From contig RGZB01000001.1 of NCBI GenBank assembly GCA_010031735.1, positions 86,411 through 150,410 on the forward strand: DNA of 64,000 nucleotides. Reading direction: 5' to 3'. This stretch comes from Pseudomonadota bacterium. Its GTDB lineage: Bacteria; Pseudomonadota; Alphaproteobacteria; Rickettsiales; RGZB01. This document shows positions 1 through 64,000 of the stretch, piece after piece. Each line of letters starts with the position of its first letter. Positions within the stretch are counted from its first letter, which is position 1. The notes beneath the pieces are model-generated. The model was not told the origin of the DNA and did not search any database. It saw only the letters and a list, made by a program, of their open reading frames with translations. The translations under genes and the position numbers were made by a program.

Positions 1-1889
1 TCAAACTCAAGGAGCCAGCGACCTGCAAAGCACTTGTAGAACTTGCAGCACTTGGCCATATCACCGCTAAAGCACGCGATGAATTAATCGCGGCCTATGA
101 ATTCTACCGTACGGTTGAACACCGCCTGCAGATGGTGGCGGACGAGCAAACACACAGCCTGCCACAGACAGCGGAAGAAATGACGTCGTTTGCGATCTTC
201 CTGGGCTTTGAGAACGCCGAAAAGTTCATCGGCTCATTGACCGACCACATCACCAAAGTGCAGGGTCATTACCGTAAACTCTTCGATACCGCGCCCTCGC
301 TCGCGGGTGATGATCTTGGTATCCCTGGAAGCCTGGTGTTTACGGGTATCGAGAACGATCCTGAAACACTCGAGACCCTTACCAAGATGGGCTATTCCAC
401 CCCGGATGTAATCTCGGAGATCGTGCGCGGTTGGCACCATGGCCGCCGCCCGATCACGACCACCAAACGCGCCCGCGAGATATTGACCGAGTTGATGCCA
501 GTACTCCTCCTCGCCTTCTCGAAAACGGCCTATCCCGATACCGCCCTTGCGCGCTTTGATGAATTCATCGGTAGGCTGCCAAAGGAAAACCCGATCTTCT
601 CGCTGTTCTACGCGCAACCGCAGGTGCTTGTCCTGCTCGCAGACATCCTGGGCGATTATCCCTATTTTGCCGAGAACCTCAGTCGCAAACCTGCATTACT
701 CGATTACGTACTTTCACAGGAATTCTACAGCGCCCTGCCGGATATGGATGTGCTGAAGGATGACTTGAAAGCTGCGCTCAAGGAAGCGCGCAACTACGGT
801 GAAACACTGGATATCTGCCGTGCGTGGACACACGACCGTCAGTTCCGCGTGGCTATCCAGATGGTGAAGGAACAGATCACGCCCGAGCTTGCGAACACAC
901 AGCTTTCGAACATTGCCGAGGTGTCGCTTACCGTTTGCCTCAAAGCCGTGATGAAAGATTTTGCCAAACTCCATGGCAAGGTCTCAAGCGACACGTTCGC
1001 GATCATCGCAATGGGCAAACTCGGCAGCCGTGAGCTCACCTTTGCTTCCGACCTCGATATCGTCTTCGTCTACGACCCCTCGGGATTCCCAGAAGATGCG
1101 ACGCTTTCCGCCAACGAATATTATGCGCGGCTCAGCCGTAAATTCATCGCAGCACTCACTTCACTGACGCAAGAAGGTTCACTCTACGAGGTGGACACAC
1201 GCCTGCGCCCTTCGGGCAAGGATGGCCCTGTTGCCTCGAGCATCGAATCCTACGGTTCGTATTACCGCAAGAACCTCGCTGACGATGCCACACAGAACAC
1301 GGCATGGGATTGGGAATATATGGCGCTTACCCGCGCCCGTGTTATTTACGGTGGCGCGGCACTCAAAAAAGAAATCGAGAACATTATCCGTGACCGTATC
1401 CAGATGAAGTGGGAAAAGCCCAAATTGGCACGCCGCATATGCGATATCCGTGAGCAGATGTTCGAGGAGTTCGGCAACACCAACCCGCTCAATATCAAAC
1501 ATGTGCGCGGTGGGCTGGTTGATATCGAATTCATCAACCAATACCTGAAACTCGTCTATGCGGCAGAACATCCGGAGATACTGGAAAGCAATACACGTGC
1601 GAGCTTTGGCCGGATGTATGAAGCAGGCCTTATCGCCGGCAAGGATTTCGAAGTGCTCGACCAATCCATCCATCTCTTCCAAAGCACCCAGACTATCTTA
1701 CGCTTAATGGGCAATAAGAATCCAGAGGAAGAAACCCTTACCCCTGGTATGAAAGACACGATTGCAAAGGCGATTCCTTCGAAAAACTATGAAGAAATCA
1801 AGAAAACGCTTGAGAACAGCCAGAAAAAGGTGCAAAACCTGTTCGACCGGATTATAATCGCCGTAGCCGGTAAAGCAGGAGAGACTTAA
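1..1889 (+). CDS. glnE: glutamine synthetase adenylyltransferase/adenylyl-removing enzyme, C-terminal portion (5' end outside window)
   Basis: ORF 132-1889 stays open in the same frame back to nt 3 (..YEFYRTVEHRLQMVADEQTH..). Nucleotidyltransferase block GKLGSRELTFASDLDIVFVY. Confidence 0.9.
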   Translation, partial: KLKEPATCKALVELAALGHITAKARDELIAAYEFYRTVEHRLQMVADEQTHSLPQTAEEMTSFAIFLGFENAEKFIGSLTDHITKVQGHYRKLFDTAPSLAGDDLGIPGSLVFTGIENDPETLETLTKMGYSTPDVISEIVRGWHHGRRPITTTKRAREILTELMPVLLLAFSKTAYPDTALARFDEFIGRLPKENPIFSLFYAQPQVLVLLADILGDYPYFAENLSRKPALLDYVLSQEFYSALPDMDVLKDDLKAALKEARNYGETLDICRAWTHDRQFRVAIQMVKEQITPELANTQLSNIAEVSLTVCLKAVMKDFAKLHGKVSSDTFAIIAMGKLGSRELTFASDLDIVFVYDPSGFPEDATLSANEYYARLSRKFIAALTSLTQEGSLYEVDTRLRPSGKDGPVASSIESYGSYYRKNLADDATQNTAWDWEYMALTRARVIYGGAALKKEIENIIRDRIQMKWEKPKLARRICDIREQMFEEFGNTNPLNIKHVRGGLVDIEFINQYLKLVYAAEHPEILESNTRASFGRMYEAGLIAGKDFEVLDQSIHLFQSTQTILRLMGNKNPEEETLTPGMKDTIAKAIPSKNYEEIKKTLENSQKKVQNLFDRIIIAVAGKAGET

Positions 1890-2384
1890 ATGACCAAAGC
1901 CGTTCGCAATCAGGCACGTTTACTCGAAGAAGGCGATTTTGCTCCTGATTTTACGCTAGATACCGACGAAGGCACGAAGATCACCCTCTCCAAACTCCGC
2001 GGCCAGAACGTAGTCCTCTATTTCTATCCCAAAGACGATACACCTGGCTGCACCTTGGAAGCGAAAGACTTCACCACGCTGCACCGCGATTTCGAACGTT
2101 TCGAGACGGTCATCATCGGCTTATCCAAAGACGATGTGGAGAGCCACAAGAAGTTCAAAGAAAAATACTGTATGCCCTTCACGCTTGCGTCCGATATGGA
2201 AGGCACGGTGCTTGAAGCCTATAATGTATGGGTCGAGAAAAGCATGTACGGTAAATCCTACATGGGCATCCAGCGCGATACCTATCTGATCGACAAAAAG
2301 GGTGTCATCCAGAAGATATGGCGCAAAGTGAAAGTAGAAGGCCACGCACAGGAAGTATTCGATGCGGTTACCGAAATTGCATAA
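1890..2384 (+). CDS. bcp: thiol peroxidase / peroxiredoxin Bcp
   Basis: 164 aa with [15 protein letters not shown] peroxiredoxin active-site motif. Confidence 0.9.
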
Positions 2385-3354
2385 GGGCCGGATTGCCCCT
2401 ACTCTCGAGCGCCCCGGTGCTGGCGTTCAATCCTCATTCCCCCATAAACATCTCCTCGCGATCAGCGATCTCTCGGTGAAAGATATCGAGCAGATTCTTG
2501 CGCTCTCCGAAACCTACGTACAGACCAATCGCTCGAACAATAAGAAGAACCCGATCCTTAAAGGACAGACGCTCATCAATCTATTCTTCGAGAACTCCAC
2601 GCGCACGCGCACCTCGTTCGAACTCGCAGGCAAGCGCATGGGTGTCGATGTCATCAATATGAATGTCGAGAGTTCCTCCACGGCAAAAGGGGAAACATTG
2701 CTCGATACTGCTATGACCCTTAATGCCATGCATCCGGATTTCATCACCGTTCGCCACGCAGAAAGTGGTGCCGTACAACTGCTCTCACAAAAAGTGAAAT
2801 GTGCGGTGATCAACGCGGGCGATGGCTGGCATGAACATCCGACACAAGCATTGCTTGACGCACTCACCATCCAGAAGCGCCGTGGCAAGATCAAAGGCCT
2901 TACGGTCGCGATCTGCGGCGATATTCTGCATAGTCGTGTAGCACGTTCTAATATCGCACTACTCAACAAAATGGGCGCACGTGTGCGTGTGGTTGCACCG
3001 CCGACCTTGATGCCGCTCTATGTCGAAACGCTCGGTGTCGAGCCGTTCTACGAAATGGAGAGAGGCCTGAAGAATGTCGATGTGGTGATGATGCTCCGAC
3101 TTCAAAAGGAGCGTATGACAGGGAATTATATCTCTTCCACCAGCGAATATTTCCACTTCTACGGACTCGATCGCACCAAACTCTCGGTTGCGAAAGACGA
3201 TGTCTTCGTGATGCACCCGGGCCCGATGAACCGTGGTGTAGAGATCGATAGCGAGCTCGCCGATGATATCAACCGCAGCGTCATACTCGACCAGGTCGAG
3301 ATGGGTGTCGCGGTGCGTCAAGCGGTGCTCGAACTCCTCGCCCATAAATCCTAG
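2362..3354 (+). CDS. pyrB: aspartate carbamoyltransferase catalytic subunit
   Basis: [14 protein letters not shown] and HPTQALLD motifs, 330 aa. The ATG overlaps bcp by 23 nt, so the exact start is uncertain. Confidence 0.9.
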
Positions 3355-3374
3355 ATTACTACCTCAGAAACACC

Positions 3375-3408
3375 AAACCCGACCGCCCCTCATGGGACGG
3401 CCGGGTTT
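3375..3408. terminator. bidirectional hairpin terminator shared by pyrB (+) and cassette C1 (-)
   Basis: AAACCCGaCCGcCCC-tcat-GGGaCGGcCGGGTTT. On the minus-sense RNA it is followed by GGUGUUUCUGAGG, the conserved cassette tail. Confidence 0.6.
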
Positions 3409-3448
3409 GAAATGTACCAATTACCCCTACACTAACTAACAGGTCTGC

Positions 3449-3703
3449 TCAGCCCATGTTGGCTTGGGTGAGGGTTTCGACGATGAGCCTCATCATGATG
3501 GCGGGAATCGGGGTCTCGCACTGCACAGCCCCCTGCGTCCCGTCGAACTTGCTGACCGGGAACTGCATCTTCTCGCCCTTCTCCATCACCATCGAGCCGA
3601 CCTTGATGTCTTCGAGCGCTTCGATCTCGACTGACCCGGAAACGAGTTGGATCTTGAACGGGAGTGCGACTTCGACATGGATCACGAACGTTTGCGTAGC
3701 CAC
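3449..3703 (-). CDS. hypothetical small protein, GC3-rich cassette C1 (family A, paralog of 11787-12161)
   Basis: 84 aa, GTG start preceded by GAGGG. Nearly all codons end in G/C. N-terminus ..FVIHVEVALPFKIQLVSGSV.. resembles ..IYTIEVELPFDLTVSRSTV.. of C6. Confidence 0.65.
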   Translation of the reverse strand: MATQTFVIHVEVALPFKIQLVSGSVEIEALEDIKVGSMVMEKGEKMQFPVSKFDGTQGAVQCETPIPAIMMRLIVETLTQANMG

Positions 3704-3741
3704 GACAGTACCCTCGGAGTTTGGTCGTGATGCGCGAAGAC

Positions 3742-3764
3742 GAATCCCGCAGGATTGTTCCTTG
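3742..3764 (-). promoter_or_regulatory. conserved leader RNA hairpin (CAAGGAAC-AAUCC-UGCG-GGAUU) in C1 5' leader
   Basis: Same motif in the C6 leader (12210-12234). Two stem positions differ by compensatory changes (A-U/A-U versus G-C/U-A). Confidence 0.45.
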
Positions 3765-3869
3765 TCTTGGCATCACACTTTCGGATGAGTGAATATCCTT
3801 TTCACTCTACGTGCATAGGCATGCATGGTTGGACGCCATGGATACTTTACGCACGAGTTAGTTGTATCC

Positions 3870-3901
3870 ACTATAGCAGAAACAGGTGAATAACTGGTTA
3901 A
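3870..3901 (-). promoter_or_regulatory. putative promoter of C1: TTAACC-N20-TATAGT
   Basis: Gene-sense TTAACCagttattcacctgtttctgcTATAGT, directly abutting the terminator tail of C2. Confidence 0.45.
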
Positions 3902-3914
3902 TACCCCCCTAAAA

Positions 3915-3958
3915 ACACGAAAACCTTCCACCCCAGCTAGGGTGGAAGGTTCGCGTGT
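3915..3958 (-). terminator. intrinsic terminator of cassette C2 (conserved module)
   Basis: Gene-sense ACACGCGAACCTTCCACCC-tagctg-GGGTGGAAGGTTTTCGTGT + TTTTAGGGG. 19-bp stem with 1 mismatch. The stem is nearly identical to 10068-10115. Confidence 0.75.
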
Positions 3959-3988
3959 GTCCCGGTTTACGCTCCGGAACTAATCTCC

Positions 3989-4336
3989 TCAGTCGTCGAA
4001 CGGATCCGCGATGTCGAGGCCCGCACGTGCGGCCTCGTCCTCGAGCAGCATGTCGCCGTAGGCCTCGCCGTAGGGCTTCGGCTCGACCAGCTTGATCTCC
4101 ATGAACGGCACCATCTTCCAGTCCTGAGACGCGTTCTGCCGCATCATGATGTCGTAGGTCCGGTTGTACTCGATCTGGACGGGCTTGCCCTTGGACAGCT
4201 CGAACGGCGTCGCCTCGAGGTCTTCCAGCAGTGAGATGCGTAATGCGACTTGCACTTCGCCCTGCTTGTTTTCTGCCGTGGGGAACTCGCCGACGCTTGC
4301 AACGAACCTAATCCCGAACAGGGTGAACGAAAACAT
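3989..4336 (-). CDS. hypothetical small protein, GC3-rich cassette C2
   Basis: 115 aa, ATG with GGAG upstream, strongly G/C-ending codons, acidic C-terminus ..LDIADPFDD. Confidence 0.7.
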   Translation of the reverse strand: MFSFTLFGIRFVASVGEFPTAENKQGEVQVALRISLLEDLEATPFELSKGKPVQIEYNRTYDIMMRQNASQDWKMVPFMEIKLVEPKPYGEAYGDMLLEDEAARAGLDIADPFDD

Positions 4337-4504
4337 GACCCGAACTCCGAATGTGGGGATTGCAGACGAATCACACCATCCTTGGGGTGATTCGCACTGC
4401 GGGGTGGGGTACTAAGGAACATCCTTGCACCTTACTTGCTTTCCATGTGTGGGGTGATTTTTAAAACCGCACCGCACATTTCCAGACAAGAACCAACTGT
4501 CCCC

Positions 4505-4536
4505 ATGGTATCAAACCCATGTTAACAAAATCTTAA
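4505..4536 (-). promoter_or_regulatory. putative promoter of C2 with perfect TTAA-N7-TTAAC box
   Basis: Gene-sense TTAAgattttgTTAAC (4536->4521). The first half-site TTAAGA lies N20 from TACCAT. Confidence 0.45.
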
Positions 4537-4573
4537 ATTTGTAATTTTTGATGTAGATTTTTAGTTTATACGA

Positions 4574-4608
4574 GAGCCCTCCCCCACCCGACGGGTGGAG
4601 GAAGGCTC
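4574..4608 (-). terminator. intrinsic terminator of cassette C3
   Basis: Gene-sense GAGCCTTCCTCCACCC-gtcg-GGTGGGGGAGGGCTC followed by TCGTATAAAC. Confidence 0.65.
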
Positions 4609-4651
4609 GCGCTTCTGGCTTTACGTTAGGTGCCAGGAACCTCTATCACAC

Positions 4652-4945
4652 TCAGCTCTGGCTGGCGCGCTCCTGCGCGGCGAACTCCGCCGCGTGCTCG
4701 CTGACGCTCTCGACCTCTTCGTCGGCCGGGAGCGGGAAGGCCGGGGCCCACTCTTCCGGGTCCCCGAGCCAGCTGCCACCGGAGTGGCCGTTGTGCTCGT
4801 GGTCCCAGCGGGCCTTCTGGTTGGTGAACTCCGCCTCGAACTTCGGCAGGTCGGCGATCGGGGCCTCGATCTTGTACGGGGCCTTGGCCAACAGCACCCA
4901 CACGTTGACCTTCTCGCCCTTGACCACGATGTGTTGGATCTTCAT
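4652..4945 (-). CDS. hypothetical small protein, GC3-rich cassette C3
   Basis: 97 aa. By hand count 93 of 97 sense codons end in G/C (Lys AAG, Glu GAG). Two other long ORFs over the same DNA are R/G/P-rich shadow frames. Confidence 0.75.
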   Translation of the reverse strand: MKIQHIVVKGEKVNVWVLLAKAPYKIEAPIADLPKFEAEFTNQKARWDHEHNGHSGGSWLGDPEEWAPAFPLPADEEVESVSEHAAEFAAQERASQS

Positions 4946-5136
4946 CGGAACCTGAGCCTCGAACTGGTGTGATGCGCAGCATGACTCCCCCGTTTTACAA
5001 ACACGGTTGGAGTCTTACTGCACGCGGTAGTCACGAAAGCGCCGTTGCTCCCGTGACGTGTACTTTGCCCGACGATCCTCTGCTGCACCGGTGTTGGTTG
5101 TGGTGCTGGCGGAGAATACTGATGTCGGACTAGATC

Positions 5137-5168
5137 AAACTATCTCTAGGATAGCAAATAATGGTTAA
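5137..5168 (-). promoter_or_regulatory. putative promoter of C3: TTAACCAT..-N20-TAGTTT
   Basis: Gene-sense TTAACCATtatttgctatcctagagaTAGTTT. Exact TTAACCAT 8-mer. Confidence 0.45.
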
Positions 5169-5196
5169 TTTTTTATTAGCGTTGCACACTTTTTAT

Positions 5197-5228
5197 TTAA
5201 CCATTTATTAAGCATTTAGACATATAAT
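5197..5228 (+). promoter_or_regulatory. putative promoter of the 515-aa P-loop gene: TTAACCAT..-N20-TATAAT
   Basis: TTAACCatttattaagcatttagacaTATAAT, then a 25-nt leader with TAAGGA before the ATG at 5254. Divergent from the C3 promoter. Confidence 0.55.
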
Positions 5229-5253
5229 AGCGTATTGATAAGTAAGGATTTTC

Positions 5254-6801
5254 ATGCGCCCGATTTACGAGCCATCAACCGACCTACTCTATTCCGGCCA
5301 TTTTGAGCGGGCGGATCTGGTCGCGCTCGGGAATGCGCTTGGGGTCAGCAACATCAAAGTCATCACCCAGGCAACGCTTGAACCGGACCGGGTATTCTAT
5401 CACGCGTGCATCAATCGGGTGCTCATCAACGTCAAACTGAAGCATCTGGATGAAAGCGAACGTTCGGTTGAAATCGCAGATCTTGCAGAGCGCGTTTACC
5501 GTGACAGGCAGCCGCTTTTTTTCTCTGAATTGTTGAAAAGAGATACCGAGTTAAGAACAAAATTGAATGGCATCGATGTGTTCTGTAATACGCTTGATCA
5601 GATGGCGCCCGACCCATGGGATAAAGCTGCGTTCGACCAACTGTGTGGTGCAGAAAAGGTGCCACAGCGCTGGCAACAGAAAGCCATCGAAACCTACCGC
5701 ACCATCCGTGAACGCATCGCGACAGGAGAATATACTCCGCGGGAGGAAGAAGATGCCCTCTCGCTTACCATCTATTGGGCGCAGCGAAACGTTGAATATA
5801 AACACTACAGGACCATCGCGCGTGAAGCGGTGGAATCTTATCTGGAGAAAACCATCGGTAAAGAAGAGCGTCTTGCCGTACAGCCCGCCAAGGGTCGCAT
5901 CACCACCATGGTCATCGGCGGGTATGGCAGCGGCAAAAGCACCATCTCCAACTGGCTACTCGCACAGATGGGAGATGAAGAGCGTCAGAATACAGGCATC
6001 CATGATGCGGATACCGCGAAGATTGCACTTCTGAGAAAAGCCATCCTGGATAGAATATTGCCTCCTGATCATCCGACCACGGGTTTCGCCGTGCAGAACG
6101 AATCCTCCAATATCAATTACGAAATCACGAGAGAGAGGGCATATCTTGCCGAACATGCTGGCTTTGTGCCCAGGGTCATTATCAATAGCCCGATCTTAGG
6201 TACAACCGAAATGAATGAGGCCCTTGCAGGTGGTGGCAAATTGGTGGGACACCATCTCTTCATGACTATCCCGGAGGCGGTTGGCGAATCCAAACTCCGC
6301 GCAGCACGCATCGGACGTATGCCAGAGGAAGCGGATATCCACTGGTCTACCGTCGCTTCAGCGAAAAGTATCCTAGGCCTTACGGATAGCACGTATCGTG
6401 GCAAAGAGATCACCCTGCATCTCTACAACCGTGAACAGCAGAAAGCACCTAAGCATTATGGCGTGATCGATGTCGCAAATGCCGTCTTTTACATCCATGA
6501 CCTGAATGCTTTAGCCAGCACTGCAGAGATGACGGATGAATCCATCTCGCGTCCGGAGGCACTTCATCGTTTCCTTAAAAAATTCAATGACGCAGGTTTC
6601 ACTATCGCCCTTGCCAAGGCAGAGGAACTCGACAATCCCGTCGCTGTAATTAAGGCGGATAAGAAACTTGAAATCGCGAACCGTGCTGACTTTGTTGCTT
6701 ACGGCGATTTGCGCGCTGAAGTGACTAAGCTTTCTGCCCATACACAATTCAGTGATATCGTGCTGAACCAACCGAAGCCGACAGGCGCGATAAGGATGTA
6801 A
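5254..6801 (+). CDS. hypothetical P-loop NTPase/kinase (zeta-toxin-like Walker A)
   Basis: 515 aa. Walker A MVIGGYGSGKST near residue 220. No other family assignment possible by eye. Confidence 0.7.
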   Translation: MRPIYEPSTDLLYSGHFERADLVALGNALGVSNIKVITQATLEPDRVFYHACINRVLINVKLKHLDESERSVEIADLAERVYRDRQPLFFSELLKRDTELRTKLNGIDVFCNTLDQMAPDPWDKAAFDQLCGAEKVPQRWQQKAIETYRTIRERIATGEYTPREEEDALSLTIYWAQRNVEYKHYRTIAREAVESYLEKTIGKEERLAVQPAKGRITTMVIGGYGSGKSTISNWLLAQMGDEERQNTGIHDADTAKIALLRKAILDRILPPDHPTTGFAVQNESSNINYEITRERAYLAEHAGFVPRVIINSPILGTTEMNEALAGGGKLVGHHLFMTIPEAVGESKLRAARIGRMPEEADIHWSTVASAKSILGLTDSTYRGKEITLHLYNREQQKAPKHYGVIDVANAVFYIHDLNALASTAEMTDESISRPEALHRFLKKFNDAGFTIALAKAEELDNPVAVIKADKKLEIANRADFVAYGDLRAEVTKLSAHTQFSDIVLNQPKPTGAIRM

Positions 6802-6803
6802 GT

Positions 6804-6953
6804 ATGAAAACACCCCCTCTCAATGACCAGCTCATGGATACCAAACTGGATATCAAGGATGATGAGTTTGCCCGCATCGCCGAGAAGACCACTGCTGATA
6901 AGGCGAAAATGGAAGCCTTGATGCGGAAGATATCCGAGCAGGATACCAAGTAA
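6804..6953 (+). CDS. hypothetical 49-aa acidic/coiled-coil-like protein, probably co-transcribed with 5254-6801
   Basis: ATG lies 2 nt after the upstream stop, with AAGGA about 10 nt upstream. MKTPPLNDQLMDTKLDIKDDEFARIAEKTTADKAKMEALMRKISEQDTK. Below the ORF-track length cutoff. Confidence 0.4.
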   Translation: MKTPPLNDQLMDTKLDIKDDEFARIAEKTTADKAKMEALMRKISEQDTK

Positions 6954-7054
6954 GGTGCTCGGTTGGCACAAGCCAGCCAATAATCTCCGCTTTTAGGCAA
7001 AAATACTTGATTTTACGCCCTCTGCTGGTTACACCAAGAGTAACCGAGGGGAAC

Positions 7055-8404
7055 ATGCCACCAAAAGCACCGAAGCAGAACTGGACACTTCCAGACCATA
7101 ATTCCAAGAAAAGCCACAAAGTCGCTTATATCAATGCACGCATCATCGATCCAGAATCCGGCTTCGATAAGAAAGGTGCACTGTTGACTGAAGGCGAGAA
7201 AATCGCTGATTTTGGCCCCGCACTCTTTAAGAACGGCGTTCCGAAAGGCATCGAGGTGGTGGACTGCGAAGGCCATGTGCTATGCCCAGGCTTGGTCGAT
7301 ATCCAGGTGCATTTCCGTGAACCCGGCCAAGAACACAAAGAGACCATCAACACCGGCAGTAAATCCGCCGCGGCGGGCGGTATCACCATGGTGGTCTGCC
7401 AACCCAATACCAAGCCCGTGCTCGATAACGTACCCATCGTCGAGTTCATCAAGAACCGTGCACGTGAAACCTCGTATGTGAATATCCGTGCGTATGGCGC
7501 GATCAGTAAGGACATGAAAGGTGAAACCATCACCGAGATGGGCTTGATGCGCGAATCGGGCGTAGTCGTCGGCTTCACGGACGATGGCCTTCCGGTCATG
7601 AACTCCCTGCTTATGCGGCGCGCACTTGAATTCTCCAAGATGCTCGATGTGCCGATCGCACAGCACGCAGAAGATCTGAACCTTTCCAACAAAGGTTGCA
7701 TCAACGAAGGCAAGATTTCGACCAAGCTTGGCGTGCCGGGTATTCCGAACGCATCCGAAGCCGTGTGTGTGGATCGCGATATCCATCTGGTGGCACTCAC
7801 CGGTGGTGTATATCACCTTCTTCATGCCAGTACGCATGAGGCCGTCGAATCCATCCGCCGTGCGAAGAAGATGGGATTGAACGTCACCGCGGAAGCGGCA
7901 CCGCACCACTTCACTTTAACCGATGAAGCCGTGCTCGATTATAAAACCTTCGCAAAAATGAACCCACCACTCCGTGCCGAAAAAGATCGCCTTGCGATCA
8001 TCGAGGGTTTGAAAGACGGTACCATCGATGCGATCGCGACCGATCACGCGCCGCATGACCAGGAATCGAAACGCGTGCCGCTCACCAGTGCCGCATTCGG
8101 TATCGTGGGTGTCGAGACCATGCTGCCGCTCTCGCTTGCGCTTTATCAAAATAAAACACTCTCACTCCGCGATGTACTTGGCAAGATGACCTGGCGCGCA
8201 GCCGATATCATCCGCGAGAAACGCGGCCGCATCAAGAAAGGCGCTATCGCCGATCTGACACTCATCGATCTGGGGATGGAATGGGTGGTAGAGAATGATA
8301 AACTCTCGAGCAAATCGAAGAACTCTCCGTTCGATGGCCGCAAGGTCAAAGGCCGCGCGATCCGCACCATCGTCAGCGGGCAAACGGTGTATACGCTGGG
8401 TTAA
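7055..8404 (+). CDS. pyrC: dihydroorotase (long, allantoinase-like type)
   Basis: DIQVHFREPG metal-binding motif, ..DHAPH... ATG at 7055 has a GAGGGG SD. The ORF-track TTG at 7007 is less likely. Confidence 0.9.
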   Translation: MPPKAPKQNWTLPDHNSKKSHKVAYINARIIDPESGFDKKGALLTEGEKIADFGPALFKNGVPKGIEVVDCEGHVLCPGLVDIQVHFREPGQEHKETINTGSKSAAAGGITMVVCQPNTKPVLDNVPIVEFIKNRARETSYVNIRAYGAISKDMKGETITEMGLMRESGVVVGFTDDGLPVMNSLLMRRALEFSKMLDVPIAQHAEDLNLSNKGCINEGKISTKLGVPGIPNASEAVCVDRDIHLVALTGGVYHLLHASTHEAVESIRRAKKMGLNVTAEAAPHHFTLTDEAVLDYKTFAKMNPPLRAEKDRLAIIEGLKDGTIDAIATDHAPHDQESKRVPLTSAAFGIVGVETMLPLSLALYQNKTLSLRDVLGKMTWRAADIIREKRGRIKKGAIADLTLIDLGMEWVVENDKLSSKSKNSPFDGRKVKGRAIRTIVSGQTVYTLG

Positions 8405-9517
8405 CTACTCCCCAGGCGTATCAGGGTTATAACCCTTGCTGATGTCGATTTTGTTTACTGCCGCGATTAGTTTTACCACCTGCGAAAAAAATCCATCCCT
8501 CAGAGCTTCACTAAAGCATATATCATTCCATGCAGCTTCCCGGCTTAGTTTTTGTTCCGTTAACGCACGGGCGAGCTCTGGGTTATTGGGGATATACTCA
8601 TCTTCAAACCATTCAACAAGCTTACGAGGAGTTTTATCTCCATCAACCTCAAGTACTTCGAGAATTCCTGACCTAGACGATGCTTCAAGAAAATCTTTCA
8701 ACGTTACATACTTTTTCATAGACCATAGCAGATCTTCACAAATTGAATCCGGTAAATACAGGCTGCTGCCTTCTTCCTGAATACCTGACATAATAGGCTT
8801 TTCTGCTAAAATTTCTCGTAAAGCCCCTGCTGCTTGCTCATTCTCAGGAAGATCGTCTACCCTAGAACGGAAGTCCCACACCAAAAACAAAAAATCATAA
8901 ACACCTTCTATTACCATTTCGGCTGCTTCCTGTGGATTTTGCGGCTCTTTCTCGGCAGCTGCCTTCTTCTGATCAACGGATACATTACCTTCTTTGTATG
9001 ACTCTATGCCCCTCTCACTTTCAGCACTAAACATGTCAAGTGCGGCAGCGAGCCATTCCCGCTTAAACGGCTTTCTCTCGGCAAGAGCGAGAACAAACTC
9101 CATATTATCCTTATGCCTTACCGTGAATTCATCACCTCGTAAAAGACTAATATATAATTCGTTAAGGCTGTGGATGATGATCGCCTGTTGAACCGTTATA
9201 GCATGAACGCTTAAATCAGTATCTTCTTTAGGGGCAAACGCAGCAACTGCGGCATAGATGCGGTCATAGGTGCCTTTGTTAAAATTATCTTCAAATACTC
9301 CTCTATCAATCTCTTCATCCGGCTCCACAAAAGGAGGGATTTTGAGGATCATAATCAAACTACCAGAGTGTATACTCAATTGCCCCATTATATCATCTTC
9401 GATCTGTTCATCGGTCATTTCAGTTTCTGATTTGAGTGCCTCCACTAAAGGCAATTCAAGCAACGCCGCAAGTTGCGCTTCCTTATTAGCCTTATCTCTC
9501 CAATTCGTTCCGCTCAT
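8405..9517 (-). CDS. hypothetical acidic protein (370 aa), lower-GC ORFan
   Basis: Long ORF 8 nt downstream of 9526-10008 on the same strand. Its stop codon abuts the pyrC stop with zero spacer. Confidence 0.65.
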   Translation of the reverse strand: MSGTNWRDKANKEAQLAALLELPLVEALKSETEMTDEQIEDDIMGQLSIHSGSLIMILKIPPFVEPDEEIDRGVFEDNFNKGTYDRIYAAVAAFAPKEDTDLSVHAITVQQAIIIHSLNELYISLLRGDEFTVRHKDNMEFVLALAERKPFKREWLAAALDMFSAESERGIESYKEGNVSVDQKKAAAEKEPQNPQEAAEMVIEGVYDFLFLVWDFRSRVDDLPENEQAAGALREILAEKPIMSGIQEEGSSLYLPDSICEDLLWSMKKYVTLKDFLEASSRSGILEVLEVDGDKTPRKLVEWFEDEYIPNNPELARALTEQKLSREAAWNDICFSEALRDGFFSQVVKLIAAVNKIDISKGYNPDTPGE

Positions 9518-9525
9518 AACGCCTC

Positions 9526-10008
9526 CTATTCCTTACTCTGCGCCACCATCTTCAGGATATATTTTCTAAAATCCGGATCTTCACCGACGAGTAATTTCGG
9601 CAGCGCTTTTCTGAAATCCTCACGCTTCACCCAGAAAATAATGTAGTCTTCCCAGGTGCTCCACAGACGCTTTTGGTGTGGCGGCATCTTCTCTTCATAG
9701 ACAAGGATGTATGCTTGTTCGAATAAGGAAATCAGCAGATCGAAGATGATGAGTTTCCTCTCAATTTGTTCATTCGTCAGCTTTCGCTTCGAACTGTTTT
9801 TTGAAAACAGGCGAAGATCGGAATTCTCAAGAAGGATTTCCTGGAAATCGGAATATTGGTCAGCGAGGCGTTGATACACCTCCTCCTCTTCGTTCTGACG
9901 TTCCTTACGGTAATCGGAAATGAAAATAATGATGGCGAAGGGTAAACCGATCACGGTTACCACATAGCTGAGCAACTCCCACGTCTCTATATCAGTAAAA
10001 TCCATCAT
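9526..10008 (-). CDS. hypothetical membrane-anchored protein (160 aa)
   Basis: N-terminal TM helix LLSYVVTVIGLPFAIIIFI. AT-rich codon usage. The -10-like TAGTAT lies 6 nt from the ATG (leaderless geometry). Confidence 0.65.
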   Translation of the reverse strand: MMDFTDIETWELLSYVVTVIGLPFAIIIFISDYRKERQNEEEEVYQRLADQYSDFQEILLENSDLRLFSKNSSKRKLTNEQIERKLIIFDLLISLFEQAYILVYEEKMPPHQKRLWSTWEDYIIFWVKREDFRKALPKLLVGEDPDFRKYILKMVAQSKE

Positions 10009-10014
10009 GCTCAG

Positions 10015-10046
10015 ATACTAAGTGAAAATGGTGAAGAAAAGGTTAA
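10015..10046 (-). promoter_or_regulatory. putative promoter of 160-aa/370-aa operon: TTAACC-N20-TAGTAT
   Basis: Gene-sense TTAACCttttcttcaccattttcactTAGTATctgagcATG. Aligns with the C1 promoter (shared TTAACC..TTCACC..TTTC). Confidence 0.5.
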
Positions 10047-10067
10047 TGCCCTGCTTTATACCCTAAA

Positions 10068-10115
10068 ACACGAAAACCTTCCACCGCCCCGAAGGGTAGT
10101 GGAAGGTTCGCGTGT
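10068..10115 (-). terminator. intrinsic terminator of cassette C4 (conserved module)
   Basis: Gene-sense ACACGCGAACCTTCCAC-tacccttcggggcg-GTGGAAGGTTTTCGTGT + TTTAGGGTAT. Same stem as 3915-3958 but a different loop. Confidence 0.75.
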
Positions 10116-10144
10116 GCCCTGACTTACGATGCCAGGGCTAGGTA

Positions 10145-10711
10145 CTACGGCTTCGGCAACTCGAAGCCGAACTCGTCGTCCTCATCGGTCGGAGGGGCGG
10201 CGGGCGGCGGCGGCGGCGGCAATTCAAACACCACCTCCTGCTCGCCTGGCCAGTCTTTCAACTCGAACCAGCCCTCGTCGTCCTCCTGCGGCGGCACCGC
10301 CTTTGCCACCTCACCCAACCCGGAAAGCTTACCGAACTCGGTGAGGGCTTTGGAGATGTCCTCGCCCACGGCCGCCAACGCAATGGCAGTTGGCGGCAGC
10401 TCCCAGCAATCGTTGTCATCCACGACGACTGGCCCGGTGACCGGCGGACCGATCACCAAGTGCTCACCCGTGGGCAGCCCGCTCCCGGGGAACACCGAGT
10501 TCAGGATATTCCGGGCGCGGCGCGTAGCGCGCAGGTGACGCACCACCTCCGTCGCCTCGAACTCCTCGCGGGTGAAGGGCGTCAACTTCACGCCGACCGC
10601 CGTGAGGATGGCCTTCGCGGTGGCCCCGTTCATGTCACCGTAGTTTTTCGTGGCGCCGTTCTTGGACGGCTTGGTGAACACGAGCCCGGCGGTCAGGATG
10701 CGCTTCTGCAT
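10145..10711 (-). CDS. hypothetical protein, GC3-rich cassette C4 (family B, paralog of 11059-11487)
   Basis: 188 aa from the ATG at 10711 (GAGGT upstream). The ORF-track start at 10870 runs into the AT-richer leader. KP..K..TKNYG..G motif is shared with C5. Pro/Asp/Glu-rich C-terminus. Confidence 0.65.
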   Translation of the reverse strand: MQKRILTAGLVFTKPSKNGATKNYGDMNGATAKAILTAVGVKLTPFTREEFEATEVVRHLRATRRARNILNSVFPGSGLPTGEHLVIGPPVTGPVVVDDNDCWELPPTAIALAAVGEDISKALTEFGKLSGLGEVAKAVPPQEDDEGWFELKDWPGEQEVVFELPPPPPPAAPPTDEDDEFGFELPKP

Positions 10712-10939
10712 GGGACTAGTACCTCGCCATTTCTCCCATCCCCTGTTTTTAATTGTTAGGGGGACGCGGATAGTGGCACATGTAGGGATTGGTGGAGGAA
10801 ATTTGTGAAACCCTTTCCACTTAGGGTTATGCAAAACTGTAGGCTCGAACCGTAGCAAAACCAAAAACAATGCCCACAGTCAAACACCGAACCAAACTTA
10901 CATAACACCAACTTAACATCCCCAGTATGACTGAACGAT

Positions 10940-10972
10940 ATTACAAAAATATTACCCCTGACCCATGGTTAA
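10940..10972 (-). promoter_or_regulatory. putative promoter of C4: TTAACCAT..-N21-TGTAAT
   Basis: Gene-sense TTAACCATgggtcaggggtaatattttTGTAAT. Exact TTAACCAT 8-mer immediately after the C5 terminator tail. Confidence 0.4.
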
Positions 10973-10988
10973 TAGCGCCTATAAACAC

Positions 10989-11022
10989 GAAACCCCGCCC
11001 CCACTAAAGGGGACAGGGTCTC
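10989..11022 (-). terminator. intrinsic terminator of cassette C5
   Basis: Gene-sense GAGACCCTGTCCCC-tttagt-GGGGGCGGGGTTTC + GTGTTTATAGG (G-U pairs valid only in the minus-sense RNA). Confidence 0.7.
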
Positions 11023-11058
11023 ATGCGCCTGACTCACGCCAGGTCTTTAGGTATCAGG

Positions 11059-11487
11059 TCACTGCGGCGTCTCTACCGGGTAGCCCCCGAAGTTGTCGGT
11101 TTTCGTGACCCCGCCCTTCTCCTTAGGCGGCGCTTCGCCCAGCTCCTTCAGCAGATCGAACGGCTCGTCTTCCGGGGTCAGCTTCACCGCCTCACCCAGC
11201 CCATCGATCTCCGGAACAGCAGGCAGGAACTCCAGCACCGTCGTCCCGCCCTCGTTGCTACCCTGCGGCGCATCGTAGGGCGGCTCCATCGGCCACTCGA
11301 ACACCTCGTCGTTCCAGTCGTGCATGTCGAGCGGCGGGCGCTTGTACGGCCACAGCCCGGCCTTCTTCAGCGCCTGCTGCGCCTTGAACCCGCTCACCGG
11401 CCCGTAGTTCTTCGTCCAGCTCTTGCGCCCCGGCTTGTAGTAGCTGTCCGGGTGCTTCACCGACGTCAACAAAAGAGACGCGCGCAT
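11059..11487 (-). CDS. hypothetical protein, GC3-rich cassette C5 (family B)
   Basis: 142 aa from the ATG at 11487 (MRASLLLTSVKHPDSYYKPGRKSWTKNYGPVSG..). Start chosen by alignment with C4. G/C-ending codons. Confidence 0.65.
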   Translation of the reverse strand: MRASLLLTSVKHPDSYYKPGRKSWTKNYGPVSGFKAQQALKKAGLWPYKRPPLDMHDWNDEVFEWPMEPPYDAPQGSNEGGTTVLEFLPAVPEIDGLGEAVKLTPEDEPFDLLKELGEAPPKEKGGVTKTDNFGGYPVETPQ

Positions 11488-11668
11488 AACCCAATACCTC
11501 ACCACAACTTCCACCATCCTAATTTTTAGGCGGGAGCAGTGGCACACAAGCTGGTGAAGTAATTATTATGACCCCTCTTCACCAAATGGGTCCTTCGACA
11601 ACCGCGATTACGTTAGTACGTAGCCACGGGTTATATTCCATCAAAAGACAGCCAACGAAAGAGCCACC

Positions 11669-11700
11669 AGTATATCGCTGGAATATTGCAGTTTGGTTAC
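11669..11700 (-). promoter_or_regulatory. putative promoter of C5: GTAACC-N20-TATACT
   Basis: Gene-sense GTAACCaaactgcaatattccagcgaTATACT. Confidence 0.4.
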
Positions 11701-11728
11701 GTCTTAAAAAGCTAATAAACAGCTATAA

Positions 11729-11770
11729 AACACAAGACCCCCGCCGCAGATGCGACGAGGGTCTTGTGTT
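11729..11770 (-). terminator. intrinsic terminator of cassette C6
   Basis: Gene-sense AACACAAGACCCTCG-tcgcatctgc-GGCGGGGGTCTTGTGTT + TTATAGC. Confidence 0.7.
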
Positions 11771-11786
11771 GTTAATTGTGCTTACT

Positions 11787-12161
11787 CTACTCGCCAGAGC
11801 CCCCTTGCGCCGGGGGGTCGCCCTTGTAGGCGTCGTCGTGAACGTCCGTCGGCCACGGCGGCATACCGTTCATCCCGCCGCACAGATTCGTCAACACTTT
11901 CGGCATCACGCTCTTCGCCGCCGCCTTCACGATCTTGGCCGCGATGATCGTGCTGCCCGCGCCGTCCCCGACCACTTCGATCGAGATCTTCCCGTCCAGC
12001 ACCTGCGCGAGGCTCACTTCCGCCGACTGACCCTTTTTGAGCGGGTGGCACTTGCCGCCGCCCAGCACGTTCAGAGGCACGTGCGCACAGATGGTGACGG
12101 TGCTGCGCGACACCGTGAGATCGAACGGCAGTTCGACCTCAATCGTGTAAATGGTTCCCAT
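11787..12161 (-). CDS. hypothetical small protein, GC3-rich cassette C6 (family A)
   Basis: 124 aa. Strong SD AGGAGGG 6 nt before the ATG. G/C-ending codons. N-terminus similar to C1. Confidence 0.75.
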   Translation of the reverse strand: MGTIYTIEVELPFDLTVSRSTVTICAHVPLNVLGGGKCHPLKKGQSAEVSLAQVLDGKISIEVVGDGAGSTIIAAKIVKAAAKSVMPKVLTNLCGGMNGMPPWPTDVHDDAYKGDPPAQGGSGE

Positions 12162-12209
12162 ATTCGCTCCCTCCTAAAGAAGCGTAGTGGGTTCCTGATG
12201 ACGACAGCC

Positions 12210-12234
12210 GGTTCCCGCAGGAACGTTCCTTGGC
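12210..12234 (-). promoter_or_regulatory. conserved leader RNA hairpin (CAAGGAAC-GUUCC-UGCG-GGAAC) in C6 5' leader
   Basis: Counterpart of 3742-3764, with compensatory stem changes. Confidence 0.45.
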
Positions 12235-12454
12235 TTTGTCATCGTAATTCGTGGGGTAAGGAATCCATTACCTTACCTGCTGCCTAACACCGATGAGTTA
12301 CATCGGGGTCCAAAACAGCAAGACAAACCATAGGCAGGATAAAGGTAAATTATGACGGAGATATGACGCACCACTGTGAAAAGCCGAAAGTATGGCATAA
12401 AATAGCCATACTTGGCAGTCCATCTTATTGCCATTACCGCTATATTTCAGTTAC

Positions 12455-12487
12455 TAAGTATTACACCATCGTTAACGGGTCGTTAAC
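12455..12487 (-). promoter_or_regulatory. putative promoter of C6 with perfect TTAA-N7-TTAAC box
   Basis: GTTAACgggtcGTTAAC reads as TTAA-N7-TTAAC on both strands (12472-12487). The gene-sense upstream TTAACG lies N20 from TACTTA. Confidence 0.45.
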
Positions 12488-12497
12488 TCATCTGTAA

Positions 12498-12517
12498 CAT
12501 GTTCCACGTGGAACATG
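12498..12517. repeat. perfect 20-bp palindrome CATGTTCCACGTGGAACATG
   Basis: Read directly. Lies between the C7 terminator and the C6 TTAAC box. Confidence 0.9.
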
Positions 12518-12521
12518 GCAG

Positions 12522-12537
12522 GATACGCTAGCGTATC
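12522..12537. repeat. perfect 16-bp palindrome GATACGCTAGCGTATC
   Basis: Read directly. 4 nt from the 20-bp palindrome, with imperfect GGCA/TGCC extension. Confidence 0.9.
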
Positions 12538-12569
12538 TGCCGTAATAGACATTCTATTCGCCCCAAAAA

Positions 12570-12609
12570 GCAAAAGGGAGAGAGGTTTGCAGTCCCTCTC
12601 TCCCTTTGC
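12570..12609 (-). terminator. intrinsic terminator of cassette C7
   Basis: Gene-sense GCAAAGGGAGAGAGG-gactgcaaa-CCTCTCTCCCTTTTGC + TTTTTGGGG. Confidence 0.7.
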
Positions 12610-12654
12610 CGCCCCGTATAATAGATAATAAAATGGGGCTTCATTCTTCCATGA

Positions 12655-12954
12655 TCAGCCGACGGTGTCCCCGTCGTTCGGCCACTGGTAGTCGGCGTTC
12701 CCGCTCACCCAGTCGATCACCGCCGACGCGCCCACGCCCATGTCCTCGTTCTCGAACTCCTTGTCCTCGGCCATCGCCCGCGCGGCCTCGTGCCCGATGG
12801 CCGCGTACTTGGCCTGCAGGGCGAGGTCGGCACCGTCCACGGCCTTGTCGTCCGGGTCGTCCTTGATCTTGGTCACGGTCTTGGTGGCCGGCTGGACCTC
12901 GAAGAAATCGTCCGCGCCGCCGTCGTCGTCGTTCCGCCGATTCCGAGCGCTCAT
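12655..12954 (-). CDS. hypothetical acidic small protein, GC3-rich cassette C7
   Basis: 99 aa from the ATG at 12954 (GGAG 9 nt upstream). The ORF-track TTG at 12990 is also possible. G/C-ending codons. Confidence 0.6.
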   Translation of the reverse strand: MSARNRRNDDDGGADDFFEVQPATKTVTKIKDDPDDKAVDGADLALQAKYAAIGHEAARAMAEDKEFENEDMGVGASAVIDWVSGNADYQWPNDGDTVG

Positions 12955-13138
12955 GGCTGCTTTCTCCGCTTTCGGTAATCCCTTACGCAACTTGGGATGT
13001 CAACCGAAGCACGTGTGTGGTGAGGGTCTAGAACTCGATCTTCGAACTCTGCTATCTACCCTTCTCACCTTAGGGTCATGTATCAGTCCTCGGTTGCGAC
13101 ACGAGAGACTGGTTATATGCACCAAGAAATACCCCTTT

Positions 13139-13170
13139 AATATGCCCGAATACTGTTACAAATATGTTAA
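13139..13170 (-). promoter_or_regulatory. putative promoter of C7: TTAACA-N20-CATATT
   Basis: Gene-sense TTAAcatatttGTAACagtattcgggCATATT (TTAA-N7-gTAAC, one mismatch to the full box). Confidence 0.4.
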
Positions 13171-13272
13171 AATCAGTCGATTAGGGGCTAAAATACTGAA
13201 AGTTGCGTTAATCACTGGAAATCCACCAAAAATTTGCTATGGTACGCACGACTCACGATACAGGTTTATGCC

Positions 13273-14607
13273 ATGAAAAAGATGATTCTGCCCATTTTAG
13301 CGGTTTTTAGCCTCTCCGCCTCCACTTCCGCCTACGCCATCACCATGGAAGAAGCCATGGTTAAAGCCTATACGCAGAACCCCTCGCTGGAAGCGGATCG
13401 TGCTGCGAAAGAGGCTACCGACGAATTACTCCCACAGGCTTATTCTGGTTTCCTTCCGACCGTCACCGCAAGTTATAGCCGCGGTAAGGTAGACCAGACC
13501 ATCGGTCGCCGTGAAAGCGATAATATCCAGAAGACACGCTCACTCAGTATCCGTCAGCCTATCTTCAATGGTGGCGAAACCATCTTCCAAAGCCAACGTG
13601 CAGAAAACCTCATCTCCGCGGCAAAGAACGACCTCATCGATTCCGAACAAACGACGCTTGGTGGTGCAGTACAAGTATATATGGATGTCGTACGTACCGA
13701 TAAGGTTCTCGACCTCAGCAAGAATAATGAACAAGTGTTAAGCGAGCAGCTGCAAGCGACGCAAGAACGTTTTAAGCTCGGTGAAACGACACGTACCGAC
13801 GTGGCGCAAGCAGAAGCACGTCTGGAGCGTGCCAAATCAGACCGCATCCGTGCAGAAGGCGATGTGATCGCTGCGCACGCGAGCTATAAGCGTGTCGTAG
13901 GTGAAGAGCCGGTAGGCCTTTTCATGCCGACAAGCTTGCCGCAAGTACCGACGAGACTGGACGATGTCGTGAAACGGGCGATGGAAAACAACCCACGCTT
14001 GAAACGCGCCGCGTTCACCAAAGATGCCGCTGAAAACGATGTGTGGATTACGAAGGCCCGCCTGCTCCCCGATGCGGAGGTGGAAGGCCGCATGGATCGT
14101 GAAGATGGCTTAAACAGCTTGTTTGGTAGCAACCAGGACACCGATTCCCTGCTCTTGCACGTAACGGTTCCACTCTATCAATCCGGTGAAGAATATTCCC
14201 GCATCCGCCAGGCGAAACGCACGAAAGAGCGCCGCAACATGGAAGAAGCGGATACAAATAACATCACGCTTGAGGGTGCTACGAAAGCGTGGAAGGATCT
14301 GGAAACCGCGCGTTCTACGATCGCGTCCAGTGCGGCTGCCGTGAAAGCAGCAAAAATCGCGCTTGATGGTGTTCGCCAGGAAGCCGATGTGGGTTCCCGC
14401 ACGATTCTGGATATCCTCGATGCCGAACAAGAACTCTTCACTGCCAACGTCAACCTGGTGACAGCACAACGTAACGAAGTGATCGCAATCTACAACGTAA
14501 AATCGATCATGGGTGAGCTGACTGCTGATAATCTGAACCTGCCAGGCCCGCACTATGACATGGATTCTTACCGTGACAAAGTGAAGTACCGGATGATCGG
14601 TTTTTAA
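13273..14607 (+). CDS. tolC: TolC-family outer membrane efflux/type I secretion protein
   Basis: Signal peptide MKKMILPILAVFSLSASTSAYA. Two TolC-type repeats. Start taken at the ATG with the signal peptide. Confidence 0.85.
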   Translation: MKKMILPILAVFSLSASTSAYAITMEEAMVKAYTQNPSLEADRAAKEATDELLPQAYSGFLPTVTASYSRGKVDQTIGRRESDNIQKTRSLSIRQPIFNGGETIFQSQRAENLISAAKNDLIDSEQTTLGGAVQVYMDVVRTDKVLDLSKNNEQVLSEQLQATQERFKLGETTRTDVAQAEARLERAKSDRIRAEGDVIAAHASYKRVVGEEPVGLFMPTSLPQVPTRLDDVVKRAMENNPRLKRAAFTKDAAENDVWITKARLLPDAEVEGRMDREDGLNSLFGSNQDTDSLLLHVTVPLYQSGEEYSRIRQAKRTKERRNMEEADTNNITLEGATKAWKDLETARSTIASSAAAVKAAKIALDGVRQEADVGSRTILDILDAEQELFTANVNLVTAQRNEVIAIYNVKSIMGELTADNLNLPGPHYDMDSYRDKVKYRMIGF

Positions 14608-14703
14608 GCTTTTTGATACCCCCTTTATAACCTGTTGAAATTGAAAAGCTTATTTGCTAGTCTCTTGGCATGGTAAATATTACGCACTACACTGCGGGCA
14701 AAG

Positions 14704-15306
14704 ATGTTAACAACAGAAGTATTGAGCGAGGATAGCTCTATGGAGGACATTTTAGCCTCTATCAAGTCTATCATCGCAGGCGAACCCGATCCTAATAAAA
14801 AGGCACAGGAACAATCCATGGATAAAGCAAAACCCGCTGATAAAGCCCCTGAAAAAGCCAAAGAGGATGTCCTCGAACTCACCAATAAAGTGGATCCGGC
14901 GCCGATGGATGTCTTATCGAATATCGATGCTGCCATGAGTAAGGATGCACCTGCTTCAGCTGCGGCCCCGGCGCCAGAACCGGCAAAAGCAGCACCCACA
15001 CCCGCCTTCACTCCAGCACCACCTGTAGCAGCACCCGCCCCGATAGATAACGCGGCCGCGGATGAAAACCAACGTCTTCTCTCTGAACAAAGCTCACGTG
15101 CTGCGGCTGCATCACTGCGCAACCTGGTCGATAACCTTCCAAAACCGAAAGTCGATAGTATGACACTTCGTTCTGGCAACACGGTAGAAGACCTTGTGAT
15201 CGAATGCCTTAAACCGATGCTGTCCGCATGGGTGGATAAAAATCTTCCGGTGCTCGTGGAGCGCATAGTCGAAAAAGAAATCAAAAAACTCCTGCCCGAT
15301 AAATAG
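14704..15306 (+). CDS. popZ: pole-organizing protein PopZ homolog (DUF2497 C-terminus)
   Basis: MEDILASIKSIIAGE N-terminal helix, Pro/Ala-rich linker, C-terminal ..TVEDLVIECLKPMLSAWVDKNLPVLVERIVEKEIKKL, as in Caulobacter PopZ. Confidence 0.8.
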   Translation: MLTTEVLSEDSSMEDILASIKSIIAGEPDPNKKAQEQSMDKAKPADKAPEKAKEDVLELTNKVDPAPMDVLSNIDAAMSKDAPASAAAPAPEPAKAAPTPAFTPAPPVAAPAPIDNAAADENQRLLSEQSSRAAAASLRNLVDNLPKPKVDSMTLRSGNTVEDLVIECLKPMLSAWVDKNLPVLVERIVEKEIKKLLPDK

Positions 15307-15317
15307 GTGTAACGTGG

Positions 15318-15848
15318 ATGTCTTCATCTACTGTGATACTCGGTCTTGGCTCTAACATGGGAGACCGAATGGGGTTTCTCACACGTGCAGTCCAATCACT
15401 TTCTAAACACGTCCTTAAGGATATGATGGTTTCTCCCATCTATGCTTCGGATGCCGAAGTGCCGGAAGGTGCGGATACAAGTTACCATCAACCGTTCTAT
15501 AACATCGCCGTTGCCGGGAAGACCGATAAAGCAGCCTTTGATGTCCTGAAAAGCATTCGTGAACTCGAAGCTCAAATCGGCTTTCACGATCACACCCGCA
15601 AATGGGCACCGCGCGAGATCGATATCGATATCCTCGCGTACGGCGATCAAATTATCGAGGATAAAACGCTCGTAGTACCACACCCTCAATTGATGAAGCG
15701 TCCCTTCGCGCTACTGCCACTGCTCGATGTCGCGCCGGAGTGGAGACATCCTCTCACAAAAGAAACAGCAGCCTCCGTCGCCACACAATGGAAACGCGCA
15801 GGCGTTCCTTTTGCCACCACCAAGACACGCGAGGTCATCGTATTATGA
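15318..15848 (+). CDS. folK: 2-amino-4-hydroxy-6-hydroxymethyldihydropteridine diphosphokinase
   Basis: ILGLGSNMGDR .. IDIDIL .. PHPQLMKRPFALLPL. Confidence 0.9.
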   Translation: MSSSTVILGLGSNMGDRMGFLTRAVQSLSKHVLKDMMVSPIYASDAEVPEGADTSYHQPFYNIAVAGKTDKAAFDVLKSIRELEAQIGFHDHTRKWAPREIDIDILAYGDQIIEDKTLVVPHPQLMKRPFALLPLLDVAPEWRHPLTKETAASVATQWKRAGVPFATTKTREVIVL

Positions 15849-16660
15849 AAACGCAGCTGGTAGGTATCGTGAACGTCACGCCGGATTCGTTTTCGGATGG
15901 TGGCGTCGCCAATAATGCACAGACCGCGCTCATGCTGGCGAAAAAGCATTTCGACGAAGGCGCACACATCATCGATATCGGTGCAGAATCCACCCGTCCG
16001 GGTGCCACGCCTATTTCTATCCACGAGGAATGGGACCGTTTACAACCGGTACTGAAACTACTCGAGAAGAAATTACCGAAGGCCGTGCTAAGCATTGATA
16101 CCTACCATGCAGAGACGGTAGCAAAACTCGTGACACATGAGATCGACTGGATTAACGATGTCTCCGGTGGCTGCCCAGAGATCGCAAAACTTATCTCGCG
16201 TTACGATACGTTCCATCATGTCATCATGCACAATCTCGGCGTACCCGCGAACAAAGATAAAACCCTGCCTGCATCGCAAGACCCTATCTCGGCGATACTG
16301 CACTGGGCAGAGGAAAAACTGATAGAGCTTGAGCGTATTGGGCTTTCAAGCAGCCGTATCATCCTCGACCCGGGCATTGGTTTCGGTAAGACACCGGAAC
16401 AATCCGTGCACATATTGCGGCATATCAAGGAACTGAAGATCCTGGGTGTACCGTTAATGGTAGGGCATTCACGGAAATCATTCTTAAGCTTCTTCGGAGG
16501 CACTGCCACGATGGAAGAGAAAGATAAGCGCACTGCTGAAATCTCCGCACATCTCCAACGCGAGGGCGTAGAGTATATCCGCGTGCACAACGTCAAAGCC
16601 TCGATGGATGCGATGCGGGACAATATCGCCCCGCCCCCCGGTTTATTGGTCACACCATGA
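15845..16660 (+). CDS. folP: dihydropteroate synthase
   Basis: GIVNVTPDSFSDGG, IIDIGAESTRPG. The ATG at 15845 forms an ATGA overlap with the folK stop. The ORF-track start at 15740 lies inside folK. Confidence 0.9.
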   Translation: MKTQLVGIVNVTPDSFSDGGVANNAQTALMLAKKHFDEGAHIIDIGAESTRPGATPISIHEEWDRLQPVLKLLEKKLPKAVLSIDTYHAETVAKLVTHEIDWINDVSGGCPEIAKLISRYDTFHHVIMHNLGVPANKDKTLPASQDPISAILHWAEEKLIELERIGLSSSRIILDPGIGFGKTPEQSVHILRHIKELKILGVPLMVGHSRKSFLSFFGGTATMEEKDKRTAEISAHLQREGVEYIRVHNVKASMDAMRDNIAPPPGLLVTP

Positions 16661-17112
16661 TCCAGGATTTTCCCTTTATGAGACAGGCGCTCGGGTTGGC
16701 CGAAGCAGCAGCGAAGCGCGATGAAGTCCCGGTGGGCGCCGTCATCGTCGATAAAAATGGTAAAGTAATCGCCGCTGCGAGCAACCGCGTCGAAGAATGG
16801 TGCGACCCGAGCGCCCATGCAGAAGTAGTCGCCATCCGCGAGGCTTGCAGGGCGCTTGGCACCACCAAGCTCGTGGAGTGCGATATGTATGTCTCCCTGG
16901 AACCCTGCACCATGTGTGCGCAGGCTATCTCGTTCGCACGTATCCGCAGGCTCTATTATGGGGCAAGTGATCCTAAGATGGGCGGCATAGAACAAGGCAG
17001 CAAAGTATTCATGAGCAGCACTTGCCACCATAAACCAGAGGTTTACGGGGGAATCATGGCCGCACCTTCCGAAGCATTGATGAAAGCTTTCTTCCAGGCA
17101 AAACGCAGTTGA
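16657..17112 (+). CDS. tadA: tRNA adenosine(34) deaminase
   Basis: HAEVVAIREA and PCTMCAQA zinc-binding motifs, 151 aa. Confidence 0.9.
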   Translation: MIQDFPFMRQALGLAEAAAKRDEVPVGAVIVDKNGKVIAAASNRVEEWCDPSAHAEVVAIREACRALGTTKLVECDMYVSLEPCTMCAQAISFARIRRLYYGASDPKMGGIEQGSKVFMSSTCHHKPEVYGGIMAAPSEALMKAFFQAKRS

Positions 17113-17190
17113 TTCTTTGCGAATATCCTTGCCAAAACAGGCTTTTTAAGGGTATAGCTTGCGCTATTATTTTGCCTGTATGAGGCCATT

Positions 17191-17949
17191 ATGAGCAAAA
17201 AGACGATCATCCCCCTGGATACCGAAAAGAAGGACTCCCTGTTCGAGAATAGCGAGCAGAGCCTTCGTGATTTCAACTTCAACGCCAAAGTCGCTGAAGT
17301 ATTTGACGACATGGTAAGCCGTTCGGTTCCTTTCTACACCGAGATGCAACGTATGACCTGCGAACTTGCGAAAGACTTCGCACGTCCGAATACCAACCTG
17401 TACGACATCGGTTGCTCAACCGCGACCACGATGCTCGCGCTTGACCCCTATCTCGATGAAGCTGTTAATTTCATCGGCATCGATAACTCACAGGACATGC
17501 TGAACAAAGCAGCGAAGAAAGTGCAGGAATCTGGCAGCAAACGTTCGATGGATTTTGTCTGTGCCGATCTGCACAAAGGCGTGCATTTCGAGAACGCGAG
17601 TGTCATCACCATGCTGCTGACGTTGCAGTTCGTCCGTCCGCTTTACCGCGAGCGCATCATGAAGAACATCTATCATGGCCTGAACGACCAGGGCGCACTC
17701 ATCCTCATCGAGAAACTGACGAGCGAGAGCACGATGTTCAATCGTCTGTTCATCGATCATTACTACGACTTCAAGCGCCGTAACGGGTATTCCGAAAACG
17801 AGATCACGCATAAACGTGAGGCATTGGAAAACGTGCTTATCCCTTATCGCGTCGAAGAAAACTATGCGCTGCTGCAGGATGCCGGCTTCAAACACGTAGA
17901 GGTGTTCTTCCGCTGGTATAATTTCTGCGGCATCATCGCGATGAAATAA
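17191..17949 (+). CDS. cmoA: carboxy-S-adenosyl-L-methionine synthase
   Basis: FNAKVAEVFDDMVSRSVPFY and SAM-methyltransferase fold motifs (YDIGCSTA), 252 aa. Confidence 0.85.
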   Translation: MSKKTIIPLDTEKKDSLFENSEQSLRDFNFNAKVAEVFDDMVSRSVPFYTEMQRMTCELAKDFARPNTNLYDIGCSTATTMLALDPYLDEAVNFIGIDNSQDMLNKAAKKVQESGSKRSMDFVCADLHKGVHFENASVITMLLTLQFVRPLYRERIMKNIYHGLNDQGALILIEKLTSESTMFNRLFIDHYYDFKRRNGYSENEITHKREALENVLIPYRVEENYALLQDAGFKHVEVFFRWYNFCGIIAMK

Positions 17950-17966
17950 TAATCGAAAAGGCATTT

Positions 17967-18704
17967 ATGAAAAAAATCATGATCAAAATCGGTGACTTCT
18001 TCTTTAAATATCGCAACCACCTCTTCCCACTGATTCTCACCGCGCTCTATCTTATCTCCGTCCCGCCGCACGATTTTTTCGGCAATGAAAAACTCGAAAA
18101 CCTGAAAGATATCCTTGCTGTCTTGATCGCCGCAAGCGGCCTTGCACTCCGTGCACTTGTCATCGGCTATGCCTATATCAAACGTGGCGGCCTGCAAAAG
18201 AAAGTCTATGCGGAGAACCTGGTGACCCAGGGTGTCTTCTCTGCCTGCCGCAATCCACTTTATGTCGGTAACGTGCTTATCTGCATCGGCATCTTCCTGA
18301 TGCATGGCAGCCCGATCGTGCTCTCTTTAGGGATCACGATTTATCTCTTCATCTACCAATGCATCATCTTTGCAGAAGAACGCTACCTCCGTGAGAAATT
18401 CGGCAAGGCCTATGACGCGTATTGCAACGATACACCGCGCTGGCTGGTAAAAGTATCTGTGCTCCCGGAAGCGCTGAGCGGCATGAAGTTCAACTTCAAA
18501 CGCGTCATCATGAAAGACTACACCACCATCGCCAATACCATCGTGCTGCTGGCTATCACGGAGCTCTATGAAGATTACAGTGCTATCCGTATCGGCGGCA
18601 TGGATGGCTACAATGCGCTCCTGTGCTTACTTATCGTGACCTCCATCATCATGGTGATTGCTGTACGCACCGCGAAGAAGAAACACTGGCTGACGGAAGC
18701 GTAA
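17967..18704 (+). CDS. isoprenylcysteine carboxyl methyltransferase-family membrane protein
   Basis: Polytopic. RNPLYVGNVL and EERYLREKFG motifs typical of the ICMT/PEMT family. Confidence 0.75.
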   Translation: MKKIMIKIGDFFFKYRNHLFPLILTALYLISVPPHDFFGNEKLENLKDILAVLIAASGLALRALVIGYAYIKRGGLQKKVYAENLVTQGVFSACRNPLYVGNVLICIGIFLMHGSPIVLSLGITIYLFIYQCIIFAEERYLREKFGKAYDAYCNDTPRWLVKVSVLPEALSGMKFNFKRVIMKDYTTIANTIVLLAITELYEDYSAIRIGGMDGYNALLCLLIVTSIIMVIAVRTAKKKHWLTEA

Positions 18705-18730
18705 TACCACTTCTGCCACCAGGCATAAAA

Positions 18731-18755
18731 AAACCACCGGTATCCCCGGTGGTTT
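18731..18755. terminator. bidirectional intrinsic terminator between convergent genes
   Basis: AAAAAAACCACCGG-tatcc-CCGGTGGTTTTTT, with an A-tract before and a T-tract after. Confidence 0.8.
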
Positions 18756-18787
18756 TTTATTCTCTAACGCTTTAAGAAACGTTGAGC

Positions 18788-19399
18788 CTAGCTTTTCGCT
18801 TTCAGGTTCTTCACACGTTCCGTGAGCATTTTAATGAAGGCATCGGAACCTTGGCGGGAGATGACGCCCGCGAAATCCGAACGCTGGGTAGTGATGAGGC
18901 TGACGCCCTCACCGATGATATCGATCAGTTTGTACGAGCCGTCTTTTTGACGCAGGCGGTAATCGACACGCACTGCCGGCTTATCGCTCGAACGCACCAG
19001 TTCGGTCTGCACGAAGAACTCATTGTTCTTGTCTTCGCGGATGTTGATGATCTTCAGCTTTTCACCCGTGTATTCTTTAAAGCGCGGAACATAGCTATAC
19101 ACGAGGAAGTCTTTATAGAGATTCGTGTATTCTTGCTTTTGGCCGTCTTTGAGTGCGCGGTAGTTTGCACCCATGACGAAGCGGCTCATCCAATCCGTAT
19201 CGACGGAACGCAGGAAGATCTCTTTCAGTTTATCGGATTTAGCGGAATCAGAGGATTTGCTTTCGATGACGCCGATCACTTCATTGCTGAGTGATTGTAC
19301 GAAGTTACGCGCACCATCGGTTGCAGCGGAAACCGGCGTCGCTGCAAAAACGCCAACGAATAATACCAGCAGAAAAGCGGTGGGGGAGAAACGTTTCAT
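18788..19399 (-). CDS. mlaC: phospholipid-binding periplasmic protein MlaC (Ttg2D family)
   Basis: Signal peptide. DTDWMSRFVMGANYRAL motif typical of MlaC. Confidence 0.85.
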   Translation of the reverse strand: MKRFSPTAFLLVLFVGVFAATPVSAATDGARNFVQSLSNEVIGVIESKSSDSAKSDKLKEIFLRSVDTDWMSRFVMGANYRALKDGQKQEYTNLYKDFLVYSYVPRFKEYTGEKLKIINIREDKNNEFFVQTELVRSSDKPAVRVDYRLRQKDGSYKLIDIIGEGVSLITTQRSDFAGVISRQGSDAFIKMLTERVKNLKAKS

Positions 19400-19402
19400 A
19401 AC

Positions 19403-20389
19403 CTATTGCTCTTTCTTTACTTCTGTATTTTGTGTTTTGGTTTCGGTATTCGCCTCGGTTTTCACTTCTTTTTTAACTTCCGTCTTAGCTTTGGCCGGGG
19501 CTTTTTTGACTACTTTCTTCGCAGCGGCTTTCTTCGGAGCTTCTTTGGCTTTTACTTCTGCTTTCTGCTCTGCCAGAACACCACTGTGGCTGAAATCCTT
19601 TTTACCAGCATTCGTGGACTTATTAAAGTCCTTGCGGAACACCAGCGGAAGATCGCCACGCCCTTCTTGTACGTTCTTTTCCGTATTTTGGATATAAGCA
19701 CTACGGATCGTAGCATAAGGATCGAATGAGGTGGCTTCGATATCCTCGATGAGATCCAGGTTCTTCGTACGCGCATTGACCGCATCCGAACCCGTACGGG
19801 CCAGGGTAACAGGCATTGCTGCATAATTGAACGGGTTGGTCACTGCATCCACTACCTTACCCACTACGCCACGGGCAGAAGACGGGCCAAAGACCGGAAG
19901 CATGACATACGGGCCTTCACCCACACCATACGAACCCAGAGTTTGGTCAAAACCCTCTTCGCGGCGCTCCAGGCCAGCATATTGCGCCTGATCGAACAGA
20001 CCACCGATACCGAAGGTCGTATTGATGATGAAACGCCAGAATGTGACGAATGACTGATCGAAATCGCCTTGTGCGATAGAGTTCAGCATGGAAACCGGCT
20101 CAGAAAGGTTGGTCAGGAAGTTATCCACGCGGTCGCGGGCATATTCCGGCACTACCTTCTTATAACCTTTCGCGATCGGGCGAAGCGTCGCTTTATCGAG
20201 CCCAACGTTGAAATCATACGTGCCGCGGTTGACGTTCTCAGCTGGATCGTCTGCGGCTACGGTTTTAATATCTTCCGGGCGTGAGCCACGGATATCGATA
20301 CCTACAGCAGAGACTTCCGCGGAATGCGCGACAAGCGGCGCGGCAGATACGGTTGCAAGTAACATCAGTCCTAAGAGATTCTTACGCAT
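19403..20389 (-). CDS. mlaA: MlaA/VacJ family lipoprotein with Lys/Glu/Ala-rich C-terminal extension
   Basis: NRGTYDFNVGLDKATLRPIAKGY..NFLTNLSEP VacJ core, followed by a ~60-aa KKAAAKKVVKKAPAKAKTEVKKEVK tail. Confidence 0.85.
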   Translation of the reverse strand: MRKNLLGLMLLATVSAAPLVAHSAEVSAVGIDIRGSRPEDIKTVAADDPAENVNRGTYDFNVGLDKATLRPIAKGYKKVVPEYARDRVDNFLTNLSEPVSMLNSIAQGDFDQSFVTFWRFIINTTFGIGGLFDQAQYAGLERREEGFDQTLGSYGVGEGPYVMLPVFGPSSARGVVGKVVDAVTNPFNYAAMPVTLARTGSDAVNARTKNLDLIEDIEATSFDPYATIRSAYIQNTEKNVQEGRGDLPLVFRKDFNKSTNAGKKDFSHSGVLAEQKAEVKAKEAPKKAAAKKVVKKAPAKAKTEVKKEVKTEANTETKTQNTEVKKEQ

Positions 20390-20674
20390 ATTCCCCCATC
20401 AAATTGGTAAAACCAACCCAGAGCTTACGATACAATAAACTTGTTAAAACTACGTTAAACAATGAAAAGTTCAGGCTCTTTATACATAACTGCTTTGCTA
20501 AAAAAAGGAAAATTAACGAATTCGTAAGCCTAAAAATGGCCTTGTAACACAATCGGCTAAACTGTTGCATTTATGCAACAATCATTTTGGAGGGTTTTGG
20601 GGTTTACTGTTGCAGATATGGGGCTGATTCGGTAGGTTTACCCCCTTCCTTAAGCGCTAATACGAGTTTTACCC

Positions 20675-21559
20675 GTGCCTGAACCTGTCGTTTCGACCTT
20701 ATCAACACTGCTGGATGTCAAACCGCCAACGGTTTCGTTTGAGTTTTTTCCGCCTAAGACCCCGGAGTCAGAAGAAAAGTTGTGGCTATCGATCAAGGCA
20801 CTCGAACCACTGAACCCTGCATTCGTCTCGGTGACGTATGGTGCCGGCGGTAGCACACGCGAGCGTACACATCACACGCTCCAGCGTATTCTGAAAGAAA
20901 CCAAACTAAAGCCCGCTGCTCACCTTACCTGTGTCGCAGCAACCAAAGAAGAGATCAATACGGTCGTCAAAAGCTATTGGGATATCGGTGTAAAACATAT
21001 CGTTGCACTCCGCGGTGATATGCCGGGCGGTGGCAAATATGTTGTACATCCAGGTGGTTACCCTTATGCCGTCGATTTGGTCAGTGGTATCAAGAAGGTC
21101 GCGGATTTCGAGATCAGTGTGGCTGCCTATCCGGAAGTCCACCCTGACGCGCTTTCGCCCGAAAAAGACCTCGATAACTTGAAGCGCAAGCTCGATGCGG
21201 GCGCCAACCGCGCGATCACGCAGTATTTCTTCGATACCGAGATCTTCCTGCGATTCCGCGATAAAGCCGCAAAAGCCGGCATCAAAGCCCCGATCGTGCC
21301 AGGCATCATCCCGGTGGCGAGCTATAAACAGATCGTCAAATTCAGTGCGATGTGCGGAACTTCGATACCCGCGTGGCTGACACATATATTAGAGCCGCTT
21401 GAGAATAAACCCGAGCTTCACAAGATCGCCTCCACCATGATCGCAGCGGAGCAGTGCCGTGTGCTGATGAGCCAAGGCGAGAAACAGTTCCATTTCTACA
21501 CGCTGAACCACGCCGACCATACCGCCGCGGTGTGCCACCTACTCAATAAGCGGGGATAG
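20675..21559 (+). CDS. metF: methylenetetrahydrofolate reductase
   Basis: VSFEFFPPKT, VTYGAGGSTR, ITQYFFD. GTG start. Confidence 0.9.
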   Translation: MPEPVVSTLSTLLDVKPPTVSFEFFPPKTPESEEKLWLSIKALEPLNPAFVSVTYGAGGSTRERTHHTLQRILKETKLKPAAHLTCVAATKEEINTVVKSYWDIGVKHIVALRGDMPGGGKYVVHPGGYPYAVDLVSGIKKVADFEISVAAYPEVHPDALSPEKDLDNLKRKLDAGANRAITQYFFDTEIFLRFRDKAAKAGIKAPIVPGIIPVASYKQIVKFSAMCGTSIPAWLTHILEPLENKPELHKIASTMIAAEQCRVLMSQGEKQFHFYTLNHADHTAAVCHLLNKRG

Positions 21560-21560
21560 G

Positions 21561-22319
21561 ATGACGGAGTGGTTCCACAAGATTGAATACGAGATCAACG
21601 GCTCCGATATTCAGTTTGTGGAGATATTCCTCGACCCCGAAGAAACCGTCATTGCCGAATCCGGCACCATGATGTTCATGCAATCGGGCATCCAGTTCGA
21701 TACAAGGATGACCGACGGTAGTGCCAAGAACTCCGGTTTCGTCGGTGGGCTAATCAGCCTGGCCAAGCGCAAGCTCACCGGTGAGAATCTTTTCCTCACA
21801 TTTTATACAAATACCAGCGATGCGGTTCGTAGCGTCGCGTTTGCTCCTGCTTATCCCGGTACGATCGTTCCGATCGACCTTGCCGAGATGGGAGGTAAGA
21901 TCCTCTGCCAGAAGCGGGCCTTCTTATGTGCCGCCAAGGGTATCTCGATCGATGTCGGCATCACCAAAAAACTCTCGACCGGCTTCTTCGGCGGGGATGG
22001 GTTTATTTTGCAAAAACTCTCGGGCGATGGGCTTGCTTTTATCCATGCCGGAGGCACCGTTACCCGCCGTACTTTAGAGGACGGAGAGATCATGTATGTC
22101 GATACCGGTAGTTTGGTGGCCATGCAGCCATCTGTCCAATTTGAAATCAATTTCGTAAGCGGAATCAATAGCTTATTTTTTGGCGGCGAAGGGATGTTTT
22201 TAACTAGACTCACCGGTCCAGGCCATGTTTGGGTGCAATCCATGCCCTATTCCCGCTATATAAACAGCATCGCCTATGCGATCGCGAATCAGCCGGCGGT
22301 CGATACCAAGGATAAGTAG
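21561..22319 (+). CDS. TIGR00266/AIM24-family protein
   Basis: 252 aa. ..GGDGFILQKLSGDGLAFIHAGG.. repeat pattern typical of the AIM24 family. Confidence 0.75.
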   Translation: MTEWFHKIEYEINGSDIQFVEIFLDPEETVIAESGTMMFMQSGIQFDTRMTDGSAKNSGFVGGLISLAKRKLTGENLFLTFYTNTSDAVRSVAFAPAYPGTIVPIDLAEMGGKILCQKRAFLCAAKGISIDVGITKKLSTGFFGGDGFILQKLSGDGLAFIHAGGTVTRRTLEDGEIMYVDTGSLVAMQPSVQFEINFVSGINSLFFGGEGMFLTRLTGPGHVWVQSMPYSRYINSIAYAIANQPAVDTKDK

Positions 22320-22331
22320 CCTTCAAATGCC

Positions 22332-22367
22332 GACGGGGGTAGTGGTATAACCCACTTACCCCCCGTC
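22332..22367. terminator. hairpin shared by 21561-22319 (+) and cassette C8 (-)
   Basis: GACGGGGGTAGTGG-tataac-CCACTTACCCCCCGTC (two bulges). No clear U-tract on either side. Confidence 0.45.
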
Positions 22368-22394
22368 TCTACTCTCTGTCATCTCACCGAATTA

Positions 22395-22520
22395 TTACTT
22401 CTTCTTGTGGCCCGCGAACTGGTTGGCCGGGATCTTGTGCTGCCGCCGCGCGCGCTTGAGGGCCTTGCTGTTGCCCTTGGCCTTGGCGGACTCCGTCTTG
22501 CCGTGCTGGATCTTGCGCAT
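22395..22520 (-). CDS. hypothetical 41-aa highly basic peptide, GC3-rich cassette C8
   Basis: MRKIQHGKTESAKAKGNSKALKRARRQHKIPANQFAGHKKK. Every Lys is AAG and most codons end in G/C. Below the ORF-track cutoff. The opposite-strand ORF 22407-22601 looks like a shadow frame. Confidence 0.45.
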   Translation of the reverse strand: MRKIQHGKTESAKAKGNSKALKRARRQHKIPANQFAGHKKK

Positions 22521-22672
22521 GGTCGTAGTCCCTCGGTGTGTGTGGCGGGAACCTTTCGTTGTTTGTCCCGCCTAAGAACTGGATACTACCTTCGACGCTA
22601 GAACTCGTTCTACCTATCGATGAACTGGGTGTCCGTGCAGCAACTCACTTCTTCCCAGGTTGTTTTCCAATC

Positions 22673-22708
22673 CAACAAATACAGTTATGCCAACAAATAC
22701 AGTTATGA
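22673..22708. repeat. perfect tandem duplication, 2 x 18 bp (CCAACAAATACAGTTATG)
   Basis: Read directly. Lies in the leader/promoter region upstream of C8. Confidence 0.95.
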
Positions 22709-22898
22709 ATGTACCGAATATTTGTTACAGAAAGGGGTTTTATACCCCCTTTCGTCAAACCCTTTGAACTACTGTAAATTAATACTTGCCAAGGTACCAA
22801 TGGGATGCTACAAACTCCCCCAATTGCTAAGCGTTTTAGATAGGTGGGCCAAACAGCCCGCCTTTTTTGTTGCCTAAATCGACCCTTTTACGAGTTAT

Positions 22899-23417
22899 AT
22901 GCCCGCGACTGAACTGGAATTACAGATCGAATCCCTGGTACGCCCGCCGCTTGATGCGATGGGTTTCACCCTGGTGCGCGTGCGTTTCCTGGATGGTAAG
23001 AGCCCGCGCACCCTGCAAATCATGGCAGAACGCACGAAAGACGGCAGCATGAGCATGGAGGATTGCGTGACGGTGAATAACGCGATCTCCACCCTGCTCG
23101 ACGTGGAAGACCCTATCCAGGGGGAATATAACCTCGAGATCAGCTCGCCGGGTATGGACCGCCCACTCGTCCGCCCTGTCGATTTCGAGAAATATACCGG
23201 CTACAAGATCAAACTGACCGCGACCGAGACCATCGACGGCCGCAAGCGTTTCAAAGGCAAACTCACCGGCTTTAAGGACGACACTATCTATATCGAGCTT
23301 ACCGAAGAGAAAATCGAGGCACAGGTTCCCTACAGTAAGCTGGATCACGCAAACATCATCATCACCGATGAGATGCTGAAGGCGCAACTAAAACAAAAGA
23401 AACAACACGCTAACTAG
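22899..23417 (+). CDS. rimP: ribosome maturation factor RimP
   Basis: YNLEISSPGMDRPL motif. First gene of the nusA-infB block. Confidence 0.9.
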   Translation: MPATELELQIESLVRPPLDAMGFTLVRVRFLDGKSPRTLQIMAERTKDGSMSMEDCVTVNNAISTLLDVEDPIQGEYNLEISSPGMDRPLVRPVDFEKYTGYKIKLTATETIDGRKRFKGKLTGFKDDTIYIELTEEKIEAQVPYSKLDHANIIITDEMLKAQLKQKKQHAN

Positions 23418-23435
23418 GAGTAAACGAGGTTCATC

Positions 23436-24965
23436 ATGAGTTACAATTTTGCGATTACCGGTAACACAGAAATTCTGCAAGTAGCTGAAGCGGTCGCCCG
23501 CGAGAAAGGCATCCCGAAGGATTCCGTCGTCGAAGCGATGGAGCAAGCGATCCAGATCGCCGGTCGCCGTAAATACGGCCATGAGCAGAACATCCGTGCA
23601 GAGATCAACCGTAAAACCGGCGAGATCCTGCTGTTCCGTGAGCGCACCGTTGTAGAGAATGGTACCGATGAGAACCCGGTTCTCCAAATCAGCGAGAAGG
23701 ATGCGAAATCCGTCCGCAAAGATGCGAAGATCGGTGAGTTCATCACCGAGCCGCTGCCGCCGATCGAGTTCGGCCGCGTGATCGCGCAGACCGCGAAACA
23801 GATCATCATCCAGAAAGTGCGTGATGCTGAGCGCGATAAACAGTTCGAAGAATTCAAAGACCGCGTCGGCGAAGTCATCAACGGCATCGTCAAACGCGTC
23901 GAATACGGCAACGTGATCGTCGATTTCGGCAAAACCGAGACCGTGCTCCGTAGGGAAAATACGATCCCGCGCGAAGCCTTCCGTCCGAACGACCGTATCC
24001 GCGCCTACATCGAAGACGTGCGCCGCGAGACCAAAGGCCCGCAGATCTTCCTGTCCCGTACGCATCCGCAGTTCCTGGCGCAACTCTTCGCACAGGAAGT
24101 GCCGGAAATCTATGACGGCGTCATCACGATCAAAGCCGTGGCCCGCGATCCGGGTTCCCGCGCGAAGATCGCGGTATATTCCAACGAATCGAACATCGAC
24201 CCGGTGGGTTCATGCGTCGGCGTGCGCGGCTCCCGCGTACAGGCCGTGGTGAACGAACTCCAAGGCGAGAAGATCGACATCATCCAGTGGACGCAAGACC
24301 CGGCTACCTTCGTGGTGAACGCGCTTGCACCGGCTGAAGTGAGCAAGATCGTGATCGATGAAGACAACCAGCGCATCGAAGTCGTGGTGCCGGATAACAT
24401 GCTCTCCATCGCCATCGGCCGCCGTGGCCAGAACGTCCGCCTTGCTTCACAACTCGTGGGCTGGAACATCGACGTGCTGACCGAGGATGAAGAATCCAAA
24501 CGCCGTACCGAAGAGTTCAACTCGACCTCTGCGCTGTTCGTGAACGCGCTGAACGTGGAAGACGTGATCGCGCACCTGCTCGTCACCGAAGGCTTCCGCA
24601 AAGTCGAAGAAGTCGCGTTCGTTCCGGTGGAAGAACTGGCTTCGATCGAAGGCTTCGATCAATCGATCGCTGAAGCGCTCCATGAACGTGCGAACTCTTA
24701 CCTGAAAGAACAGCAAGAACTGCTCGATAAGAAATGGCATGAGCTGGGCGTGGCAGAAGCCGTCGCGAAACTCGAAGGCATGAATGCGGAAACGCTCGTC
24801 GCACTCGGCGAGAAAGGTATTAAATCTTTAGATGATTTCGCTGATCTTGCACGTGATGAATTCAAGGAGATCGTCCCTGCTTCCGGCAAGACCGATGCAG
24901 AGATCGATGCCATGATCATGGCGGCGCGCGAGCACTGGTTCAAGGATGAAAAAACCAGCGCTTGA
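23436..24965 (+). CDS. nusA: transcription termination/antitermination factor NusA
   Basis: S1 and KH domains (..[16 protein letters not shown]..), C-terminal acidic repeats, 509 aa. Confidence 0.95.
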
Positions 24966-25546
24966 ACGAGCCAAAAGTAAATAAGGACTTTCGGCAGTGT
25001 ATCGCCACCGGTGACATGCTGCCGAAAGAAGACCTCCTCCGGTTCGTGGTAGGCCCCGATGATACGCTGTTTGCGGACGTCGACGGAACACTTCCCGGAA
25101 GAGGGATTTGGGTAAGACTGGAGAAGGAAGCGGTCGAACAAGCGATTAAAAAGCACCTGTTCGATAAACACGCGAAGAAGAAACTTAAGGTTCCGGCAAC
25201 ATTGCCAGAGGATATCCTCCGGCAGTTGCATAAGAAGGCCTTAGGTTACTTAAGCCTCTGCCGTAAGGCAGGCCATGCGGTAAGTGGGGTCGATAAGGTC
25301 CGCGAACGCATGACAGAGGGTAAAGTGTCTGCGTTGCTCCTTGCCTCGGATAGCACATTCGAAGGCAGGGATGACATCCGCAAACACGCAAAAAACGTGG
25401 AAATGGTCACGCAATTTACCGCAAGTGAGTTGCAGTCGGCGCTTTCTAGTGATAAAGCAGTGCATGCGCTGCTTGAGGGTAAAGAGCTGGCTGTAGCCTG
25501 CTTAGTAACAATACACAGAATAGAACGGTTTAACGGAAACAAATGA
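24962..25546 (+). CDS. YlxR/DUF448 RNA-binding protein fused to L7Ae-like domain
   Basis: [19 protein letters not shown] motif. Sits between nusA and infB. Confidence 0.8.
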
Positions 25547-28017
25547 ACGACAACAGCACGCCTAAAGACGATAATCGCACTATCAGCGCACCGAAGCTGC
25601 AACTAAAACGCTCGGTGGAAAGCTCCAGTGTGCCGAATACGGCTCGCGGCCCTTCGAGCAGTGGTGCTGCGCGCGCGAAAACCATCAAGGTGGAAGTCCG
25701 CCGTACCCGTACCTTCACTCAGGATAAAGCCGGTAACGTCGTTGAAGAGAACAAAGGCGCGGAAGCCGCCGCTGCTGCCGCTGCACAACAACAGAAAGCG
25801 CTCGAGTCCGGCCTCTCCGAACAAGAGATCGCACGCTTAAAAGCACTGACGAACGCCCGCCAGGATACTGATAAATCGGTACCGATCTACCGCAAAACGG
25901 ATCTCAAGCGTGAAGAGCCAGAAAAACCGAAACGCGAGGAAGCACGTACTTCCGGCAAAAAGCCTGAAGCAGCCGCTGCTGCTACCACTCCACAAAATGC
26001 TCCGGCTCCGGACCGTGGTGGTTTCAAAAGCGAGAAGATCACTTTCTCCAAATCCTACGATCTGGAAGAGAAGGCTCCTGCCCCGGCTAAGCCGCGCCAG
26101 GACGATAACCGCCGCCAGCGTAAGCTGACCGTCGCTGCCGTGCAGATGATGGAAGAAGAATCCCGCGTCCGCTCCATGGCCGCTGAACGCCGTGCACGCG
26201 ATAAAGCGCGCCGCGCCGCGATGGGCATCACCGCTCCGACAGGCGACCAGGAAAAACAGATCCGCGAGATCGTGATCCCGGAATCGATCAGTGTACAGGA
26301 ACTGGCGAACCGTATGGCCGTTCGTGCCGTCGATCTCGTCCGCGACCTGATGAAACTCGGTATCATGGCGACCCAGAACCAGAGCATCGATGCGGATACC
26401 GCTGAGTTGCTCGTCGCTGAATACGGCCACAAACCAAAACGCGTAACGGAAGCAGACGTCGAGAACGTCATGTCGAGCGCTTCGGAAGATAAAGCCGAAG
26501 ACCTCCTGCCGCGTCCTCCGGTCGTCACCATCATGGGTCACGTCGACCACGGTAAAACCTCGCTGCTCGATGCGATCCGTTCTACGGATGTGGCAGCAGG
26601 TGAAGCCGGTGGCATCACTCAGCACATCGGTGCGTACCAGATCAAAATCCCAAGCGGTGAATTCATCACCTTCATCGATACGCCAGGCCACGAAGCCTTC
26701 ACCTCCATGCGCGCACGCGGTGCGAAAGTGACGGACATCGTGATCCTCGTCGTTGCTGCCGATGATGGTATCATGCCGCAGACGATCGAGGCTATCGCGC
26801 ACGCAAAAGCGGCAAAAGTACCGATCATCGTGGCGGTGAACAAAATCGACAAGCCGGGTGCAGACCCGCGCAAAGTGAAAGAAGCCCTGCTCTCCCATGA
26901 ACTCGTACCGGAAGAATTCGGTGGTGATGTCATGTGCGTAGAAGTCTCTGCGAAGCAAAAACTGAACCTCGATAAGCTGCTTGAGACGATCATGCTGCAA
27001 GCCGAAGTCCTGGAACTCAAAGCCAACCCGAACCGTGCATCATCTGGTACCGTGATTGAGGCCCGCGTCGATAAAGGCCGCGGTGTGGTGGCAACGTTCC
27101 TGGTCGAAAAAGGTACGCTCAACACAGGTGATCTCGTGGTGGCGGGTACGGGTTATGGACGCGTTCGCGCGCTTCTTGATTATAAAGGTCAAACGGTTGA
27201 AAAAGCGGGCCCATCCGTTCCGGTGGAAGTACTCGGCCTCGACCAGCTCCCGGCGGCCGGCGATACGTTCTCTGAAGTCGCGACCGAGAAGCAGGCGCGC
27301 GAGATCACCGAATACCGCTTAAAGAAAATCCGTGATACGCGCACTGCAGCTGAGAAACAAGTGTCGCTCGACACGCTGTTCCAGCAAGCAGGTGTCTCAG
27401 CGGCGAAAGACCTTCCGGTCATCATCAAAGCGGACGTACAAGGTTCCGTGGAAGCACTCGCCGCGAGTCTGGCGAAACTCTCCAACGAAGAGGTGCGCGT
27501 GAAAGTGGTGCACTCCGCTGCCGGTGGTATCACCGAGTCGGATATCGCACTCGCACAGACCGTGAACGGTATCGTGATCGGCTTCAACGTGCGTGCGAAT
27601 TCCCAGGCCAAGGAAATGGCGAGCCGCGAGCATATCGAGATCCGTTACTACTCTATCATCTACGATGCAGTGGACGATATTAAGAATGCGATCAGCGGTC
27701 TCATGAAACCGGTCATCCGCGAACAATTCATCGGCACAGCACTCATCCAGAAAGTATTCGACCTGTCGAAATACGGTAAGATCGGTGGCTGTATCGTGAA
27801 AGAAGGTGTCGTGAAACGCGGCGCCAAAGTGCGCCTGATCCGCGACAACGTCGTAGTGCATGAAGGTAAACTGAAAACGCTGAAGCGCTTCAAGGACGAT
27901 GTCTCGGAAGTGAAAGAAGGCTTCGAGTGCGGTATGGCCTTTGAGAAATACGAGGATATCAAAGAAGGCGATATCATCGAGGCGAGTGAAATCATCGAGG
28001 AAAAGCGCGCGATCTAA
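25543..28017 (+). CDS. infB: translation initiation factor IF-2
   Basis: [24 protein letters not shown] GTPase motifs, 824 aa. Confidence 0.95.
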
Positions 28018-28035
28018 ACGCGCCTTTAGAAAGTC

Positions 28036-28422
28036 ATGACGTCGTTCACGCATAAACCACAATCCCCCCGCCAATTGAAAGTCGGTGAAGTGCTCCGTCA
28101 GGCGCTCTCGGAGACCTTCATGCGCGGCGATGTGTATAGCAAAGACCTGCAGGCATACTCCGTGACCGTCTCGGAAGTGCGTGTGAGCCCGGATCTCCGT
28201 AACGCGACCGTGTTCATCATGCCGCTGGGTGGCAAGGACAAAGAACGCGTATTGGATATAGTGACCAAACTTTCACCTCAGATCCGTTCGATCATCACGC
28301 GTAAGATCGACATGCGTTATTCACCAGAACTCTATTTCAAGCTCGACGAATCTTACGAGAACGCACACAAAATCGACGCGCTGATCAAAAGCACCAAAGT
28401 GTCACAAGACGAAAATGACTAA
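28036..28422 (+). CDS. rbfA: ribosome-binding factor A
   Basis: 128 aa. ..VTVSEVRVSPDLRNATVF.. RbfA signature. Confidence 0.9.
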   Translation: MTSFTHKPQSPRQLKVGEVLRQALSETFMRGDVYSKDLQAYSVTVSEVRVSPDLRNATVFIMPLGGKDKERVLDIVTKLSPQIRSIITRKIDMRYSPELYFKLDESYENAHKIDALIKSTKVSQDEND

Positions 28423-29335
28423 ACGTCAGCGTTTGCCTATCAATGGCTGGCTCATTATCGACAAACCGGAAGGCATGGGTTCCACCAATGTGGTGGGGTT
28501 GGTAAAACGTTTGACCAACGCGGCAAAAGTGGGCCATGCAGGCACACTCGACCCCTTCGCAAGCGGGGTGCTACCGATCGCCCTCGGGGAAGCCACAAAA
28601 ACCATCCAGTTCGCGACCGATGCCGAGAAAACCTACCGTTTTACCCTCACCTTTGGCACCCGTACCGATACCGACGACCGCGAAGGCGACGTGGTCGAAA
28701 CCTCGGATGTGATCCCCAAACTGGCTGATATCAAAGCCGCGATCCCTAAGTTCACGGGTAAGGTCACCCAGATCCCGCCTGCCTACTCCGCCATCAAGAT
28801 CGACGGCCAGAGAGCCTATGATCTGGCGCGGAAAGGCGAGGCATTCGAGATGAAATCCCGGGAAGTGACCATCCATGCCCTCACCTTCTTGTCACAACCT
28901 TCTGAAAAAGAGGTGGAATTCGAGGTTCGCTGCAGTAAGGGCACCTATATTCGGTCGCTGGCGCGCGATATCGCGGCCTCTTTGGGGGCCCTCGCGCACT
29001 GCTCCAGGCTCCGCCGTACGAAGGTCGGAGTTTTTTCGGAAACGAACGCGATTTTACTGGATAAATCGGAAGAAATGGTGCATATTCCGCGCCTCGCTGG
29101 GGATATCCTTGGCGAATTACGACCGGTCGAGACGGTGCTGGACGGCATCCCGGTTCTAGCCCTCGACTCGCAGTCCGCTGATCGCATCAGGCATGGTCTT
29201 TCCCAAAAGGTAAACGACGAAAGCCTACTTGGTAATGACGGTTTGACCGTTATCGCCAAGCTAAACGGTTCACCCGTGGCGATTGGAAGAATGCAAGGGG
29301 GCTCGTTGAAGCCGGTTCGTGTGTTTAACCTTTAA
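28415..29335 (+). CDS. truB: tRNA pseudouridine(55) synthase
   Basis: GHAGTLDPFASGVLPI catalytic motif. Confidence 0.9.
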   Translation: MTKRQRLPINGWLIIDKPEGMGSTNVVGLVKRLTNAAKVGHAGTLDPFASGVLPIALGEATKTIQFATDAEKTYRFTLTFGTRTDTDDREGDVVETSDVIPKLADIKAAIPKFTGKVTQIPPAYSAIKIDGQRAYDLARKGEAFEMKSREVTIHALTFLSQPSEKEVEFEVRCSKGTYIRSLARDIAASLGALAHCSRLRRTKVGVFSETNAILLDKSEEMVHIPRLAGDILGELRPVETVLDGIPVLALDSQSADRIRHGLSQKVNDESLLGNDGLTVIAKLNGSPVAIGRMQGGSLKPVRVFNL

Positions 29336-29349
29336 TCATGGAGTAGACG

Positions 29350-29619
29350 ATGTCCGTAGCACCCGATAAGAAAAAAGAAATCGTAAAGAAATACGCCACC
29401 GCGAAAAATGACACCGGTTCTCCGGAAGTCCAAGTCGCGATCCTGACGGAACGTATCAACAACCTCACCGAGCACTTCAAGACCAACGAGAAAGACTTCA
29501 TCTCTCGTCGTGGTCTCCTGGTGATGGTCGGTCGCCGTCGCAGGCTGCTCGATTACTTAAAGAGCAAAGATAACGCGCGTTACGAAGCGCTCATTAAAAA
29601 GCTGAATATTCGTAAGTAG
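29350..29619 (+). CDS. rpsO: 30S ribosomal protein S15
   Basis: 89 aa, [21 protein letters not shown]. Confidence 0.95.
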
Positions 29620-29631
29620 TTTGAAGCAAAC

Positions 29632-29660
29632 GAAGGGTGGCGGAACCTCCGCCGCCCTTC
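29632..29660 (+). terminator. rpsO-pnp intergenic hairpin (attenuator/RNase III-type site)
   Basis: 13-bp stem GAAGGGTGGCGGA-acc-TCCGCCGCCCTTC followed by TTGCTTTTG. Confidence 0.7.
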
Positions 29661-29716
29661 TTGCTTTTGATGTAGGTAGGCTCGAGAAAAATTAAACGAA
29701 GAAGGAATAATATATC

Positions 29717-31899
29717 ATGTTCACAATCACCAAAAAATCTATCGAATGGGGTGGCCGCACGTTAGAGATCGAAAGCGGTCGTATCGCACGTCAGGCTACT
29801 GGCGCTGTTTACATTAAATACGGCAACACCTCCATGCTCTGCACGGCAGTCGCGAACAAAGAACCGAAAGCAGGCGTAGATTTCTTCCCGATGACGGTGA
29901 ACTACCAAGAGAAAGCATTCGCTGCTGGTAAAATCCCGGGTGGCTATTTCAAACGCGAAGGCCGTCCGACGGAAAAAGAGACGCTCGTCTCCCGCCTGAT
30001 CGACCGCCCGATCCGCCCGCTGTTCCCTGAGAACTTCTATAATGAAACACAAATCGTCGTGACCCTCCTCTCGCACGATCTGGAAAACGATCCGGATATC
30101 GTCGCGATGGTCGGTGCTTCTGCTGCACTCGCAATCGCTGGCATTCCGTTCCAGGATGTGATCGGCGCTGCGCGCGTTGGTTTCATCGACGGTGAATACG
30201 TACTGAACCCAACCATGCAACAGATGCCGGACAGCCGCCTCGACCTCGTCGTCGCTGCTACCGAATCGTCGGTGATGATGGTGGAATCCGAAGCGAAAGA
30301 ACTGACCGAAGAACAAATGCTCGGCGCCGTCGTATTCGGCCATAAGCAAATGCAACCGGTGATCAAACTGATCAATGACTTCGCAAAAGAATGCGGCAAA
30401 CCGAAATGGGAAGTGAAGAAAGTCGAGAAATCCGAACTCGAGAAACGTATCTATGCACTCGGCGAAAGCAAAATGCGCGATGCATACAAAGAAACCCAGA
30501 AACAAACACGCAGCCAGAAACTCGATGCACTCCGCACCGAGATCACGGAAGCGCTCGGCAAAGAATTCGGCACCAAAGAAGCGCCGATTGCAGGTAAAGA
30601 ACCGATCGACAGCAACACGGTGAAGAAAGCGATCAAAGGCTTAGAGAAAGACATCGTTCGCAACAACATCCTGAAAACCGGCTCGCGTATCGATGGCCGC
30701 GACACGAAAACCGTCCGTCCGATTCTGGCGGAAGTGGATTTCCTGCCGCAAACGCACGGCTCGGCACTCTTCACCCGCGGTGAAACGCAGGCGATCGTAG
30801 TGACGACCCTCGGCACGACGCAAGACGAACAGATGATCGACGCGCTCGAAGGCACCTATAACGAGCACTTCATGCTGCACTATAACTTCCCTCCGTACTC
30901 GAGATCACTGAATCAAACGGATCTTCTTCGATGGCAACGGTCTGCGGCACTTCTCTCTCCCTGATGGCAGCGGGCGTACCGCTCGCGCGTCCGGTGGCGG
31001 GTATCGCGATGGGCCTGATCAAAGAAGGTAAAGAGTTCGCTGTCCTCTCCGACATCCTGGGTGATGAAGATCACTTAGGGGATATGGACTTCAAAGTGGC
31101 AGGTACCGACGAAGGTATCACGGCGCTGCAGATGGACATCAAGATCAACGGCATCACCGCTGAGATCATGGAAATCGCGCTCGAACAAGCAAAAGCGGGC
31201 CGTATCCACATCCTCGGCAAGATGAACGAAGCACTTTCTGGTGCGCGTGAAGACCTGAACGAAAATGCTCCGAAAATCTCCACCATGACGGTGCCGAAAG
31301 ACAAGATCCGCGAAGTGATCGGTTCTGGCGGCTCTGTGATCCGCGATATCGTGGCGCAATCCGGCGCGAAAGTAGACATCAACGACGATGGCGTAATCAC
31401 CATTGCAGCCGTCAAAGGCTCGCAGGCGGAGAAAGCGATCGAGATGATCAAAGCGATCGCGGCGGAAGTCGAAGTCGGCACGATCTACACCGGTAAAGTC
31501 GTTCGTATCGTCGATTTCGGTGCATTCGTGAACCTGTTCGGCAAAACCGACGGTCTCGTTCACATCAGCGAACTGAAAGCGGAACGCGTGGGTCAGGTGA
31601 CCGACGTCGTGAACGAAGGCGATATGGTGAAAGTGAAAGTGATCGGCCTGGATAAAGGCAAGATCCGACTCTCCATGAAAGTGGTCGACCAGAACACGGG
31701 TGAGGATATCAGCTCGCAGTTCGGTGAGAACCCGCATGGCGAACCGCGTGGCGATCGTCCGCGCCGTGACCGTGATGACCGCCGTGGCGGTGGTGATCGC
31801 GACCGTGGCCCGCGTCGTGACCGTGATGGTGATGATCGTGGTAACCGCGATGGCGGTGAGTACGAAGACCGTCCGCGCAAACGCCGTAACAACGGTTAA
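29717..31899 (+). pseudogene. pnp: polyribonucleotide nucleotidyltransferase (PNPase), interrupted by an internal deletion/frameshift
   Basis: Two ORFs (29717-30964 and 30931-31899). HYNFPPYS is joined directly to (V)[17 protein letters not shown] in the +2 frame at about nt 30896-30903. About 43 residues present in E. coli PNPase (..VGE..GSPxRREIGHG..FPY..) are absent. Confidence 0.75.
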
Positions 31900-31922
31900 C
31901 CACTAAAGGATGATTCCCCCTT

Positions 31923-32699
31923 ATGCGCACGGGTAGCTTCAACTGGCCGGGCATCAAGACGTTGTACTTCAAAGAGGTACGACGCTTCTTGAAGGTATAT
32001 AATCAAACGATCATCGCACCGCTTATTAACGCGTTACTTCTGCTTGCTATCTTCTCGCTGGCGATGGGTAGCCGTCCGATGACGATCGGTGGTCTGCCGT
32101 TTACCGTGTTCATGGCACCGGGACTCATCATGATGTCGTTGATTCAGCATGCGTTCGCGAATACTTCCTCTGCGTTCATCATGGGTAAGGTGCTGGGCAC
32201 GATTATCGACTATCTGCTGCCGCCACTCTCGCCCGGCGAGATGGTGTTCTGCATGGTCATGGGCGGCGTGACCCGTGGCTTGATTGTAGGCGCTTCCGTT
32301 GCGCTTGCGATCTGGATCTTCGTCCCGCTGCAGGTGCATCATTGGGGGCTGATGTTCTTTTATGCGATAGCGACGTCGATGCTGCTTTCTATCGTCGGCT
32401 TGCTTGCCGGTGTATTCGCCGATTCATTCGACCAGATGTCTGCCGTCACGAGCTACGTGATCACGCCGCTTTCCTTCTTATCCGGCACTTTCTATTCGGT
32501 GAGTTCGCTGCCCGGTATCTGGTACGTCATCAGCCATATGAATCCTTTCTTCTTCGCGATCGATGGATTCCGTTATTCCCTCACCGGCTATCACGATGGT
32601 AATCTCATGGCCGGGATGATCACCATCACCGGCTGCATCACCGTGCTATGGGCGATCACCTACACGTTGATCGCGCGCGGCTACCGCATCAAGACGTAA
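31923..32699 (+). CDS. ABC-2 type transporter permease
   Basis: 258 aa, six predicted TM segments, ABC-2 (YadH-like) pattern. No adjacent ATPase gene. Confidence 0.75.
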   Translation: MRTGSFNWPGIKTLYFKEVRRFLKVYNQTIIAPLINALLLLAIFSLAMGSRPMTIGGLPFTVFMAPGLIMMSLIQHAFANTSSAFIMGKVLGTIIDYLLPPLSPGEMVFCMVMGGVTRGLIVGASVALAIWIFVPLQVHHWGLMFFYAIATSMLLSIVGLLAGVFADSFDQMSAVTSYVITPLSFLSGTFYSVSSLPGIWYVISHMNPFFFAIDGFRYSLTGYHDGNLMAGMITITGCITVLWAITYTLIARGYRIKT

Positions 32700-32781
32700 A
32701 CTTGTCGCACTCCATATAAAATTTTGATCAGCCGGTAAAATTGATTTCTGCACATCCATACATATGTAGTAGTATGGAAGT

Positions 32782-33192
32782 ATGGGAAACAAAAAGTCAC
32801 AACGCGTTATCACCTTTGGCTCATACGACCTTTTCCATGTCGGCCATTTTAATATACTGAGGCGCGCGGCAGAACTGGGTGACACACTTATAGTCGGCAT
32901 CTCTTCAGACGCTCTGCACAAGAAAAAGAAAGGCGACAAGCCTCACTACCCCTTCAAACTGCGCGCTGAAATCGTTTCTTCACTCCGCTTCGTAGATCAG
33001 ATCTTTCTTGAAGCGTCGCTGGATAAAAAAGTCGATTATATCCGCCGCTATAAAGCCGATATCCTGGTAATGGGGAGTGATTGGAAAGGTACATTCGATT
33101 CCCTTTCCTCGCTTTGCAAAGTAGTCTATTTACCAAGAACCGAAGGCATATCATCCACCCTGATTCGGAGCATCTTACACGGTGAAAAATAA
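32782..33192 (+). CDS. cytidylyltransferase-family protein (TagD/glycerol-3-phosphate cytidylyltransferase-like)
   Basis: TFGSYDLFHVGHFNILRRA nucleotidyltransferase HxGH motif, 136 aa. Confidence 0.8.
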   Translation: MGNKKSQRVITFGSYDLFHVGHFNILRRAAELGDTLIVGISSDALHKKKKGDKPHYPFKLRAEIVSSLRFVDQIFLEASLDKKVDYIRRYKADILVMGSDWKGTFDSLSSLCKVVYLPRTEGISSTLIRSILHGEK

Positions 33193-34267
33193 GCAACTTC
33201 TCTATCGCTATTACCGTGTGATGTCTTCTCCTCTCGGCAGCCGTATAGCGATACTCATTGCTATCATTTTAAAACCTATTCTACGATTCGACCCTATAAC
33301 ACTGAAGTTGCTGAAGCGCCTGATCGAGAAAAAATTCTTCATATCGTATTTTTGTATTCTTAGCCTTCATCTGCCTGAACGTCTGATTCTCAAAAATTTC
33401 GGCGGCATCAATCGCGTATCGGTGGAAATGACAAAAGATGAGTTGGAAGTTATGTATTCTCACTTGAAACGACGTTCAGAACAATACCCGGAGAATCCAC
33501 ATTTGAAGCAGCAACTGGCTATCCTTGCAGCCGCAATGGGCAAACGTGAGGAAGCAGCAACCATCATCGAATCGTTTATGGTACAGTCCATACACACCAC
33601 CAAAAGTATCGATACCACGATGGCAGAACAGGCACTGCTTGCCTTCAAAGCCGCCTGCGATAAGGCTGATCTGCCCTTCTTCCTCTGCAGTGGCACACTC
33701 CTGTCTGCGGTACGCGACAGAAAATTCTTTTCGTGGGATTATGATCTCGATGTCGGGTTTTTCGATACACAAGAAAGGATAAACGAGCGCGTTTGTGCAC
33801 TCTTCGCCCAACACCCTGATTTTTTAGTGTTTGAAGAATATTGTTACGAACACAAGATTCTTCTGGTGTTCAAAGATACGATCAAAATAGATGTATTCAT
33901 ACATTATACCACAGACGATGCGATGGTTGCGCACGGAGCACGTGAATCACTGGTCTGGAAGAATAAACCTTTTGAACTGGTGAAGAAACCGTTTCTCGGC
34001 ACTGAGTTCCTGATGCCTGCCGATCATGAAGCCTATCTCGTAGAGAATTATATCAATTGGAAAAGCCCGTCCCTCTTCTATTCGTTTCTCGCTGATACAC
34101 CGAACCTGAGTATCCGCGCATGCGATGAAAATTTTACGACATTGGTATCGGATATGGCACGCGCACTTCATATGCCGAAGAAAGATCGAGCCCATATCGA
34201 GCAGCTCGCCGCGCTATTGAAACAACATTATGGCATCACATTCCCGCAATTGCCGTTAAAAGAATAG
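33182..34267 (+). CDS. LicD-family phosphotransferase
   Basis: FLCSGTLLSAVRDRKFFSWDYDLDVGF (the LicD DxD region). Confidence 0.75.
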   Translation: MKNKQLLYRYYRVMSSPLGSRIAILIAIILKPILRFDPITLKLLKRLIEKKFFISYFCILSLHLPERLILKNFGGINRVSVEMTKDELEVMYSHLKRRSEQYPENPHLKQQLAILAAAMGKREEAATIIESFMVQSIHTTKSIDTTMAEQALLAFKAACDKADLPFFLCSGTLLSAVRDRKFFSWDYDLDVGFFDTQERINERVCALFAQHPDFLVFEEYCYEHKILLVFKDTIKIDVFIHYTTDDAMVAHGARESLVWKNKPFELVKKPFLGTEFLMPADHEAYLVENYINWKSPSLFYSFLADTPNLSIRACDENFTTLVSDMARALHMPKKDRAHIEQLAALLKQHYGITFPQLPLKE

Positions 34268-34386
34268 TCGTCAGACCTCACGAACCCTTGTGCAACGCAG
34301 CATAAATCTGCGAGTTTCTTCATTGACAAGACCTGCAATTTTCTACAATAATCCGCCTTCTCCTTACATTTTTAGAGGTTTGTGAA

Positions 34387-35568
34387 TTGACCAGTCCGCA
34401 CGTATTACCCGTCTATAATCGCTCCAAACTGATGTTCGAGCGCGGGGAAGGTGTGTATCTGTATACACCGGAAGGCGATAAATACCTCGACTTCGCAGGC
34501 GGTATCGCCGTCAATGCGCTTGGCCACTCCCATCCGCACATGGTGAAAACCATGCAGGAGCAGGTGGCAAAACTCTGGCACGTCTCCAACCTCTACCAGA
34601 TCCCGGGTCTCGATCGTTTGGCTGATCGTCTGTGTGCCAATAGCTTTGCAGAGCGTGCGTTCTTCTGTAACTCCGGCGCTGAAGCGGTTGAATGCGGTAT
34701 CAAGATGGTACGTAAATACCACGACGAAACCGGCAACCCGAATAAATTCCGTATCATCGCATTCGAAGGTGCATTCCATGGTCGTACGCTTGCCACCATC
34801 TCTGCATCGGGCGGTGAGAAAATCACCAAAGGCTTTGGCCCCTTAACGCCGGGTTTCGATCATGCACCGTTTAACGACCTCCAAGCTGTCGAAAAATTGA
34901 TCACACCGGAAACCGGCGCAATCCTGGTCGAGCCTATCCAAGGTGAAGGTGGTATCAAGCCCGCAGAACCCGGTTTCCTGAAAGGGCTCCGCACGCTTGC
35001 CGATAAACACGGATTACTTCTGATGTTCGATGAAATCCAATGCGGTGTCGGTCGCACCGGCAAGCTCTTCGCACATGAGTGGTATGAAGTGACGCCGGAC
35101 ATCATGTCGATCGCGAAAGGCATCGGCGGGGGCTTCCCGCTCGGCGCATGCCTGGCTACCGAGAAGGCCGCTGTAGGTATGAAACCCGGCTCCCACGGCT
35201 CTACGTATGGCAGCAATCCCCTTGCCATGACGGCCGGAAATGCCGTCCTCGACGTGGTCCTTGAGAAGGATTTTATAAAAAACGTACAAAAAACAGCAGA
35301 TTACCTTATGGCGGCCCTCAAAAAGGTCGCAGGTAATTATGGTGGCGTTATTGCAGAAATTCGTGGAAAAGGGCTGATGATTGGTGTAAAAGTAACCCCT
35401 CCGAACACGGATGTGGTCGAAAAACTAAGGAACAAGAAGCTACTGAGCGTAGCAGCATCTGACAACGTGGTTCGGTTTTTACCACCTCTCGTGATTACCC
35501 CTCAACATTGTGATGAAGCCATAGAGATTATCAATGAAGTCTGCAAAGAAATTAGTTCCAATGCCTGA
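34387..35568 (+). CDS. argD: acetylornithine aminotransferase
   Basis: Class-III aminotransferase. [13 protein letters not shown] and the [14 protein letters not shown]-lysine region. TTG start. Confidence 0.9.
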
Positions 35569-36475
35569 GAAAAAAACCACCCCGAAGCATTTCCTCGATC
35601 TCTCGGAAGTGCATCCGGAAGATTTGCGCAACGTGCTGGAAGAAGCAAAGCGCATCAAGAAGGATTTCAAAGCGGGCAAAGCACCGAAGCTGCTTGAGAA
35701 CAAACACCTTGCGCTCATTTTTGAAAAGCCATCTACCCGTACCCGCATCTCATTCGAAGTGGGCATGAACCAGCTCGGTGGTAGCACGATTTATATGGAC
35801 TCCGGCACCAGCCAGATGGGCCGCGGCGAAACCGTTGCGGATACCGCACGTGTGCTTTCGCGTTATGTCGATGCGATCATGCTGCGCTGCTACCAGCACG
35901 AAATGCTGAAAGAAATGGCGCGCCATGCCACCGTTCCGCTCATCAACGGCCTTACCGATTACAGCCACCCATGCCAAGTGATGGCGGATATCATGACCTT
36001 TGAGGAACACCGTGGCAGCATCCGTGGAAAAACCGTAGCATGGATCGGTGATTGCAACAACATGGCGAACAGCTGGATCCAGGCCGCGCAATCCTTCGAT
36101 TTCAAACTGCGTATCGCCTGCCCGAAAGAGCTCGTGGCAGCACCGGCCAACCTGCCTTCCAACATCTCCATCATCGAAAGCTCGGAAGAAGCGGTCAGTG
36201 CGGCGGATCTGGTCTGCACGGACACATGGGTGTCGATGGGTGATAACGACGCGGATTACAAACGTGAGTTGCTTGCCTCTTACCAGGTGAATGATGCGCT
36301 CATGTCGCATGCGAAACCGGACGCGCTGTTCATGCACTGCCTGCCGGCACACCGTGGTGAAGAAGTGACGGACTCGGTGATCGATGGTAAGCATTCGGTG
36401 GTGTGGGATGAAGCGGAAAACCGCCTGCATATCCAGAAAGCCATCATCCTCTGGTGCCTCGATAAACTCGATTAG
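35561..36475 (+). CDS. argF: ornithine carbamoyltransferase
   Basis: [31 protein letters not shown]. Start is the ATG at 35561 or at 35534. Confidence 0.9.
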
Positions 36476-37635
36476 TGGCTACCGGTTACTTCTCTGAAAT
36501 ACTCTAGATACGCTTGTGCGACGGCCTTCGGTTCGAAGGCTTTGGTCTTTTCTTCCATTGCCTTGCGGTCTACAGGCACTTCACCCCGAAGCATCTTCTT
36601 GATACCTTCCGCCAGAGCCGCTTGATCACCTGCGGGAGTCAGTAATCCTAACCCTTCTTTATCGATCAATTCATCTGGTCCACTCTTACAGTTCACCGAA
36701 ACGATCGGTGTCCCGATCACCATAGACTCCACCAATACCAGCGGGAATCCCTCGAAGGCAGAAGAAAGGACAAATACATCGGCACGTGCGATATAGGCGT
36801 AAGGATTATCCGTATAACCGGCAAACGATACCGAATCCGCAATACCCAGTGATCGCACCGTTGCCTCCAATGCCGGGCGGAGGTCACCCTCACCCACCAA
36901 GATAAGGCGTGATGGTATTTCTTTGAGTACATCTGCAAATGCACGAATCAGCAGATCAATATTTTTTTGCGCGACCAGCCTGCCAACATTGATCACCACT
37001 GGCAGGTCTTTCTGTGTAAGCCATGGATGGCTCGGGGCCACTTTTACTAAAGTATGTATTTTCTCAAAGGGCACCATGTTGTAGATGCGTTTGATCTTGC
37101 CGAGTGGAATATGGGATATCTCATGCAGTGACTGACGCACACCATCCGATACCACGACGATACCCGGCACCAAGCGGTACAGCAGAAAGATAAAACGATA
37201 GATAGCTTTCACGACGAACCGTTTTATCGGCGGGTACTTCCTGAGCACATCATCGATATCATAGATGCTGTTACCATGTTCAGAGATCACCAATTTGCCA
37301 AGCTGCCCTGCGAGTATCGCAGATACGATCAACATACCGTTCACCACCGTGTTGGCCGAATGGATGACATCAGGCTTTTCGCGTCGCAGTAATTTTGCGA
37401 TGCGCAACATACAGATATACTTTTTGAAAGAGCCGACATTGTGGGTATTCTTATTATCCTTCGTGAGATATTCCACCTGCACACGCGGATCTAGATATTT
37501 CTGCACATCCACATTCTGGAAGATGCTGACGAACTTAACCTTGTGGCCGCCCTTGACGAAGGTATTCGCCAGTTCGTGAAATAACCGCTCCACACCACCA
37601 TGCAGTATCAACGTATTAATGAAGAGGATCTTCAT
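36472..37635 (-). CDS. glycosyltransferase family 4 (GT-B)
   Basis: Starts MKILFINTL... E-x7-E region [17 protein letters not shown]. The ORF-track N-terminal extension to 38034 overlaps the next gene in another frame. Confidence 0.85.
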
Positions 37636-38168
37636 GCGCCTCGGTATTCTGCCGCAAGCTTCACATAATTCTCTGCGGAGATAGCGATATAATCGATTTC
37701 TTCCTGGCGCATCGGGCGGAGTAACTTTGCCGGATTGCCACCCCATATCTCGTCTTTCGGCACGCGTTTCTTCGGCGTCACCACCGCTGCAGCGGCAACC
37801 ATACCATGACGTTCGACCACCGCGCCATCCATCACCGTTGAGTGCATACCGATGAACGAATCGTCTTCCAGCGTGCAGGCATGGAGGAGTACGCTGTGCC
37901 CAATCGTGATACCGGAACCGATGATCGTAGGGCCGGTCTTTCGCGTCACATGCACCACCGTGCCATCTTGGATGTTCGTGCGTTCGCCGATGCGAATGAT
38001 ATTCACATCGCCGCGAATCACACAGCCAAACCACACGTTGGTTTTACTCCCGATATGCACATCACCGATAACGACGGCACCCGGCGCAATGAATGCGTCA
38101 GGGGCAATCGTCGGCATGATGCCTTTATAAGGAAGGATGATCGGTGCGGGAGAACTGCCGGCCATCAC
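37632..38168 (-). CDS. gamma-carbonic-anhydrase-like hexapeptide-repeat protein
   Basis: Left-handed beta-helix repeats (IGDVHIGSKTNVWFGCVIRGD..). ATGA overlap with the downstream gene. Confidence 0.85.
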   Translation of the reverse strand: MMAGSSPAPIILPYKGIMPTIAPDAFIAPGAVVIGDVHIGSKTNVWFGCVIRGDVNIIRIGERTNIQDGTVVHVTRKTGPTIIGSGITIGHSVLLHACTLEDDSFIGMHSTVMDGAVVERHGMVAAAAVVTPKKRVPKDEIWGGNPAKLLRPMRQEEIDYIAISAENYVKLAAEYRGA

Positions 38169-39217
38169 GGATATACCGGGATCTGCCTGAGGCCCGTATC
38201 CTCACGGAAGCCGAACATCAGATTGAAGTTCTGTATTGCCTGGCCTGATGCACCTTTGATGAGGTTGTCGATCACTGATACGATGATCGCCCGATGCCTG
38301 ATCCGGTTCTTGAAGATGTTGATGAAGCAACGGTTGGTGCCCACCACTTCCTTCGTCGAAGGTGCGTGATCACCGTCCATCAGCTTCACGAAACTTTCGT
38401 TCGCGTAACGCTGCTCGAGCACTTCCCTCAGTTCTTCGAATTCGACTTCCGGCGAGAGTTTCACGTAGATGGTCGATAAGATACCCCTCGTCATCGGCAC
38501 GACTTGCGGGGTGAAGGTCACCTGCATATTCGCCATACCGCTTGCCGCTTGCAATGTCTGTTCGATCTCGGAGATATGCCTATGGTTCGCGATGCTGTAT
38601 GCCCTGAAGCCACCATCGACCTCGGCAAACAGGTTTGCGACCTTGCCGCTTCTGCCAGCACCGCTGATACCCGATTTCGAATCGATGATGATACCATCCG
38701 TCGAGATTTTACCGCTGGAGAGCAGCGGTACGAGTGGCAGGAGTGCTGAGGTCGGATAGCAACCCGGGCATGCCACCAGCCTTGCGTTCTTGATCGGCTC
38801 ACGGAAGATTTCGCTCAAGCCATACACGGCTTCTTTCTGTACATCCGGCGCCGCGTGCGGCTTGCCGTACCACTCTTTATAGCGGTCGACATTGAACAGC
38901 CTGAAGTCAGCGGATAAGTCGATCACCCGGAGCGTCCGCGGAACGGAAGCGATGATCTCCTGCCCTGCACCATGCGGCAGACAGAAGAAGGCGACATCGA
39001 GTTCTTCCCAATCCACTTCCTGCAGGTAAGAAAGCGGCGGTAGTCCACAGCCGTTGAAATGCGGGAACACTTTTTCCACCGGCTGGCCGGCGGTGCTGTC
39101 ACCCGTCAGGTATTTGATCTGTACGTTCGGATGGCCGAGCAGCAGGCGTACCAGCTCTACCCCGACATATCCGGAGGCACCGATGACCGCGACTTTTAAC
39201 CGTTTCTTATCGTTCAT
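38165..39217 (-). CDS. argC: N-acetyl-gamma-glutamyl-phosphate reductase
   Basis: GASGYVGVELVRLL, ACPGCYPTSALL active-site Cys region. Confidence 0.9.
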   Translation of the reverse strand: MNDKKRLKVAVIGASGYVGVELVRLLLGHPNVQIKYLTGDSTAGQPVEKVFPHFNGCGLPPLSYLQEVDWEELDVAFFCLPHGAGQEIIASVPRTLRVIDLSADFRLFNVDRYKEWYGKPHAAPDVQKEAVYGLSEIFREPIKNARLVACPGCYPTSALLPLVPLLSSGKISTDGIIIDSKSGISGAGRSGKVANLFAEVDGGFRAYSIANHRHISEIEQTLQAASGMANMQVTFTPQVVPMTRGILSTIYVKLSPEVEFEELREVLEQRYANESFVKLMDGDHAPSTKEVVGTNRCFINIFKNRIRHRAIIVSVIDNLIKGASGQAIQNFNLMFGFREDTGLRQIPVYP

Positions 39218-39294
39218 ATAGAATTCCTGTGTACAAATTTTACTTAGTGTTTTGTGATCCCAAACTCAAGGATAAAACATCCAGACAACAAAAA

Positions 39295-39321
39295 AGGGCG
39301 GTGGAAAAATTCCGCCGCCCT
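39295..39321 (-). terminator. intrinsic terminator downstream of rpsI
   Basis: AGGGCGGTGGA-aaaat-TCCGCCGCCCT flanked by A- and T-tracts. Confidence 0.75.
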
Positions 39322-39345
39322 TTTTTTGCAACCAGAAGCGTAAAA

Positions 39346-39840
39346 TTAACGCTTCGAGAATTGGAAACGGCGACGCGCCTTCTTGCGGCCATATTTCTTA
39401 CGTTCGACCACGCGGCTGTCGCGGGTCAGGTAACCACCTTGACGCAGGATCGTGTGGTGCGTCGGATCGTAGTTGTCGAGCGCACGGGAGATACCGTGGC
39501 GGATCGCACCGGCCTGACCGGAGAGACCACCGCCGACGACCGTAGCAACGACGTCGAATTGGCGTTCCGTGTTGGTCGCAGCGAACGGCTGGTTGATCAC
39601 CAGCTGGAATGCGATGCGGCCGAAGTATTTTTTGAATTCGCGGCTGTTGACCGTGATGGTGCCTTTGCCCGGTTTGATCCAGACGCGAGCGACAGCGTCT
39701 TTACGACGGCCAGTTGCGTATGCACGACCTTGAGCGTCACGTTTTGCAACGCGCTCTTTCGGAGCATCTGCTTCCACGACTTCCGCTTTCACGGTAGCTG
39801 CTTTGGCTTTCACGGTAGCTTGTTTCGGAATAGCGATCAT
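39346..39840 (-). CDS. rpsI: 30S ribosomal protein S9
   Basis: ..[31 protein letters not shown]. Codon usage AAA/GAA/CGT, used here as the core-gene reference. Confidence 0.95.
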
Positions 39841-39843
39841 AGA

Positions 39844-40311
39844 CTATGCCGTCCTTTTCTTGTTCTTTTCGTTGAGGGCTGCCACATCGAGTTTCTCAGG
39901 TTTCTGAGCTTCGTGCGGGTGTTCTGAACCTACATAGAGGTGCATTTTGGTGAGCTGATGGCGACCCATGTTGTTACGCGGAAGCATACGTTCCACTGCA
40001 CGTTCGATCACGCGCTCCGGATTTTTGCTCTCGAGCGTTTTACGCGGGGTGGTTTCTTTGATACCGCCCGGGAAACCGGTGTGCCAGAAGAATTTCTTGT
40101 TCTCACGTTTTTTGCCCGTGATGAAGATTTTCTCTGCGTTGATCACGATCACGTGGTCGCCGCAATCGAGGTTCGGAGAGTAGGTCGGCTTATGTTTGCC
40201 GCGCAGTTTTGCAGCAATGATGGATGCCAGACGGCCAAGAACGAGGTCTTGTGCATCGATCAGGTACCATTTGCGCTGAATTTCGCTGAGTTTCGCTGAG
40301 TATGTCTTCAT
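39844..40311 (-). CDS. rplM: 50S ribosomal protein L13
   Basis: [20 protein letters not shown] matches the L13 N-terminus. The ORF-track start 12 nt upstream is less likely. Confidence 0.95.
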
Positions 40312-40481
40312 GGTTATCACCAATAATGTAAGCGTTTTTTGTAAATAGGGCGCGGAGAATGCCCCAAAACCCCATCATTGTCAACGGTAAAAAACAGGTT
40401 TTTTGCGGTATTCGGAGGGCTTATGCCATAAGGGGCATGCGCGCGCGCTGCATTAGAGCCATTATACTGTTATTCAATGAT

Positions 40482-40811
40482 TTAATTCGCATCGATCTTA
40501 TTGACCAGGCGGTTCGCACAGTAATCGATGATAGAGATACGCTCCTTGTCGCCCCGCTCACTGACCACGATCAAGATGCCATCCCCACCCGATTTCACGT
40601 CCTTGATCATGCCGACACCCTTAAGCGTCAGCTCGCCGCCTTTGCAGCGTTTCTCGCTCGCCTCCAGCTGATGGTCTGGGAGTGTACCCTCTAATTTGGC
40701 CTGATGGCGCTGGTAAACCATGACGAACATCAATATAATGCCGCCAATCAGCGCGATACCTAACGAAAACACCATGAATTTAAGCGGCGCCAAACTTTTA
40801 TCCTGAGCCAT
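40482..40811 (-). CDS. hypothetical membrane-anchored protein (about 109 aa)
   Basis: TM helix FMVFSLGIALIGGIILMFVMV. The candidate ATG overlaps the rluD ATG on the opposite strand (CATG), so the true start may be further downstream. Confidence 0.45.
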   Translation of the reverse strand: MAQDKSLAPLKFMVFSLGIALIGGIILMFVMVYQRHQAKLEGTLPDHQLEASEKRCKGGELTLKGVGMIKDVKSGGDGILIVVSERGDKERISIIDYCANRLVNKIDAN

Positions 40812-41775
40812 GCAGACCTTCCATATCAATGTACCCGACGACCAAGGCAAAACCCGCCTCGATAAATTCTTGAGCGAACAGCTGCCGGAATTCTCGAGAA
40901 GCCGCATCCAATCGCTGATTGCAGGTGGCCATGTTTCCGTCGGCGGGCGGAAAGTAGTGGACTCGAACGCCAAAGTCAAACCATCCGAATGCTATACGGT
41001 CGTGATCCCCCCGCCGGAACCCACCGGTATGCGCCCTGCCAATATCGCCTTGGATATAGTGTATGAGGATGACGACCTCCTGGTCATCAACAAACAGGCG
41101 GGGCTTACCACCCATCCGGGCGCTGGGAACCACCAGGATACGCTTGCGAACGCCTTGGTTGCCCATTGCGGCGCTAGTTTGTCTGGTATCGGTGGCGTCT
41201 CTCGCCCTGGCATCGTGCACCGGCTCGATAAGGATACGTCGGGCCTGATGGTCGTCGCCAAGCACGATAAGGCCCATATCGACCTCTCCGAACAAATACA
41301 AAGCCGAGAGCTCAAACGCGCCTACCACGCAATCGTATGGGGAATCGTAAGTCCGAGAAAAGGGGTGATCGACGCCAATATCGCCCGCAGCAACAAGAAC
41401 CGCAAGAAAATGGCGGTGTTCCGGAGCGGCGGGAAAACCGCACGCACGCATTATACCGTGCTTGAAACGTACGGCGAGAACGCCTGCCTGGTCGAATGCC
41501 GCTTGGAAACCGGCCGTACCCACCAGATCCGCGTACATATGACCCATCTGAAGCATCCGCTCGTGGGCGATCAGACCTACGGCAACCCGAATCGCAAGGG
41601 TACGGCGAAGATGCCGAAGACCGTACAGTCCACCATCCAGGGCTTCAAACGCCAGGCTCTGCACTCGTTCTTTATCTCTTTCCGCCATCCTGTAAGCGGA
41701 AAAACGCTTGAATTCCAAAGGGAAATGCCTGCCGATATGCAAGCGCTAAAAAAGGCCCTTACAGCATTGCAGTAA
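40810..41775 (+). CDS. rluD: 23S rRNA pseudouridine synthase RluD family
   Basis: S4 domain N-terminus. HRLDKDTSGLMVVAK catalytic motif. Confidence 0.9.
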   Translation: MQTFHINVPDDQGKTRLDKFLSEQLPEFSRSRIQSLIAGGHVSVGGRKVVDSNAKVKPSECYTVVIPPPEPTGMRPANIALDIVYEDDDLLVINKQAGLTTHPGAGNHQDTLANALVAHCGASLSGIGGVSRPGIVHRLDKDTSGLMVVAKHDKAHIDLSEQIQSRELKRAYHAIVWGIVSPRKGVIDANIARSNKNRKKMAVFRSGGKTARTHYTVLETYGENACLVECRLETGRTHQIRVHMTHLKHPLVGDQTYGNPNRKGTAKMPKTVQSTIQGFKRQALHSFFISFRHPVSGKTLEFQREMPADMQALKKALTALQ

Positions 41776-41825
41776 TATAGGCTTGGTGCTATATTCCGCT
41801 TCCGTACGAAAGGTGTAGTTTGCCT

Positions 41826-42701
41826 ATGGCTACCAAGACTTTACCAGTCCTCACCGATGCCGGTCTCACGCACTATCTGCAAGAGATCAATAAGTTCCCT
41901 ATGCTGGAAGAGCAGGAAGAATTCATGCTCGCCAAAGCATGGCGCGACCACGGTGATACACAAGCCGCTGAGAAGCTGGTCACCAGCCATTTGCGCCTGG
42001 TTGCTAAACTCGCCATGGGCTTCCGTGGTTATGGCTTGCCGCTCGTTGAGTTGATTTCCGAGGGCAATATCGGCCTTATGCATGCCGTCAAGAAGTTCGA
42101 TCCGGATAAAGGTTTCCGCCTTTCCACCTATGCGATGTGGTGGATCAAAGCGGCGATTCAGGAATACGTGCTCCGTTCATGGTCCATGGTAAAAATGGGC
42201 ACGACTGCCGCGCAGAAGAAATTGTTCTTCAACCTCCGCCGCGTGAAAAACCGTATCGCCAACCATCACGGCGATCTGACACCGGATGAGGTGAAGCAAG
42301 TGGCGAAAGAACTGAGCGTACCGGAAGAAGATGTGGTGGATATGGATCGACGGATGTTCGCGACGGACCAATCGCTCAACAACACGTTCGGTGATGAAGA
42401 TGGCGAGGGTGTAGAGTTCATCGATAATCTTGCGGATGAGCGTGATGACCAGGAAGTCGTCCTCGGCAATATGGAAGATTACGAACTGAAACGCCGCATG
42501 CTCGCGAGTGCCATCAAAGTGCTGAACGAGCGTGAGATGGATATCTTATTCGCGCGTCAAATGCAGGAAGTGCCGGCAACGCTAGAAGACCTCAGTCAGA
42601 AATACGATATCTCGCGTGAGCGCGTGCGCCAGATCGAAACCCGCGCGATCGAGAAGCTGCAAGCCGCAGTGAAGAACCCGAAGCTCCTTAACGCACACTG
42701 A
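41826..42701 (+). CDS. rpoH: RNA polymerase sigma-32 factor
   Basis: RpoB-box-like AQKKLFFNLRRVK (the RpoH box). Sigma-70 regions 2 and 4. Confidence 0.9.
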   Translation: MATKTLPVLTDAGLTHYLQEINKFPMLEEQEEFMLAKAWRDHGDTQAAEKLVTSHLRLVAKLAMGFRGYGLPLVELISEGNIGLMHAVKKFDPDKGFRLSTYAMWWIKAAIQEYVLRSWSMVKMGTTAAQKKLFFNLRRVKNRIANHHGDLTPDEVKQVAKELSVPEEDVVDMDRRMFATDQSLNNTFGDEDGEGVEFIDNLADERDDQEVVLGNMEDYELKRRMLASAIKVLNEREMDILFARQMQEVPATLEDLSQKYDISRERVRQIETRAIEKLQAAVKNPKLLNAH

Positions 42702-42800
42702 GTGCCATTTCCATCACAGCGAGCAGTCACCATGCTCGGTGTGTCGTATAGCTGTCAGGATTCTCTCTAATCCTTCGTCGAATATGGGTAAGATTAGGCC

Positions 42801-44399
42801 ATGCTGAAACTATTGCGTCATGAGCCTCGTTTATTGCTCTCCTGTATTTGTTCGCTACTCATCGTAGCAGCGTATTTCTTTCTGATACCCTGGACTCCTG
42901 CAGAAGATGCATTGATACTTTTTCAATACAGTGAGCATTTGGCTAACTTAGGCCGGATTGTATACAATATAACCGATCCCGCACCGGTCGAAGGTGCAAC
43001 GGATTTTCTCTGGATGCTCTCCCTCAGCTTACTCTACCGACTCGGTATCGATACGTTCGTAGCAGCAAAATGCCTTTCTGCATTGAGCCTGGCAGGCATT
43101 GTTGTCTTGTTGACAAAATTTGCCAGCACACCCAAAACGAAGCCGGCATCTTTATATTTGTTTTTTACCTGTATCATGTTGCTTCAGGTACCTGTGATAG
43201 CGGCAAGTACCGGTTTTTCGGTATGTACATTCGGTTTCTGTTTGCTGCTGACATTATGGTTTGCACGGCAAAAGCGTTTTTCCCCGATGATTCTGGCGGG
43301 GCTCATCACCTGTCTTATACGTCCGGATGGACTGCTCGTCATCGCACCTTTGGTGATAGGGTATTGTATCCGTTACAGGCACATGCTCACACGCAATGAC
43401 GTGTTCCTGCTGACGCTGGTGTTCATTGGCGGCATCGGCTATTTTCTGTGGCGTTGGCATTACTTCGGGCATTTCCTGCCACTGCCGTTCTATGTAAAAT
43501 CCGATGCTCCACGCCTATTCGGATTTATCAATAGAACTTCCTATTCCGCACTTGGCATCCTGCTCTTTCTGCTATCACCTGTCTTACTCTTCTATATCTG
43601 GCGACTGAAAAAGGAATACGATGCTTGTTGGTATTATGAAGCTCCCCTATTCATAGTACCTATTCTGTTTTATGGTGCTATGGAGCTTCAGCAGAATATC
43701 GCGTTGCGCTTTTTCTACCCTATCATACTCTGTCTTTTCGCATTGGCTGCTGCACATACACAGAAATATGTAAGGCAGTTGTTACTCGCATGTATTCTCT
43801 GTTGTGTAATACAATTCCCTTACTATACCAAAAGTCTTGAGCAAGTAACCAAGCCTCTCACCTCGCATCAAATAGGCCGGGCACTCGGCAGTTTAGAACA
43901 TAAAGGTGTACTACTCACAAGCGAGGCAGGTGGACTTTCCTATTATTCTGGCTGGCAACTTATAGATACATACGGGCTCAACACCCCCTCGATTGCTACA
44001 GGGGGTCTTACCCCAGATTTTATCCGGCAATCAAAGGCCGATCTTATCATCATAAGGGACTATCCTACCCCCCCGCATTTCAGGATGGACCGTTGGATCG
44101 GCATGCTGTCAACCATACACAAGGGCGTGGATTCCTCTAAGTATACACTCCTTTCCCTTCCACCAAGCGCGAGGTTTGGGCTCGTCTTACAAAACACCTC
44201 TTTCAGGGAATTCATCACCTCCACTCTCACTTTGGTAGGTGTACCACAGCATTTTATGAATTTTCTGTTTAGTTACCCCGGCGGCGAGGTCTTATTGGTA
44301 TGGGTGCGCAAAGATTCGCCGTATTATTCGCAACTCGAGCCGTTGATGATAGCAGAAGGTGCAACCCCTGTAATAAGACCCGAAATCTATAATAAATAA
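42801..44399 (+). CDS. hypothetical polytopic membrane protein (possibly ArnT/PMT-like glycosyltransferase fold)
   Basis: 532 aa with at least 10 hydrophobic segments and AT-richer codon usage. Family assignment is a guess. Confidence 0.6.
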   Translation: MLKLLRHEPRLLLSCICSLLIVAAYFFLIPWTPAEDALILFQYSEHLANLGRIVYNITDPAPVEGATDFLWMLSLSLLYRLGIDTFVAAKCLSALSLAGIVVLLTKFASTPKTKPASLYLFFTCIMLLQVPVIAASTGFSVCTFGFCLLLTLWFARQKRFSPMILAGLITCLIRPDGLLVIAPLVIGYCIRYRHMLTRNDVFLLTLVFIGGIGYFLWRWHYFGHFLPLPFYVKSDAPRLFGFINRTSYSALGILLFLLSPVLLFYIWRLKKEYDACWYYEAPLFIVPILFYGAMELQQNIALRFFYPIILCLFALAAAHTQKYVRQLLLACILCCVIQFPYYTKSLEQVTKPLTSHQIGRALGSLEHKGVLLTSEAGGLSYYSGWQLIDTYGLNTPSIATGGLTPDFIRQSKADLIIIRDYPTPPHFRMDRWIGMLSTIHKGVDSSKYTLLSLPPSARFGLVLQNTSFREFITSTLTLVGVPQHFMNFLFSYPGGEVLLVWVRKDSPYYSQLEPLMIAEGATPVIRPEIYNK

Positions 44400-44418
44400 G
44401 CCATGAAAGGCCTCGATA

Positions 44419-44450
44419 TTAACGAGCCATTAACCATTCTTCTTTATACT
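44419..44450 (+). promoter_or_regulatory. putative promoter of the 424-aa gene with perfect TTAA-N7-TTAAC(CAT) box
   Basis: TTAAcgagccaTTAACCAT. The upstream TTAACG lies N20 from TATACT. The -10 ends 9 nt before the ATG at 44460 (near-leaderless). Confidence 0.5.
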
Positions 44451-44459
44451 TGAGAGGAT

Positions 44460-45734
44460 ATGTTATCGCAGGACCCCAGAATCGTTGCTGAACTCAAATT
44501 GCACCAAGCGCATTCCCATGCGCTCGATGAACTTGCCAACCATAGTCAGGATAGAGATTTGAGTCATGGCAAGGTCGAGCCGATTCTATTCATGCTGTAT
44601 GAGCGCAATCAGGATGGTGAACCCGTTTACGAGAATCCACGTGCCATCACTGCGTTTTCTGAACGCGTATTCGTGCCGGTGGAACGCATCCCTTCTTTCA
44701 TGAAGATATCGGAAATGAACCGCGCACTGAAAAGTAGCGCCAAAGGGTCGCTGCCGCTTCTTTCACAAACCATAGATCTGATGCATGCGGATGGCGCGCG
44801 CAATATGGGCATGAAACTCGGCGGGATATTCTTGCCGCTCATCAATGAGGTGATCGGCCGCGACTTGATGCAAAGCCTTACCTTCCGCCGCAATACAGAT
44901 CGCACCATCATGCTTCAGGATGATCATCTGCTGACCGATAAAGAAATCGACGCACTGCGGGATGCCCGTCCGACTGCACTCGATATCACCGATGTCAGGG
45001 ACAAGACCTACAAACTACAGATAGATAACACGCACAAGCTCGGTGCGAAGGGGCATGGCCCCCTCGTCACGGCCGCCATGCTTTTCGACGCGGCACGTAT
45101 GTATCTCGGCCGCCCCAAAAGCTCGCAAGATAAAATACAAGAATATGTGGGCGTCAAGCTGGTAACGCAGAAAGCATTACTCGATCTACTCGATTACATG
45201 GGTTCAGCAATCGAGCGCTCGCCGGAAACAAAAGGCCTATCGCTTGAGGATTTCAGGTTAGCGCTTCCGCCTGCCATACTGCAATCGCTGAAGAAAGCTG
45301 AGCATGATGTACGCCGCCTGGATACAGGACTGCGGATCCATTACCCGGAAAGTACGCTATGCTTAGACAAGACCATGGAGTTCGGCAGGTTTGCAAAAGA
45401 ACCTTTTATCCCACAGACCGTGGAAGACATCGCTTTGATCGTTGCCGCCTCACGGAGTATCTTCCGCTATAGCCATCCTGCACGTACTGAGGATGACGTG
45501 CTGGAATTAGCCAATCGCGTCTCTTATGCCGGCAGTGTTACCGCTGCCGCAAAACTACTCGCAAGTGAGGATTGGTTCAGGGATTATCTGTCGCATCGTG
45601 CCCGTACAGCAGATACCGATATGGTAAGGGGCGCAGCGCTTGCGTACACTATCATCGACGGTATCGGTAAGCAGCCTGAACGTTTTAGCGAGCGTCCGCG
45701 TGAACCTTGGAAAACGGATGGTTTACCGGGCTAG
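44460..45734 (+). CDS. hypothetical protein (424 aa)
   Basis: Long ORF with no recognisable motifs. Its 3' end overlaps the convergent J-domain gene by 4 nt. Confidence 0.65.
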   Translation: MLSQDPRIVAELKLHQAHSHALDELANHSQDRDLSHGKVEPILFMLYERNQDGEPVYENPRAITAFSERVFVPVERIPSFMKISEMNRALKSSAKGSLPLLSQTIDLMHADGARNMGMKLGGIFLPLINEVIGRDLMQSLTFRRNTDRTIMLQDDHLLTDKEIDALRDARPTALDITDVRDKTYKLQIDNTHKLGAKGHGPLVTAAMLFDAARMYLGRPKSSQDKIQEYVGVKLVTQKALLDLLDYMGSAIERSPETKGLSLEDFRLALPPAILQSLKKAEHDVRRLDTGLRIHYPESTLCLDKTMEFGRFAKEPFIPQTVEDIALIVAASRSIFRYSHPARTEDDVLELANRVSYAGSVTAAAKLLASEDWFRDYLSHRARTADTDMVRGAALAYTIIDGIGKQPERFSERPREPWKTDGLPG

Positions 45735-46528
45735 CTCCCTTGCTCTGCCATCAGTTTGTTGAGCGCAATCATACTTTTCTTCAGCACGATCTCTCGTTCG
45801 GTTTTTTCCTTGATCACCTGCACCAAATCGATGCCGCGTCTGGCAGCGCCTTTCACCCGGCGCATGAGATGGAACTCGCTGGAAGCCTTCAAGAGACCAA
45901 TCTTTTCGGCGAACACTTCCTTATCGGCTTTGATGAGAGCAAGTTCGCGCTCTAGGCGTTCGAGTTTTTCTACGGGGTCTTCGCTGTAATCACCATCGAA
46001 TGCCACTTCTAAGCGCACCATCTTCTCTAGGTTACATTGCTGGTACGCCTCATGTACCATGGTGAACACTTTCGCGGCTGCATCACCATACTCCGATGTA
46101 TCCGGGTGGAATTGCTTCGCGAGTTTTTTATATACCCGCCTTGTTTCCTGCTTCTTCAGTTGCTCGATCACCTGCAGGTAATAGTCATCGTGCTGGGCGA
46201 GGTAGTATTCCGTCGCACCGACAGCAGCCAGCTCATTATGTTGTGATTGTGTGAGCGCTTTATCGAGTTCGGCAAGCTCATCGAACAACGTACCGACCCG
46301 CAGATAATATTCCTTCAGGAACTGGTTCAGTTCTTTTTGCAGGAATTCCTGCTCAGCCTGAAACAGCCGATGTTGGTAGATTTCCTTGCTGAGCTGCGAT
46401 TCCAGAAGCCGCGTGTGGTACGCTATCTCAGGCTGAATGCCGGAAATCGTCTGCTGGAAATTCACGCGCCACATCCTATTAGTAGTTGCTTCAATACAAG
46501 CATCTACCACATACAGTAGGTAAGTCAA
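45731..46528 (-). CDS. J-domain (DnaJ-like) protein
   Basis: RRVYKKLAKQFHPDTSEYGDAAAKVFTMVHEAYQ contains the HPD tripeptide in J-domain context. Coiled-coil-like flanks. Confidence 0.75.
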   Translation of the reverse strand: MTYLLYVVDACIEATTNRMWRVNFQQTISGIQPEIAYHTRLLESQLSKEIYQHRLFQAEQEFLQKELNQFLKEYYLRVGTLFDELAELDKALTQSQHNELAAVGATEYYLAQHDDYYLQVIEQLKKQETRRVYKKLAKQFHPDTSEYGDAAAKVFTMVHEAYQQCNLEKMVRLEVAFDGDYSEDPVEKLERLERELALIKADKEVFAEKIGLLKASSEFHLMRRVKGAARRGIDLVQVIKEKTEREIVLKKSMIALNKLMAEQGS

Positions 46529-46540
46529 AGTGATTTTATA

Positions 46541-47575
46541 TCAGCCGAAGGTCGTAGGCATCGATGCAAAGCCAGGCTCTTTGGACATGGCCGCGAGCTT
46601 CTCTCGGAAGTCTGCGTCATCGCCCAGTGCTATTTTGTAAGAAAGGGCGCATGCTAACAGTTCATCGACACTGCTGAACACCAATTGGCCGTTCTTGTTT
46701 GCTTTTGGATCAGGATTACTATCCTGACGGTATTTTGTATTTTTTACCGAATCTGCCCACTCTGCAAGTTCATCGGTAAATCCTTCGCGGATAAGTCCAC
46801 GACGAATCGCTTCTGGACTCAGGAAATCCGCCACCTCAAGGTGTGGAAAATATACGTTATAGATAGTTTTCACCAGATTGCCCGCATCTGTCTCCTGATA
46901 GATTGCAGAGTTCTTATCACCCAGTCGTAACAGGAATTCCTGTTCAGCCGCACGAATGACCATATGAAGAAGAATATTTCCCCAATCTTCTCCATATATA
47001 TCCTCTAGAATGTCTTTGATGAATCGGTTGTCACCCGCCACTTTAAATTCACCCCGAATGGAGGCAGCTATAGAACGACTGCGCTTCGTCTCTTCTTCTT
47101 CGATCGTGAGTGCAGAGAGTGTAAAGACGTTCTGCGTATGTAATTTACATCCATGGAACCGCTCTGCTGTTGCGATCTTCCGTGCGGCATAGACGAATTG
47201 GTTGAAGAGTGCGGCCGCTTCGTCGTCCACTTCTTTTTCATCGATAATGGGGGCTTCTTCAGTGCCCCCAGGTTTAGCTCGAAGCGAACGTTTCGCTTCC
47301 TCTAATTTCTTGTGTCTCAAATATTCCTGGAATCTCTCGTATACGATGGTCTCTTCCGCCAGTGCGGCATACATCCGCACGATATCACAGAAGGTATGTC
47401 CACTCACACGCTTGGATTTAAGATCATCACCATACATCTCTTTCGATTCCCGGAGCACATCCTCCGGAAGACGTTCGAGCGCATTCGCTATCAGTCTGTC
47501 GTCATCCGTCATGAAGCGGATATTCACAAAATTCTTGAGTAGATGGGCGGCGGCTGCTGCTGCAAGAATTGCCAT
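46541..47575 (-). CDS. hypothetical protein (344 aa), paralog of 47585-48502
   Basis: Shared N-terminal block ..YGDDLK..V..HTF.D.VRMYA.L.. with the upstream gene. Confidence 0.65.
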   Translation of the reverse strand: MAILAAAAAAHLLKNFVNIRFMTDDDRLIANALERLPEDVLRESKEMYGDDLKSKRVSGHTFCDIVRMYAALAEETIVYERFQEYLRHKKLEEAKRSLRAKPGGTEEAPIIDEKEVDDEAAALFNQFVYAARKIATAERFHGCKLHTQNVFTLSALTIEEEETKRSRSIAASIRGEFKVAGDNRFIKDILEDIYGEDWGNILLHMVIRAAEQEFLLRLGDKNSAIYQETDAGNLVKTIYNVYFPHLEVADFLSPEAIRRGLIREGFTDELAEWADSVKNTKYRQDSNPDPKANKNGQLVFSSVDELLACALSYKIALGDDADFREKLAAMSKEPGFASMPTTFG

Positions 47576-47584
47576 ATTGTGCCC

Positions 47585-48502
47585 TTACCGTAGCCTTATG
47601 CTGGCAGCACGCGCTAATATCGCCGCATGGTTCTCTGCATCTGCATTGAATGCGATTGCAGCCTTGATCAGGTTATCGAGTTTTGGGAACTTCTCTCGGC
47701 CGTCTTCCGTGGTTAATTGTTTTTTCATTGTTTTCCATGCCGCAAGAAGGCCTTCATGATTTTCTTCGACGTAGGATCTAATGCCCCCCACGGTAGAAGC
47801 ATATTCAACTGGAATTTGCGAAATATATGCGCACATATCTACAAGGACGTTCTGTGTTTTTGAGTCGACTTCTATACCCGCAAGTTCATATTGCTGTTCT
47901 TGTTTTGCTACGCGATTCACCAGACGAAGCAACATTTTCTTTACGTTGTTGGTGCCATCGAAAATATCATTAAGTACAGTCTTCATTGCAGGATTGCGCT
48001 GGCAGTCCCGGGTGCCGGTGAATTCGATATAAAGCAGATCGATAAGCGGCACATCGCATCGTGTTGATTGCTGATAAACCGTTGCAGTACTAAGCATCAC
48101 GGTATCGCCTGCCAGATCCACATCTTCGAATTTTTTGGATTTGGCAACTTCGCGTGCAGCGAATGAAAAGGCGTTGAATTTCTGACGCGCTTCCTCTAAT
48201 GCCTCCGCTTTGTCACCTTTCACAGGCAAACGGCGCTCCTCGTAAGCCACGAATTTCCTGAATATATCGGAGTTATCTATCCTGAGTTCCGCATACATCC
48301 TGACATAGTCAGCGAATGTATGGTTTTCGTATACACGTTTCAAGTCATCGCCGTAACGTGCACGGACCTCACGTAGAAGTTCTGGCCTCTCAAGCCCTAG
48401 GAATTTAATAGCAGCATCGTTGATTGCATCATCGCTGGCTGCTTTGATATTTAGCCTATCCGCTAGAATATTAGAGGCAGTCGCAGCAGGTAGTTTCGCC
48501 AT
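47585..48502 (-). CDS. hypothetical protein (305 aa), paralog of 46541-47575
   Basis: ARYGDDLKRVYENHTFADYVRMYAEL versus EMYGDDLKSKRVSGHTFCDIVRMYAAL. First gene of a 3-gene minus-strand operon. Confidence 0.65.
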   Translation of the reverse strand: MAKLPAATASNILADRLNIKAASDDAINDAAIKFLGLERPELLREVRARYGDDLKRVYENHTFADYVRMYAELRIDNSDIFRKFVAYEERRLPVKGDKAEALEEARQKFNAFSFAAREVAKSKKFEDVDLAGDTVMLSTATVYQQSTRCDVPLIDLLYIEFTGTRDCQRNPAMKTVLNDIFDGTNNVKKMLLRLVNRVAKQEQQYELAGIEVDSKTQNVLVDMCAYISQIPVEYASTVGGIRSYVEENHEGLLAAWKTMKKQLTTEDGREKFPKLDNLIKAAIAFNADAENHAAILARAASIRLR

Positions 48503-48561
48503 AACCCTTCCCCTCTCTCCAAGACGTATTAATTAAAGATGAATCTTCTTACTTATGGTAT

Positions 48562-48594
48562 ATAGTACTGCGCAATCCTTAAATTTTCGTTAAC
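48562..48594 (-). promoter_or_regulatory. putative promoter of the 305/344/J-domain operon with TTAA-N7-TTAAC box
   Basis: The plus strand reads TTAAattttcgTTAAC (48579-48594). Gene-sense TTAACG-N20-TACTAT. Confidence 0.45.
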
Positions 48595-48600
48595 TGCATT

Positions 48601-49314
48601 ATGCCCGCTTATTTGCTAACCCCTTCATTCTTCGAGCGTTGGTCGAACCGTTTGTTCTGGCCACTGGCGGTGCTGGGGATATTCCTTTGCATCAGCGGGC
48701 TCTATTACGGCTTGATTGCCTCCCCCCCGGACTATCAGCAGGGCGAGACCGTCCGTATCATGTACATCCATGTCCCCTCGGCCTGGATGGCGCTGATGAT
48801 CTACACGATCATAGCCTTTGCAGGGGCTTTTTACCTGATCTGGCGCAACCCCATGTTACCGGTTCTCGCGAACGCCGCGGCCCCGATCGGAGCGGTTTTT
48901 ACCCTGATGACGCTTATTACAGGCTCGATTTGGGGCAAACCCACCTGGGGCACGTGGTGGCAATGGGATGCCCGTATGACCTCCGTGCTCATCCTGTTCT
49001 TCCTCTATATAGGCTACATCGCCCTGACCCATGCTTTTGAAAGTGAAGAGCGTGCCGCCTTCTCCGCCGCATGGCTTTCGATCATCGGATTCATCAATAT
49101 CCCTATCATCAAGTTCTCGGTAGAGTGGTGGAACACACTTCATCAACCGGCCAGCATCAGTAGACTTGGCAGTCCAGCCATTGATTCTTCGATGTTAATC
49201 CCGCTTTTCCTGATGTACGGCGCATGGCTCTGTTACTTCGGGGCGGTGCTCATTCTACGCATGAAAATGGCGGTTTACCGCCGAAAAATGCGTCGCCGCA
49301 ATCCAGCTGGCTGA
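48601..49314 (+). CDS. ccmC: heme exporter protein C (cytochrome c maturation)
   Basis: WGKPTWGTWWQWDARMTS tryptophan-rich WWD motif, 237 aa. Confidence 0.9.
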   Translation: MPAYLLTPSFFERWSNRLFWPLAVLGIFLCISGLYYGLIASPPDYQQGETVRIMYIHVPSAWMALMIYTIIAFAGAFYLIWRNPMLPVLANAAAPIGAVFTLMTLITGSIWGKPTWGTWWQWDARMTSVLILFFLYIGYIALTHAFESEERAAFSAAWLSIIGFINIPIIKFSVEWWNTLHQPASISRLGSPAIDSSMLIPLFLMYGAWLCYFGAVLILRMKMAVYRRKMRRRNPAG

Positions 49315-49397
49315 TTTCGCTCAGCATTTCGTATAAATATCCTTTACTTTACACTTGTTTTTTGAGTATATAGTCGTCCGTTCCAACTGGAGTGTTT

Positions 49398-49733
49398 ATG
49401 GCGTTCGTCGTTACCGATAAATGTATCAAATGTAAGTACCAGGACTGCGTGGAAGTATGCCCCGTGGATTGCTTCTACGAAGGCGAGAACATGCTGGTCA
49501 TCAATCCCGACGAATGTATTGATTGCGGCGTATGTGAGCCGGAATGCCCCGCAAAGGCGATCGAGCCGGAAAACGCGGATAACGCAAAATGGCTCGAGAT
49601 GAACCGTGAATACGCCCAGAAGTGGCCGAACATCACCGTAAACGGCGGTGGTTTACCCGATGCCGATAAGTACAAAGACGAAACCGGCAAATTTGAGAAG
49701 TACTTCTCCCCGACCCCCGGAAAAGGCACGTAA
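49398..49733 (+). CDS. fdxA: 7Fe ferredoxin FdxA
   Basis: [18 protein letters not shown] and [12 protein letters not shown] cluster motifs. ATG with GGAG SD (the ORF-track GTG is 6 nt upstream). Confidence 0.9.
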
Positions 49734-49918
49734 GATCATAGCGTTAAACGCTACAATTTTACTAAAATTTTAGGGTTATTTTTTCTTTATTTTGCTCAAT
49801 TTTTGTGGTATATAATAGAGTGTGAGCGCCGATCTTAGCACTCGTCGCCTCACGACCAACTAAGCGATTTTCTATCGACTCATTTTTAATTCTATAATCC
49901 ATAAGAGGACCCCATCGT

Positions 49919-50434
49919 ATGGCAGAAATTAAATTAAAGCAGAATGATAAAGTTGTGTACCCCACCCACGGTGTTGGCACCGTCGTTGGTATTGAAGCGC
50001 AAGCGATCGCAGGCACGGAAGTAAAGCTCGTCGCAGTGATGTTCGAAAAAGATAAAATGACGCTTCGCATTCCGCTTATCCGCGCTGAACAATCGGGCTT
50101 ACGCAAGCTCTCCAGCCAGTCTGAACTCGATAAAGTTCGCTCAACGCTGAAAGGCCGCGCTAAAACCAGCCGTGGCATGTGGAGCCGTCGTGCGAAAGAA
50201 TACGAATCAAAAATCAACTCTGGCAACATCGTCTCTCTGGCGGAAGTCGTGCGCGACCTCCACAAGAACGTCGACGATCCGGATCGTTCGTACAGCGAAC
50301 GTGTGATCTACGAAAACGCACTGAACCGCCTTGCTGGCGAATTCGCTGCAGTCGAGAATATCGATCTGATCCAAGCTACCACGAAACTGGTGAAAACCAT
50401 GAAAGTGACTGGCTCTGTAGCAGCTGCTGCATAA
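49919..50434 (+). CDS. carD: CarD-family transcriptional regulator
   Basis: VVYPTHGVGTVVGIE Tudor-like N-terminal domain, 171 aa. Confidence 0.9.
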   Translation: MAEIKLKQNDKVVYPTHGVGTVVGIEAQAIAGTEVKLVAVMFEKDKMTLRIPLIRAEQSGLRKLSSQSELDKVRSTLKGRAKTSRGMWSRRAKEYESKINSGNIVSLAEVVRDLHKNVDDPDRSYSERVIYENALNRLAGEFAAVENIDLIQATTKLVKTMKVTGSVAAAA

Positions 50435-50465
50435 GAACAGATACTACTCCTTTTTATAAAGGCGG

Positions 50466-50495
50466 CCTTCACTGGCCGCCTTTATTTTTTTGAAT
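50466..50495 (+). terminator. intrinsic terminator of carD
   Basis: ATAAAGGCGGCC-ttcact-GGCCGCCTTTAT + TTTTTTT. Confidence 0.85.
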
Positions 50496-50519
50496 CTTAT
50501 TTTCTGAGCTTAAAAAGCC

Positions 50520-50555
50520 GAAGCCCGACGCCCCCTCGTGGGTGCGCCGGGCTTC
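50520..50555 (-). terminator. intrinsic terminator of cassette C9
   Basis: Gene-sense GAAGCCCGgCG..CGtCGGGCTTC + GGCTTTTTAAG, 8 nt after the stop codon. Confidence 0.7.
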
Positions 50556-50563
50556 AAGACTTT

Positions 50564-50872
50564 TTACTCGAGGTCAGAGCCCTCGAGCTCCGGAGTCGTC
50601 CGGAATTTGATCTTCTTGCCGCCGATCACGATCTTGAACTCGTCGCGCGTTACGGTGACTACTTGCGTCACCTCATCAGCCCACGCGACCGACTCCATCT
50701 CGTTGCCATCGACGAGCATCACGACCTCTTTGTTCTTGGTCGTGATGAAAAACTTGGTTTTCGGGTTCTCCCAGAACTGGGATGGGCGGATATGAACTTT
50801 CTTACCCTGTTTGCCCCGCCCCTTGACATCATCACCTTCGATGATGATGCCGTCGGGAAGTTCGATTCGCAT
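50564..50872 (-). CDS. hypothetical small protein, cassette C9
   Basis: 102 aa. Strong SD AAGGAGGG. Codons mostly G/C-ending but less extreme than C1-C7. Confidence 0.7.
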   Translation of the reverse strand: MRIELPDGIIIEGDDVKGRGKQGKKVHIRPSQFWENPKTKFFITTKNKEVVMLVDGNEMESVAWADEVTQVVTVTRDEFKIVIGGKKIKFRTTPELEGSDLE

Positions 50873-51168
50873 CGCCCTTCCCTCCTTTCATACTGTCAGG
50901 CCTTAGTCTCGTGGCCTATAACTCTCCGTGAGTTATAAGCGGGCGGTGGCTGATTTTGCCGGATGTTTGCCCTTTTCACGAAAAGTACCTAACATACTGA
51001 ATATACCGTCTAATTATGAACCTCGTGTGACACGATATAATAGCCTGATAAATATAGGATATTTACAGCAGATGTCCTAGGCTCCACTAAACTTCCAGCA
51101 CACAAGCCTTCCTTTTGACAGAGGCATTTTTTTGGTGCATAACAACCCAACTTTCAAAGGAAAAAGAC

Positions 51169-51771
51169 ATGCTCACTCAAGACGAAGCCTTAAAAGAATT
51201 CGAAGCAGCCAGCGCGATCCTACGCGGCCATTTTGTCCTCACCTCCGGTCTGCACTCCGACACCTACCTCCAATGTGCGCGGGTAATGATGGATCCGAAA
51301 CGCGGCGAACGTCTATGCAAAGGCATCGCAGACCGCCTCTCCAAATCCCCGATCATGAGCAAGATCGATATGGTCGTCTCTCCCGCAATGGGCGGTGTGA
51401 TCGTCGGCTACGAAGTCGCGCGTCAGCTGGGTAAACAATCGATCTTCTGTGAGCGAGTGGATGGTGCTTTCACCGTACGCCGCGGTTTCACGTTCGAACC
51501 AGGCACACGTTTTCTGATGGTAGAAGATGTGGTGACCACGGGTAAATCCTCCAACGAGACGATCGACTGCATCGAGCAACGTGGCGGTAAAGTCATCGGC
51601 GCGGCATGTTTGATCAATCGTAGCGGCGGCAACCCACTCAATGTCCCGCTCGTATCGCTGATCGAACTCGACATCCAAACCTACACGGAAGAACAACTGC
51701 CGTTCGAACTCGCGAAGATTCCGGCAGAGAAACCGGGCAGCCGATTCCTGAAGCAGGCTTCGGGTCAGTAA
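51169..51771 (+). CDS. pyrE: orotate phosphoribosyltransferase
   Basis: FLMVEDVVTTGKS PRPP-binding motif. Start at MLTQDEALKEF. Confidence 0.9.
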   Translation: MLTQDEALKEFEAASAILRGHFVLTSGLHSDTYLQCARVMMDPKRGERLCKGIADRLSKSPIMSKIDMVVSPAMGGVIVGYEVARQLGKQSIFCERVDGAFTVRRGFTFEPGTRFLMVEDVVTTGKSSNETIDCIEQRGGKVIGAACLINRSGGNPLNVPLVSLIELDIQTYTEEQLPFELAKIPAEKPGSRFLKQASGQ

Positions 51772-51777
51772 TATTTC

Positions 51778-52488
51778 TTATTTAATGGATAAGAGGATAT
51801 CTTTAGCGGCTTCGCGCGGGTTCACCGCTTCGGTGATCGGGCGGCCGACGACGATATAATCGGCACCCAGTTCCACCGCTTCTTTCGGCGTCATGGTGCG
51901 CTTCTGGTCTTTCTTCTCGCTGCCGGCCGGGCGAATGCCGGGTACCACGAGTTTCAGCTTGCTGCCGAATTCTTTCTTGATCGTCGTGATTTCATGGGGC
52001 GAGCACACGATACCATCGATGCCGGATTTCGCTGCGATCTCTGCAAGCTTCAGCGCTTGATCGCTCACTTTGCGATTGATACCCATCGAGTCGAGATCGC
52101 TTTGCTCTAAACTCGTCAGCACCGTCACACCAAGAAGCAGCGGTTTTACGCCCGCCTTCTTCTTCGCTTCGTTCCGCGCGTTTACGGCTGCTTCCAACAT
52201 CGCCGCACCACCACTCGTATGCACGGTCATCATGAACACACCGGTCTCGCATGCCGCTTTCACCGCACCATGCACCGTATTTGGGATATCATGGAATTTG
52301 AGGTCGAGGAACACCGGGATGCCTTTATTCGCGATCTGGCGAACCGCGGGTGCACCTTGTGAGGTAAAGAACTCCAACCCCAGTTTGAAGACGCTGACCG
52401 TATCCTTCAAGGAATCGGTCAGCTTCTCCGCATGTGAGAGATCGTGCGTATCAATTGCACAGATGATCGGGTTGTGTTGCAGCGGCAC
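51778..52488 (-). CDS. pyrF: orotidine 5'-phosphate decarboxylase
   Basis: FLDLKFHDIPNTV and DYIVVGRPI motifs. Confidence 0.9.
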   Translation of the reverse strand: MPLQHNPIICAIDTHDLSHAEKLTDSLKDTVSVFKLGLEFFTSQGAPAVRQIANKGIPVFLDLKFHDIPNTVHGAVKAACETGVFMMTVHTSGGAAMLEAAVNARNEAKKKAGVKPLLLGVTVLTSLEQSDLDSMGINRKVSDQALKLAEIAAKSGIDGIVCSPHEITTIKKEFGSKLKLVVPGIRPAGSEKKDQKRTMTPKEAVELGADYIVVGRPITEAVNPREAAKDILLSIK

Positions 52489-52494
52489 GAACGA

Positions 52495-53904
52495 TTAGAC
52501 GCTGTAGTAGTTGAGGTATTCGATCGGATGCGGGGTATGCTCGCAATCGTACACTTCTTTCATCTTCAGTTCGATATAAGCATCGATCAGGTCGTCCGTG
52601 AACACGTCGCCTTTTTTAAGGAACGCGCGGTCAGCAGAGAGGTTCTCGAGTGCTTCACGCAGTGAGCCGCATACCTGGCTGATACCTTTGCGTTCTTTTG
52701 CCGGCAGATCGTACAGGTTCTTGTCCATCGCTTCACCCGGGTGGATTTTCTTCTCGATACCATCGAGGCCCGCCATGAGCATCGCAGCGAATGCGAAGTA
52801 TGGGTTCGCCGTCGGATCCGGGAAGCGCACTTCGATACGTTTGGCTTTCGGGCCTGCCACGTACGGGATGCGGATCGAAGCCGAACGGTTACGGGAAGAG
52901 TATGCCAGCATCACTGGCGCTTCAAAACCTGGGATCAGGCGTTTGTAGCTGTTGGTGGAAGCGTTCGTGAACGCGTTCAGTGCTTTTGCGTGTTTGATGA
53001 TACCGCCGATGTAGAACAGCGCGGTCTCAGACAGATCGGCATAACCATTGCCCGCGAAGAGCGGCTTGGTGCCTTTCCAGATGGACTGGTGCACGTGCAT
53101 GCCCGAGCCGTTATCGCCCAGGATCGGCTTCGGCATGAAGGTCGCCGATTTGCCGTACGCATGTGCCACGTTGTGCACGACATATTTATATTTCTGCACG
53201 TTGTCAGCGGTGCCGACGAGCGTACCGAAATCGAAGCCAAGCTCATGCTGTGCCGGTGCGACTTCGTGGTGGTGGATGCGCGGACGAAGGCCCACTTGTT
53301 GCAGCACGGTCAGCATCTCCGCACGCAGGTCATTGCCGGAGTCAACCGGTTGTACCGGGAAGTAACCACCTTTGACGCGCGGACGGTGGCCATGGTTGCC
53401 CATTTCATATTCGCGGCCGGAGTTTTTCGGCGATTCTTCAGAATCGAGTTCCACGACAGAACCGTTCATGTGTACATCGAAGCGCACGTTATCGAATACG
53501 AAGAATTCCAGTTCCGGGCCGAAGAATGCTTTATCACCGATGCCGGTGTATTGCAGGTATGCTTCTGCACGTTTCGCGGTCGAGCGCGGGTCACGGGCAT
53601 AACCTTGGCCGGTGTTCGGTTCGATCACATCGCAGAATACCACCAGGGTCGGTTGCGCGGTGAACGGGTCGAGGAAGGCAGAGCCAAGATCCGGTTGCAG
53701 GATCATGTCGGATTCATTGATGTCTTTCCAGCCGGAGATCGAAGAACCATCGAACATGATGCCTTCGGAGAGGAGACCTTCATCCACATATTCGGCCATC
53801 TGCGTCGTATGCTGCCATTTACCTTTGGTATCGGTAAAACGGAAATCGATGAATTTTACATCGTGTTGTTTGATCAGATCGAAGATTTTCTTGGCGTCGG
53901 ACAT
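52495..53904 (-). CDS. glnA: glutamine synthetase type I
   Basis: 469 aa from the ATG at 53904 (AGGGA SD). GSGMHVHQS motif. Adenylylation-loop region NLYDLP. Confidence 0.95.
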
Positions 53905-54052
53905 AGTTTCCCTGTCAAAATGGTGGTTGGCGCTTTTCACCGCTGTACGGCTCGGGACTACTTCCTAACGAATCTCTGTCCAAAAATAAAGTGAAATGTT
54001 TGTTTTCCGCGAGACTTTCTCTCTATCCGGCCAGGCATATACCCCCAAACGA

Positions 54053-54080
54053 AAAACGGCGGGTCAAAGCCCGCCGTTTT
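54053..54080 (-). terminator. intrinsic terminator of the phasin gene
   Basis: AAAACGGCGGG-tcaaag-CCCGCCGTTTT. Confidence 0.8.
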
Positions 54081-54104
54081 CGATTACTTCAGCTTATCCG
54101 CCGA

Positions 54105-54770
54105 TTATTTTTTGAGGTCTGCCGTGAAAGCATCCGCAACCTTCTCAGAGGCTTCGGAGATGCTACGGTTGATCGGCTCAGCGGCTTTCGCGAAATCAAC
54201 GCAGTATTGCGCGATGTTCGAGAAGCGGTTGATACCTTGGTCGAGGCTGTTTTTCAGGAAATCGCTTTGCAGTTGGAAAAAGTCGCTTGCCGTTTTGCAG
54301 CTGAGGAATTTTTCAAATGCCTTGAATTGTTCGGAGAGGATCGTGTTCGAGAATTCGCTGATCTCGTTGCCGATCGATTGTGCCACTTCCGCCGCGATGT
54401 CTGCGGATTCTTGCGCAGCATCAGATTGGATACGGCTGATTTCAGCCCATTCGCCACTGTTGCCGAGAGCAGAAGCAGCGGTGTTGAAGAATGCCTCTAC
54501 CGCTGCGCGGCCTTGTTCGAACGCGTTGTTCTGTGCTTGTTCGATATGGCTTACATCACCCCAGACAGCGCTGGTGGTGAAAGCGGTTTTTTGCGCTTTC
54601 TCTTCATATTCGCTGATTTTCGCTTGTTTGGAGGGAGTCGAAGGACCGTCTATTGCGGTGATGCTTGCTTTCAAAGCTGCTTCACGGACTGCGGAAGAAG
54701 ATTTCGCGCCGTCTTTATTTCTAGCCTGAGTTGCATTCTTTCTAGCTTCTTGATTCATAAACCTCTCCAT
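54105..54770 (-). CDS. phasin-family (PHA granule-associated) protein
   Basis: Ala/Glu/Gln-rich helical protein. ..KTASDFFQLQSDFLKNSLDQ.. resembles the phasin_2 core. Confidence 0.7.
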   Translation of the reverse strand: MERFMNQEARKNATQARNKDGAKSSSAVREAALKASITAIDGPSTPSKQAKISEYEEKAQKTAFTTSAVWGDVSHIEQAQNNAFEQGRAAVEAFFNTAASALGNSGEWAEISRIQSDAAQESADIAAEVAQSIGNEISEFSNTILSEQFKAFEKFLSCKTASDFFQLQSDFLKNSLDQGINRFSNIAQYCVDFAKAAEPINRSISEASEKVADAFTADLKK

Positions 54771-54879
54771 GATACATCGAAAAAAATCTGTGCACGCTTA
54801 TACCACTAGTTACACCAGTTTGCAAGGCAATTACCGGACATTTTTAAGAGTTTATGACTTACTTATGTCAAAAGCCCAG

Positions 54880-57822
54880 CTACTTATTATTTTCTGATTT
54901 CGGGGATATCCACTCGTCCAGGCGCTGGATATAATCTAATTCTTTGATATTTTTAGATTTATCTTTAAAAGGGCGTGCATAATAAGGATGCGCCTCATCC
55001 AGGTAGGCGCTTAATATTTTAACAATCTCTGGTTGTATATTAGCCACACCCGATTCGGCCTTTACAGAGTCTCCGCTGGTGAATGCGTTGCCGAGTCGGT
55101 AGTAGATCATCTCTGCGGGTACCCCATGCACTGCCGTTCCAAAACCTGCATGTGCCAGTATCAGCCCTTCGAGCAACAATTGGGGGGAGAATCCCTGCTG
55201 GATATCCGCGCGCGTGGGAAGTCCACCCGTCTTAAAGTCGATGAGGGTGACATTGCCGTCCTTCCCGATCTCCAACCTGTCTGCCTTGGCCTTGAGCTCC
55301 ACCGTTTTCCCCGCCTCCGTCTTTATTTCTGCCTCACCCAATATCTCAGAATGGATACTCCTTCCGGTGCTGCGTGTCTCAGTATCGTATGCCACGAACC
55401 AGTGTGCGATCGCCTCTATCCTTGGCCACCATAAGGTATGGATGGAGGGTCGCGCCTCGAACCTCGAGAATGCTTCTGCTGCCAATTGCAGGAATAAGAC
55501 CTCTCCCTCACCGACACTCGCCGGCGGTTTTATGTTCGCTTGTTTGGTATAGCTATCGATCACAGCATGGATCAGTGAACCGAGGTCCGCCGCATCCGCT
55601 TCACTATCGATGGTGTCAAGCGGCCTCAGCTTAAGCAGATGGCGTACATAATAGAGATAGGGATTGCGCATCAGCGTCTCGAATTGCGTAGCATAGATAC
55701 TATGCGGCCGTGTACCAAGGGGTGGGTTTGCCACCGGCGGCGCGATGCCATGCATACCTTCGCTCTTCGGTGTGAAATACTCGCGTGCGGCATTCACCAG
55801 GCTTTCCCCATTGTAAACCTGTTCTTTTAAGCCCAATTTCTTAAGCACCACCTCAAGACGCATCAGCCACATCGATGGCATGGTCGGCGTACCCTCCACT
55901 TTGGCGGCGCGGGTGATCATCACCTCACGCGCGAAACAGAAGCTCACGAAATCATGTGCAGAAAGTCCGAGTTTGATTTCACTGCCGTTCATACCGAACT
56001 GGGATGCCATGGGCCTGCTCATCCATGCGCTCGATTCAAGCACCGGCCAACTGCCCTGGTTCATACCTGCGAGTATCATCATATCGAAGGAAAGTAACCG
56101 TGCCTCGATGGGGCTCAAGATCGTCAGTGCCGGATGTTGGCCGTAGGCTTTGCGGTAGATCGCACCGGCAAAGAGTGTCTCGAGGAGTTTGGTGTAATTA
56201 CACACCTCCGCCCGCGTGAACGCAGGGGCGGATGCATTCAGTGCCTGCAGGAATTCCCATGCGCGCTCACCTTCCTCACTACCCCATAAGCGCATGACAC
56301 CCGATTCTGTATCCGTGGCCGCGAGATTTTCAGCAAGCGCCAGATGGGCATGAAGGAGGGCCTTTAATGGCGCATGGTCTTCTTTGAATAGCTCACTGAA
56401 AGAAAGGGCGAGCGTATGAATCCGTTCAAGCCATTTCGCCAGCGCAGGGAGCTTCTGTTCCTCTAAGAGTGCGATCATTCCTGCCAGACCACCCACCACA
56501 CGCGGGCCTCGCAGCAATGCCACTTCGCATGCACGTACCTCTGCCCGGAAAGCAGCGGCGGATTGCCCTGCCGAACAGAGAGGATGTTTGAAGAGTGCCA
56601 GCATCTCCATGGGGGCGAACTGGGCCTGCACGGCCTCTGCCACCAATCGCACGAACACCATCGGGGTCGTGAGAAGCAGTGGCACACCCGCCGAATCGTC
56701 GACCACCACATCCCACACCCGCATGAGTGAAGAGACACGCCGCGCAAGCGCACGGTCGGTCGTGACCAAGCACGCTGTCTTGCCTTCTGTCTCGAGCACC
56801 TGGCGCAATTGCACGGCGATGACCGCCGCCTCTTCCTCCTGCGTTTCCGTTTCCACCACCATAAAATCTCGGGTGGCTTTCGGCGCGAGAGATTGAAGCG
56901 TTTGCCATGCACCGATGGTTTCGGTGGGGCGCATCACTTCCCTCATCAACTCCCCGCGTGCAGAAATATCCTTGCTGCCGCTTACCCATTCCGGGATTTT
57001 CAGGCGATCAACCCCGATGGTCTTGATCAACTGTTTGAGCGCATATTGCGGATGGTCCTCCTGCAGGATATTCCAGCTCGCTTCATCGATACCGGTATCG
57101 AGCGCTGAAAGCACCACCGCCCCTTGTTTCATGGATGCGATGGCCTTCAACAATTGTGCGGTGGCCGGGATACTACCCGTTGAACCCGCCGCAATCACCG
57201 GGTGCGTGGGCGGCGATTTTTCCCACTGCTCGACCTGCTTCTGCATGAGCAGGTTTTTCCGCCGCCATGTGTCGACAGCACCGCGCTTGGTAAGCTCTTC
57301 CTGCCAACGCTTCGGCAGTTCATATAAGAAACCAAGCGAGGTCTGCCAGTGCGCCGATAGTTCTGCCGGCACGATGTTCGGCAACTGGTCCCACGAAAGT
57401 TGTTCGCGCTCCACCTCATCGATGAAATGCCCGAGTTCGATCGCAAGCTGCAAGGCATGGTGATCACCGATGCCATACGGATTCTGCTGCATGCCATATT
57501 CCTTCACCAACTTCGTGAGGAGCAAGCGACGTTCCTGTGGTGCGATGGCAGGCGGGATATCGAGTGCGGCATCTGCATGCACGTGCAGCTCTTCTTCCTC
57601 CACATCACCGATACCGCGCATGATGGGTAGTAATGCCGCCTTACAACCCAGCACCGCCAAGAATGCTTTCGAGAGCGCACGCGCCGAACGGCGGTTCGGA
57701 AGCAGGATCGTAATCTGTGATAGGGTAAGCGGATCAGTGCCGTAACGTGCGACCACCCCTTCAGCCAATTGCTTCAGGAAATCACCTTCTGCAGGGATAT
57801 GAAAGATATTCTTAATATTCAT
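54880..57822 (-). CDS. addB: double-strand break repair protein AddB (alphaproteobacterial type)
   Basis: 980 aa. N-terminus IFHIPAEGDFLKQLA. C-terminal PD-(D/E)xK nuclease region ..DRLEIGKDGNVTLIDFKTG... No addA gene adjacent in this window. Confidence 0.85.
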   Translation of the reverse strand: MNIKNIFHIPAEGDFLKQLAEGVVARYGTDPLTLSQITILLPNRRSARALSKAFLAVLGCKAALLPIMRGIGDVEEEELHVHADAALDIPPAIAPQERRLLLTKLVKEYGMQQNPYGIGDHHALQLAIELGHFIDEVEREQLSWDQLPNIVPAELSAHWQTSLGFLYELPKRWQEELTKRGAVDTWRRKNLLMQKQVEQWEKSPPTHPVIAAGSTGSIPATAQLLKAIASMKQGAVVLSALDTGIDEASWNILQEDHPQYALKQLIKTIGVDRLKIPEWVSGSKDISARGELMREVMRPTETIGAWQTLQSLAPKATRDFMVVETETQEEEAAVIAVQLRQVLETEGKTACLVTTDRALARRVSSLMRVWDVVVDDSAGVPLLLTTPMVFVRLVAEAVQAQFAPMEMLALFKHPLCSAGQSAAAFRAEVRACEVALLRGPRVVGGLAGMIALLEEQKLPALAKWLERIHTLALSFSELFKEDHAPLKALLHAHLALAENLAATDTESGVMRLWGSEEGERAWEFLQALNASAPAFTRAEVCNYTKLLETLFAGAIYRKAYGQHPALTILSPIEARLLSFDMMILAGMNQGSWPVLESSAWMSRPMASQFGMNGSEIKLGLSAHDFVSFCFAREVMITRAAKVEGTPTMPSMWLMRLEVVLKKLGLKEQVYNGESLVNAAREYFTPKSEGMHGIAPPVANPPLGTRPHSIYATQFETLMRNPYLYYVRHLLKLRPLDTIDSEADAADLGSLIHAVIDSYTKQANIKPPASVGEGEVLFLQLAAEAFSRFEARPSIHTLWWPRIEAIAHWFVAYDTETRSTGRSIHSEILGEAEIKTEAGKTVELKAKADRLEIGKDGNVTLIDFKTGGLPTRADIQQGFSPQLLLEGLILAHAGFGTAVHGVPAEMIYYRLGNAFTSGDSVKAESGVANIQPEIVKILSAYLDEAHPYYARPFKDKSKNIKELDYIQRLDEWISPKSENNK

Positions 57823-57835
57823 TATATATCAATAT
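57819..57835. repeat. 17-nt block TCATTATATATCAATAT, identical copy at 62699-62715
   Basis: Read directly. Both copies lie at the left edge of a plus-strand cassette unit and are followed by TTAAC-containing sequence. The first copy contains the addB start codon. Confidence 0.85.
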
Positions 57836-57989
57836 GTTAATATGGTTAACTTGTAACAATAGTTTCACGTAAACCTAGCATGGATTTGCTAATATAGAAC
57901 TGGTTTTTCTCTGTTGGTGTTAGTGTTCTGTTCCACACCTTGTCTCACTCGTATGGTATTCGAGTGAAGACGCATCGGAGTACGGTCGA

Positions 57990-58292
57990 ATGGTTACGAT
58001 CCACATGTTCACAGCAGAGCTCGCAGCTCTCGAACACGGGCAAACGGTTACGAAGGGCAGCGTCACGATCAGCCTCGAAAACGTGCCGAACACCACGACG
58101 ATCAAGCTCAACGAGCAGCAGTTCGCAGATTTGACGCTGAGCACAAACGTCGAGGTGGCAGGGTACAAGCTGATCGCGCCGGACAAGAAGAAGGCTCCGC
58201 ACGACCCGATCATCGGTAAGATGCTCCCAGCGCAGGGCGAACCCATGGATAACCCGCCGATCGATGGCGCGGGTAACCCGGGCTGGCTGTGA
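57990..58292 (+). CDS. hypothetical small protein, GC3-rich cassette C10
   Basis: 100 aa, GGAG upstream, G/C-ending codons. The two antisense ORFs over the same DNA look like shadow frames. Confidence 0.65.
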   Translation: MVTIHMFTAELAALEHGQTVTKGSVTISLENVPNTTTIKLNEQQFADLTLSTNVEVAGYKLIAPDKKKAPHDPIIGKMLPAQGEPMDNPPIDGAGNPGWL

Positions 58293-58349
58293 CAAAGATT
58301 AGCCCAAGAAAAGAAGACTTAACCGGATTGGGCCCCGGTTAAGCACATG

Positions 58350-58380
58350 AAACCCCACGACCGTAAGGTTCGCGGGGTTT
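58350..58380 (+). terminator. intrinsic terminator of cassette C10 (conserved tail)
   Basis: AAACCCCaCGAcC-gtaa-GgTTCGcGGGGTTT + TGTGTTTTTAGGGC. Preceded by a second hairpin CTTAACCGG..CCGGTTAAG (58318-58343). Confidence 0.7.
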
Positions 58381-58395
58381 TGTGTTTTTAGGGCA

Positions 58396-58626
58396 TTAAA
58401 GCTTGGTGATTTTGTTTTTGCGGTTCGCGATCAGGTCGAACACGCGTTGCACCACATAATTCACCACCAGGATAATAGCCGCCAGCGCGATGGCATAAAG
58501 CGCCGTGATAATCGTAAGCGCTGCAAAAAGATACAGCACCCCGATAAATATCACCAGCAGGCATACCCCTTTAAGCGTGATCGGCATACGTTTACCTGTG
58601 ACAACGAAACGCACGGACTCTTTCAT
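58396..58626 (-). CDS. hypothetical small membrane protein (76 aa, 2 TM)
   Basis: ATG immediately follows the uvrA stop. Host-like codon usage. Two hydrophobic helices. Confidence 0.55.
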   Translation of the reverse strand: MKESVRFVVTGKRMPITLKGVCLLVIFIGVLYLFAALTIITALYAIALAAIILVVNYVVQRVFDLIANRKNKITKL

Positions 58627-61497
58627 TTAGGCGACTTTCTTTTTCTGGGTCAGTAACGGCTTGAGGAATTTACCGGTGATGCTGTCTTTCTTTGCAGCCA
58701 CCTGCTCCGGCGTCCCTTCCGCGACCACGTTGCCGCCGTGCATACCGCCACCCGGCCCGATATCGATCACCCAATCCGCTGTCTTGATCACATCGAGATT
58801 ATGTTCGATCACGATCATGGTATTACCGGCATCTACGAGCGTATGTAGAACCTTCAGAAGTTTGTTCACGTCATCCGTATGCAGACCCGTCGTCGGTTCG
58901 TCTAGAATATAGAGTGTCCGACCCGTCGCACGTTTGGAAAGTTCTTTCGCCAGTTTCACGCGCTGCGCCTCACCGCCCGAAAGTGTTGTGGCCGATTGGC
59001 CGAGTTGTATGTAGCCAAGGCCCACGTCTTTCAGCGCCTGTATCTTCTCGCGCACCACCGGGTTCGATTGGAAGAATTCAAGCGCCTCATCGATCGTCAT
59101 GTTCAGTACATCGGCAATCGATTTGCCTTTATATTTGATCTCGAGTGTCTCGCGGTTATAGCGCTGGCCATGGCACGCATCGCACTTCACATACACGTCC
59201 GGCAGGAAGTGCATTTCGATTTTGATCACCCCATCACCTTGGCAGGTTTCGCAGCGTCCACCCTTCACGTTGAAGGAGAAGCGGCCGGCTTTATAGCCTC
59301 TCGCCTTCGCTTCCGGCAAGCCTGTGAACCAATCACGGATCGGCGAGAACGCACCGACATAGGTTGCCGGGTTCGAGCGCGGCGTGCGCCCGATCGGGGA
59401 TTGATCGATCTCGATGATCTTATCGATATATTCAAGGCCACGGATAGCATCATGCGGCCCCGGATTATCGCGGGAACCGTGCAGGCGTTTTGCAATCGCC
59501 TTATACAGCGTCTGGATGATAAGGCTCGATTTGCCGCCACCCGAAACACCCGTCACCGCCGTCATCACGTTCAGCGGAATATCTACCGTCACGTTCTTCA
59601 AGTTGTTCGCCCGCGCATTCACGATGCGGATTTTACGGTCCTGTTTATCTTTGCGACGTTTGGTCGGAACCGCGATGAATTTATCGCCGCGTAAGTAAGC
59701 AGCCGTAATCGACTCTTTCGATTTCATCACCTGCTGTGGTGTACCCTGCGCGATGATGTGACCACCATGCTCACCCGCGCCCAAACCCATATCGATCAGG
59801 TAGTCCGCGGCGCGTTTCGTATCTTCATCATGCTCCACCACGATCACCGTGTTGCCGAGTTCTTTTAAGCTACGAAGTGTCTCAAGCAAGCGTTGGTTGT
59901 CGCATTGGTGCAGTCCGATCGACGGCTCATCGAGGACATATAACACGCCCGACAGACCCGAACCGATCTGCGATGCCAGGCGGATGCGCTGGCTCTCACC
60001 ACCGGATAAGGTGCCGGCACTGCGCGCGAGCGTCAGATAATCCAGCCCGACGTTATTGAGGAAACCTAAACGGCGTTTGATTTCCATCAGGATGCGTTCC
60101 GCGATTTTCTTATGCGTGGCAGAAAGCTTCTTCGGCAGCTCATCAAACCACCTAACCGCGTTTTCGATCGTCATCTCACAGATCTGGCCGATATGTTTTT
60201 CTGCGACCTTCACACACAGCGCTTCCGGCTTCAGGCGGTAACCATTACACGCCTTACATTCCGTCACGTTCTGGTATTTGCTGATTTCTTCACGCGCCCA
60301 CTCGCTTTCGGTTTCCCTCCAGCGGCGCTCTAAGTTGCGGATGATACCTTCGAAGGGTTTGTTGGTGGTGAACACGCGGAAGCCATCGTCATATTTCATT
60401 TTCACGATTTCTTCACCCGAACCGTACAGCAGGATGTCTTTCGCTTCCTTCGGCAGGTCTTTCCATGGCTTATCCAGGCTGAAACGGAAATGCGAGGAGA
60501 GTCCTTGAAGCGCCTGTGCGTAGAACTTGCTATGTGAACCGCTCCATGGCGCGATCGCACCTTCGTTGATGGTGAGCGCTTCGTTCGGCACCACCGCGGA
60601 AGGATCGAAGAATATCTCGGTCCCCAACCCATCGCACACCGGGCAGGCGCCGTACGGGCTGTTGAACGAAAAGATGCGAGGTTCGATCTCGGAGAGTTGG
60701 AAGCCGGAAATCGGGCACGCGAATTTTTCTGAGAAGGTGATGAGCTCACCCACTTTCGGTGATTTGGTTTTTTCAGGAACACCCACTACTTCCACCACGA
60801 GCAGACCGTCCGATAAACGCAGGGCATTCTCGATGCTATCGGCCAGGCGGTTGCCGAGGGTTTTCGAAACCACCAGGCGATCCACCACCACTTCGATCGT
60901 GTGCTTTTTGTTTTTATCGATCGCGGGAAGCTGGTCGATCTCATGGACGGTACCGTCCACTTTGATACGCGTATAGCCCGCCTTCTTGATCTCTTGCAAT
61001 TCCTTGCGGTGTTCGCCTTTGCCACCGCGCACGATAGGTGCCAGCAGGTAGATCTTCGTACCTTCCGGTAATGCGTTCACTTTGTCCACCATCTGCGAAA
61101 CGCTCTGGCTTTCGATCGGCAGTCCCGTCGCCGGGGAATACGGGATACCGATGCGCGCATATAAGAGACGGAGATAATCGTAGATCTCGGTGACCGTCGC
61201 CACCGTTGAGCGCGGGTTGCGCGAGGTGGTCTTCTGGTCGATGGCGATCGCGGGGGATAGACCGGTGATGGATTCCACATCCGGCTTATCCTGCATTTCT
61301 AGGAACTGGCGTGCGTAAGCAGATAAGCTCTCCACATAGCGGCGCTGGCCCTCGGCGTAGATCGTGTCGAACGCAAGCGACGATTTGCCGGAACCGGAAA
61401 GTCCCGTGATCACCACGAACTGGTTGCGCGGTATATCGACGGATACGTTTTTCAGATTGTGCTCTTTGGCACCGCGAACGCTGATGAATTCTTCCAT
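58627..61497 (-). CDS. uvrA: excinuclease ABC subunit A
   Basis: Two ABC ATPase modules ([20 protein letters not shown]), zinc-finger Cys clusters, 956 aa. Confidence 0.95.
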
Positions 61498-61620
61498 AAC
61501 CTACACTAAAATAAGGGTAATAAAACGGGGCGATAAAATCTCTTGAACTGCTATAGATATGGTATAGGCTACCCTCTTTCAAGTGCTACTTAGGTTATTT
61601 TTGATAAAGGAGATAGGCGT

Positions 61621-62115
61621 ATGGCTGGCAGTGTAAATAAAGTGATGTTGATCGGCAATCTTGGTAAGGATCCGGAGATCCGCTCCACGCAGGATGGCAA
61701 GGAAATCGCACACATTACGCTCGCAACGTCCGACTCCTGGCGCGATAAGAACACCGGCGAACGCCGTGAGAAAACCGAATGGCACCGCGTCGTGATTTTC
61801 AACGATGGCCTGGTCAGCATCGCGAAGAAATACCTGCATAAAGGTTCCAAAGTATTTGTAGAGGGCTCCCTCCAGACCCGTAAATGGACGGATCAATCCG
61901 GCCAGGAAAAATACACCACCGAAGTCGTGGTGCAAGGTTTTGGCGGCGCACTCACCATGCTCGACACCCGCAACAACAGCGGCGAAGGCTCGAGCGAATA
62001 TGGCCAAAGCGGCGGCAATGCTTCTTACAGCAATAACAACTCTCACTCGGCGGCACCGGTTGCATCCAAAGTGAAAGAGCCGGCGCACGCACTGGATGAT
62101 GACATCCCGTTCTGA
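61621..62115 (+). CDS. ssb: single-stranded DNA-binding protein
   Basis: OB-fold N-terminus [14 protein letters not shown]. Gly/Ser-rich linker. C-terminal tip LDDDIPF. Confidence 0.95.
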
Positions 62116-62166
62116 TCGGCAGCGTCCGTAAGGTCCGTTTAGCTATTCATTACATCCATTCCCTTG

Positions 62167-62688
62167 ATGAGATATCTCGCAATTTTGCTGGTATTCATGC
62201 TGTGCGCTTCGTGCGCCACGATGGAACGCGCCTCCGCACCGCCCGAGATGAAGGGCAAGGTCGAGCGCGCCGATAAGATCGTCGTGTTCAAAAAGCGCCG
62301 CACGATGTATCTCATGCAGGACGGTCAATCCATCCGCAAATACCCGATCTCCGTGGGTCGCAACCCCGTAGGACAGAAGATCAAGAAAGGTGATCAGCGC
62401 ACGCCGGAAGGCCTGTATCGCATCATCAACAAAAAGCCGCACAGTATCTATTACCGCTCGCTGCAGATCTCCTACCCAAACGCGACCGACATCGCCAATG
62501 CGCGTAAACGTAAAGTGAATCCGGGTGGCGATATCGTCATCCACGGCTTTAAACGCGGGCGCGATGCGTTCGATAAAGAGATCGATTATTTCGACTACAC
62601 CGACGGCTGCATCCGCGTCAGCAACGCCGATCTCGACGAAATCTGGTCGCTTGTGCCCATCGGCACCCCCATCCAGATCAATCCATAA
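62167..62688 (+). CDS. L,D-transpeptidase (YkuD domain) protein
   Basis: Signal peptide. HG..GCIRVSNADLDEIW catalytic Cys motif. The ORF-track TTG start is 3 nt upstream. Confidence 0.85.
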   Translation: MRYLAILLVFMLCASCATMERASAPPEMKGKVERADKIVVFKKRRTMYLMQDGQSIRKYPISVGRNPVGQKIKKGDQRTPEGLYRIINKKPHSIYYRSLQISYPNATDIANARKRKVNPGGDIVIHGFKRGRDAFDKEIDYFDYTDGCIRVSNADLDEIWSLVPIGTPIQINP

Positions 62689-62698
62689 TTAATAATTA

Positions 62699-62715
62699 TC
62701 ATTATATATCAATAT
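62699..62715. repeat. second copy of 17-nt block TCATTATATATCAATAT
   Basis: Identical to 57819-57835. Confidence 0.85.
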
Positions 62716-62725
62716 ATTATATCGT

Positions 62726-62769
62726 TTAACATATATTTAACATTATTTTATTGTTATTTATGGCATAGT
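62726..62769 (+). promoter_or_regulatory. putative promoter of C11 with perfect TTAA-N7-TTAAC box
   Basis: TTAAcatatatTTAAC (62726-62741), then TTAACA-N21-CATAGT. The 26-nt block CGTTTAACATATATTTAACATTATTT recurs at 63453-63478 (25/26 identical). Confidence 0.5.
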
Positions 62770-62978
62770 GTCTTTGCATTTTACCACACGTGGTTTCAGA
62801 ACAGGGTCCGTTCTCTTTTTATTCTTCCCCCAACCAAAACAACACACGGGAAGATACGCTGCAGCAAAGCCATACCAGGACAACGATCTCCATGAGAGAT
62901 TTACCGGTATACGTAGGCTAGCTGAAGTAGAGAGAATCGATCCTGTTGCTGAAACCACTTCGGAAAGCGAGGTGGAAA

Positions 62979-63374
62979 ATGCAGACCATGATCCTGTTGG
63001 GCGGCAAGTTGACGATCCAGGCCTGCGAGTTGGAGAACGCCTTCGGCCTCATCGTCAACGGTGAGACGCGGAGCGTCAGCAAGTACCCGCACCCGCACGT
63101 GCCGACGCCGAAGGAGATCGACGCGGCGGTGCAGACGGCGATCGACTTCCTGATCAGCCAGGGCTACGACATCACGATGCCGCTGCCGGTCGAGGAGATC
63201 ACGCCGCTCGACGAGGTGCTGGACGCCATCCCGGTGGACAGCGACGTGATGCTGGTCCCCGACGACGACGTGATCGACCTGGGCAAGGAGCTGCTCGAGG
63301 GCGGCACGACCGAGGAGAAGCCGGACGACAACGAGATGTTCGGGGGCTACAAGCACCCCTGGGACAACGAGTAA
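62979..63374 (+). CDS. hypothetical acidic protein, GC3-rich cassette C11
   Basis: 131 aa from the ATG at 62979 (GAGGTGG SD). The ORF-track TTG at 62946 lies in the lower-GC leader. G/C-ending codons. Confidence 0.7.
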   Translation: MQTMILLGGKLTIQACELENAFGLIVNGETRSVSKYPHPHVPTPKEIDAAVQTAIDFLISQGYDITMPLPVEEITPLDEVLDAIPVDSDVMLVPDDDVIDLGKELLEGGTTEEKPDDNEMFGGYKHPWDNE

Positions 63375-63395
63375 CAACTGACTGAGTGACCTACA

Positions 63396-63427
63396 GAGGG
63401 CTTCGTGGATTAAACCACGAGGCCCTC
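63396..63427 (+). terminator. intrinsic terminator of cassette C11
   Basis: GAGGGCtTCGTGG-attaaa-CCACGAgGCCCTC + GCCTTTTCTAGGGTAT. The pre-stem ACCTACAG is shared with 63933-63940. Confidence 0.7.
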
Positions 63428-63455
63428 GCCTTTTCTAGGGTATCTCCACCTACGT

Positions 63456-63498
63456 TTCACATATATTTAACATTATTTCCCTGTGATTTATATATAAT
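63456..63498 (+). promoter_or_regulatory. putative promoter of C12: TTcA-N7-TTAAC, TTAACA-N20-TATAAT
   Basis: TTAACAttatttccctgtgatttataTATAAT. One mismatch to the full box. Confidence 0.5.
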
Positions 63499-63631
63499 GA
63501 AGGCTCGTCCATACCGTTAGGTTACAGAGCCCAGAACATCCGGTTCTTCCAGAGAATCCCAAAAGCCAGTCAGAAACTGTGCTCCGGGTGCTATGGATCT
63601 GTGCCTACCAACACGAAGGGTTGGTGTCGAG

Positions 63632-63886
63632 ATGGTGATGGTGTACGGCTGGAGCTGGTGGATGTACCTGCTGGTGTTCCCGTTCTTCTACAAGCAGTAC
63701 TGGGTGAAGATGGCGGGCGGGAAGTGGTGTACGGTGGAGAAGTTCGTTCGCGCCTACCCGCACGAGCAGCCCTGCATCTGCAAGAAGATCGGCAACCTGT
63801 GGGTGATCACCGACGTGTTCTACCTGAACAAGCAGCACCAGGTGGTGAAGTTCCACCACGAGCCGCCGCTGATGATCGACGACTGA
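63632..63886 (+). CDS. hypothetical Trp/aromatic-rich small membrane protein, GC3-rich cassette C12
   Basis: 84 aa from the ATG at 63632 (MVMVYGWSWWMYLLVFPFFYKQYW..). The 13 codons upstream of it (ORF-track start 63593) are not GC3-rich, so the exact start is uncertain. Confidence 0.55.
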   Translation: MVMVYGWSWWMYLLVFPFFYKQYWVKMAGGKWCTVEKFVRAYPHEQPCICKKIGNLWVITDVFYLNKQHQVVKFHHEPPLMIDD

Positions 63887-63939
63887 CAGATTCCCTACTC
63901 TGAACACGACAGAGTCTAAAAAAATGTGGAGAACCTACA

Positions 63940-63968
63940 GGGGGCGTCGTGCGAAAGCACGGGCCCCC
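63940..63968 (+). terminator. intrinsic terminator of cassette C12
   Basis: GGGGGCgtCGTGC-gaaa-GCACGgGCCCCC + GACATTTTTTAGGGTGTG. Confidence 0.7.
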
Positions 63969-64000
63969 GACATTTTTTAGGGTGTGCAATGCACCATCAT

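Follow-up and report, generated by a model that had tools for sequence, protein, structure and literature searches.

Candidate CtrA-type promoters ahead of orphan genes in a 64-kb stretch of alphaproteobacterial DNA

Does one regulator control the orphan genes of this genome? The short region at 5137-5228, where the predicted promoters of a small gene cassette (C3) and of a 515-aa orphan gene diverge, raises this question for the whole stretch of 64,000 nucleotides that was analysed (the window), in which thirteen transcription units had been predicted to start with one class of promoter built on the recognition motif of the cell-cycle regulator CtrA. We find that these thirteen sites, and one further site upstream of mlaA, align as TTAAC-N6-TTAAC-N10-TAnnnT, a direct repeat (the box) followed by a predicted -10 hexamer.

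Promoter architecture and enrichment

The 14 sites share more than the motif. Specifically, i) TTAAC, TTAAC, and TA...T are conserved in the alignment and the spacers are not, which points to selection acting at the contacted positions and not to recent duplication; ii) the predicted -10 follows the right half-site by exactly 10 nt in 13 of the 14 sites, its first base lying 26 nt after the box start; iii) the box would occupy about -38 to -23, with its 5′ T at -38 if the -10 hexamer occupies -12 to -7; iv) the box promoters lack a -35 hexamer; and v) all 14 sites are oriented toward a gene start, 0-290 nt downstream. The two half-sites are perfect in seven sites and carry one or two mismatches in four; C3, C4, and C5 have a half-site only. 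The predicted promoters are listed below with box, distance to the -10, -10 hexamer, and the leave-one-out matrix score by which each unit was graded; ranks are those given by a separate matrix of Caulobacter sites.

3870..3901, minus strand: cassette C1 promoter, TTAACCAGTTATTCAC, 10 nt, TATAGT; score 22.4; rank 25
4505..4536, minus strand: cassette C2 promoter, TTAAGATTTTGTTAAC, 10 nt, TACCAT; score 19.1
5137..5168, minus strand: cassette C3 promoter (half-site class), left half TTAACCAT, degenerate right half TTGCT, -10 TAGTTT; score 9.4; rank 330 with the Caulobacter full-site matrix
5197..5228, plus strand: 515-aa orphan gene promoter, TTAACCATTTATTAAG, 10 nt, TATAAT; score 28.7; rank 12; predicted transcription start about 5235, ATG at 5254
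10015..10046, minus strand: 160-aa/370-aa orphan operon promoter, TTAACCTTTTCTTCAC, 10 nt, TAGTAT; score 23.0; rank 22
10940..10972, minus strand: cassette C4 upstream region, TTAACCAT half-site only, right half absent, -10 out of register; score -4.4
11669..11700, minus strand: cassette C5 promoter (half-site class), left half GTAACC, degenerate right half, -10 TATACT at a 21-nt gap; score 8.8
12455..12486, minus strand: cassette C6 promoter, TTAACGACCCGTTAAC, 10 nt, TACTTA; score 14.4
13139..13170, minus strand: cassette C7 promoter, TTAACATATTTGTAAC, 10 nt, CATATT; score 16.9
20427..20458, minus strand: mlaA-mlaC core operon promoter, TTAACGTAGTTTTAAC, 10 nt, TATCGT; score 23.9; predicted leader about 30 nt
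44419..44450, plus strand: 424-aa orphan gene promoter, TTAACGAGCCATTAAC, 10 nt, TATACT; score 20.9
48562..48593, minus strand: 305-aa/344-aa/265-aa orphan operon promoter, TTAACGAAAATTTAAG, 10 nt, TACTAT; score 19.0
62726..62757, plus strand: cassette C11 promoter, TTAACATATATTTAAC, 10 nt, TGTTAT; score 30.9
63456..63487, plus strand: cassette C12 promoter, TTCACATATATTTAAC, 10 nt, TGTGAT

By these scores ten of the thirteen units originally claimed are robust, C3 and C5 are weak, and C4, with its negative score, is a doubtful member of the class. Several units have weak -10 hexamers (TGTTAT, TGTGAT, CATATT, TACCAT). For C11 and C12 the right half-site had been taken as the anchor, together with a -10 lying farther away; the register common to the other sites gives TGTTAT and TGTGAT, and a second register is possible in each, with CATAGT at 62764-62769 for C11 and, from 63467, TATAAT at 63493-63498 for C12. 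The ATG of the 160-aa/370-aa operon lies 6 nt past the -10 and that of the 424-aa gene 9 nt past it, predicting a leaderless and a nearly leaderless mRNA, respectively. The C11 and C12 promoters are homologous to each other (87% over 39 nt), an exception to the absence of recent duplication.

The individual motifs are where they had been reported: the perfect 16-mers at 4521-4536, 12472-12487, 44419-44434, 48579-48594, and 62726-62741, and the TTAACCAT 8-mers at 5197-5204 (+), 5161-5168 (-), 10965-10972 (-), 44430-44437 (+), and 57842-57849 (-). The last of these, 27 nt ahead of the addB start codon, lacks promoter geometry. Two sites had been overlooked, a perfect box at 20443-20458 (-) and an TTAACCAT at 13357-13364 (-) inside tolC, and the spacing to the -10, originally given as 20/21 nt, is in fact 21 nt when measured from the left half-site, or 10 nt when measured from the right.

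The motif is indeed far rarer by chance than in the window, as had been estimated: TTAA-N7-TTAAC has 7 matches in the window versus 0.28 expected after dinucleotide shuffling (none of 100 shuffled sequences reached 7), and the TTAACCAT 8-mer occurs 6 times versus 1.4 expected. All seven distinct TTAA-N7-TTAA sites are intergenic, the intergenic share of the window being 11%; in the spacing spectrum of TTAA-Nx-TTAA (x = 0 to 40) N7 reaches 7 and every other spacer at most 2; and TTAA-N7-TTAA is the top dyad in a scan of all 4-mer/spacer/4-mer combinations in intergenic DNA. The -10 hexamers had been picked by eye, but the fixed distance survives this worry, since 10 of the 40 intergenic [TG]TAAC sequences are followed by a -10-like TAnnnT at a gap of 21 nt, and no other gap accounts for more than 4. 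A comparison set of 1.47 Mb from 80 other alphaproteobacteria contains 13 TTAA-N7-TTAA sites and no N7 peak. Intergenic DNA in the window is AT-rich, and TTAA alone is common there (46 sites in 7.1 kb), so that the boxes might be a chance product of base composition; however, intergenic DNA by itself yields 7 sites where 0.3 are expected, and only N7 and only the 21-nt gap are enriched, which refutes this explanation and reduces its probability practically to nil. We conclude that the motif, its enrichment, its fixed geometry, and its gene-ward orientation are real features of the window.

Genes and cassettes downstream of the boxes

Two kinds of gene, nearly all of them restricted to this lineage, would be driven from these promoters: small cassette ORFs with a high GC content at third codon positions (GC3), and larger orphan genes of low GC. 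Both kinds sit in DNA inserted between housekeeping genes; a related contig in which pyrB, pyrC, and tolC are contiguous identifies two of the window's islands as insertions. The box architecture is found at 12 of 16 accessory units and 1 of 27 core units in the window, under our own classification of units as accessory or core (Fisher p = 1.4e-6), and the association with accessory genes is thereby upheld. The stronger statement, that the whole accessory set answers to one regulator, does not hold as worded: C8 has at best a weak box; C9, the mini-cassette at 22395-22520, and the 532-aa orphan gene have none; C4 is off-geometry and C3 and C5 have half-sites. Nor is the box confined to accessory genes, as the core operon mlaA-mlaC carries a perfect one. 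The canonical TTGACA promoters proposed for core genes also need amendment, argD having a perfect TTGACA that lies 15 nt from TACAAT (18 nt from AATAAT) rather than about 17 nt, and carD looking more like an extended -10 promoter.

In 13 of the 14 cases the gene that follows the site has no homologues. Homologue searches with the C2 protein and with the 515-aa protein each returned only the query, a profile search with the 305/344-aa paralogues returned only these two, and in a full HMMER run against 1.84 billion representatives the C5 protein recovered itself and a single weak repeat match (E = 4.7e-6). In Pfam and PHROGs the cassette and orphan proteins matched nothing apart from a DnaJ domain, in the 265-aa protein, and DUF6249, the latter below threshold; a single-sequence structure prediction for the C2 protein had a mean pLDDT of 45 and was unusable. 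Genes without homologues have no orthologous promoters, and thus offer no material for phylogenetic footprinting.

The cassettes form three groups:

3365..5130, minus strand: cassette array C1-C3, ORFs 3449-3703, 3989-4336, and 4652-4945
10050..13132, minus strand: cassette array C4-C7, ORFs 10145-10711, 11059-11484, 11787-12161, and 12655-12954, of the same modular build as C1-C3
62764..63985, plus strand: cassettes C11 (ORF 62979-63374, GC3 0.95) and C12 (ORF 63593-63886)

Each of C1-C3 consists of a structured leader of 160-185 nt, an ORF with a GC3 of 0.76-0.89, and a terminator module, and an independently assembled contig matches 3595-4667 at 99.9% identity. No match to known RNA families was found anywhere in the window at gathering thresholds, and for the leaders in 3300-13300 an RNA family search with E values up to 1 gave only a chance-level miRNA match. 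A fixed-length pattern fails for the whole 3′ module because hairpin lengths vary. A viral origin of the cassettes was considered and rejected: the C2 protein has no relatives in viral contigs, and the 3′ module pattern gave 49 matches, mostly single and at chance level.

The modular build allows a different reading of the boxes, in which the TTAAC elements are cassette junctions, that is, recombination or insertion sites, and the likeness to promoters is secondary. Array boxes do begin 5-30 nt past the previous terminator module (...GTGTTTTTAGGG), at the unit boundary, and homologous 3′ modules combined with unrelated ORFs suggest modular exchange. However, i) the same box and 10-nt distance also precede non-cassette genes (mlaA and the 515-, 160-, 424-, and 305-aa genes); ii) a phased -10 would be needless in a recombination site; iii) the window contains no integrase, transposase, or recombinase genes; iv) the short GC-rich stems with T-runs resemble terminators, not attC; and v) C8, C9, and the mini-cassette at 22.4 kb lack the box. 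We therefore regard junctions as a distinctly improbable explanation, and promoters as the preferred one.

Integron cassette arrays, including attC clusters without an integrase, are the closest parallel to the cassettes themselves: in both, tandem co-oriented units of 0.6-0.9 kb lie between core genes, and every unit pairs a single small ORF, unrelated to the others, with a structured 3′ element that is conserved. Unlike integron cassettes, those in the window each have their own promoter and long leader, and no integrase domain is present in the window. Identity with integrons was rejected because the 3′ elements, hairpins of about 30 nt that are rich in GC and followed by T-runs, are intrinsic terminators rather than attC sites of 57-141 nt. 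No described system matched the complete build of promoter, long structured leader, GC3-rich orphan ORF, and shared terminator module, and we consider the modular cassettes the more novel part of the finding compared with the type of promoter. Tentatively, and with more doubt than confidence, they may represent an undescribed modular unit (a CtrA-box promoter, a highly structured leader of 100-290 nt, a small GC3-rich orphan ORF, and a conserved double-hairpin terminator module ending in ...GTGTTTTTAGGG), copies of which would have been inserted time and again between housekeeping genes, reshuffled there, and joined as a set to a cell-cycle or developmental regulator.

Assignment to CtrA

The host is clearly alphaproteobacterial: AddB reaches 805 bits with an alphaproteobacterial model whose cut-off is 486, and UvrA finds its best matches among species-representative genomes in alphaproteobacterial MAGs (63-68% identity). 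An AddB search of the same kind of genomes found no close relative, and with UvrA matches no better than this there is no close genome for footprinting. The window contains no ctrA, cckA, or chpT gene, and none of the classic CtrA targets (flagellar, chemotaxis, pilus, ccrM, or divK genes) that could serve as a positive control. To our knowledge CtrA is near-universal in Alphaproteobacteria, and we assume its presence in the host for this reason. GANTC, whose depletion would be a sign of CcrM, is depleted in the window (154 versus 312 expected), but so are the control patterns TCNGA and CANTG.

Experimentally mapped promoters provide the comparison. In Caulobacter crescentus the 5′ base of the full CtrA motif lies at -38, -39, or -40 in 31 of the 42 start sites listed from 5′-RACE (PMC4287350, dataset S5), and at -39 in the activated ctrA P2 promoter. 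In Rhodobacter sphaeroides (PMC6180460) 23-24 nt separate the box edge of CtrA promoters from the start site, and position -11 is always an A. The full-motif promoters of Caulobacter (ctrA P2, ccrM, fliQ, divK, hfaA) share with those in the window the half-site, the 11-bp phasing, the position relative to the -10, and the lack of a -35 hexamer. Both organisms also have an TTAACCAT variant of the left half with a weak right half; the Caulobacter sites TTAACCATTTTTTCG (hfaA), TTAACCATACTTCAA (fliX), and TTAACCAGTCTTAAA (ctrA) assign TTAACCAT to this positional class as its left half, as in the window. An independent matrix trained only on 31 Caulobacter CtrA sites and run over 128,000 window positions ranked the 7 perfect sites first, with C1, the 160-aa promoter, C12, and C7 within the top 32 and 29 of the top 35 matches intergenic. 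The fla2 flagellar promoters of R. sphaeroides (PMC6180460) resemble the window in the distance of 23-24 nt from box end to start (a predicted start here), in the A at -11, and in divergent pairs within a short intergenic region like that at 5137-5228; they differ in their cargo and in that some sites have 6-bp spacing, whereas spacing in the window is strictly N7.

There are also differences from the known regulons. CtrA in Caulobacter acts on flagellar, chemotaxis, pilus, division, and regulatory genes, whereas 13 of the 14 window sites drive, as predicted, genes without homologues; and the -10 in the window is of the E. coli type (TAnnnT), in a genome richer in AT than that of Caulobacter. 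Caulobacter, with a genome of roughly 4 Mb, has 183 motif-bearing start sites, about one per 22 kb, compared with 14 predicted sites in 64 kb here. In the obligate intracellular alphaproteobacteria Ehrlichia chaffeensis and (as predicted) Wolbachia, CtrA boxes reportedly lie ahead of non-motility genes, as in the window, and are tied to developmental stage rather than to flagella; the targets named there are conserved genes (gshA/B, GST, pst, tat) rather than arrays of orphan mini-genes.

Another OmpR/PhoB-type response regulator, or one borne by the islands, might bind the repeat, the likeness to CtrA boxes being convergent: ctrA was not found in the 64-kb window, the genes driven differ from the usual CtrA regulon, and the islands, being foreign DNA, could carry a regulator of their own elsewhere. 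We consider this unlikely, as the half-site sequence, 11-bp phasing, TTAACCAT variant, and -38 position match experimentally defined CtrA sites, the islands gave no Pfam DNA-binding domain match, and the core operon mlaA-mlaC has a perfect box; a box common to two compositionally different classes of foreign genes also indicates a host regulator. Still less credible, and in our judgment very improbable, is a negative role, in which CtrA or a similar protein, bound at these sites, would repress or silence the foreign genes. CtrA is known both to repress and to activate, and foreign AT-rich promoters are often targets of silencing; but in Caulobacter the CtrA sites that repress have their 5′ base near -14 and overlap the -10, activation being the effect of sites at -38 to -40, and promoters lacking a -35 hexamer should be weak without an activator. 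A replication origin of the Caulobacter Cori type, which would have several CtrA boxes in one non-coding region of less than 1 kb at a GC-skew switch, was rejected: the boxes extend over 60 kb, every one of them with its own -10 and gene start, and the cumulative GC skew declines from -0.08 to about -2.5 nearly without interruption, reversing slightly in places but showing no lasting switch.

We conclude from the sequence that the promoters in the window are probably activator-dependent and of the CtrA type. The CtrA reading of the original prediction thus stands as to consensus, position, and ranking by the Caulobacter matrix, though not for the whole accessory set, and from it we infer binding by CtrA, activation over repression, the start sites, and the biological programme. 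A dimer of phosphorylated CtrA would bind the TTAAC-N6-TTAAC direct repeat, whose half-sites, one helical turn apart, would replace the -35 hexamer, and would recruit an RNA polymerase holoenzyme that unaided would recognise only the -10; the downstream genes would be jointly switched on whenever CtrA is active. Binding would be expected to be tighter at promoters with two half-sites (C2, C6, C7, C11, C12, the 515-, 424-, and 305-aa genes, and mlaA) than at C3 and C5.

Implications for the organism

We wish to stress that this promoter class is textbook knowledge, so that the finding extends known biology and does not overturn it; it is a known class in a new organism, where its density is unusual and where it lies almost exclusively ahead of orphan genes. 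Provided that CtrA is indeed the driver, an uncultured, deep-branching alphaproteobacterium would have wired a large battery of orphan genes to its master regulator of the cell cycle or of development; this battery would comprise no fewer than 13 transcription units in 64 kb, about five times as dense as CtrA-motif promoters are in Caulobacter; a conserved regulator would have captured newly acquired genes of two compositional origins; and the box with its phased -10 would be a predictor, from sequence only, of co-expressed unknown genes in an organism that cannot be grown. Should the reading of the cassettes as modular units also be true, they would be a lineage-specific system for acquiring new small proteins, co-expressed at one stage of the life cycle, for example a dispersal or infective stage.

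The box and its distance from the -10 hexamer

The direct repeat TTAA-N7-TTAAC (the CtrA-type box, whose two TTAAC copies we call the left and right half-sites) occurs 7 times on the two strands of the window, against 0.28 expected from dinucleotide-preserving shuffles; for TTAACCAT the count is 6, with 1.4 expected. Each 16-mer and 8-mer listed in the original prediction is present where it had been placed, and we find two that it had overlooked, a perfect site at 20443-20458 (-) and a TTAACCAT within tolC at 13357-13364 (-). On a gene map drawn from long ORFs, with cassette frames corrected by GC at the third codon position (GC3), 7 of 7 distinct TTAA-N7-TTAA sites are intergenic in a window of which 11% is intergenic; the spacing spectrum of TTAA-Nx-TTAA for x = 0 to 40 gives 7 cases for N7 and no more than 2 for any other spacer. 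The pattern is more than a product of AT-rich intergenic DNA: only N7 stands out, and an unbiased 4-mer/spacer/4-mer scan of all dyads ranks TTAA-N7-TTAA first in intergenic sequence (7 against about 0.3 expected), followed by shifted versions of itself. A baseline of 1.47 Mb around uvrA in 80 other alphaproteobacteria holds 13 TTAA-N7-TTAA sites and no N7 peak.

The 13 units originally proposed to carry CtrA-type promoters and the 20443-20458 site, read toward the downstream gene, align as TTAAC-N6-TTAAC-N10-TAnnnT, with conservation of both half-sites and of the T, A, and last T of the -10 hexamer; spacers are unrelated between sites, except for C11 and C12, which are homologous. Nine of the original 13 units are small-gene cassettes; with C8 and C9, which are not among the 13, the cassettes are located as follows:

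3365-5130: C1 to C3, an array
10050-13132: C4 to C7, a second array
50510-51040: C9
57903-58395: C8
62764-63985: C11 and C12

Of the 40 intergenic [TG]TAAC occurrences, 10 are followed by TAnnnT after exactly 21 nt, and no other gap accounts for more than 4; a secondary peak at gap 10 represents the right half-site. The fixed -10 distance is therefore not a by-eye artefact. Leave-one-out scoring upholds 10 of the 13 proposed units: the promoters of C1, C2, C6, C7, C11, C12, and the 515-, 160-, 424-, and 305-aa orphan genes score 14 to 31, as does that of mlaA, whereas C3 (9.4) and C5 (8.8), both consisting of a left half-site and a -10, score low, and the score is negative for C4, where TTAACCAT is the only box element and the -10 is out of register. 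C11 and C12 had been anchored on the right half-site, and an alternative register exists for each. The core observation is thus real, and sharper than first stated.

The 160-aa gene starts 6 nt past its -10 hexamer (10006-10015) and the 424-aa gene 9 nt past its own (44445-44462), which predicts leaderless or almost leaderless mRNAs for both. The C8 and C11 promoter regions are each preceded by a 48-nt block that contains ATCATTATATATCAATAT (57808-57855 and 62688-62735; 75% identity); the C8 copy has the homologous TTAAC (57846-57850) and no in-register -10, and the C8 box looks decayed. The GTTAAC of the C8 block is the source of the minus-strand TTAACCAT originally reported beside addB.

Comparison with mapped CtrA promoters

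In R. sphaeroides, the CtrA box of the fla2 promoters ends 23-24 nt upstream of the mapped start site, with an invariant A at -11 and the right element at -27/-28, a geometry that agrees with Caulobacter according to the authors (PMC6180460). In Caulobacter, global 5'-RACE puts the full motif with its 5' base near -35 at activated promoters, at -39 in the activated ctrA P2, and at -14 where CtrA represses; in 31 of the 42 rows listed from dataset S5 it lies at -38, -39, or -40 (PMC4287350). The 5' T of the window boxes is 26 nt upstream of the hexamer, and thus at -38 if the hexamer occupies -12 to -7; on the same assumption the right TTAA falls at -27 to -24 and the A at -11. With start sites here predicted, the geometry is an exact match to that of mapped CtrA promoters. 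That CtrA acts as a repressor at these sites is unlikely, since repressing CtrA sites overlap the -10.

Among the listed rows of dataset S5, the sites at hfaA, fliX, flbT, and ctrA combine TTAACCAT as left half with a weak right half (PMC4287350), and the C1, C3, and 160-aa promoters resemble these; the two motifs of the original prediction are therefore one positional class. When an independent matrix, built from the informative columns of 31 Caulobacter sites only, was scanned over the window (128,000 positions), the 7 perfect sites took the first ranks, C1, the 160-aa promoter, C12, and C7 came within the top 32, and C4, C3, and C5 ranked 92, 330, and 901; 29 of the 35 top hits are intergenic.

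The best reading, on sequence and geometry, is class-II-type activation by CtrA: a phosphorylated dimer on the direct repeat, centred near -31, would substitute for the missing -35 contact and recruit the housekeeping holoenzyme to the -10. The spacing between -35 and -10 elements of sigma-70-family promoters excludes gaps of 21 nt and 10 nt, so that for a sigma factor acting by itself the 21-nt gap from the left TTAAC is too long and the 10-nt gap from the right TTAAC too short. A replication origin was likewise rejected: the sites are dispersed and each is paired with a gene, and the cumulative GC skew falls almost steadily over the window, interrupted by minor local reversals but by no sustained switch. 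In the arrays the box lies right at the unit boundary, as expected of a junction or recombination site; that reading is weakened by the same phased architecture on non-cassette genes and by the absence of a recombinase from the window, and it may describe an additional role. We regard the CtrA interpretation as well supported on sequence and geometry, and CtrA control of these promoters as probable.

Turning to the host, AddB scores 805 bits against the alphaproteobacterial equivalog model (cut-off 486), and UvrA finds its best matches, at 63-68% identity, in alphaproteobacterial MAGs, so that the organism has no known close relative; window proteins carry locus tags EB060_00440, EB060_00450, EB060_00665, and EB060_00670. 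No response regulator gene lies within the 64-kb window, where the only regulator seen is an RpoH-like sigma factor (41820-42701). GANTC occurs 154 times against a shuffle expectation of 312 +/- 14, but the control patterns TCNGA (169 against 304) and CANTG (175 against 265) are likewise depleted, and GANTC depletion therefore cannot serve as evidence for CcrM; GATC exceeds its shuffle expectation (458 against 357). The polynucleotide phosphorylase gene (29717-31899) is split into two overlapping ORFs in differing frames (29717-30964 and 30931-31899), a frameshift that marks either a pseudogene or a mistake in sequencing or assembly.

Genes behind the promoters

Cassettes lie behind nine of the 14 promoters. 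Another four serve larger orphan units, namely the 515-aa and 424-aa genes and the 160+370-aa and 305+344+265-aa operons, and the remaining one belongs to the core operon mlaA-mlaC. The leaders are predicted to measure 100-290 nt for cassettes, about 19 nt for the 515-aa gene, about 53 nt for the 305-aa operon, and about 31 nt for mlaA. On our own classification of units, the architecture is found in 12 of 16 accessory and 1 of 27 core units (Fisher p = 1.4e-6). The association with accessory genes thus stands, but the proposal that the whole accessory set shares one promoter type was overstated, as four units lack the architecture:

57864: C8, weak TTCAC-N21-TAATAT only
50564-50872: C9
22395-22520: a mini-cassette
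the 532-aa orphan gene

A JGI metagenome contig of a relative (L082; PyrC 70% identical, GC 36%) has glnE, bcp, pyrB, pyrC, and tolC contiguous, with pyrB abutting pyrC and 90 nt between pyrC and tolC (L082 1-7221), and it has no perfect box. In the window, pyrB and pyrC are split by 3.65 kb (3355-7006), and pyrC and tolC by 4.8 kb (8405-13233); the two islands contain C1-C3, the 515-aa gene, the 370/160-aa operon, and C4-C7. Split from its ancestral upstream gene, pyrC must therefore have a new promoter, in 6802-7050. GC3 is 0.73-0.95 in cassette ORFs, about 0.62 in core genes, and 0.39-0.57 in large orphan genes, and the difference between cassettes and large orphans implies two compositional classes of foreign genes under one promoter type. 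In the databases searched, the proteins tested found only themselves as homologues and matched no family. An independent ENA assembly covers 3595-4667 at 99.9% identity, so the AT-rich/GC-rich junctions are not an assembly chimera.

The operon at 45731-48502 (-), behind the 48562-48593 promoter, encodes paralogous orphan proteins of 305 and 344 aa (27% identity, E = 2.5e-20) and, last, the 265-aa protein, whose sole recognisable feature is a DnaJ (J) domain. The 515-aa protein (5254-6801), with no Pfam match and no homologues, has by eye a Walker-A-like motif, GGYGSGKST, in the stretch TMVIGGYGSGKSTISNWLL.

Cassette architecture

In each of the eleven modular mini-gene cassettes, a dedicated promoter and a long leader precede a single small ORF, which has a good Shine-Dalgarno sequence and is followed by a conserved 3' module of two hairpins ending ...GTGTTTTTAGGG. 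The leaders (80-290 nt, about 47% GC) match no Rfam family and fold more stably than dinucleotide shuffles (z -1.0 to -6.3, below -1.7 in 9 of 11), as in these examples:

62764-62978: C11 leader, z = -6.3
4946-5130: C3 leader, z = -4.7
50873-51040: C9 leader, z = -3.0

The 3' module of C2, C4, C5, and C8 runs from a small hairpin through CAC(A/G)(C/T)G(C/A)(G/A)A(A/C)CC and a GC-rich terminator hairpin to TTT(C)GTGTTTTTAGGG; C11 and C12 have a different version common to both. The ORFs are mostly unrelated to each other, with mosaic links: i) C4 and C5 have a common N-terminal motif (E = 1e-5); ii) C5 and C11 have a common C-terminal module ending FGGY (E = 1e-4); and iii) C1 and C6 have a common N-terminal strand motif and leader hairpin. 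The C1/C6 hairpin belongs to a shared stretch of about 54 nt with 70% identity (3715-3768 and 12183-12236 (-)), which lies some 40-60 nt upstream of the start codon; the UGCG loop of the hairpin is conserved, and its 5-bp stem (AAUCC/GGAUU and GUUCC/GGAAC) differs by two compensatory double changes. Residues 41-79 of the C5 protein (11059-11484) have, besides self, only one weak match among 1.84 billion representative proteins, to five stretches of a 3087-aa repeat protein, P0004 (E = 4.7e-6), which suggests a short proline- and aromatic-rich repeat module.

Limited searches found no described system with the same cassette build. This is a known promoter class in a new instance with an unusual regulon, and the part most likely to be new is the cassette architecture.

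What the first reader, a model, noticed from the sequence alone, without database searches (positions are those of the whole stretch)
8405..13272. Six-unit minus-strand array between pyrC and tolC mixing high-GC cassettes with low-GC ORFans under the same promoter type
Reading the minus strand from 13230 to 8405, the units are C7, C6, C5, C4 (all GC3-rich), then a 160-aa membrane protein and a 370-aa acidic protein (both AT-rich). Every unit except the last gene has its own TTAAC-type promoter, and units C7-C4 each end in a strong hairpin. The array is compositionally mosaic (very high and rather low GC side by side) but regulatory-module homogeneous. That pattern would be expected if foreign ORFs were repeatedly captured into a common promoter/terminator chassis. 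The 370-aa gene's stop codon abuts the pyrC stop with no spacer (8402-8407).
Basis: partly seen in the sequence, partly recalled or inferred. Interest (0 to 1): 0.7.

Follow-up and report, generated by a model that had tools for sequence, protein, structure and literature searches.

The report
Orphan mini-gene cassettes with CtrA-type promoters
An uncultured Rickettsiales-like bacterium has strings of tiny orphan genes inserted between conserved housekeeping genes; each has the same kind of cell-cycle-regulator promoter and terminator, yet their codon usage is unlike the rest of the genome, and their function is unknown.

Summary
Between pyrC and tolC lie six minus-strand units. Four are small ORFs (99-188 aa) with GC3 of 0.86-0.95, against 0.625±0.059 for 40 housekeeping genes. 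Each ends in a 16-20 bp hairpin. They are followed by a 160-aa membrane-anchored gene and a 370-aa acidic orphan gene whose stop abuts the pyrC stop.

The array is not unique. The window holds 11 such cassettes, and a 12th lies just beyond its end. Five relatives keep glnE-bcp-pyrB-pyrC-tolC contiguous, so the arrays are lineage-specific insertions.

The "TTAAC promoter" matches the CtrA box. TTAA-N7-TTAAC occurs at 6 sites against 0.28 expected, and TTAACCAT 6 times against 1.4. The box also precedes mlaA, where it is conserved in two relatives.

Cassette codon usage is not expression-driven: rplM, rpsI, infB and nusA prefer the opposite codons. It also does not look like import from a high-GC donor, because GC1 and GC2 are host-like and Lys far exceeds Arg.

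The four proteins searched against large databases, three cassettes and the 370-aa gene, are orphans. Some cassettes are paralogues of each other. No recombinase or attC-like site is present.

Best reading: a lineage-specific, duplicating and fast-diverging mini-gene family wired into a CtrA-like regulon. An integron-like capture platform is not supported. Function is unknown.

The parts
13155..13170 (-). C7 promoter box TTAACATATTTGTAAC (one mismatch to TTAA-N7-TTAAC). A CATATT -10-like hexamer lies 21 nt after the first TTAAC. The box is homologous to the C8 and C9 boxes.
12655..12954 (-). C7 ORF, 99 aa, GC3 0.95, pI 4.1; GGAG Shine-Dalgarno-like element 9 nt upstream.
12569..12610 (-). C7 terminator hairpin (16 pairs) followed by a U-run.
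12471..12486 (-). C6 perfect CtrA-type full site TTAACGACCCGTTAAC; a TGAAAT -10-like hexamer follows 21 nt later.
11787..12161 (-). C6 ORF, 124 aa, GC3 0.86, with a strong AGGAGGGAG Shine-Dalgarno element. Its 5'UTR shares a 20-nt block with the C1 5'UTR.
11729..11770 (-). C6 terminator hairpin, 19 pairs, z = -10.
11680..11718 (-). C5 degenerate promoter-like region: TTAGC, 22 nt, then TGcAATAT (extended -10-like). There is no exact TTAAC here.
11059..11487 (-). C5 ORF, 142 aa, GC3 0.89. Paralogue of C4 (N-terminal TKNYG block and C-terminal module) and of C8 (C-terminal GLGE..FGGY module).
10985..11043 (-). C5 3'UTR: a small hairpin plus an 18-pair terminator ending in GUUUCGUGUUUAUAGG.
10965..10972 (-). 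C4 promoter box TTAACCAT, the ungapped 8-mer CtrA motif.
10145..10711 (-). C4 ORF, 188 aa, GC3 0.87, acidic. It contains an internal repeat (..EDDEGWFEL.. / ..DEDDEFGFEL..) and a polyproline run.
10068..10138 (-). C4 3'UTR: an 8-pair hairpin plus a 20-pair terminator. The terminator arms are identical to those of C2 at 3915-3958.
10012..10048 (-). Promoter-like site of the 160-aa gene: TTAACC, 20 nt, TAGTAT, then only 6 nt to the ATG (near-leaderless).
9526..10008 (-). 160-aa membrane-anchored protein with host-like GC3 (0.57). It is not an orphan: homologues of 42-46% identity lie on Sinorhizobium, Paracoccus and Deinococcus plasmids.
8405..9517 (-). 370-aa acidic orphan protein (pI 4.5, GC3 0.39). 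It starts 8 nt after the stop of the 160-aa gene (probable two-gene operon), and its stop abuts the pyrC stop.
3449..4945 (-). Second array, C1 (3449-3703), C2 (3989-4336) and C3 (4652-4945), inserted between pyrB and pyrC. The modules are the same: a perfect full site at 4521-4536 and TTAACCAT at 5161-5168.
57990..58292 (+). Solitary cassette C10 (100 aa, GC3 0.79) with a GTAA-N7-TTCAC box and a two-hairpin 3'UTR ending in GTGTTTTTAGGGCATTAA.
62726..63990 (+). Third array, C8 (62979-63374, GC3 0.98) and C9 (63632-63886, GC3 0.96). C8 has a perfect full site at 62726-62741, and the two promoters are 96% identical over 26 nt. The array continues beyond the window with C11, seen on L013.
22395..22520 (-). 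Mini-cassette C12: a 41-aa basic peptide, GC3 0.98, with a GAGGG Shine-Dalgarno element and a strong 3' hairpin. No TTAAC box was found.

Best explanation
The pyrC-tolC array is the largest cluster of a lineage-specific family of autonomous mini-gene cassettes in an uncultured Rickettsiales-like alphaproteobacterium.

Anatomy (shown from sequence). Each cassette consists of:
- a response-regulator box of the CtrA type (TTAA-N7-TTAAC, one-mismatch variants, or TTAACCAT), placed about 21 nt upstream of a -10-like hexamer;
- a 130-280 nt, often structured, leader;
- a Shine-Dalgarno element;
- a 41-188 aa ORF written almost entirely in G/C-ending codons;
- a family-specific, very strong hairpin terminator.

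Mechanism (inferred).
- Phosphorylated CtrA, or a regulator with the same specificity, binds the box where the -35 element would be and recruits RNA polymerase. All cassettes, and several low-GC orphan genes beside them, would then switch on together at the CtrA-active stage. In Ehrlichia that is the late stage of intracellular growth.
- The strong terminators make each unit monocistronic. They also shield the housekeeping genes, into whose operon junctions the arrays are inserted, mostly in antisense orientation.
- The family grew by duplication of whole cassettes, and possibly recombination between their conserved flanks, followed by very fast protein divergence.
- The products are mostly small, acidic, Arg-poor, Pro/Trp-rich proteins with acidic-aromatic short motifs. 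My guess, with low confidence, is that they are secreted or host-interaction factors.
- The GC3 excess is confined to synonymous sites. It therefore most likely reflects selection acting on the mRNA or its decoding (stability, structure, dependence on particular tRNAs) rather than donor ancestry or high expression.

The 160-aa and 370-aa genes are a separately acquired two-gene unit sitting in the same permissive gap and using the same promoter type.
For: Cassette anatomy and number. The start codons I chose give exactly the deposited PGAP protein sequences.

Coding status: strong three-base periodicity (GC1/GC2/GC3 about 0.61/0.40/0.9), and a Shine-Dalgarno-like element before all 11 cassettes checked.

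The motif is real and belongs to the host:
- TTAA-N7-TTAAC occurs at 6 sites against 0.28 expected. All are intergenic and point toward a gene. Besides cassettes, they precede mlaA, ccmC and an orphan gene.
- The mlaA site is conserved in relatives L002 and L003.
- TTAACCAT occurs 6 times against 1.4 expected.
- TTAAC lies upstream of 10 of 11 cassettes against 4 of 25 housekeeping genes (p = 4e-5).
- The spacing to a -10-like hexamer is consistent at 20-22 nt.
- These are the published CtrA motifs, activating sites lie near -35, and CtrA acts late in Ehrlichia growth (PMC6180460; PMC9005958).

Terminators. The tail motif is nearly cassette-specific.

Lineage-specific insertion: five relatives (PyrC 70-77% identical) keep glnE-bcp-pyrB-pyrC-tolC contiguous and lack P515, L370 and L160 at these loci.

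Not an assembly artefact: an independent 4.5-kb assembly spans folK-popZ-tolC-C7-C6-C5 at 99.98% identity.

Paralogy:
- C5-C8 z = 5.2 and C4-C5 z = 4.8 against shuffles.
- C8 and C11 share a 5'UTR, including a long stem kept by compensatory changes as read by eye.
- C1 and C6 share a 20-nt block in the 5'UTR.

Codon usage is neither host-optimal nor donor-like:
- Cassettes use AAG 0.92, GAG 0.81, GAC 0.85, GGG 0.31 and CGG 0.32.
- rplM, rpsI, infB and nusA use AAG 0.25-0.32 and no GGG or CGG at all.
- Cassette K:R is 78:25 against 525:433 in housekeeping genes (p = 4e-5).
Against: - No transcript, binding or protein data exist. Promoters, transcription start sites and CtrA dependence are predictions.
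- ctrA itself is not in the window.
- The sites fail a canonical sigma-70 scan, and the 20-22 nt spacing is longer than the usual 17.
- C5 and C12 lack an exact box.
- Most cassette pairs show no detectable protein similarity, so common descent of all cassettes is assumed, not shown.
- C2 and C4 have identical terminator arms with different loops and unrelated ORFs. Simple duplication and divergence does not explain that.
- The selective cause of the GC3 excess is unidentified.
- The effector idea rests only on composition and on motifs chosen after the fact.
- Both AlphaFold models were unusable, with mean pLDDT below 40.
Confidence: 0.55

Rival explanations
1. Gene-capture platform. A site-specific or flank-homology recombination system repeatedly places foreign ORFs between a standard promoter and a standard terminator, in the manner of an integron.
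For: - The composition anomaly stops at the ORF borders, and the UTRs look like host intergenic DNA.
- C2 and C4 have identical terminator arms around unrelated ORFs.
- A CCUA...UAGG closing stem brackets several terminators.
- All four proteins searched against the large databases (C4, C6, C8 and the 370-aa gene) are orphans.
- Cassettes sit in at least four separate loci.
Against: - No tyrosine or serine recombinase, transposase or reverse transcriptase was found among the ORFs scanned across the 64 kb.
- No attC-like RYYYAAC/GTTRRRY cores were seen when the junctions were read by eye.
- Every cassette has its own promoter-like site, unlike integron cassettes.
- Some cassettes are paralogues, UTRs included.
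- GC1, GC2 and the K/R ratio are host-like.
- No donor was found anywhere.
Confidence: 0.1
2. Ordinary horizontal transfer. The cassettes are moron-like transcription units or prophage/plasmid remnants imported from a high-GC donor, and are slowly drifting toward host composition.
For: - Each is an independent promoter-gene-terminator unit whose GC differs from its neighbours, which is the definition of a moron (PMC3594210, listed).
- GC3 ranges from 0.98 down to 0.79, as different ages of drift toward host composition would give.
- Codon choices such as GGG, CGG, AAG and GAG are typical of high-GC genomes.
- The neighbouring 160-aa gene does have plasmid-borne homologues.
Against: - The window contains no phage or plasmid genes.
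- There are no PHROG, phage, IMG/VR or plasmid matches to any cassette tested.
- The UTRs are 0.39-0.49 GC.
- GC1 and GC2 are host-like and Lys exceeds Arg threefold. That is contrary to the known coupling of GC3 with GC1, GC2 and Arg/Lys usage in high-GC genomes (established knowledge; data).
- The promoters carry a motif of the recipient's own regulon, conserved upstream of mlaA in relatives.
Confidence: 0.2
3. Codon bias from very high expression. The cassettes are native genes whose G/C-ending codons are the translationally optimal ones.
For: Strong Shine-Dalgarno elements, strong terminators and an extreme, uniform codon bias.
Against: - Ribosomal protein genes rplM and rpsI have GC3 of 0.62, AAG fraction 0.25, and no GGG or CGG.
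- infB and nusA behave likewise.
- The cassettes therefore prefer the codons that the host's translation genes avoid.
Confidence: 0.03
4. Artefact. The GC-rich segments are chimeric assembly joins or non-coding GC-rich DNA that happens to stay open.
For: - The source is a metagenome-assembled genome.
- GC-rich DNA yields long spurious ORFs on both strands.
Against: - An independent assembly spans tolC-C7-C6-C5 at 99.98% identity, and other independent contigs carry C8 and C9.
- Only one frame per unit shows the coding pattern GC3 >> GC1 > GC2. That same frame has the start codon, the Shine-Dalgarno element, the promoter upstream and the terminator downstream in the same orientation.
Confidence: 0.02

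Closest known systems
CtrA regulon genes of Alphaproteobacteria (Caulobacter class II flagellar, ccrM and pilA promoters; Ehrlichia chaffeensis late-stage genes)
   Same: - The same DNA motifs: TTAA-N7-TTAAC and TTAACCAT.
- The motif sits where the -35 element would be.
- The motif also precedes housekeeping envelope genes here, and upstream of mlaA it is conserved in relatives (PMC6180460, PMC9005958).
   Different: - Known regulon members are conserved functional genes (flagellum, division, methylation, stress).
- Here the motif is attached to a swarm of orphan mini-genes with aberrant codon usage.
- Binding by CtrA is not demonstrated.
Phage morons
   Same: Autonomous promoter-gene-terminator units that are inserted between unrelated genes and differ from their neighbours in GC content (PMC3594210).
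   Different: - They are not in a prophage. The flanks are pyrB, pyrC, tolC, uvrA and similar genes.
- They carry a host-regulon promoter.
- They form tandem arrays of paralogues.
- The composition anomaly is restricted to synonymous sites.
Integron gene cassette arrays
   Same: Co-oriented tandem arrays of small, mostly orphan ORFs, each followed by an imperfect palindrome.
   Different: - No intI, attI or attC core sites.
- Each unit has its own promoter.
- The hairpins use G-U pairs and have U-tails, so they are RNA terminators.
- The arrays lie at several loci.
Lineage-specific acidic effector families of Rickettsiales (for example the Ehrlichia tandem-repeat proteins secreted by the type I system). 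This comparison comes from my own knowledge.
   Same: Small to medium, very acidic, repeat- or motif-containing orphan proteins in a Rickettsiales-like genome. The array lies next to tolC.
   Different: - No sequence similarity.
- No secretion evidence.
- The GC3 anomaly and the cassette architecture are not features of those families.
Composition bias of gene transfer agent genes in Alphaproteobacteria (Kogay and colleagues, PMC9765227, and reference 9 cited in it)
   Same: A CtrA-linked, conditionally expressed gene set whose GC content and codon and amino-acid usage deviate from the rest of the genome through selection rather than ancestry.
   Different: - GTA genes are conserved phage-derived structural genes in a single cluster.
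- There is no homology to the cassettes, and the cassettes are independent mini-genes.

Membership tests
CtrA regulon | TTAA-N7-TTAAC or TTAACCAT in the promoter region, near -35 for activated genes | tested here: met
   - Perfect full sites precede C2, C6 and C8.
- The 8-mer precedes C3, C4 and P515.
- One- or two-mismatch full sites precede C1, C7, C9, C10 and C11.
- All lie 20-22 nt upstream of a -10-like hexamer.
- C5 and C12 lack an exact site.
CtrA regulon | The genome encodes CtrA and its phosphorelay | not testable with these tools
   ctrA is not in the 64-kb window and the rest of the genome could not be fetched. CtrA is general in Rickettsiales (PMC9005958).
CtrA regulon | CtrA binds the site and expression depends on CtrA | not testable with these tools
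   Needs gel-shift or ChIP assays and transcript data.
Intrinsic (Rho-independent) terminator | A GC-rich RNA hairpin directly followed by a U-tract, on the coding strand after the stop codon | tested here: met
   - Folding the 3' regions of all 10 cassettes tested gave z-scores of -3.7 to -10 against shuffles.
- C4-C7 have stems of 16-20 pairs with U-rich tails.
- G-U pairs show that the pairing works at the RNA level.
- C3 has a weak U-tract.
Integron | intI tyrosine recombinase adjacent to the array | tested here: not met
   Pfam scans of the ORFs that could be genes across the window found no integrase or recombinase.
Integron | attC sites with RYYYAAC/GTTRRRY cores at cassette ends; promoterless cassettes read from a common Pc promoter | tested here: not met
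   - The conserved junction is ACACG..CGTGTTTTTAGG..TATTAAC, and no such cores were seen when the alignment was read by eye.
- Each unit has its own promoter-like box and its own terminator.
Phage moron | Located inside a phage or prophage genome | tested here: not met
   - The flanks are housekeeping genes.
- There are no PHROG hits and no phage or IMG/VR matches.
Phage moron | Independent transcription unit with composition unlike its neighbours | tested here: met
   This is met as far as sequence can show. Transcription was not measured.
Horizontally acquired gene from a high-GC donor | GC1, GC2 and amino-acid usage (Arg > Lys) shifted together with GC3; homologues in high-GC taxa | tested here: not met
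   - GC1/GC2 are 0.61/0.40, against 0.59/0.40 in the host.
- K:R is 78:25.
- No homologues were found for C4, C6 or C8.
Secreted effector (type I or type IV secretion) | Secretion signal and demonstrated translocation | not testable with these tools
   Only indirect hints exist: acidic pI of 4.1-5.9 in 9 of the 10 cassette proteins measured (C9 is 8.8), acidic-aromatic motifs at 5 per 1216 aa against 1 per 13613 aa in housekeeping proteins, and adjacency to tolC.

The most novel reading that the evidence does not exclude
The cassettes are a previously undescribed kind of chromosomal expression module. It would be a recombination-competent chassis made of a CtrA-box promoter, a structured leader and a family-specific terminator. 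Its ORFs would be deliberately recoded to G/C-ending codons by selection on the mRNA, for one of two reasons. One is to make very stable, nuclease-resistant messages that are stored for, or burst-expressed in, the transmissive stage. The other is to make translation depend on a stage-specific tRNA or tRNA-modification state: NAC codons are used 85-100% of the time against 32-67% in the host. The conserved flanks would allow ORFs to be shuffled and spread between intergenic sites without a dedicated recombinase.
Probability: 0.15. Interest if true: 0.8.

Novelty: new variant of a known kind. Interest (0 to 1): 0.55.

Why it matters
- If the reading is right, one regulator box would tie a dozen or more fast-evolving orphan mini-genes per 64 kb to the cell-cycle or developmental switch of an uncultured Rickettsiales relative. 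That would give a ready-made candidate list of stage-specific, possibly host-directed, factors in a lineage with no cultured member.
- The GC enrichment is extreme, limited to ORFs and limited to synonymous sites, and it runs opposite to the host's translational preferences. Neither of the two usual explanations, expression level and foreign ancestry, accounts for it.
- The family therefore offers a clean natural test case for selection on mRNA-level properties.
- The arrays also split the ancestral adjacency of pyrB and pyrC. That shows how such insertions rewire housekeeping transcription units.

Tried and rejected
**Family and database searches**
- Pfam, NCBIfam, PHROGs and PADLOC gave nothing significant for the cassettes tested, the 370-aa gene or P515.
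- Large protein searches for C4, C8 and the 370-aa gene returned only the query itself.
- An exhaustive HMMER search with C6 returned only two repeat-protein hits, which I regard as spurious.
- A tblastn search with all units concatenated found nothing in phage records. In plasmid records it found only homologues of the 160-aa gene.
- A terminator-tail pattern gave 5 IMG/VR hits, about what I estimate chance would give. One is simply a tRNA terminator.
- PDB sequence searches with P515 and the 370-aa protein found nothing.
- Rfam and tRNA scans of the window found nothing.

**Structure prediction**
- AlphaFold on single sequences of the 370-aa protein and C6 gave mean pLDDT of 40 and 38. No fold search was attempted.

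**Promoter scan**
- The canonical sigma-70 scan found no minus-strand promoter in the array.

**Attempts to reach more sequence**
- Look-ups intended to reach the rest of the 161-kb contig returned only short ENA contigs.
- These contigs are 99.8-100% identical to the window, so no dN/dS estimate was possible.

**Ideas rejected**
- Integron
- Prophage moron
- Expression-driven codon bias
- Assembly chimera
- Non-coding GC islands
The reasons are given under the rival explanations.

Full report
**What is at the coordinates**

On the minus strand between pyrC (7055-8404, +) and tolC (13273-14607, +) lie six ORFs:
- C7, 12655-12954 (99 aa)
- C6, 11787-12161 (124 aa)
- C5, 11059-11487 (142 aa)
- C4, 10145-10711 (188 aa)
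- a 160-aa ORF, 9526-10008
- a 370-aa ORF, 8405-9517

The four cassette proteins, with exactly the start codons I chose, are deposited NCBI hypothetical proteins EB060_00470 to EB060_00485 from a metagenome-assembled genome labelled "Proteobacteria bacterium". The 370-aa protein is EB060_00460. The pyrC stop (TAA, 8402-8404) is followed directly by the reverse-strand stop of the 370-aa gene (8405-8407).

**Composition**

- Forty Pfam-supported housekeeping genes in the window have GC3 of 0.625 ± 0.059, with a maximum of 0.73.
- C4-C7 have GC3 of 0.86-0.95.
- The 370-aa gene has 0.39, and the 160-aa gene a host-like 0.57.
- The spacers between cassettes are 0.45-0.49 GC, like other intergenic DNA.

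The mosaic does not vanish on proper calculation, and it is confined to the ORFs.

**The array is one of several**

The window contains 11 small ORFs with this signature:
- C1-C3, between pyrB and pyrC
- C4-C7, the array in question
- C10, between an addB-like gene and uvrA
- C8-C9, after a YkuD-type transpeptidase gene
- C12, a 41-aa basic peptide beside rimP

A further cassette, C11, lies just beyond the window end. It was seen on an independent contig.

**Terminators**

- Folding the 3' regions of all ten cassettes tested gives energies of -32 to -50 kcal/mol and z-scores of -3.7 to -10 against shuffles.
- C4-C7 end in stems of 16-20 pairs followed by U-rich tails.
- C2, C4, C5, C6 and C10 share an outer stem and tail, ACACG...CGUGUUUUUAGG, followed by ...TATTAAC.
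- Their inner stems differ, but pairing is kept by compensatory changes and G-U pairs. These are therefore RNA structures.
- The tail TTYGTGTTTW occurs five times in the window, four of them at cassettes, against 0.78 expected.
- C2 and C4 have identical arms (18 + 21 nt), although their ORFs show no detectable similarity.

**Promoters**

- No canonical sigma-70 promoter is predicted on the minus strand of the array.
- TTAA-N7-TTAAC occurs at six sites in the window, against 0.28 expected. All are intergenic and point toward the downstream gene: C2, C6, C8, mlaA, ccmC and a 424-aa orphan gene.
- TTAACCAT occurs six times, against 1.4 expected. The sites include C3, C4 and P515.
- Variants with one or two mismatches precede C1, C7, C9, C10 and C11.
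- The 3' TTAAC lies 20-22 nt upstream of a -10-like hexamer, sometimes with a TGn extension.
- TTAAC is found upstream of 10 of 11 cassettes but only 4 of 25 housekeeping genes (p = 4e-5), and also upstream of 4 of 6 low-GC orphan genes.
- The mlaA site is conserved in two relatives.

These are the published CtrA recognition motifs. Activating sites lie near -35, and in Ehrlichia CtrA acts late in intracellular growth (PMC6180460; PMC9005958). C5 has only a degenerate version (TTAGC), and C12 has none. That CtrA is the regulator is inference.

**Leaders**

- The 5'UTRs are 130-280 nt long, and each ends in a Shine-Dalgarno-like element.
- The C8 leader folds into a long hairpin (z = -9.1).
- The same stem can be drawn in its paralogue C11 with different sequence. 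I judged this by eye.

**Organism and synteny**

- The nearest genomes are uncultured "Rickettsiales" assemblies with PyrC 70-77% identical. Ehrlichia is 60% identical.
- All five relatives have glnE-bcp-pyrB-pyrC-tolC contiguous, with short gaps and no P515, L370, L160 or GC3-rich ORFs.
- The arrays are therefore insertions specific to this lineage. One of them splits pyrB from pyrC.
- The rest of the window is housekeeping: rimP-nusA-infB-truB-pnp, rplM-rpsI, glnA, pyrF, uvrA and an rpoH-like sigma factor.
- No integrase, transposase or reverse transcriptase was found among the ORFs scanned.
- An independent 4.5-kb assembly spans folK-popZ-tolC-C7-C6-C5 at 99.98% identity, which rules out a chimeric join.

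**What the ORFs are**

- They are coding. One frame per unit shows GC3 >> GC1 > GC2. That frame also has the start codon, the Shine-Dalgarno element, the promoter and the terminator in matching orientation.
- C4, C8 and the 370-aa protein have no homologue among 5.8 billion proteins.
- C6 has none among 1.8 billion representatives, apart from two repeat-protein hits that I regard as spurious.
- All ten cassette proteins looked up sit in 90%-identity clusters holding only this organism's sequence. Nine are singletons, and C7 has one variant differing at a single base.
- There are no Pfam, NCBIfam, PHROG, PADLOC, phage or plasmid matches.
- AlphaFold single-sequence models were unusable.
- Within the genome, C4-C5 and C5-C8 are significant paralogues (z = 4.8 and 5.2). 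They share a GLGE[AV]xK...F[DE]L...FGGY C-terminal module.
- C8-C11 and C1-C6 are supported mainly by shared 5'UTR segments.
- Other pairs are not detectably related.
- Nine of the ten cassette proteins measured have pI 4.1-5.9; C9 is basic at 8.8. Pooled, the cassettes are Arg-poor and rich in Pro and Trp.
- They are enriched in acidic-aromatic motifs such as WFEL and FELP, and C4 has a polyproline run. These motif patterns were chosen after looking at the sequences.

**The two low-GC genes**

- The 160-aa protein has full-length homologues of 42-46% identity on plasmids of Sinorhizobium, Paracoccus (there cut by an IS66 element) and Deinococcus. None has a 370-aa-like partner.
- It is a mobile-DNA-associated protein of unknown function, unrelated to the cassettes.
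- Its promoter-like TTAACC-N20-TAGTAT sits directly after the C4 terminator and only 6 nt before the ATG.
- The 370-aa gene follows after 8 nt, so the two probably form an operon.

**Why the codon usage is odd**

- Cassettes use AAG 0.92, GAG 0.81, GAC 0.85, TAC 1.00, GGG 0.31 and CGG 0.32.
- Housekeeping genes prefer AAA, GAA and GAT.
- rplM, rpsI, infB and nusA use AAG at 0.25-0.32 and never use GGG or CGG. High expression is therefore excluded.
- Cassette GC1/GC2 (about 0.61/0.40) equal the host values, and Lys exceeds Arg 78:25 (p = 4e-5 against host). Genomes with GC3 near 0.9 have raised GC1 and GC2 and more Arg than Lys (established knowledge). Long residence in a high-GC donor is therefore unlikely.
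- The excess is specific to synonymous sites. I infer selection at the mRNA or decoding level, but I cannot say which kind.

**Verdict**

- The shared "chassis" is real.
- The capture mechanism is not supported.
- The best-supported picture is a duplicating, fast-diverging, lineage-specific mini-gene family. It carries insulated terminators and is wired into a CtrA-like regulon.
- The family is inserted at operon junctions, beside a separately acquired two-gene unit.
- Function remains unknown. A role for the products as secreted or host-interaction factors is a low-confidence guess.

Noticed in passing
window 3355-7054: In five relatives pyrB and pyrC are adjacent, 0-80 nt apart. Here they are separated by 3.7 kb holding C1-C3 (antisense) and a 515-aa orphan P-loop protein (5254-6801, motif GGYGSGKST). 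That protein has its own TTAACCAT box at 5197-5204 and may now drive pyrC.
   Followed up: partly
window 29717-31899: Polynucleotide phosphorylase is split into two overlapping ORFs (29717-30964 and 30931-31899). This is either a frameshift, meaning a pseudogene or programmed shift, or an assembly error.
   Followed up: no
window 12498-12537 (minus strand): Two perfect palindromes sit just upstream of the C6 CtrA-type box: GATACGCTAGCGTATC (12522-12537) and CATGTTCCACGTGGAACATG (12498-12517). They could be operator sites for other regulators.
   Followed up: no
window 22395-22520 (-) and 22672-22707: A 41-aa lysine-rich basic peptide gene has GC3 of 0.98, a Shine-Dalgarno element and a strong 3' hairpin, and lies between the AIM24-like gene and rimP. 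Its upstream region contains an exact 18-nt tandem duplication (CATAACTGTATTTGTTGG, twice).
   Followed up: partly
window 20443-20458, 44419-44434, 48579-48594; L002 16699-16714; L003 16700-16715: Perfect TTAA-N7-TTAAC sites precede mlaA, a 424-aa orphan gene and ccmC. The mlaA site is conserved in two relatives, which suggests an ancestral envelope branch of the regulon.
   Followed up: partly
window 42801-48502: A block of larger genes without Pfam domains and with below-average GC3 (0.45-0.56; 532, 424, 344 and 305 aa), plus a DnaJ-domain protein, lies next to an rpoH-like sigma factor gene (41820-42701). Two of them have TTAAC upstream. This is a second compositional class of apparently lineage-specific genes.
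   Followed up: no
window 62776-62982; L013 about 590-780: The C8 5'UTR forms a hairpin of about 160 nt (z = -9.1 against shuffles) that begins with the palindrome ACCACACGTGGT at the predicted 5' end. The paralogue C11 appears to keep the stem with different sequence (judged by eye). It may be a processing or stability element.
   Followed up: partly
L029 4001-4447, L030 4001-4480, L031 3001-6420: The 160-aa membrane-anchored protein belongs to an uncharacterised family found on plasmids of Deinococcus, Sinorhizobium (beside a possible replication gene, by my reading of the translation) and Paracoccus (there interrupted by IS66). It has a weak Pfam DUF6249 hit (E = 0.002).
   Followed up: partly
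loci L002, L003, L005, L017, L018: Among relatives with the same gene order, GC3 of the shared genes ranges from about 0.25-0.33 (L017, L018) to about 0.6 (L002, L003 and the window). GC content has therefore shifted strongly within this clade.
   Followed up: no

Follow-up and report, generated by a model that had tools for sequence, protein, structure and literature searches.

Tandem orphan mini-genes with a shared CtrA-type promoter box in the chromosome of an uncultured alphaproteobacterium

Organization of the locus

The window, i.e., the whole 64-kb stretch of DNA that was analyzed, belongs to the chromosome of an uncultured, deep-branching alphaproteobacterium. At its 3′ end lies an array of tandem mini-genes, C11, C12 and C13, situated between ykuD, which encodes an L,D-transpeptidase, and a convergent response-regulator gene; these two genes and ssb flank the array. 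Units of this kind are dispersed over the window, at no fewer than five separate intergenic sites and not in one island, and the genes that flank the cassettes are all core genes (pyrB/pyrC, uvrA, ssb, ykuD, an addB-like gene and carD). Most cassettes outside the array stand alone or form pairs with similar acidic proteins. Paralogous pairs are C11/C13, Cd/Ce and Ca/Cf.

In a preliminary description of the sequence, C11 and C12 were proposed to be separate modules, and both are indeed real promoter-leader-ORF-terminator units on the plus strand. The AT-rich promoter region of C11 (62689-62776) contains a 26-nt core (62723-62748), a perfect CtrA-type box (TTAACATATATTTAAC, 62726-62741) and a candidate -10 hexamer, CATAGT (62764-62769), that was chosen by eye; transcription would start at about 62776-62777. 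The promoter is followed by a 5′ leader of ~200 nt (62777-62978), an ORF of 131 codons (62979-63374, NCBI EB060_00745) and an intrinsic terminator (63389-63436) made up of an arm (63389-63407), a hairpin (63396-63427) and a T-rich tail. The C12 unit follows the same order. Its promoter region (63446-63505) holds the second copy of the core (63453-63478), a box with one mismatch (TTCACATATATTTAAC, 63456-63471) and a candidate -10 element TATAAT (63493-63498), likewise picked by eye, with transcription predicted to begin near 63505. Downstream are a leader of ~125 nt (63506-63631), the ORF for an 84-aa orphan protein (63632-63886) and a terminator (63933-63978) with its arm at 63933-63951, its hairpin at 63940-63968 and a T-run at 63973-63978. 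The upstream ATG at 63593 was rejected as the start of C12 because the 13 codons it would add have a GC3 of ~0.46, against 0.96 in the remainder of the ORF.

The window ends 32 nt past the C12 terminator, as first described, when counted from the hairpin, and its last nucleotides (63979-64000) already form the start of the C13 promoter region. The expectation that further units may follow was borne out by one more. Reading past position 64000 in independent metagenome contigs (L004, L006 and L092, short contigs from ENA/Logan) revealed the remainder of C13, consisting of a box (TTCACAATAAGTTCAC), a leader, an 86-aa ORF (EB060_00755) and a terminator. The array thus extends by exactly one unit, but beyond the 3′ end of C13 an ordinary response-regulator gene in convergent orientation brings it to an end. 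The independent assemblies in which C13 and the array's end are visible match the window at 99.8-100% identity, and an assembly chimera was rejected since several of them carry identical junctions. They represent a single sampled population, comprising one MAG and near-identical metagenome contigs. Among the matches listed for GTDB genomes, the closest uvrA is 68% identical, and a YkuD-based scan of JGI metagenomes identified no syntenic relatives.

Properties of the encoded proteins

The two ORFs within the window had been described as unrelated, and no similarity between them was found. C11 is, as stated earlier, a very acidic protein of 131 aa, with a pI of 4.06, a net charge of -20 and a GC3 of 0.98, and its C-terminus reads ..DDNEMFGGYKHPWDNE. 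Its N-terminal domain is related to C13 and its acidic FGGY tail to the protein of cassette Ce. The view of C12 as an 84-aa protein rich in Trp, Tyr and Phe also holds: it contains 18 of these residues and three cysteines, is basic (pI 8.8), has a GC3 of 0.96 and carries an N-terminal hydrophobic and aromatic segment. The best 19-residue hydropathy score of C12, 1.38, is below the usual transmembrane threshold. AlphaFold models, with pLDDT values of 55 and 49, were too poor for use.

Searches of 5.8 billion proteins with C11, with C13 and with a Cd/Ce profile each retrieved only the query proteins themselves. With C12, a phmmer search of 1.84 billion representatives returned only C12 and two repeat proteins. 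The latter were rejected as repeat-inflated matches, composed of 10 and 7 short stretches, one of the proteins resembling translated tandem-repeat DNA. No significant matches for the cassette proteins were obtained in Pfam, PADLOC, PDB sequences, or phage and plasmid collections. The PHROGs gave a few non-significant matches to entries of unknown function (E-values 0.006-0.07) and none to C11, a tblastn search of 50,697 phage records gave no matches, and no relatives of the units were detected in IMG/VR.

Codon usage in the cassette ORFs is foreign to the host. Their GC3 is 0.79-0.98, compared to 0.39-0.73 for the core genes, and the codons AAG, GAG, GAC, TAC, GGG and CGG are all strongly raised.

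Duplicated promoter core and terminators

The duplication of the promoter core reported for C11 and C12, with 25 of 26 positions identical, was confirmed. The core, CGTTTMACATATATTTAACATTATTT, matches the window only at 62723-62748 and 63453-63478, against 0.00 chance matches expected from 100 shuffles, and allowing three mismatches gave no further copies in the window. The similarity of the two promoters extends to 39 nt at 87% identity (repeat family D1). Alignment of the promoter copies, which had been recommended as a check, therefore shows a C11/C12 pair that is alike, but an exact 26-mer that is unique to this locus, the other cassettes sharing only the box. Further upstream in the C11 promoter region, a 16-mer, CATTATATATCAATAT, also occurs in the intergenic region between Ci and addB.

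The terminators of C11 and C12 are homologous, as proposed: a 19-nt arm, ACCTACAGRGGGCKTCGTG, matches the window only at 63389-63407 and 63933-63951, with 0.01 matches expected, and both copies fall on the 5′ arm of a strong hairpin. The predicted hairpins have 13-bp stems with folding energies of -28.7 and -29.3 kcal/mol (z -4.4 and -3.8) for C11 and C12, respectively, and are followed by T-runs, which are the features of intrinsic (Rho-independent) terminators.

A CtrA-type box upstream of the cassettes

Within the duplicated core, the C11 copy shows a perfect CtrA-type box (TTAAC-N6-TTAAC) and the C12 copy one with a single mismatch. Published CtrA motifs are TTAA-N7-TTAA(C) in full form and TTAACCAT in ungapped form, located near -35 in activated promoters (PMC6180460). 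The bipartite box or TTAACCAT was found upstream of 10 of the 12 cassettes and 6 of the 53 other genes (Fisher p = 2e-6). When the intergenic DNA of the window was compared with per-segment Markov simulations (n = 1000), TTAA-N7-TTAAC was observed 7 times (0.18 expected), a relaxed bipartite box 11 times (0.24 expected) and TTAACCAT 5 times (0.39 expected), numbers that were reached in 0 of 1000 simulations in each case. Single TTAAC was not enriched in intergenic DNA (31 vs. 22.8 expected), whereas the 11-bp-phased pair was enriched ~40-fold. Judged by eye, every intergenic match points toward a downstream gene. This includes the plus-strand site at 12483-12498, which lies in the Cf/Cg intergenic region beside the palindromic Cf box. 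The sole intragenic match of the relaxed box is at 60401, inside uvrA.

Apart from the C11/C12 pair, the box is the only element that the cassette promoters have in common, and it therefore reads as a transcription-factor site. It is a direct repeat, TTAAC-N6-TT(A/C)AC, spanning roughly -50 to -35 relative to the presumed start, and no good -35 element is present. Its distance to the -10 element varies among cassettes, being about 7, 10 or 21-22 nt with -10 elements selected by eye in AT-rich DNA. In known CtrA promoters the motif and the 11-bp phasing are identical to those found here, gapped and ungapped variants both being present in the window, and the box is at or upstream of the -35 region and co-oriented with the gene, as it appears to be in the cassettes from their inferred start positions. 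C11 and C12 thus carry the sequence of a CtrA-regulated promoter as defined by the motif (PMC6180460), at a position that depends on the inferred start. There are also differences. The known targets of CtrA are flagellar, pilus, division and methylation genes, whereas here the box precedes orphan mini-genes, and the boxes of C12 and C13 depart from the consensus by TTCAC half-sites. The box also occurs upstream of non-cassette genes such as ccmC and mlaA, which are not classical CtrA targets, and the 64-kb window contains no ctrA gene. From these motif patterns, CtrA or a similar regulator probably controls C11-C13 and the other such cassettes jointly.

The leader of C11 and C13

The leaders of C11 and C13 are homologous, and that of C11 is predicted to fold into a structured rod with a minimum free energy of -87 kcal/mol (z -8.1; the C13 leader has z -6.5). 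In the predicted fold, the closing helices join the 5′ end (UUUUACCAC) to the region of the Shine-Dalgarno (SD) sequence and AUG (GGUGGAAAAUG), and a U-run in the leader pairs with the A-rich spacer in front of the AUG. Any repression may be weak, as the helix that closes on the SD is short, with four GC-rich pairs and an A-U stretch. The two leaders have 48 pairs in common, of which 8 are compensatory and 0 broken, against 37-52% paired in slid controls; this is a comparison of two sequences, from which the structure itself was derived. The leader of C12 has no similarity to the other two and is moderately structured (z -1.3).

SD-sequestering leaders occur as RNA thermometers (fourU/ROSE) and as inactive primary transcripts of the type I toxins tisB and zorO. 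The C11/C13 leader resembles these in being long and, in the predicted fold, pairing the ribosome-binding site. However, it is far larger, forming a rod of ~200 nt and 48 bp with long-range closure of the 5′ and 3′ ends that falls outside Rfam, and in C11 it precedes a 131-aa acidic protein instead of a heat-shock protein or short hydrophobic toxin. No Rfam 15 family was assigned to it at gathering thresholds in a search of the whole window, and a permissive Rfam search gave only sub-threshold matches, at the 3′ end and terminator of C12. A covariance model of the leader found C11 and C13 alone; a scan of the window and of 1.49 Mb of loci, drawn from about 80 alphaproteobacterial uvrA loci and from short contigs of the host population, gave no additional copies. 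JGI metagenomes contained no match to a 19-mer of the leader. One IMG/VR match to a 17-mer was dismissed as a chance hit inside a phage coding region.

Mosaic composition of C11

C11 can be divided into four pieces with different relatives. Its promoter and terminator resemble those of C12 (z 10.5 and 12.9), its leader and N-terminal domain resemble those of C13 (z 27 for the leader and 6.4-7.6 for the ORF), and its C-terminal FGGY tail matches cassette Ce, located 52 kb away on the minus strand (11059-11487). Because the flanks are like C12 and the interior is like C13, flanks and interior differ in history. This sequence pattern is compatible with exchange of the interior, or with recombination inside a conserved frame. 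The idea of a modular chassis with exchangeable cargo, put forward for C11 and C12, was upheld with respect to shared control modules around unrelated ORFs, but the cassettes have the short box in common rather than any longer chassis sequence. The 64 kb yielded no recombinase, transposase or att-like junction.

Proposed explanation and alternatives

Our preferred reading, in which we have moderate confidence, is that C11-C13 are moron-like orphan mini-genes that are separately transcribed, co-regulated through the CtrA box, gated by the leader in the case of C11 and C13, and diversified by duplication and recombination. Phosphorylated CtrA, or a winged-helix response regulator with a similar site preference, would bind the box and switch on transcription, acting jointly on C11-C13 and some ten other cassettes of this kind in the window. 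Translation of C11 and C13 would be gated as well: the rod would base-pair the 5′ end with the SD and AUG, and the ribosome-binding site would be freed only upon melting, after processing (e.g., by RNase III) or when a factor binds. The strong intrinsic terminators would insulate each unit from the next, and the duplicated promoter and terminator may have arisen by local duplication and recombination among cassette paralogs. The products would be lineage-specific small proteins, acidic and soluble for C11 and C13, and aromatic and possibly membrane-associated for C12. Functionally, such units would act like phage 'morons' set in a core chromosome.

The units could also result from simple tandem duplication of a single hypothetical gene whose copies later diverged, the shared promoter and terminator being residual similarity, the box a usual -35 or UP-like promoter sequence of this organism, and neither co-regulation nor exchange taking place. 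C11 and C13 are clear paralogs, as are Cd/Ce and Ca/Cf, the half-site TTAAC resembles a degenerate TTGAC -35 element, and the box is present at some core genes too. We nevertheless find this explanation unlikely, since uniform divergence fails for a unit that equals C12 in its flanks only and C13 in its interior only, and leaves the match of the C11 tail to a distant cassette unaccounted for; moreover, enrichment is restricted to the phased pair of half-sites, and the box shows a strong bias toward cassettes. Phage accessory genes typically encode small acidic orphan proteins, and the units might be remnants of a decayed prophage or mobile element, or have been delivered from a high-GC source by an unsampled phage or GTA. 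Phage morons are defined by having a promoter and a terminator to themselves and a GC content unlike that of their neighbors (PMC3594210); the C11 and C12 units agree with this sequence definition and, like morons, have small accessory ORFs. In addition, phages of Alphaproteobacteria are reported to use CtrA sites (PMC9437464). Morons lie in phages or prophages, whereas units of the C11-C13 type are found at several chromosomal positions with core genes on either side, and they differ from morons in having long structured leaders, a regulator-type box and no phage homologs. Neither an integrase nor a structural phage gene is present in the 64 kb, the best PHROG E-value is 0.006, and the phage records and IMG/VR yielded nothing related, so a phage or mobile-element origin appears improbable.

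The suggestion that C11 may be an immunity or antitoxin partner of C12 found no support. A small membrane toxin C12 paired with C11, or alternatively a type I toxin C12 under leader control, would be in line with the basic C12 and its aromatic, hydrophobic N-terminus, the strong acidity of C11, and the long structured leaders that hide the SD in type I toxin mRNAs. However, with a strong terminator and then a new promoter between them, C11 and C12 do not form an operon, neither matches a known family, and the true relative of C11 is C13; type II toxin-antitoxin or toxin-immunity genes are instead adjacent, co-transcribed pairs in which at least one member belongs to a known toxin, antitoxin or immunity family. 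Type I toxins are hydrophobic proteins of <60 aa that are accompanied by an antisense RNA. C12, with 84 aa and a sub-threshold hydropathy, has no predicted minus-strand promoter within its unit, and the SD-hiding leader belongs to C11 and C13. Further, most other cassettes have no partner or a similar acidic one, and Pfam, PADLOC, PHROG and PDB provided no support, making this reading very improbable. Still harder to credit is an integron-like or rAID-like array in which ORFs are captured by site-specific recombination at attC-like hairpins. Such arrays share with C11-C13 the tandem small unrelated ORFs between recurring non-coding modules, and here an imperfect palindrome follows each ORF and conserved flanks enclose different cargos. 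Integron cassettes usually lack a promoter, whereas every unit here has its own promoter and terminator. The attC boundary consensus, RYYYAAC...GTTRRRY, is absent from the hairpins, which are perfect GC stems with a U-tract, i.e., terminators. Integron cassettes have attC ends and a nearby intI/attI; no tyrosine or other recombinases were found in the window, and the units are dispersed instead of forming a single array beside attI.

A more far-reaching variant, which we consider decidedly speculative, is a recombinase-free 'plug-in' system. A standard frame of a promoter with a response-regulator box and an insulating terminator would be reused at many intergenic sites, and foreign cargos of leader and ORF, even the FGGY tail, would be swapped by short-homology recombination, with the leader being a new class of translational gate. 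If so, the cell would gain a fast-changing repertoire of orphan proteins timed by the cell cycle or by signals.

If the preferred reading of moron-like, co-regulated units is correct, a chromosome of the free-living alphaproteobacterial type can amass many moron-like orphan genes outside prophages, connect them in a single regulon by means of a short CtrA-type box and vary them through reshuffling of their promoter, leader, domain and terminator modules. This would bear on the ways in which a host acquires and insulates new genes and gains control over them. The ~200-nt SD-occluding leader would then be a candidate for a new RNA element absent from Rfam.

The promoters and leaders of the cassettes look native, whereas the ORFs do not. 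Horizontal origin, biased gene conversion or selection might account for the contrast between ORFs with a GC3 near 1.0 and such native-looking control regions. The idea that the high GC3 marks high expression was rejected, since GC3 is just 0.63-0.69 in nusA/infB and the raised codons include GGG and CGG, which are rare.

Duplicated control modules in a three-unit array

Cassettes C11 and C12, two tandem plus-strand units at the 3' end of the window, carry duplicated control modules around different genes, as the preliminary description had proposed. The 26-nt promoter core is present at 62723-62748 and 63453-63478 with 25 of 26 positions identical, and the similarity between the two promoters reaches 39 nt at 87%. 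With up to three mismatches allowed, no further copy was found in the window, and none is expected by chance. The homologous terminators share a 19-nt string that occurs in the window only at 63389-63407 and 63933-63951, where it lies on the 5' arms of two hairpins with 13-bp GC stems, each with a T-run behind it (z -4.4 and -3.8). The ORFs of C11 (62979-63374, plus strand; 131 aa, pI 4.06) and C12 (63632-63886, plus strand; 84 aa with 18 aromatic residues and 3 Cys) fit the first description and are mutually unrelated. The C11 protein corresponds to NCBI 'MAG: hypothetical protein EB060_00745 [Proteobacteria bacterium]', encoded on a 161.5-kb contig.

The suggested continuation of the array past position 64000 was borne out by one unit. 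This unit, C13, is present in three metagenome contigs of the same population (L004, L006 and L092) and consists of a promoter, a leader of ~180 nt, an 86-aa ORF (EB060_00755) and a hairpin terminator. It is followed at once by an ordinary gene, a convergent one for a 123-aa single-domain response regulator with ordinary codon usage, so that the local array is C11-C12-C13, between ykuD and the response-regulator gene. Since several independent metagenome assemblies hold the same DNA at 99.8-100% identity, the locus is not an assembly artefact. Several metagenome contigs begin or stop exactly inside the repeated promoter core, which evidently breaks short-read assemblies at C11/C12; positions 1-10 of L004 and L006 differ from 63455-63464 by a C-to-A change (TTCAC to TTCAA).

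Mosaic structure of the cassettes

Local alignment module by module, scored against shuffles, gave different partners for different parts of C11. Its promoter and terminator match those of C12 (z 10.5 and 12.9; with C13, 2.3 and 1.9), whereas its leader matches that of C13 (z 26.9, versus -0.4 with C12); for the ORF, z was 6.4-7.6 with C13 and 2.9 with C12. The last ~55 residues of C11 (..DLGKELLEGG..DNEMFGGY) also resemble, in DNA and protein, the tail of Ce (..DLLKELGEAP..TDNFGGY), a minus-strand cassette at 11059-11487. Other cassettes in the window share pieces as well: Ca/Cf and Cd/Ce each have leader and N-terminus in common, and Cb/Cd have a common terminator of ~60 nt (z 24) next to unrelated ORFs, the same pattern of common flank and different cargo as in C11/C12. 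The Cb/Cd terminators, at 3900-3985 and 10055-10140 (both minus strand), are nearly identical (CACACGCGAACCTTCCAC...GGTGGAAGGTTTTCGTGTTTT) and fold at -43 and -47.5 kcal/mol.

Because the module matches differ by partner, flanks and interiors have separate histories. The earlier idea of a chassis with exchangeable cargo thus holds as far as modularity is concerned; an exchange system did not emerge, as no recombinase, transposase or att-like junction was found in the 64-kb window. The simplest mechanism is duplication, with paralogous units recombining homologously or illegitimately.

A 16-mer located 5' of the C11 box, CATTATATATCAATAT, has a second copy in the intergenic region between an addB-like nuclease gene and cassette Ci. 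It lies within a 48-nt AT-rich stretch that is 75% identical between 57808-57855 and 62688-62735, and the former copy overlaps the start codon of the divergent addB-like gene. The DNA 5' of C11 thus seems to have been copied from a divergent promoter region like that of the addB-like gene.

A wider class of orphan mini-genes

A GC3 scan of the window picked out eleven small ORFs with GC3 0.75-0.98 (starting or ending at 3449, 3989, 4652, 10145, 11059, 11787, 12655, 50564, 57990, 62979 and 63632), versus 0.39-0.73 for ~50 core genes, among them the highly expressed nusA and infB at 0.63-0.69. Ahead of each small ORF lie an AT-rich stretch and a leader of 100-290 nt, and a strong T-tract hairpin follows it. 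The shift in their codon usage is general (AAG 0.88 versus 0.37, GAC 0.82 versus 0.34, TAC 1.00 versus 0.44, GGG and CGG threefold), a pattern that resembles foreign or GC-driven composition and not optimisation tied to expression.

Searches of 5.8 billion proteins with C11, C13 and the Cd/Ce profile retrieved only their own sequences. Among 1.84 billion representatives, C12 found itself and two other matches, rejected as homologues because they are repeat-inflated artefacts. There was no significant match to the cassettes in Pfam, PHROGs, PADLOC, PDB, or phage and plasmid collections; the few PHROG matches, of unknown function, had E values of 0.006-0.07, and none was to C11. AlphaFold protein models were uninformative, with pLDDT values of 55 and 49.

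Besides C11 and C12, the window has at least nine more units of this type, mostly on the minus strand, at 3355-5253, 10040-13233, 50435-51114 and 57823-58395. In them an AT-rich promoter and a long leader precede the ORF (84-188 aa, GC3 0.75-0.95), and a hairpin terminator follows it; all searched members are orphans. Three such units and an unannotated 515-aa ORF separate pyrB from pyrC.

A CtrA-type box upstream of the cassettes

The duplicated 26-mer includes TTAACATATATTTAAC, a perfect TTAA-N7-TTAAC, which is the full binding motif of the alphaproteobacterial response regulator CtrA; an ungapped variant is TTAACCAT, and CtrA sites lie near -35 in activated promoters (PMC6180460). The box of C12 reads TTCAC-N6-TTAAC and that of C13 TTCAC-N6-TTCAC. 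An 11-bp-phased pair, always oriented towards the ORF, precedes six further units: Ca (3886-3901), Cb (4521-4536), Cf (12471-12486), Cg (13155-13170), Ci (57853-57868) and an unannotated 160-aa gene (10031-10046). Cc and Cd are preceded by the ungapped form.

Against per-segment Markov simulations of intergenic DNA (n=1000), the full motif (7 observed, 0.18 expected), the relaxed pair (11, 0.24) and TTAACCAT (5, 0.39) were all enriched, their counts being reached in 0 of 1000 simulations; single TTAAC was not enriched in the window's intergenic DNA (31 versus 22.8 expected). A box stands upstream of 10 of 12 cassettes versus 6 of 53 other genes (p = 2e-6). Outside C11/C12, cassette promoters have nothing in common except the box, which is the pattern of a transcription-factor site and not that of common descent.

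Candidate -10 hexamers follow the box by 21-22 nt in C11 (CATAGT), C12 (TATAAT) and C13 (TAAAAT), from which we infer that the box lies at roughly -50 to -35, without a good -35 hexamer. In C11 and C13 the candidate -10 stops ~7 nt short of the conserved leader structure. The distance from box to hexamer apparently differs in other cassettes (about 7 or 10 nt).

The 160-aa ORF (9526-10046, minus strand; box TTAACCTTTTCTTCAC) has no Pfam or NCBIfam match, and a TAGTAT -10-like hexamer lies only ~7 nt ahead of its ATG; the mRNA translated from this ORF may be leaderless. The Cf box, at 12471-12487 (TTAACGACCCGTTAAC), gives a full motif whichever strand is read. At 44419-44437 (plus strand) a full box overlaps TTAACCAT (TTAACGAGCCATTAACCAT) 23 nt 5' of an unannotated 424-aa ORF, part of a five-ORF block (42801-48502) with low GC3 (0.45-0.60) and no family matches except one DnaJ domain.

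Leader structure

A 221-nt segment holding the C11 leader (~62770 to 62990) folds at -87 kcal/mol versus -50.6 ± 4.5 for shuffles (z -8.1), and that of C13 at -77.3 kcal/mol (z -6.5). Both adopt one architecture of 7 helices and 48 base pairs, all kept in both, with two-sided changes in 8 pairs (5 of them in one 11-bp helix), in a comparison of two sequences from which the structure itself was derived. When the partner column was shifted by 1-3 positions, pairing fell to 37-52%. In the predicted fold, the outermost helices pair a conserved 5' block (UUUUACCAC..GUGGUUUCAG) with CUGAAACCAC, and the same block also pairs with the Shine-Dalgarno GGUGG, the A-rich spacer and the AUG; the ribosome-binding site is therefore plausibly occluded.

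The leader matched no Rfam family, and a covariance model built from it, run on the window and on 1.49 Mb of fetched loci (~80 alphaproteobacterial uvrA loci and the population's own short contigs), picked up no copy other than C11 and C13. The leader of C12 is unrelated to it and has only modest structure. Unusual stability is also seen in the Cc leader (4946-5119, minus strand; 200 nt, -78.8 kcal/mol, z -4.7), which has no sequence similarity to that of C11/C13.

Comparison with known systems and genomic setting

Phage morons are recognized by a promoter and a terminator of their own and by deviant GC (PMC3594210), and the cassettes resemble them in all three, but lie outside any prophage. 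Integron cassettes are not supported, there being no intI or attC in the window and every unit having its own promoter. The suggestion that C11 and C12 form a toxin/immunity pair gained no support; the terminator and promoter between the genes speak against an operonic toxin-antitoxin or immunity pair, and C12 did not resemble a type I toxin by the criteria that could be examined. As the most likely picture, we lean somewhat towards a family of insulated orphan mini-genes that would diversify through duplication and module shuffling and would probably be switched together through the CtrA-type box, some bearing a leader that would occlude the Shine-Dalgarno sequence. We are less confident that CtrA specifically would be the regulator. 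The promoter box is an exact CtrA motif, and no ctrA gene was found in the window.

Judged by the genes identified, the window is a stretch of ordinary alphaproteobacterial chromosome (glnE, pyrB, pyrC, folP/folK, mlaAC, metF, rimP-nusA-infB, pnp, argD/argF, asd, rluD, rpoH, ccmC, carD, pyrF, glnA, the addB-like gene, uvrA, ssb and ykuD). Its uvrA is at most 68% identical to GTDB species representatives among the matches listed. The polynucleotide phosphorylase gene pnp occupies two overlapping plus-strand ORFs (29717-30964 and 30931-31899), which suggests a frameshift and could reflect a sequencing error or a pseudogene. Contig L008, compared with 53271-58625, has a 19-nt indel; there, gene calling divides the addB-like gene into two ORFs of 532 and 471 aa, while the window has an intact 980-aa ORF.
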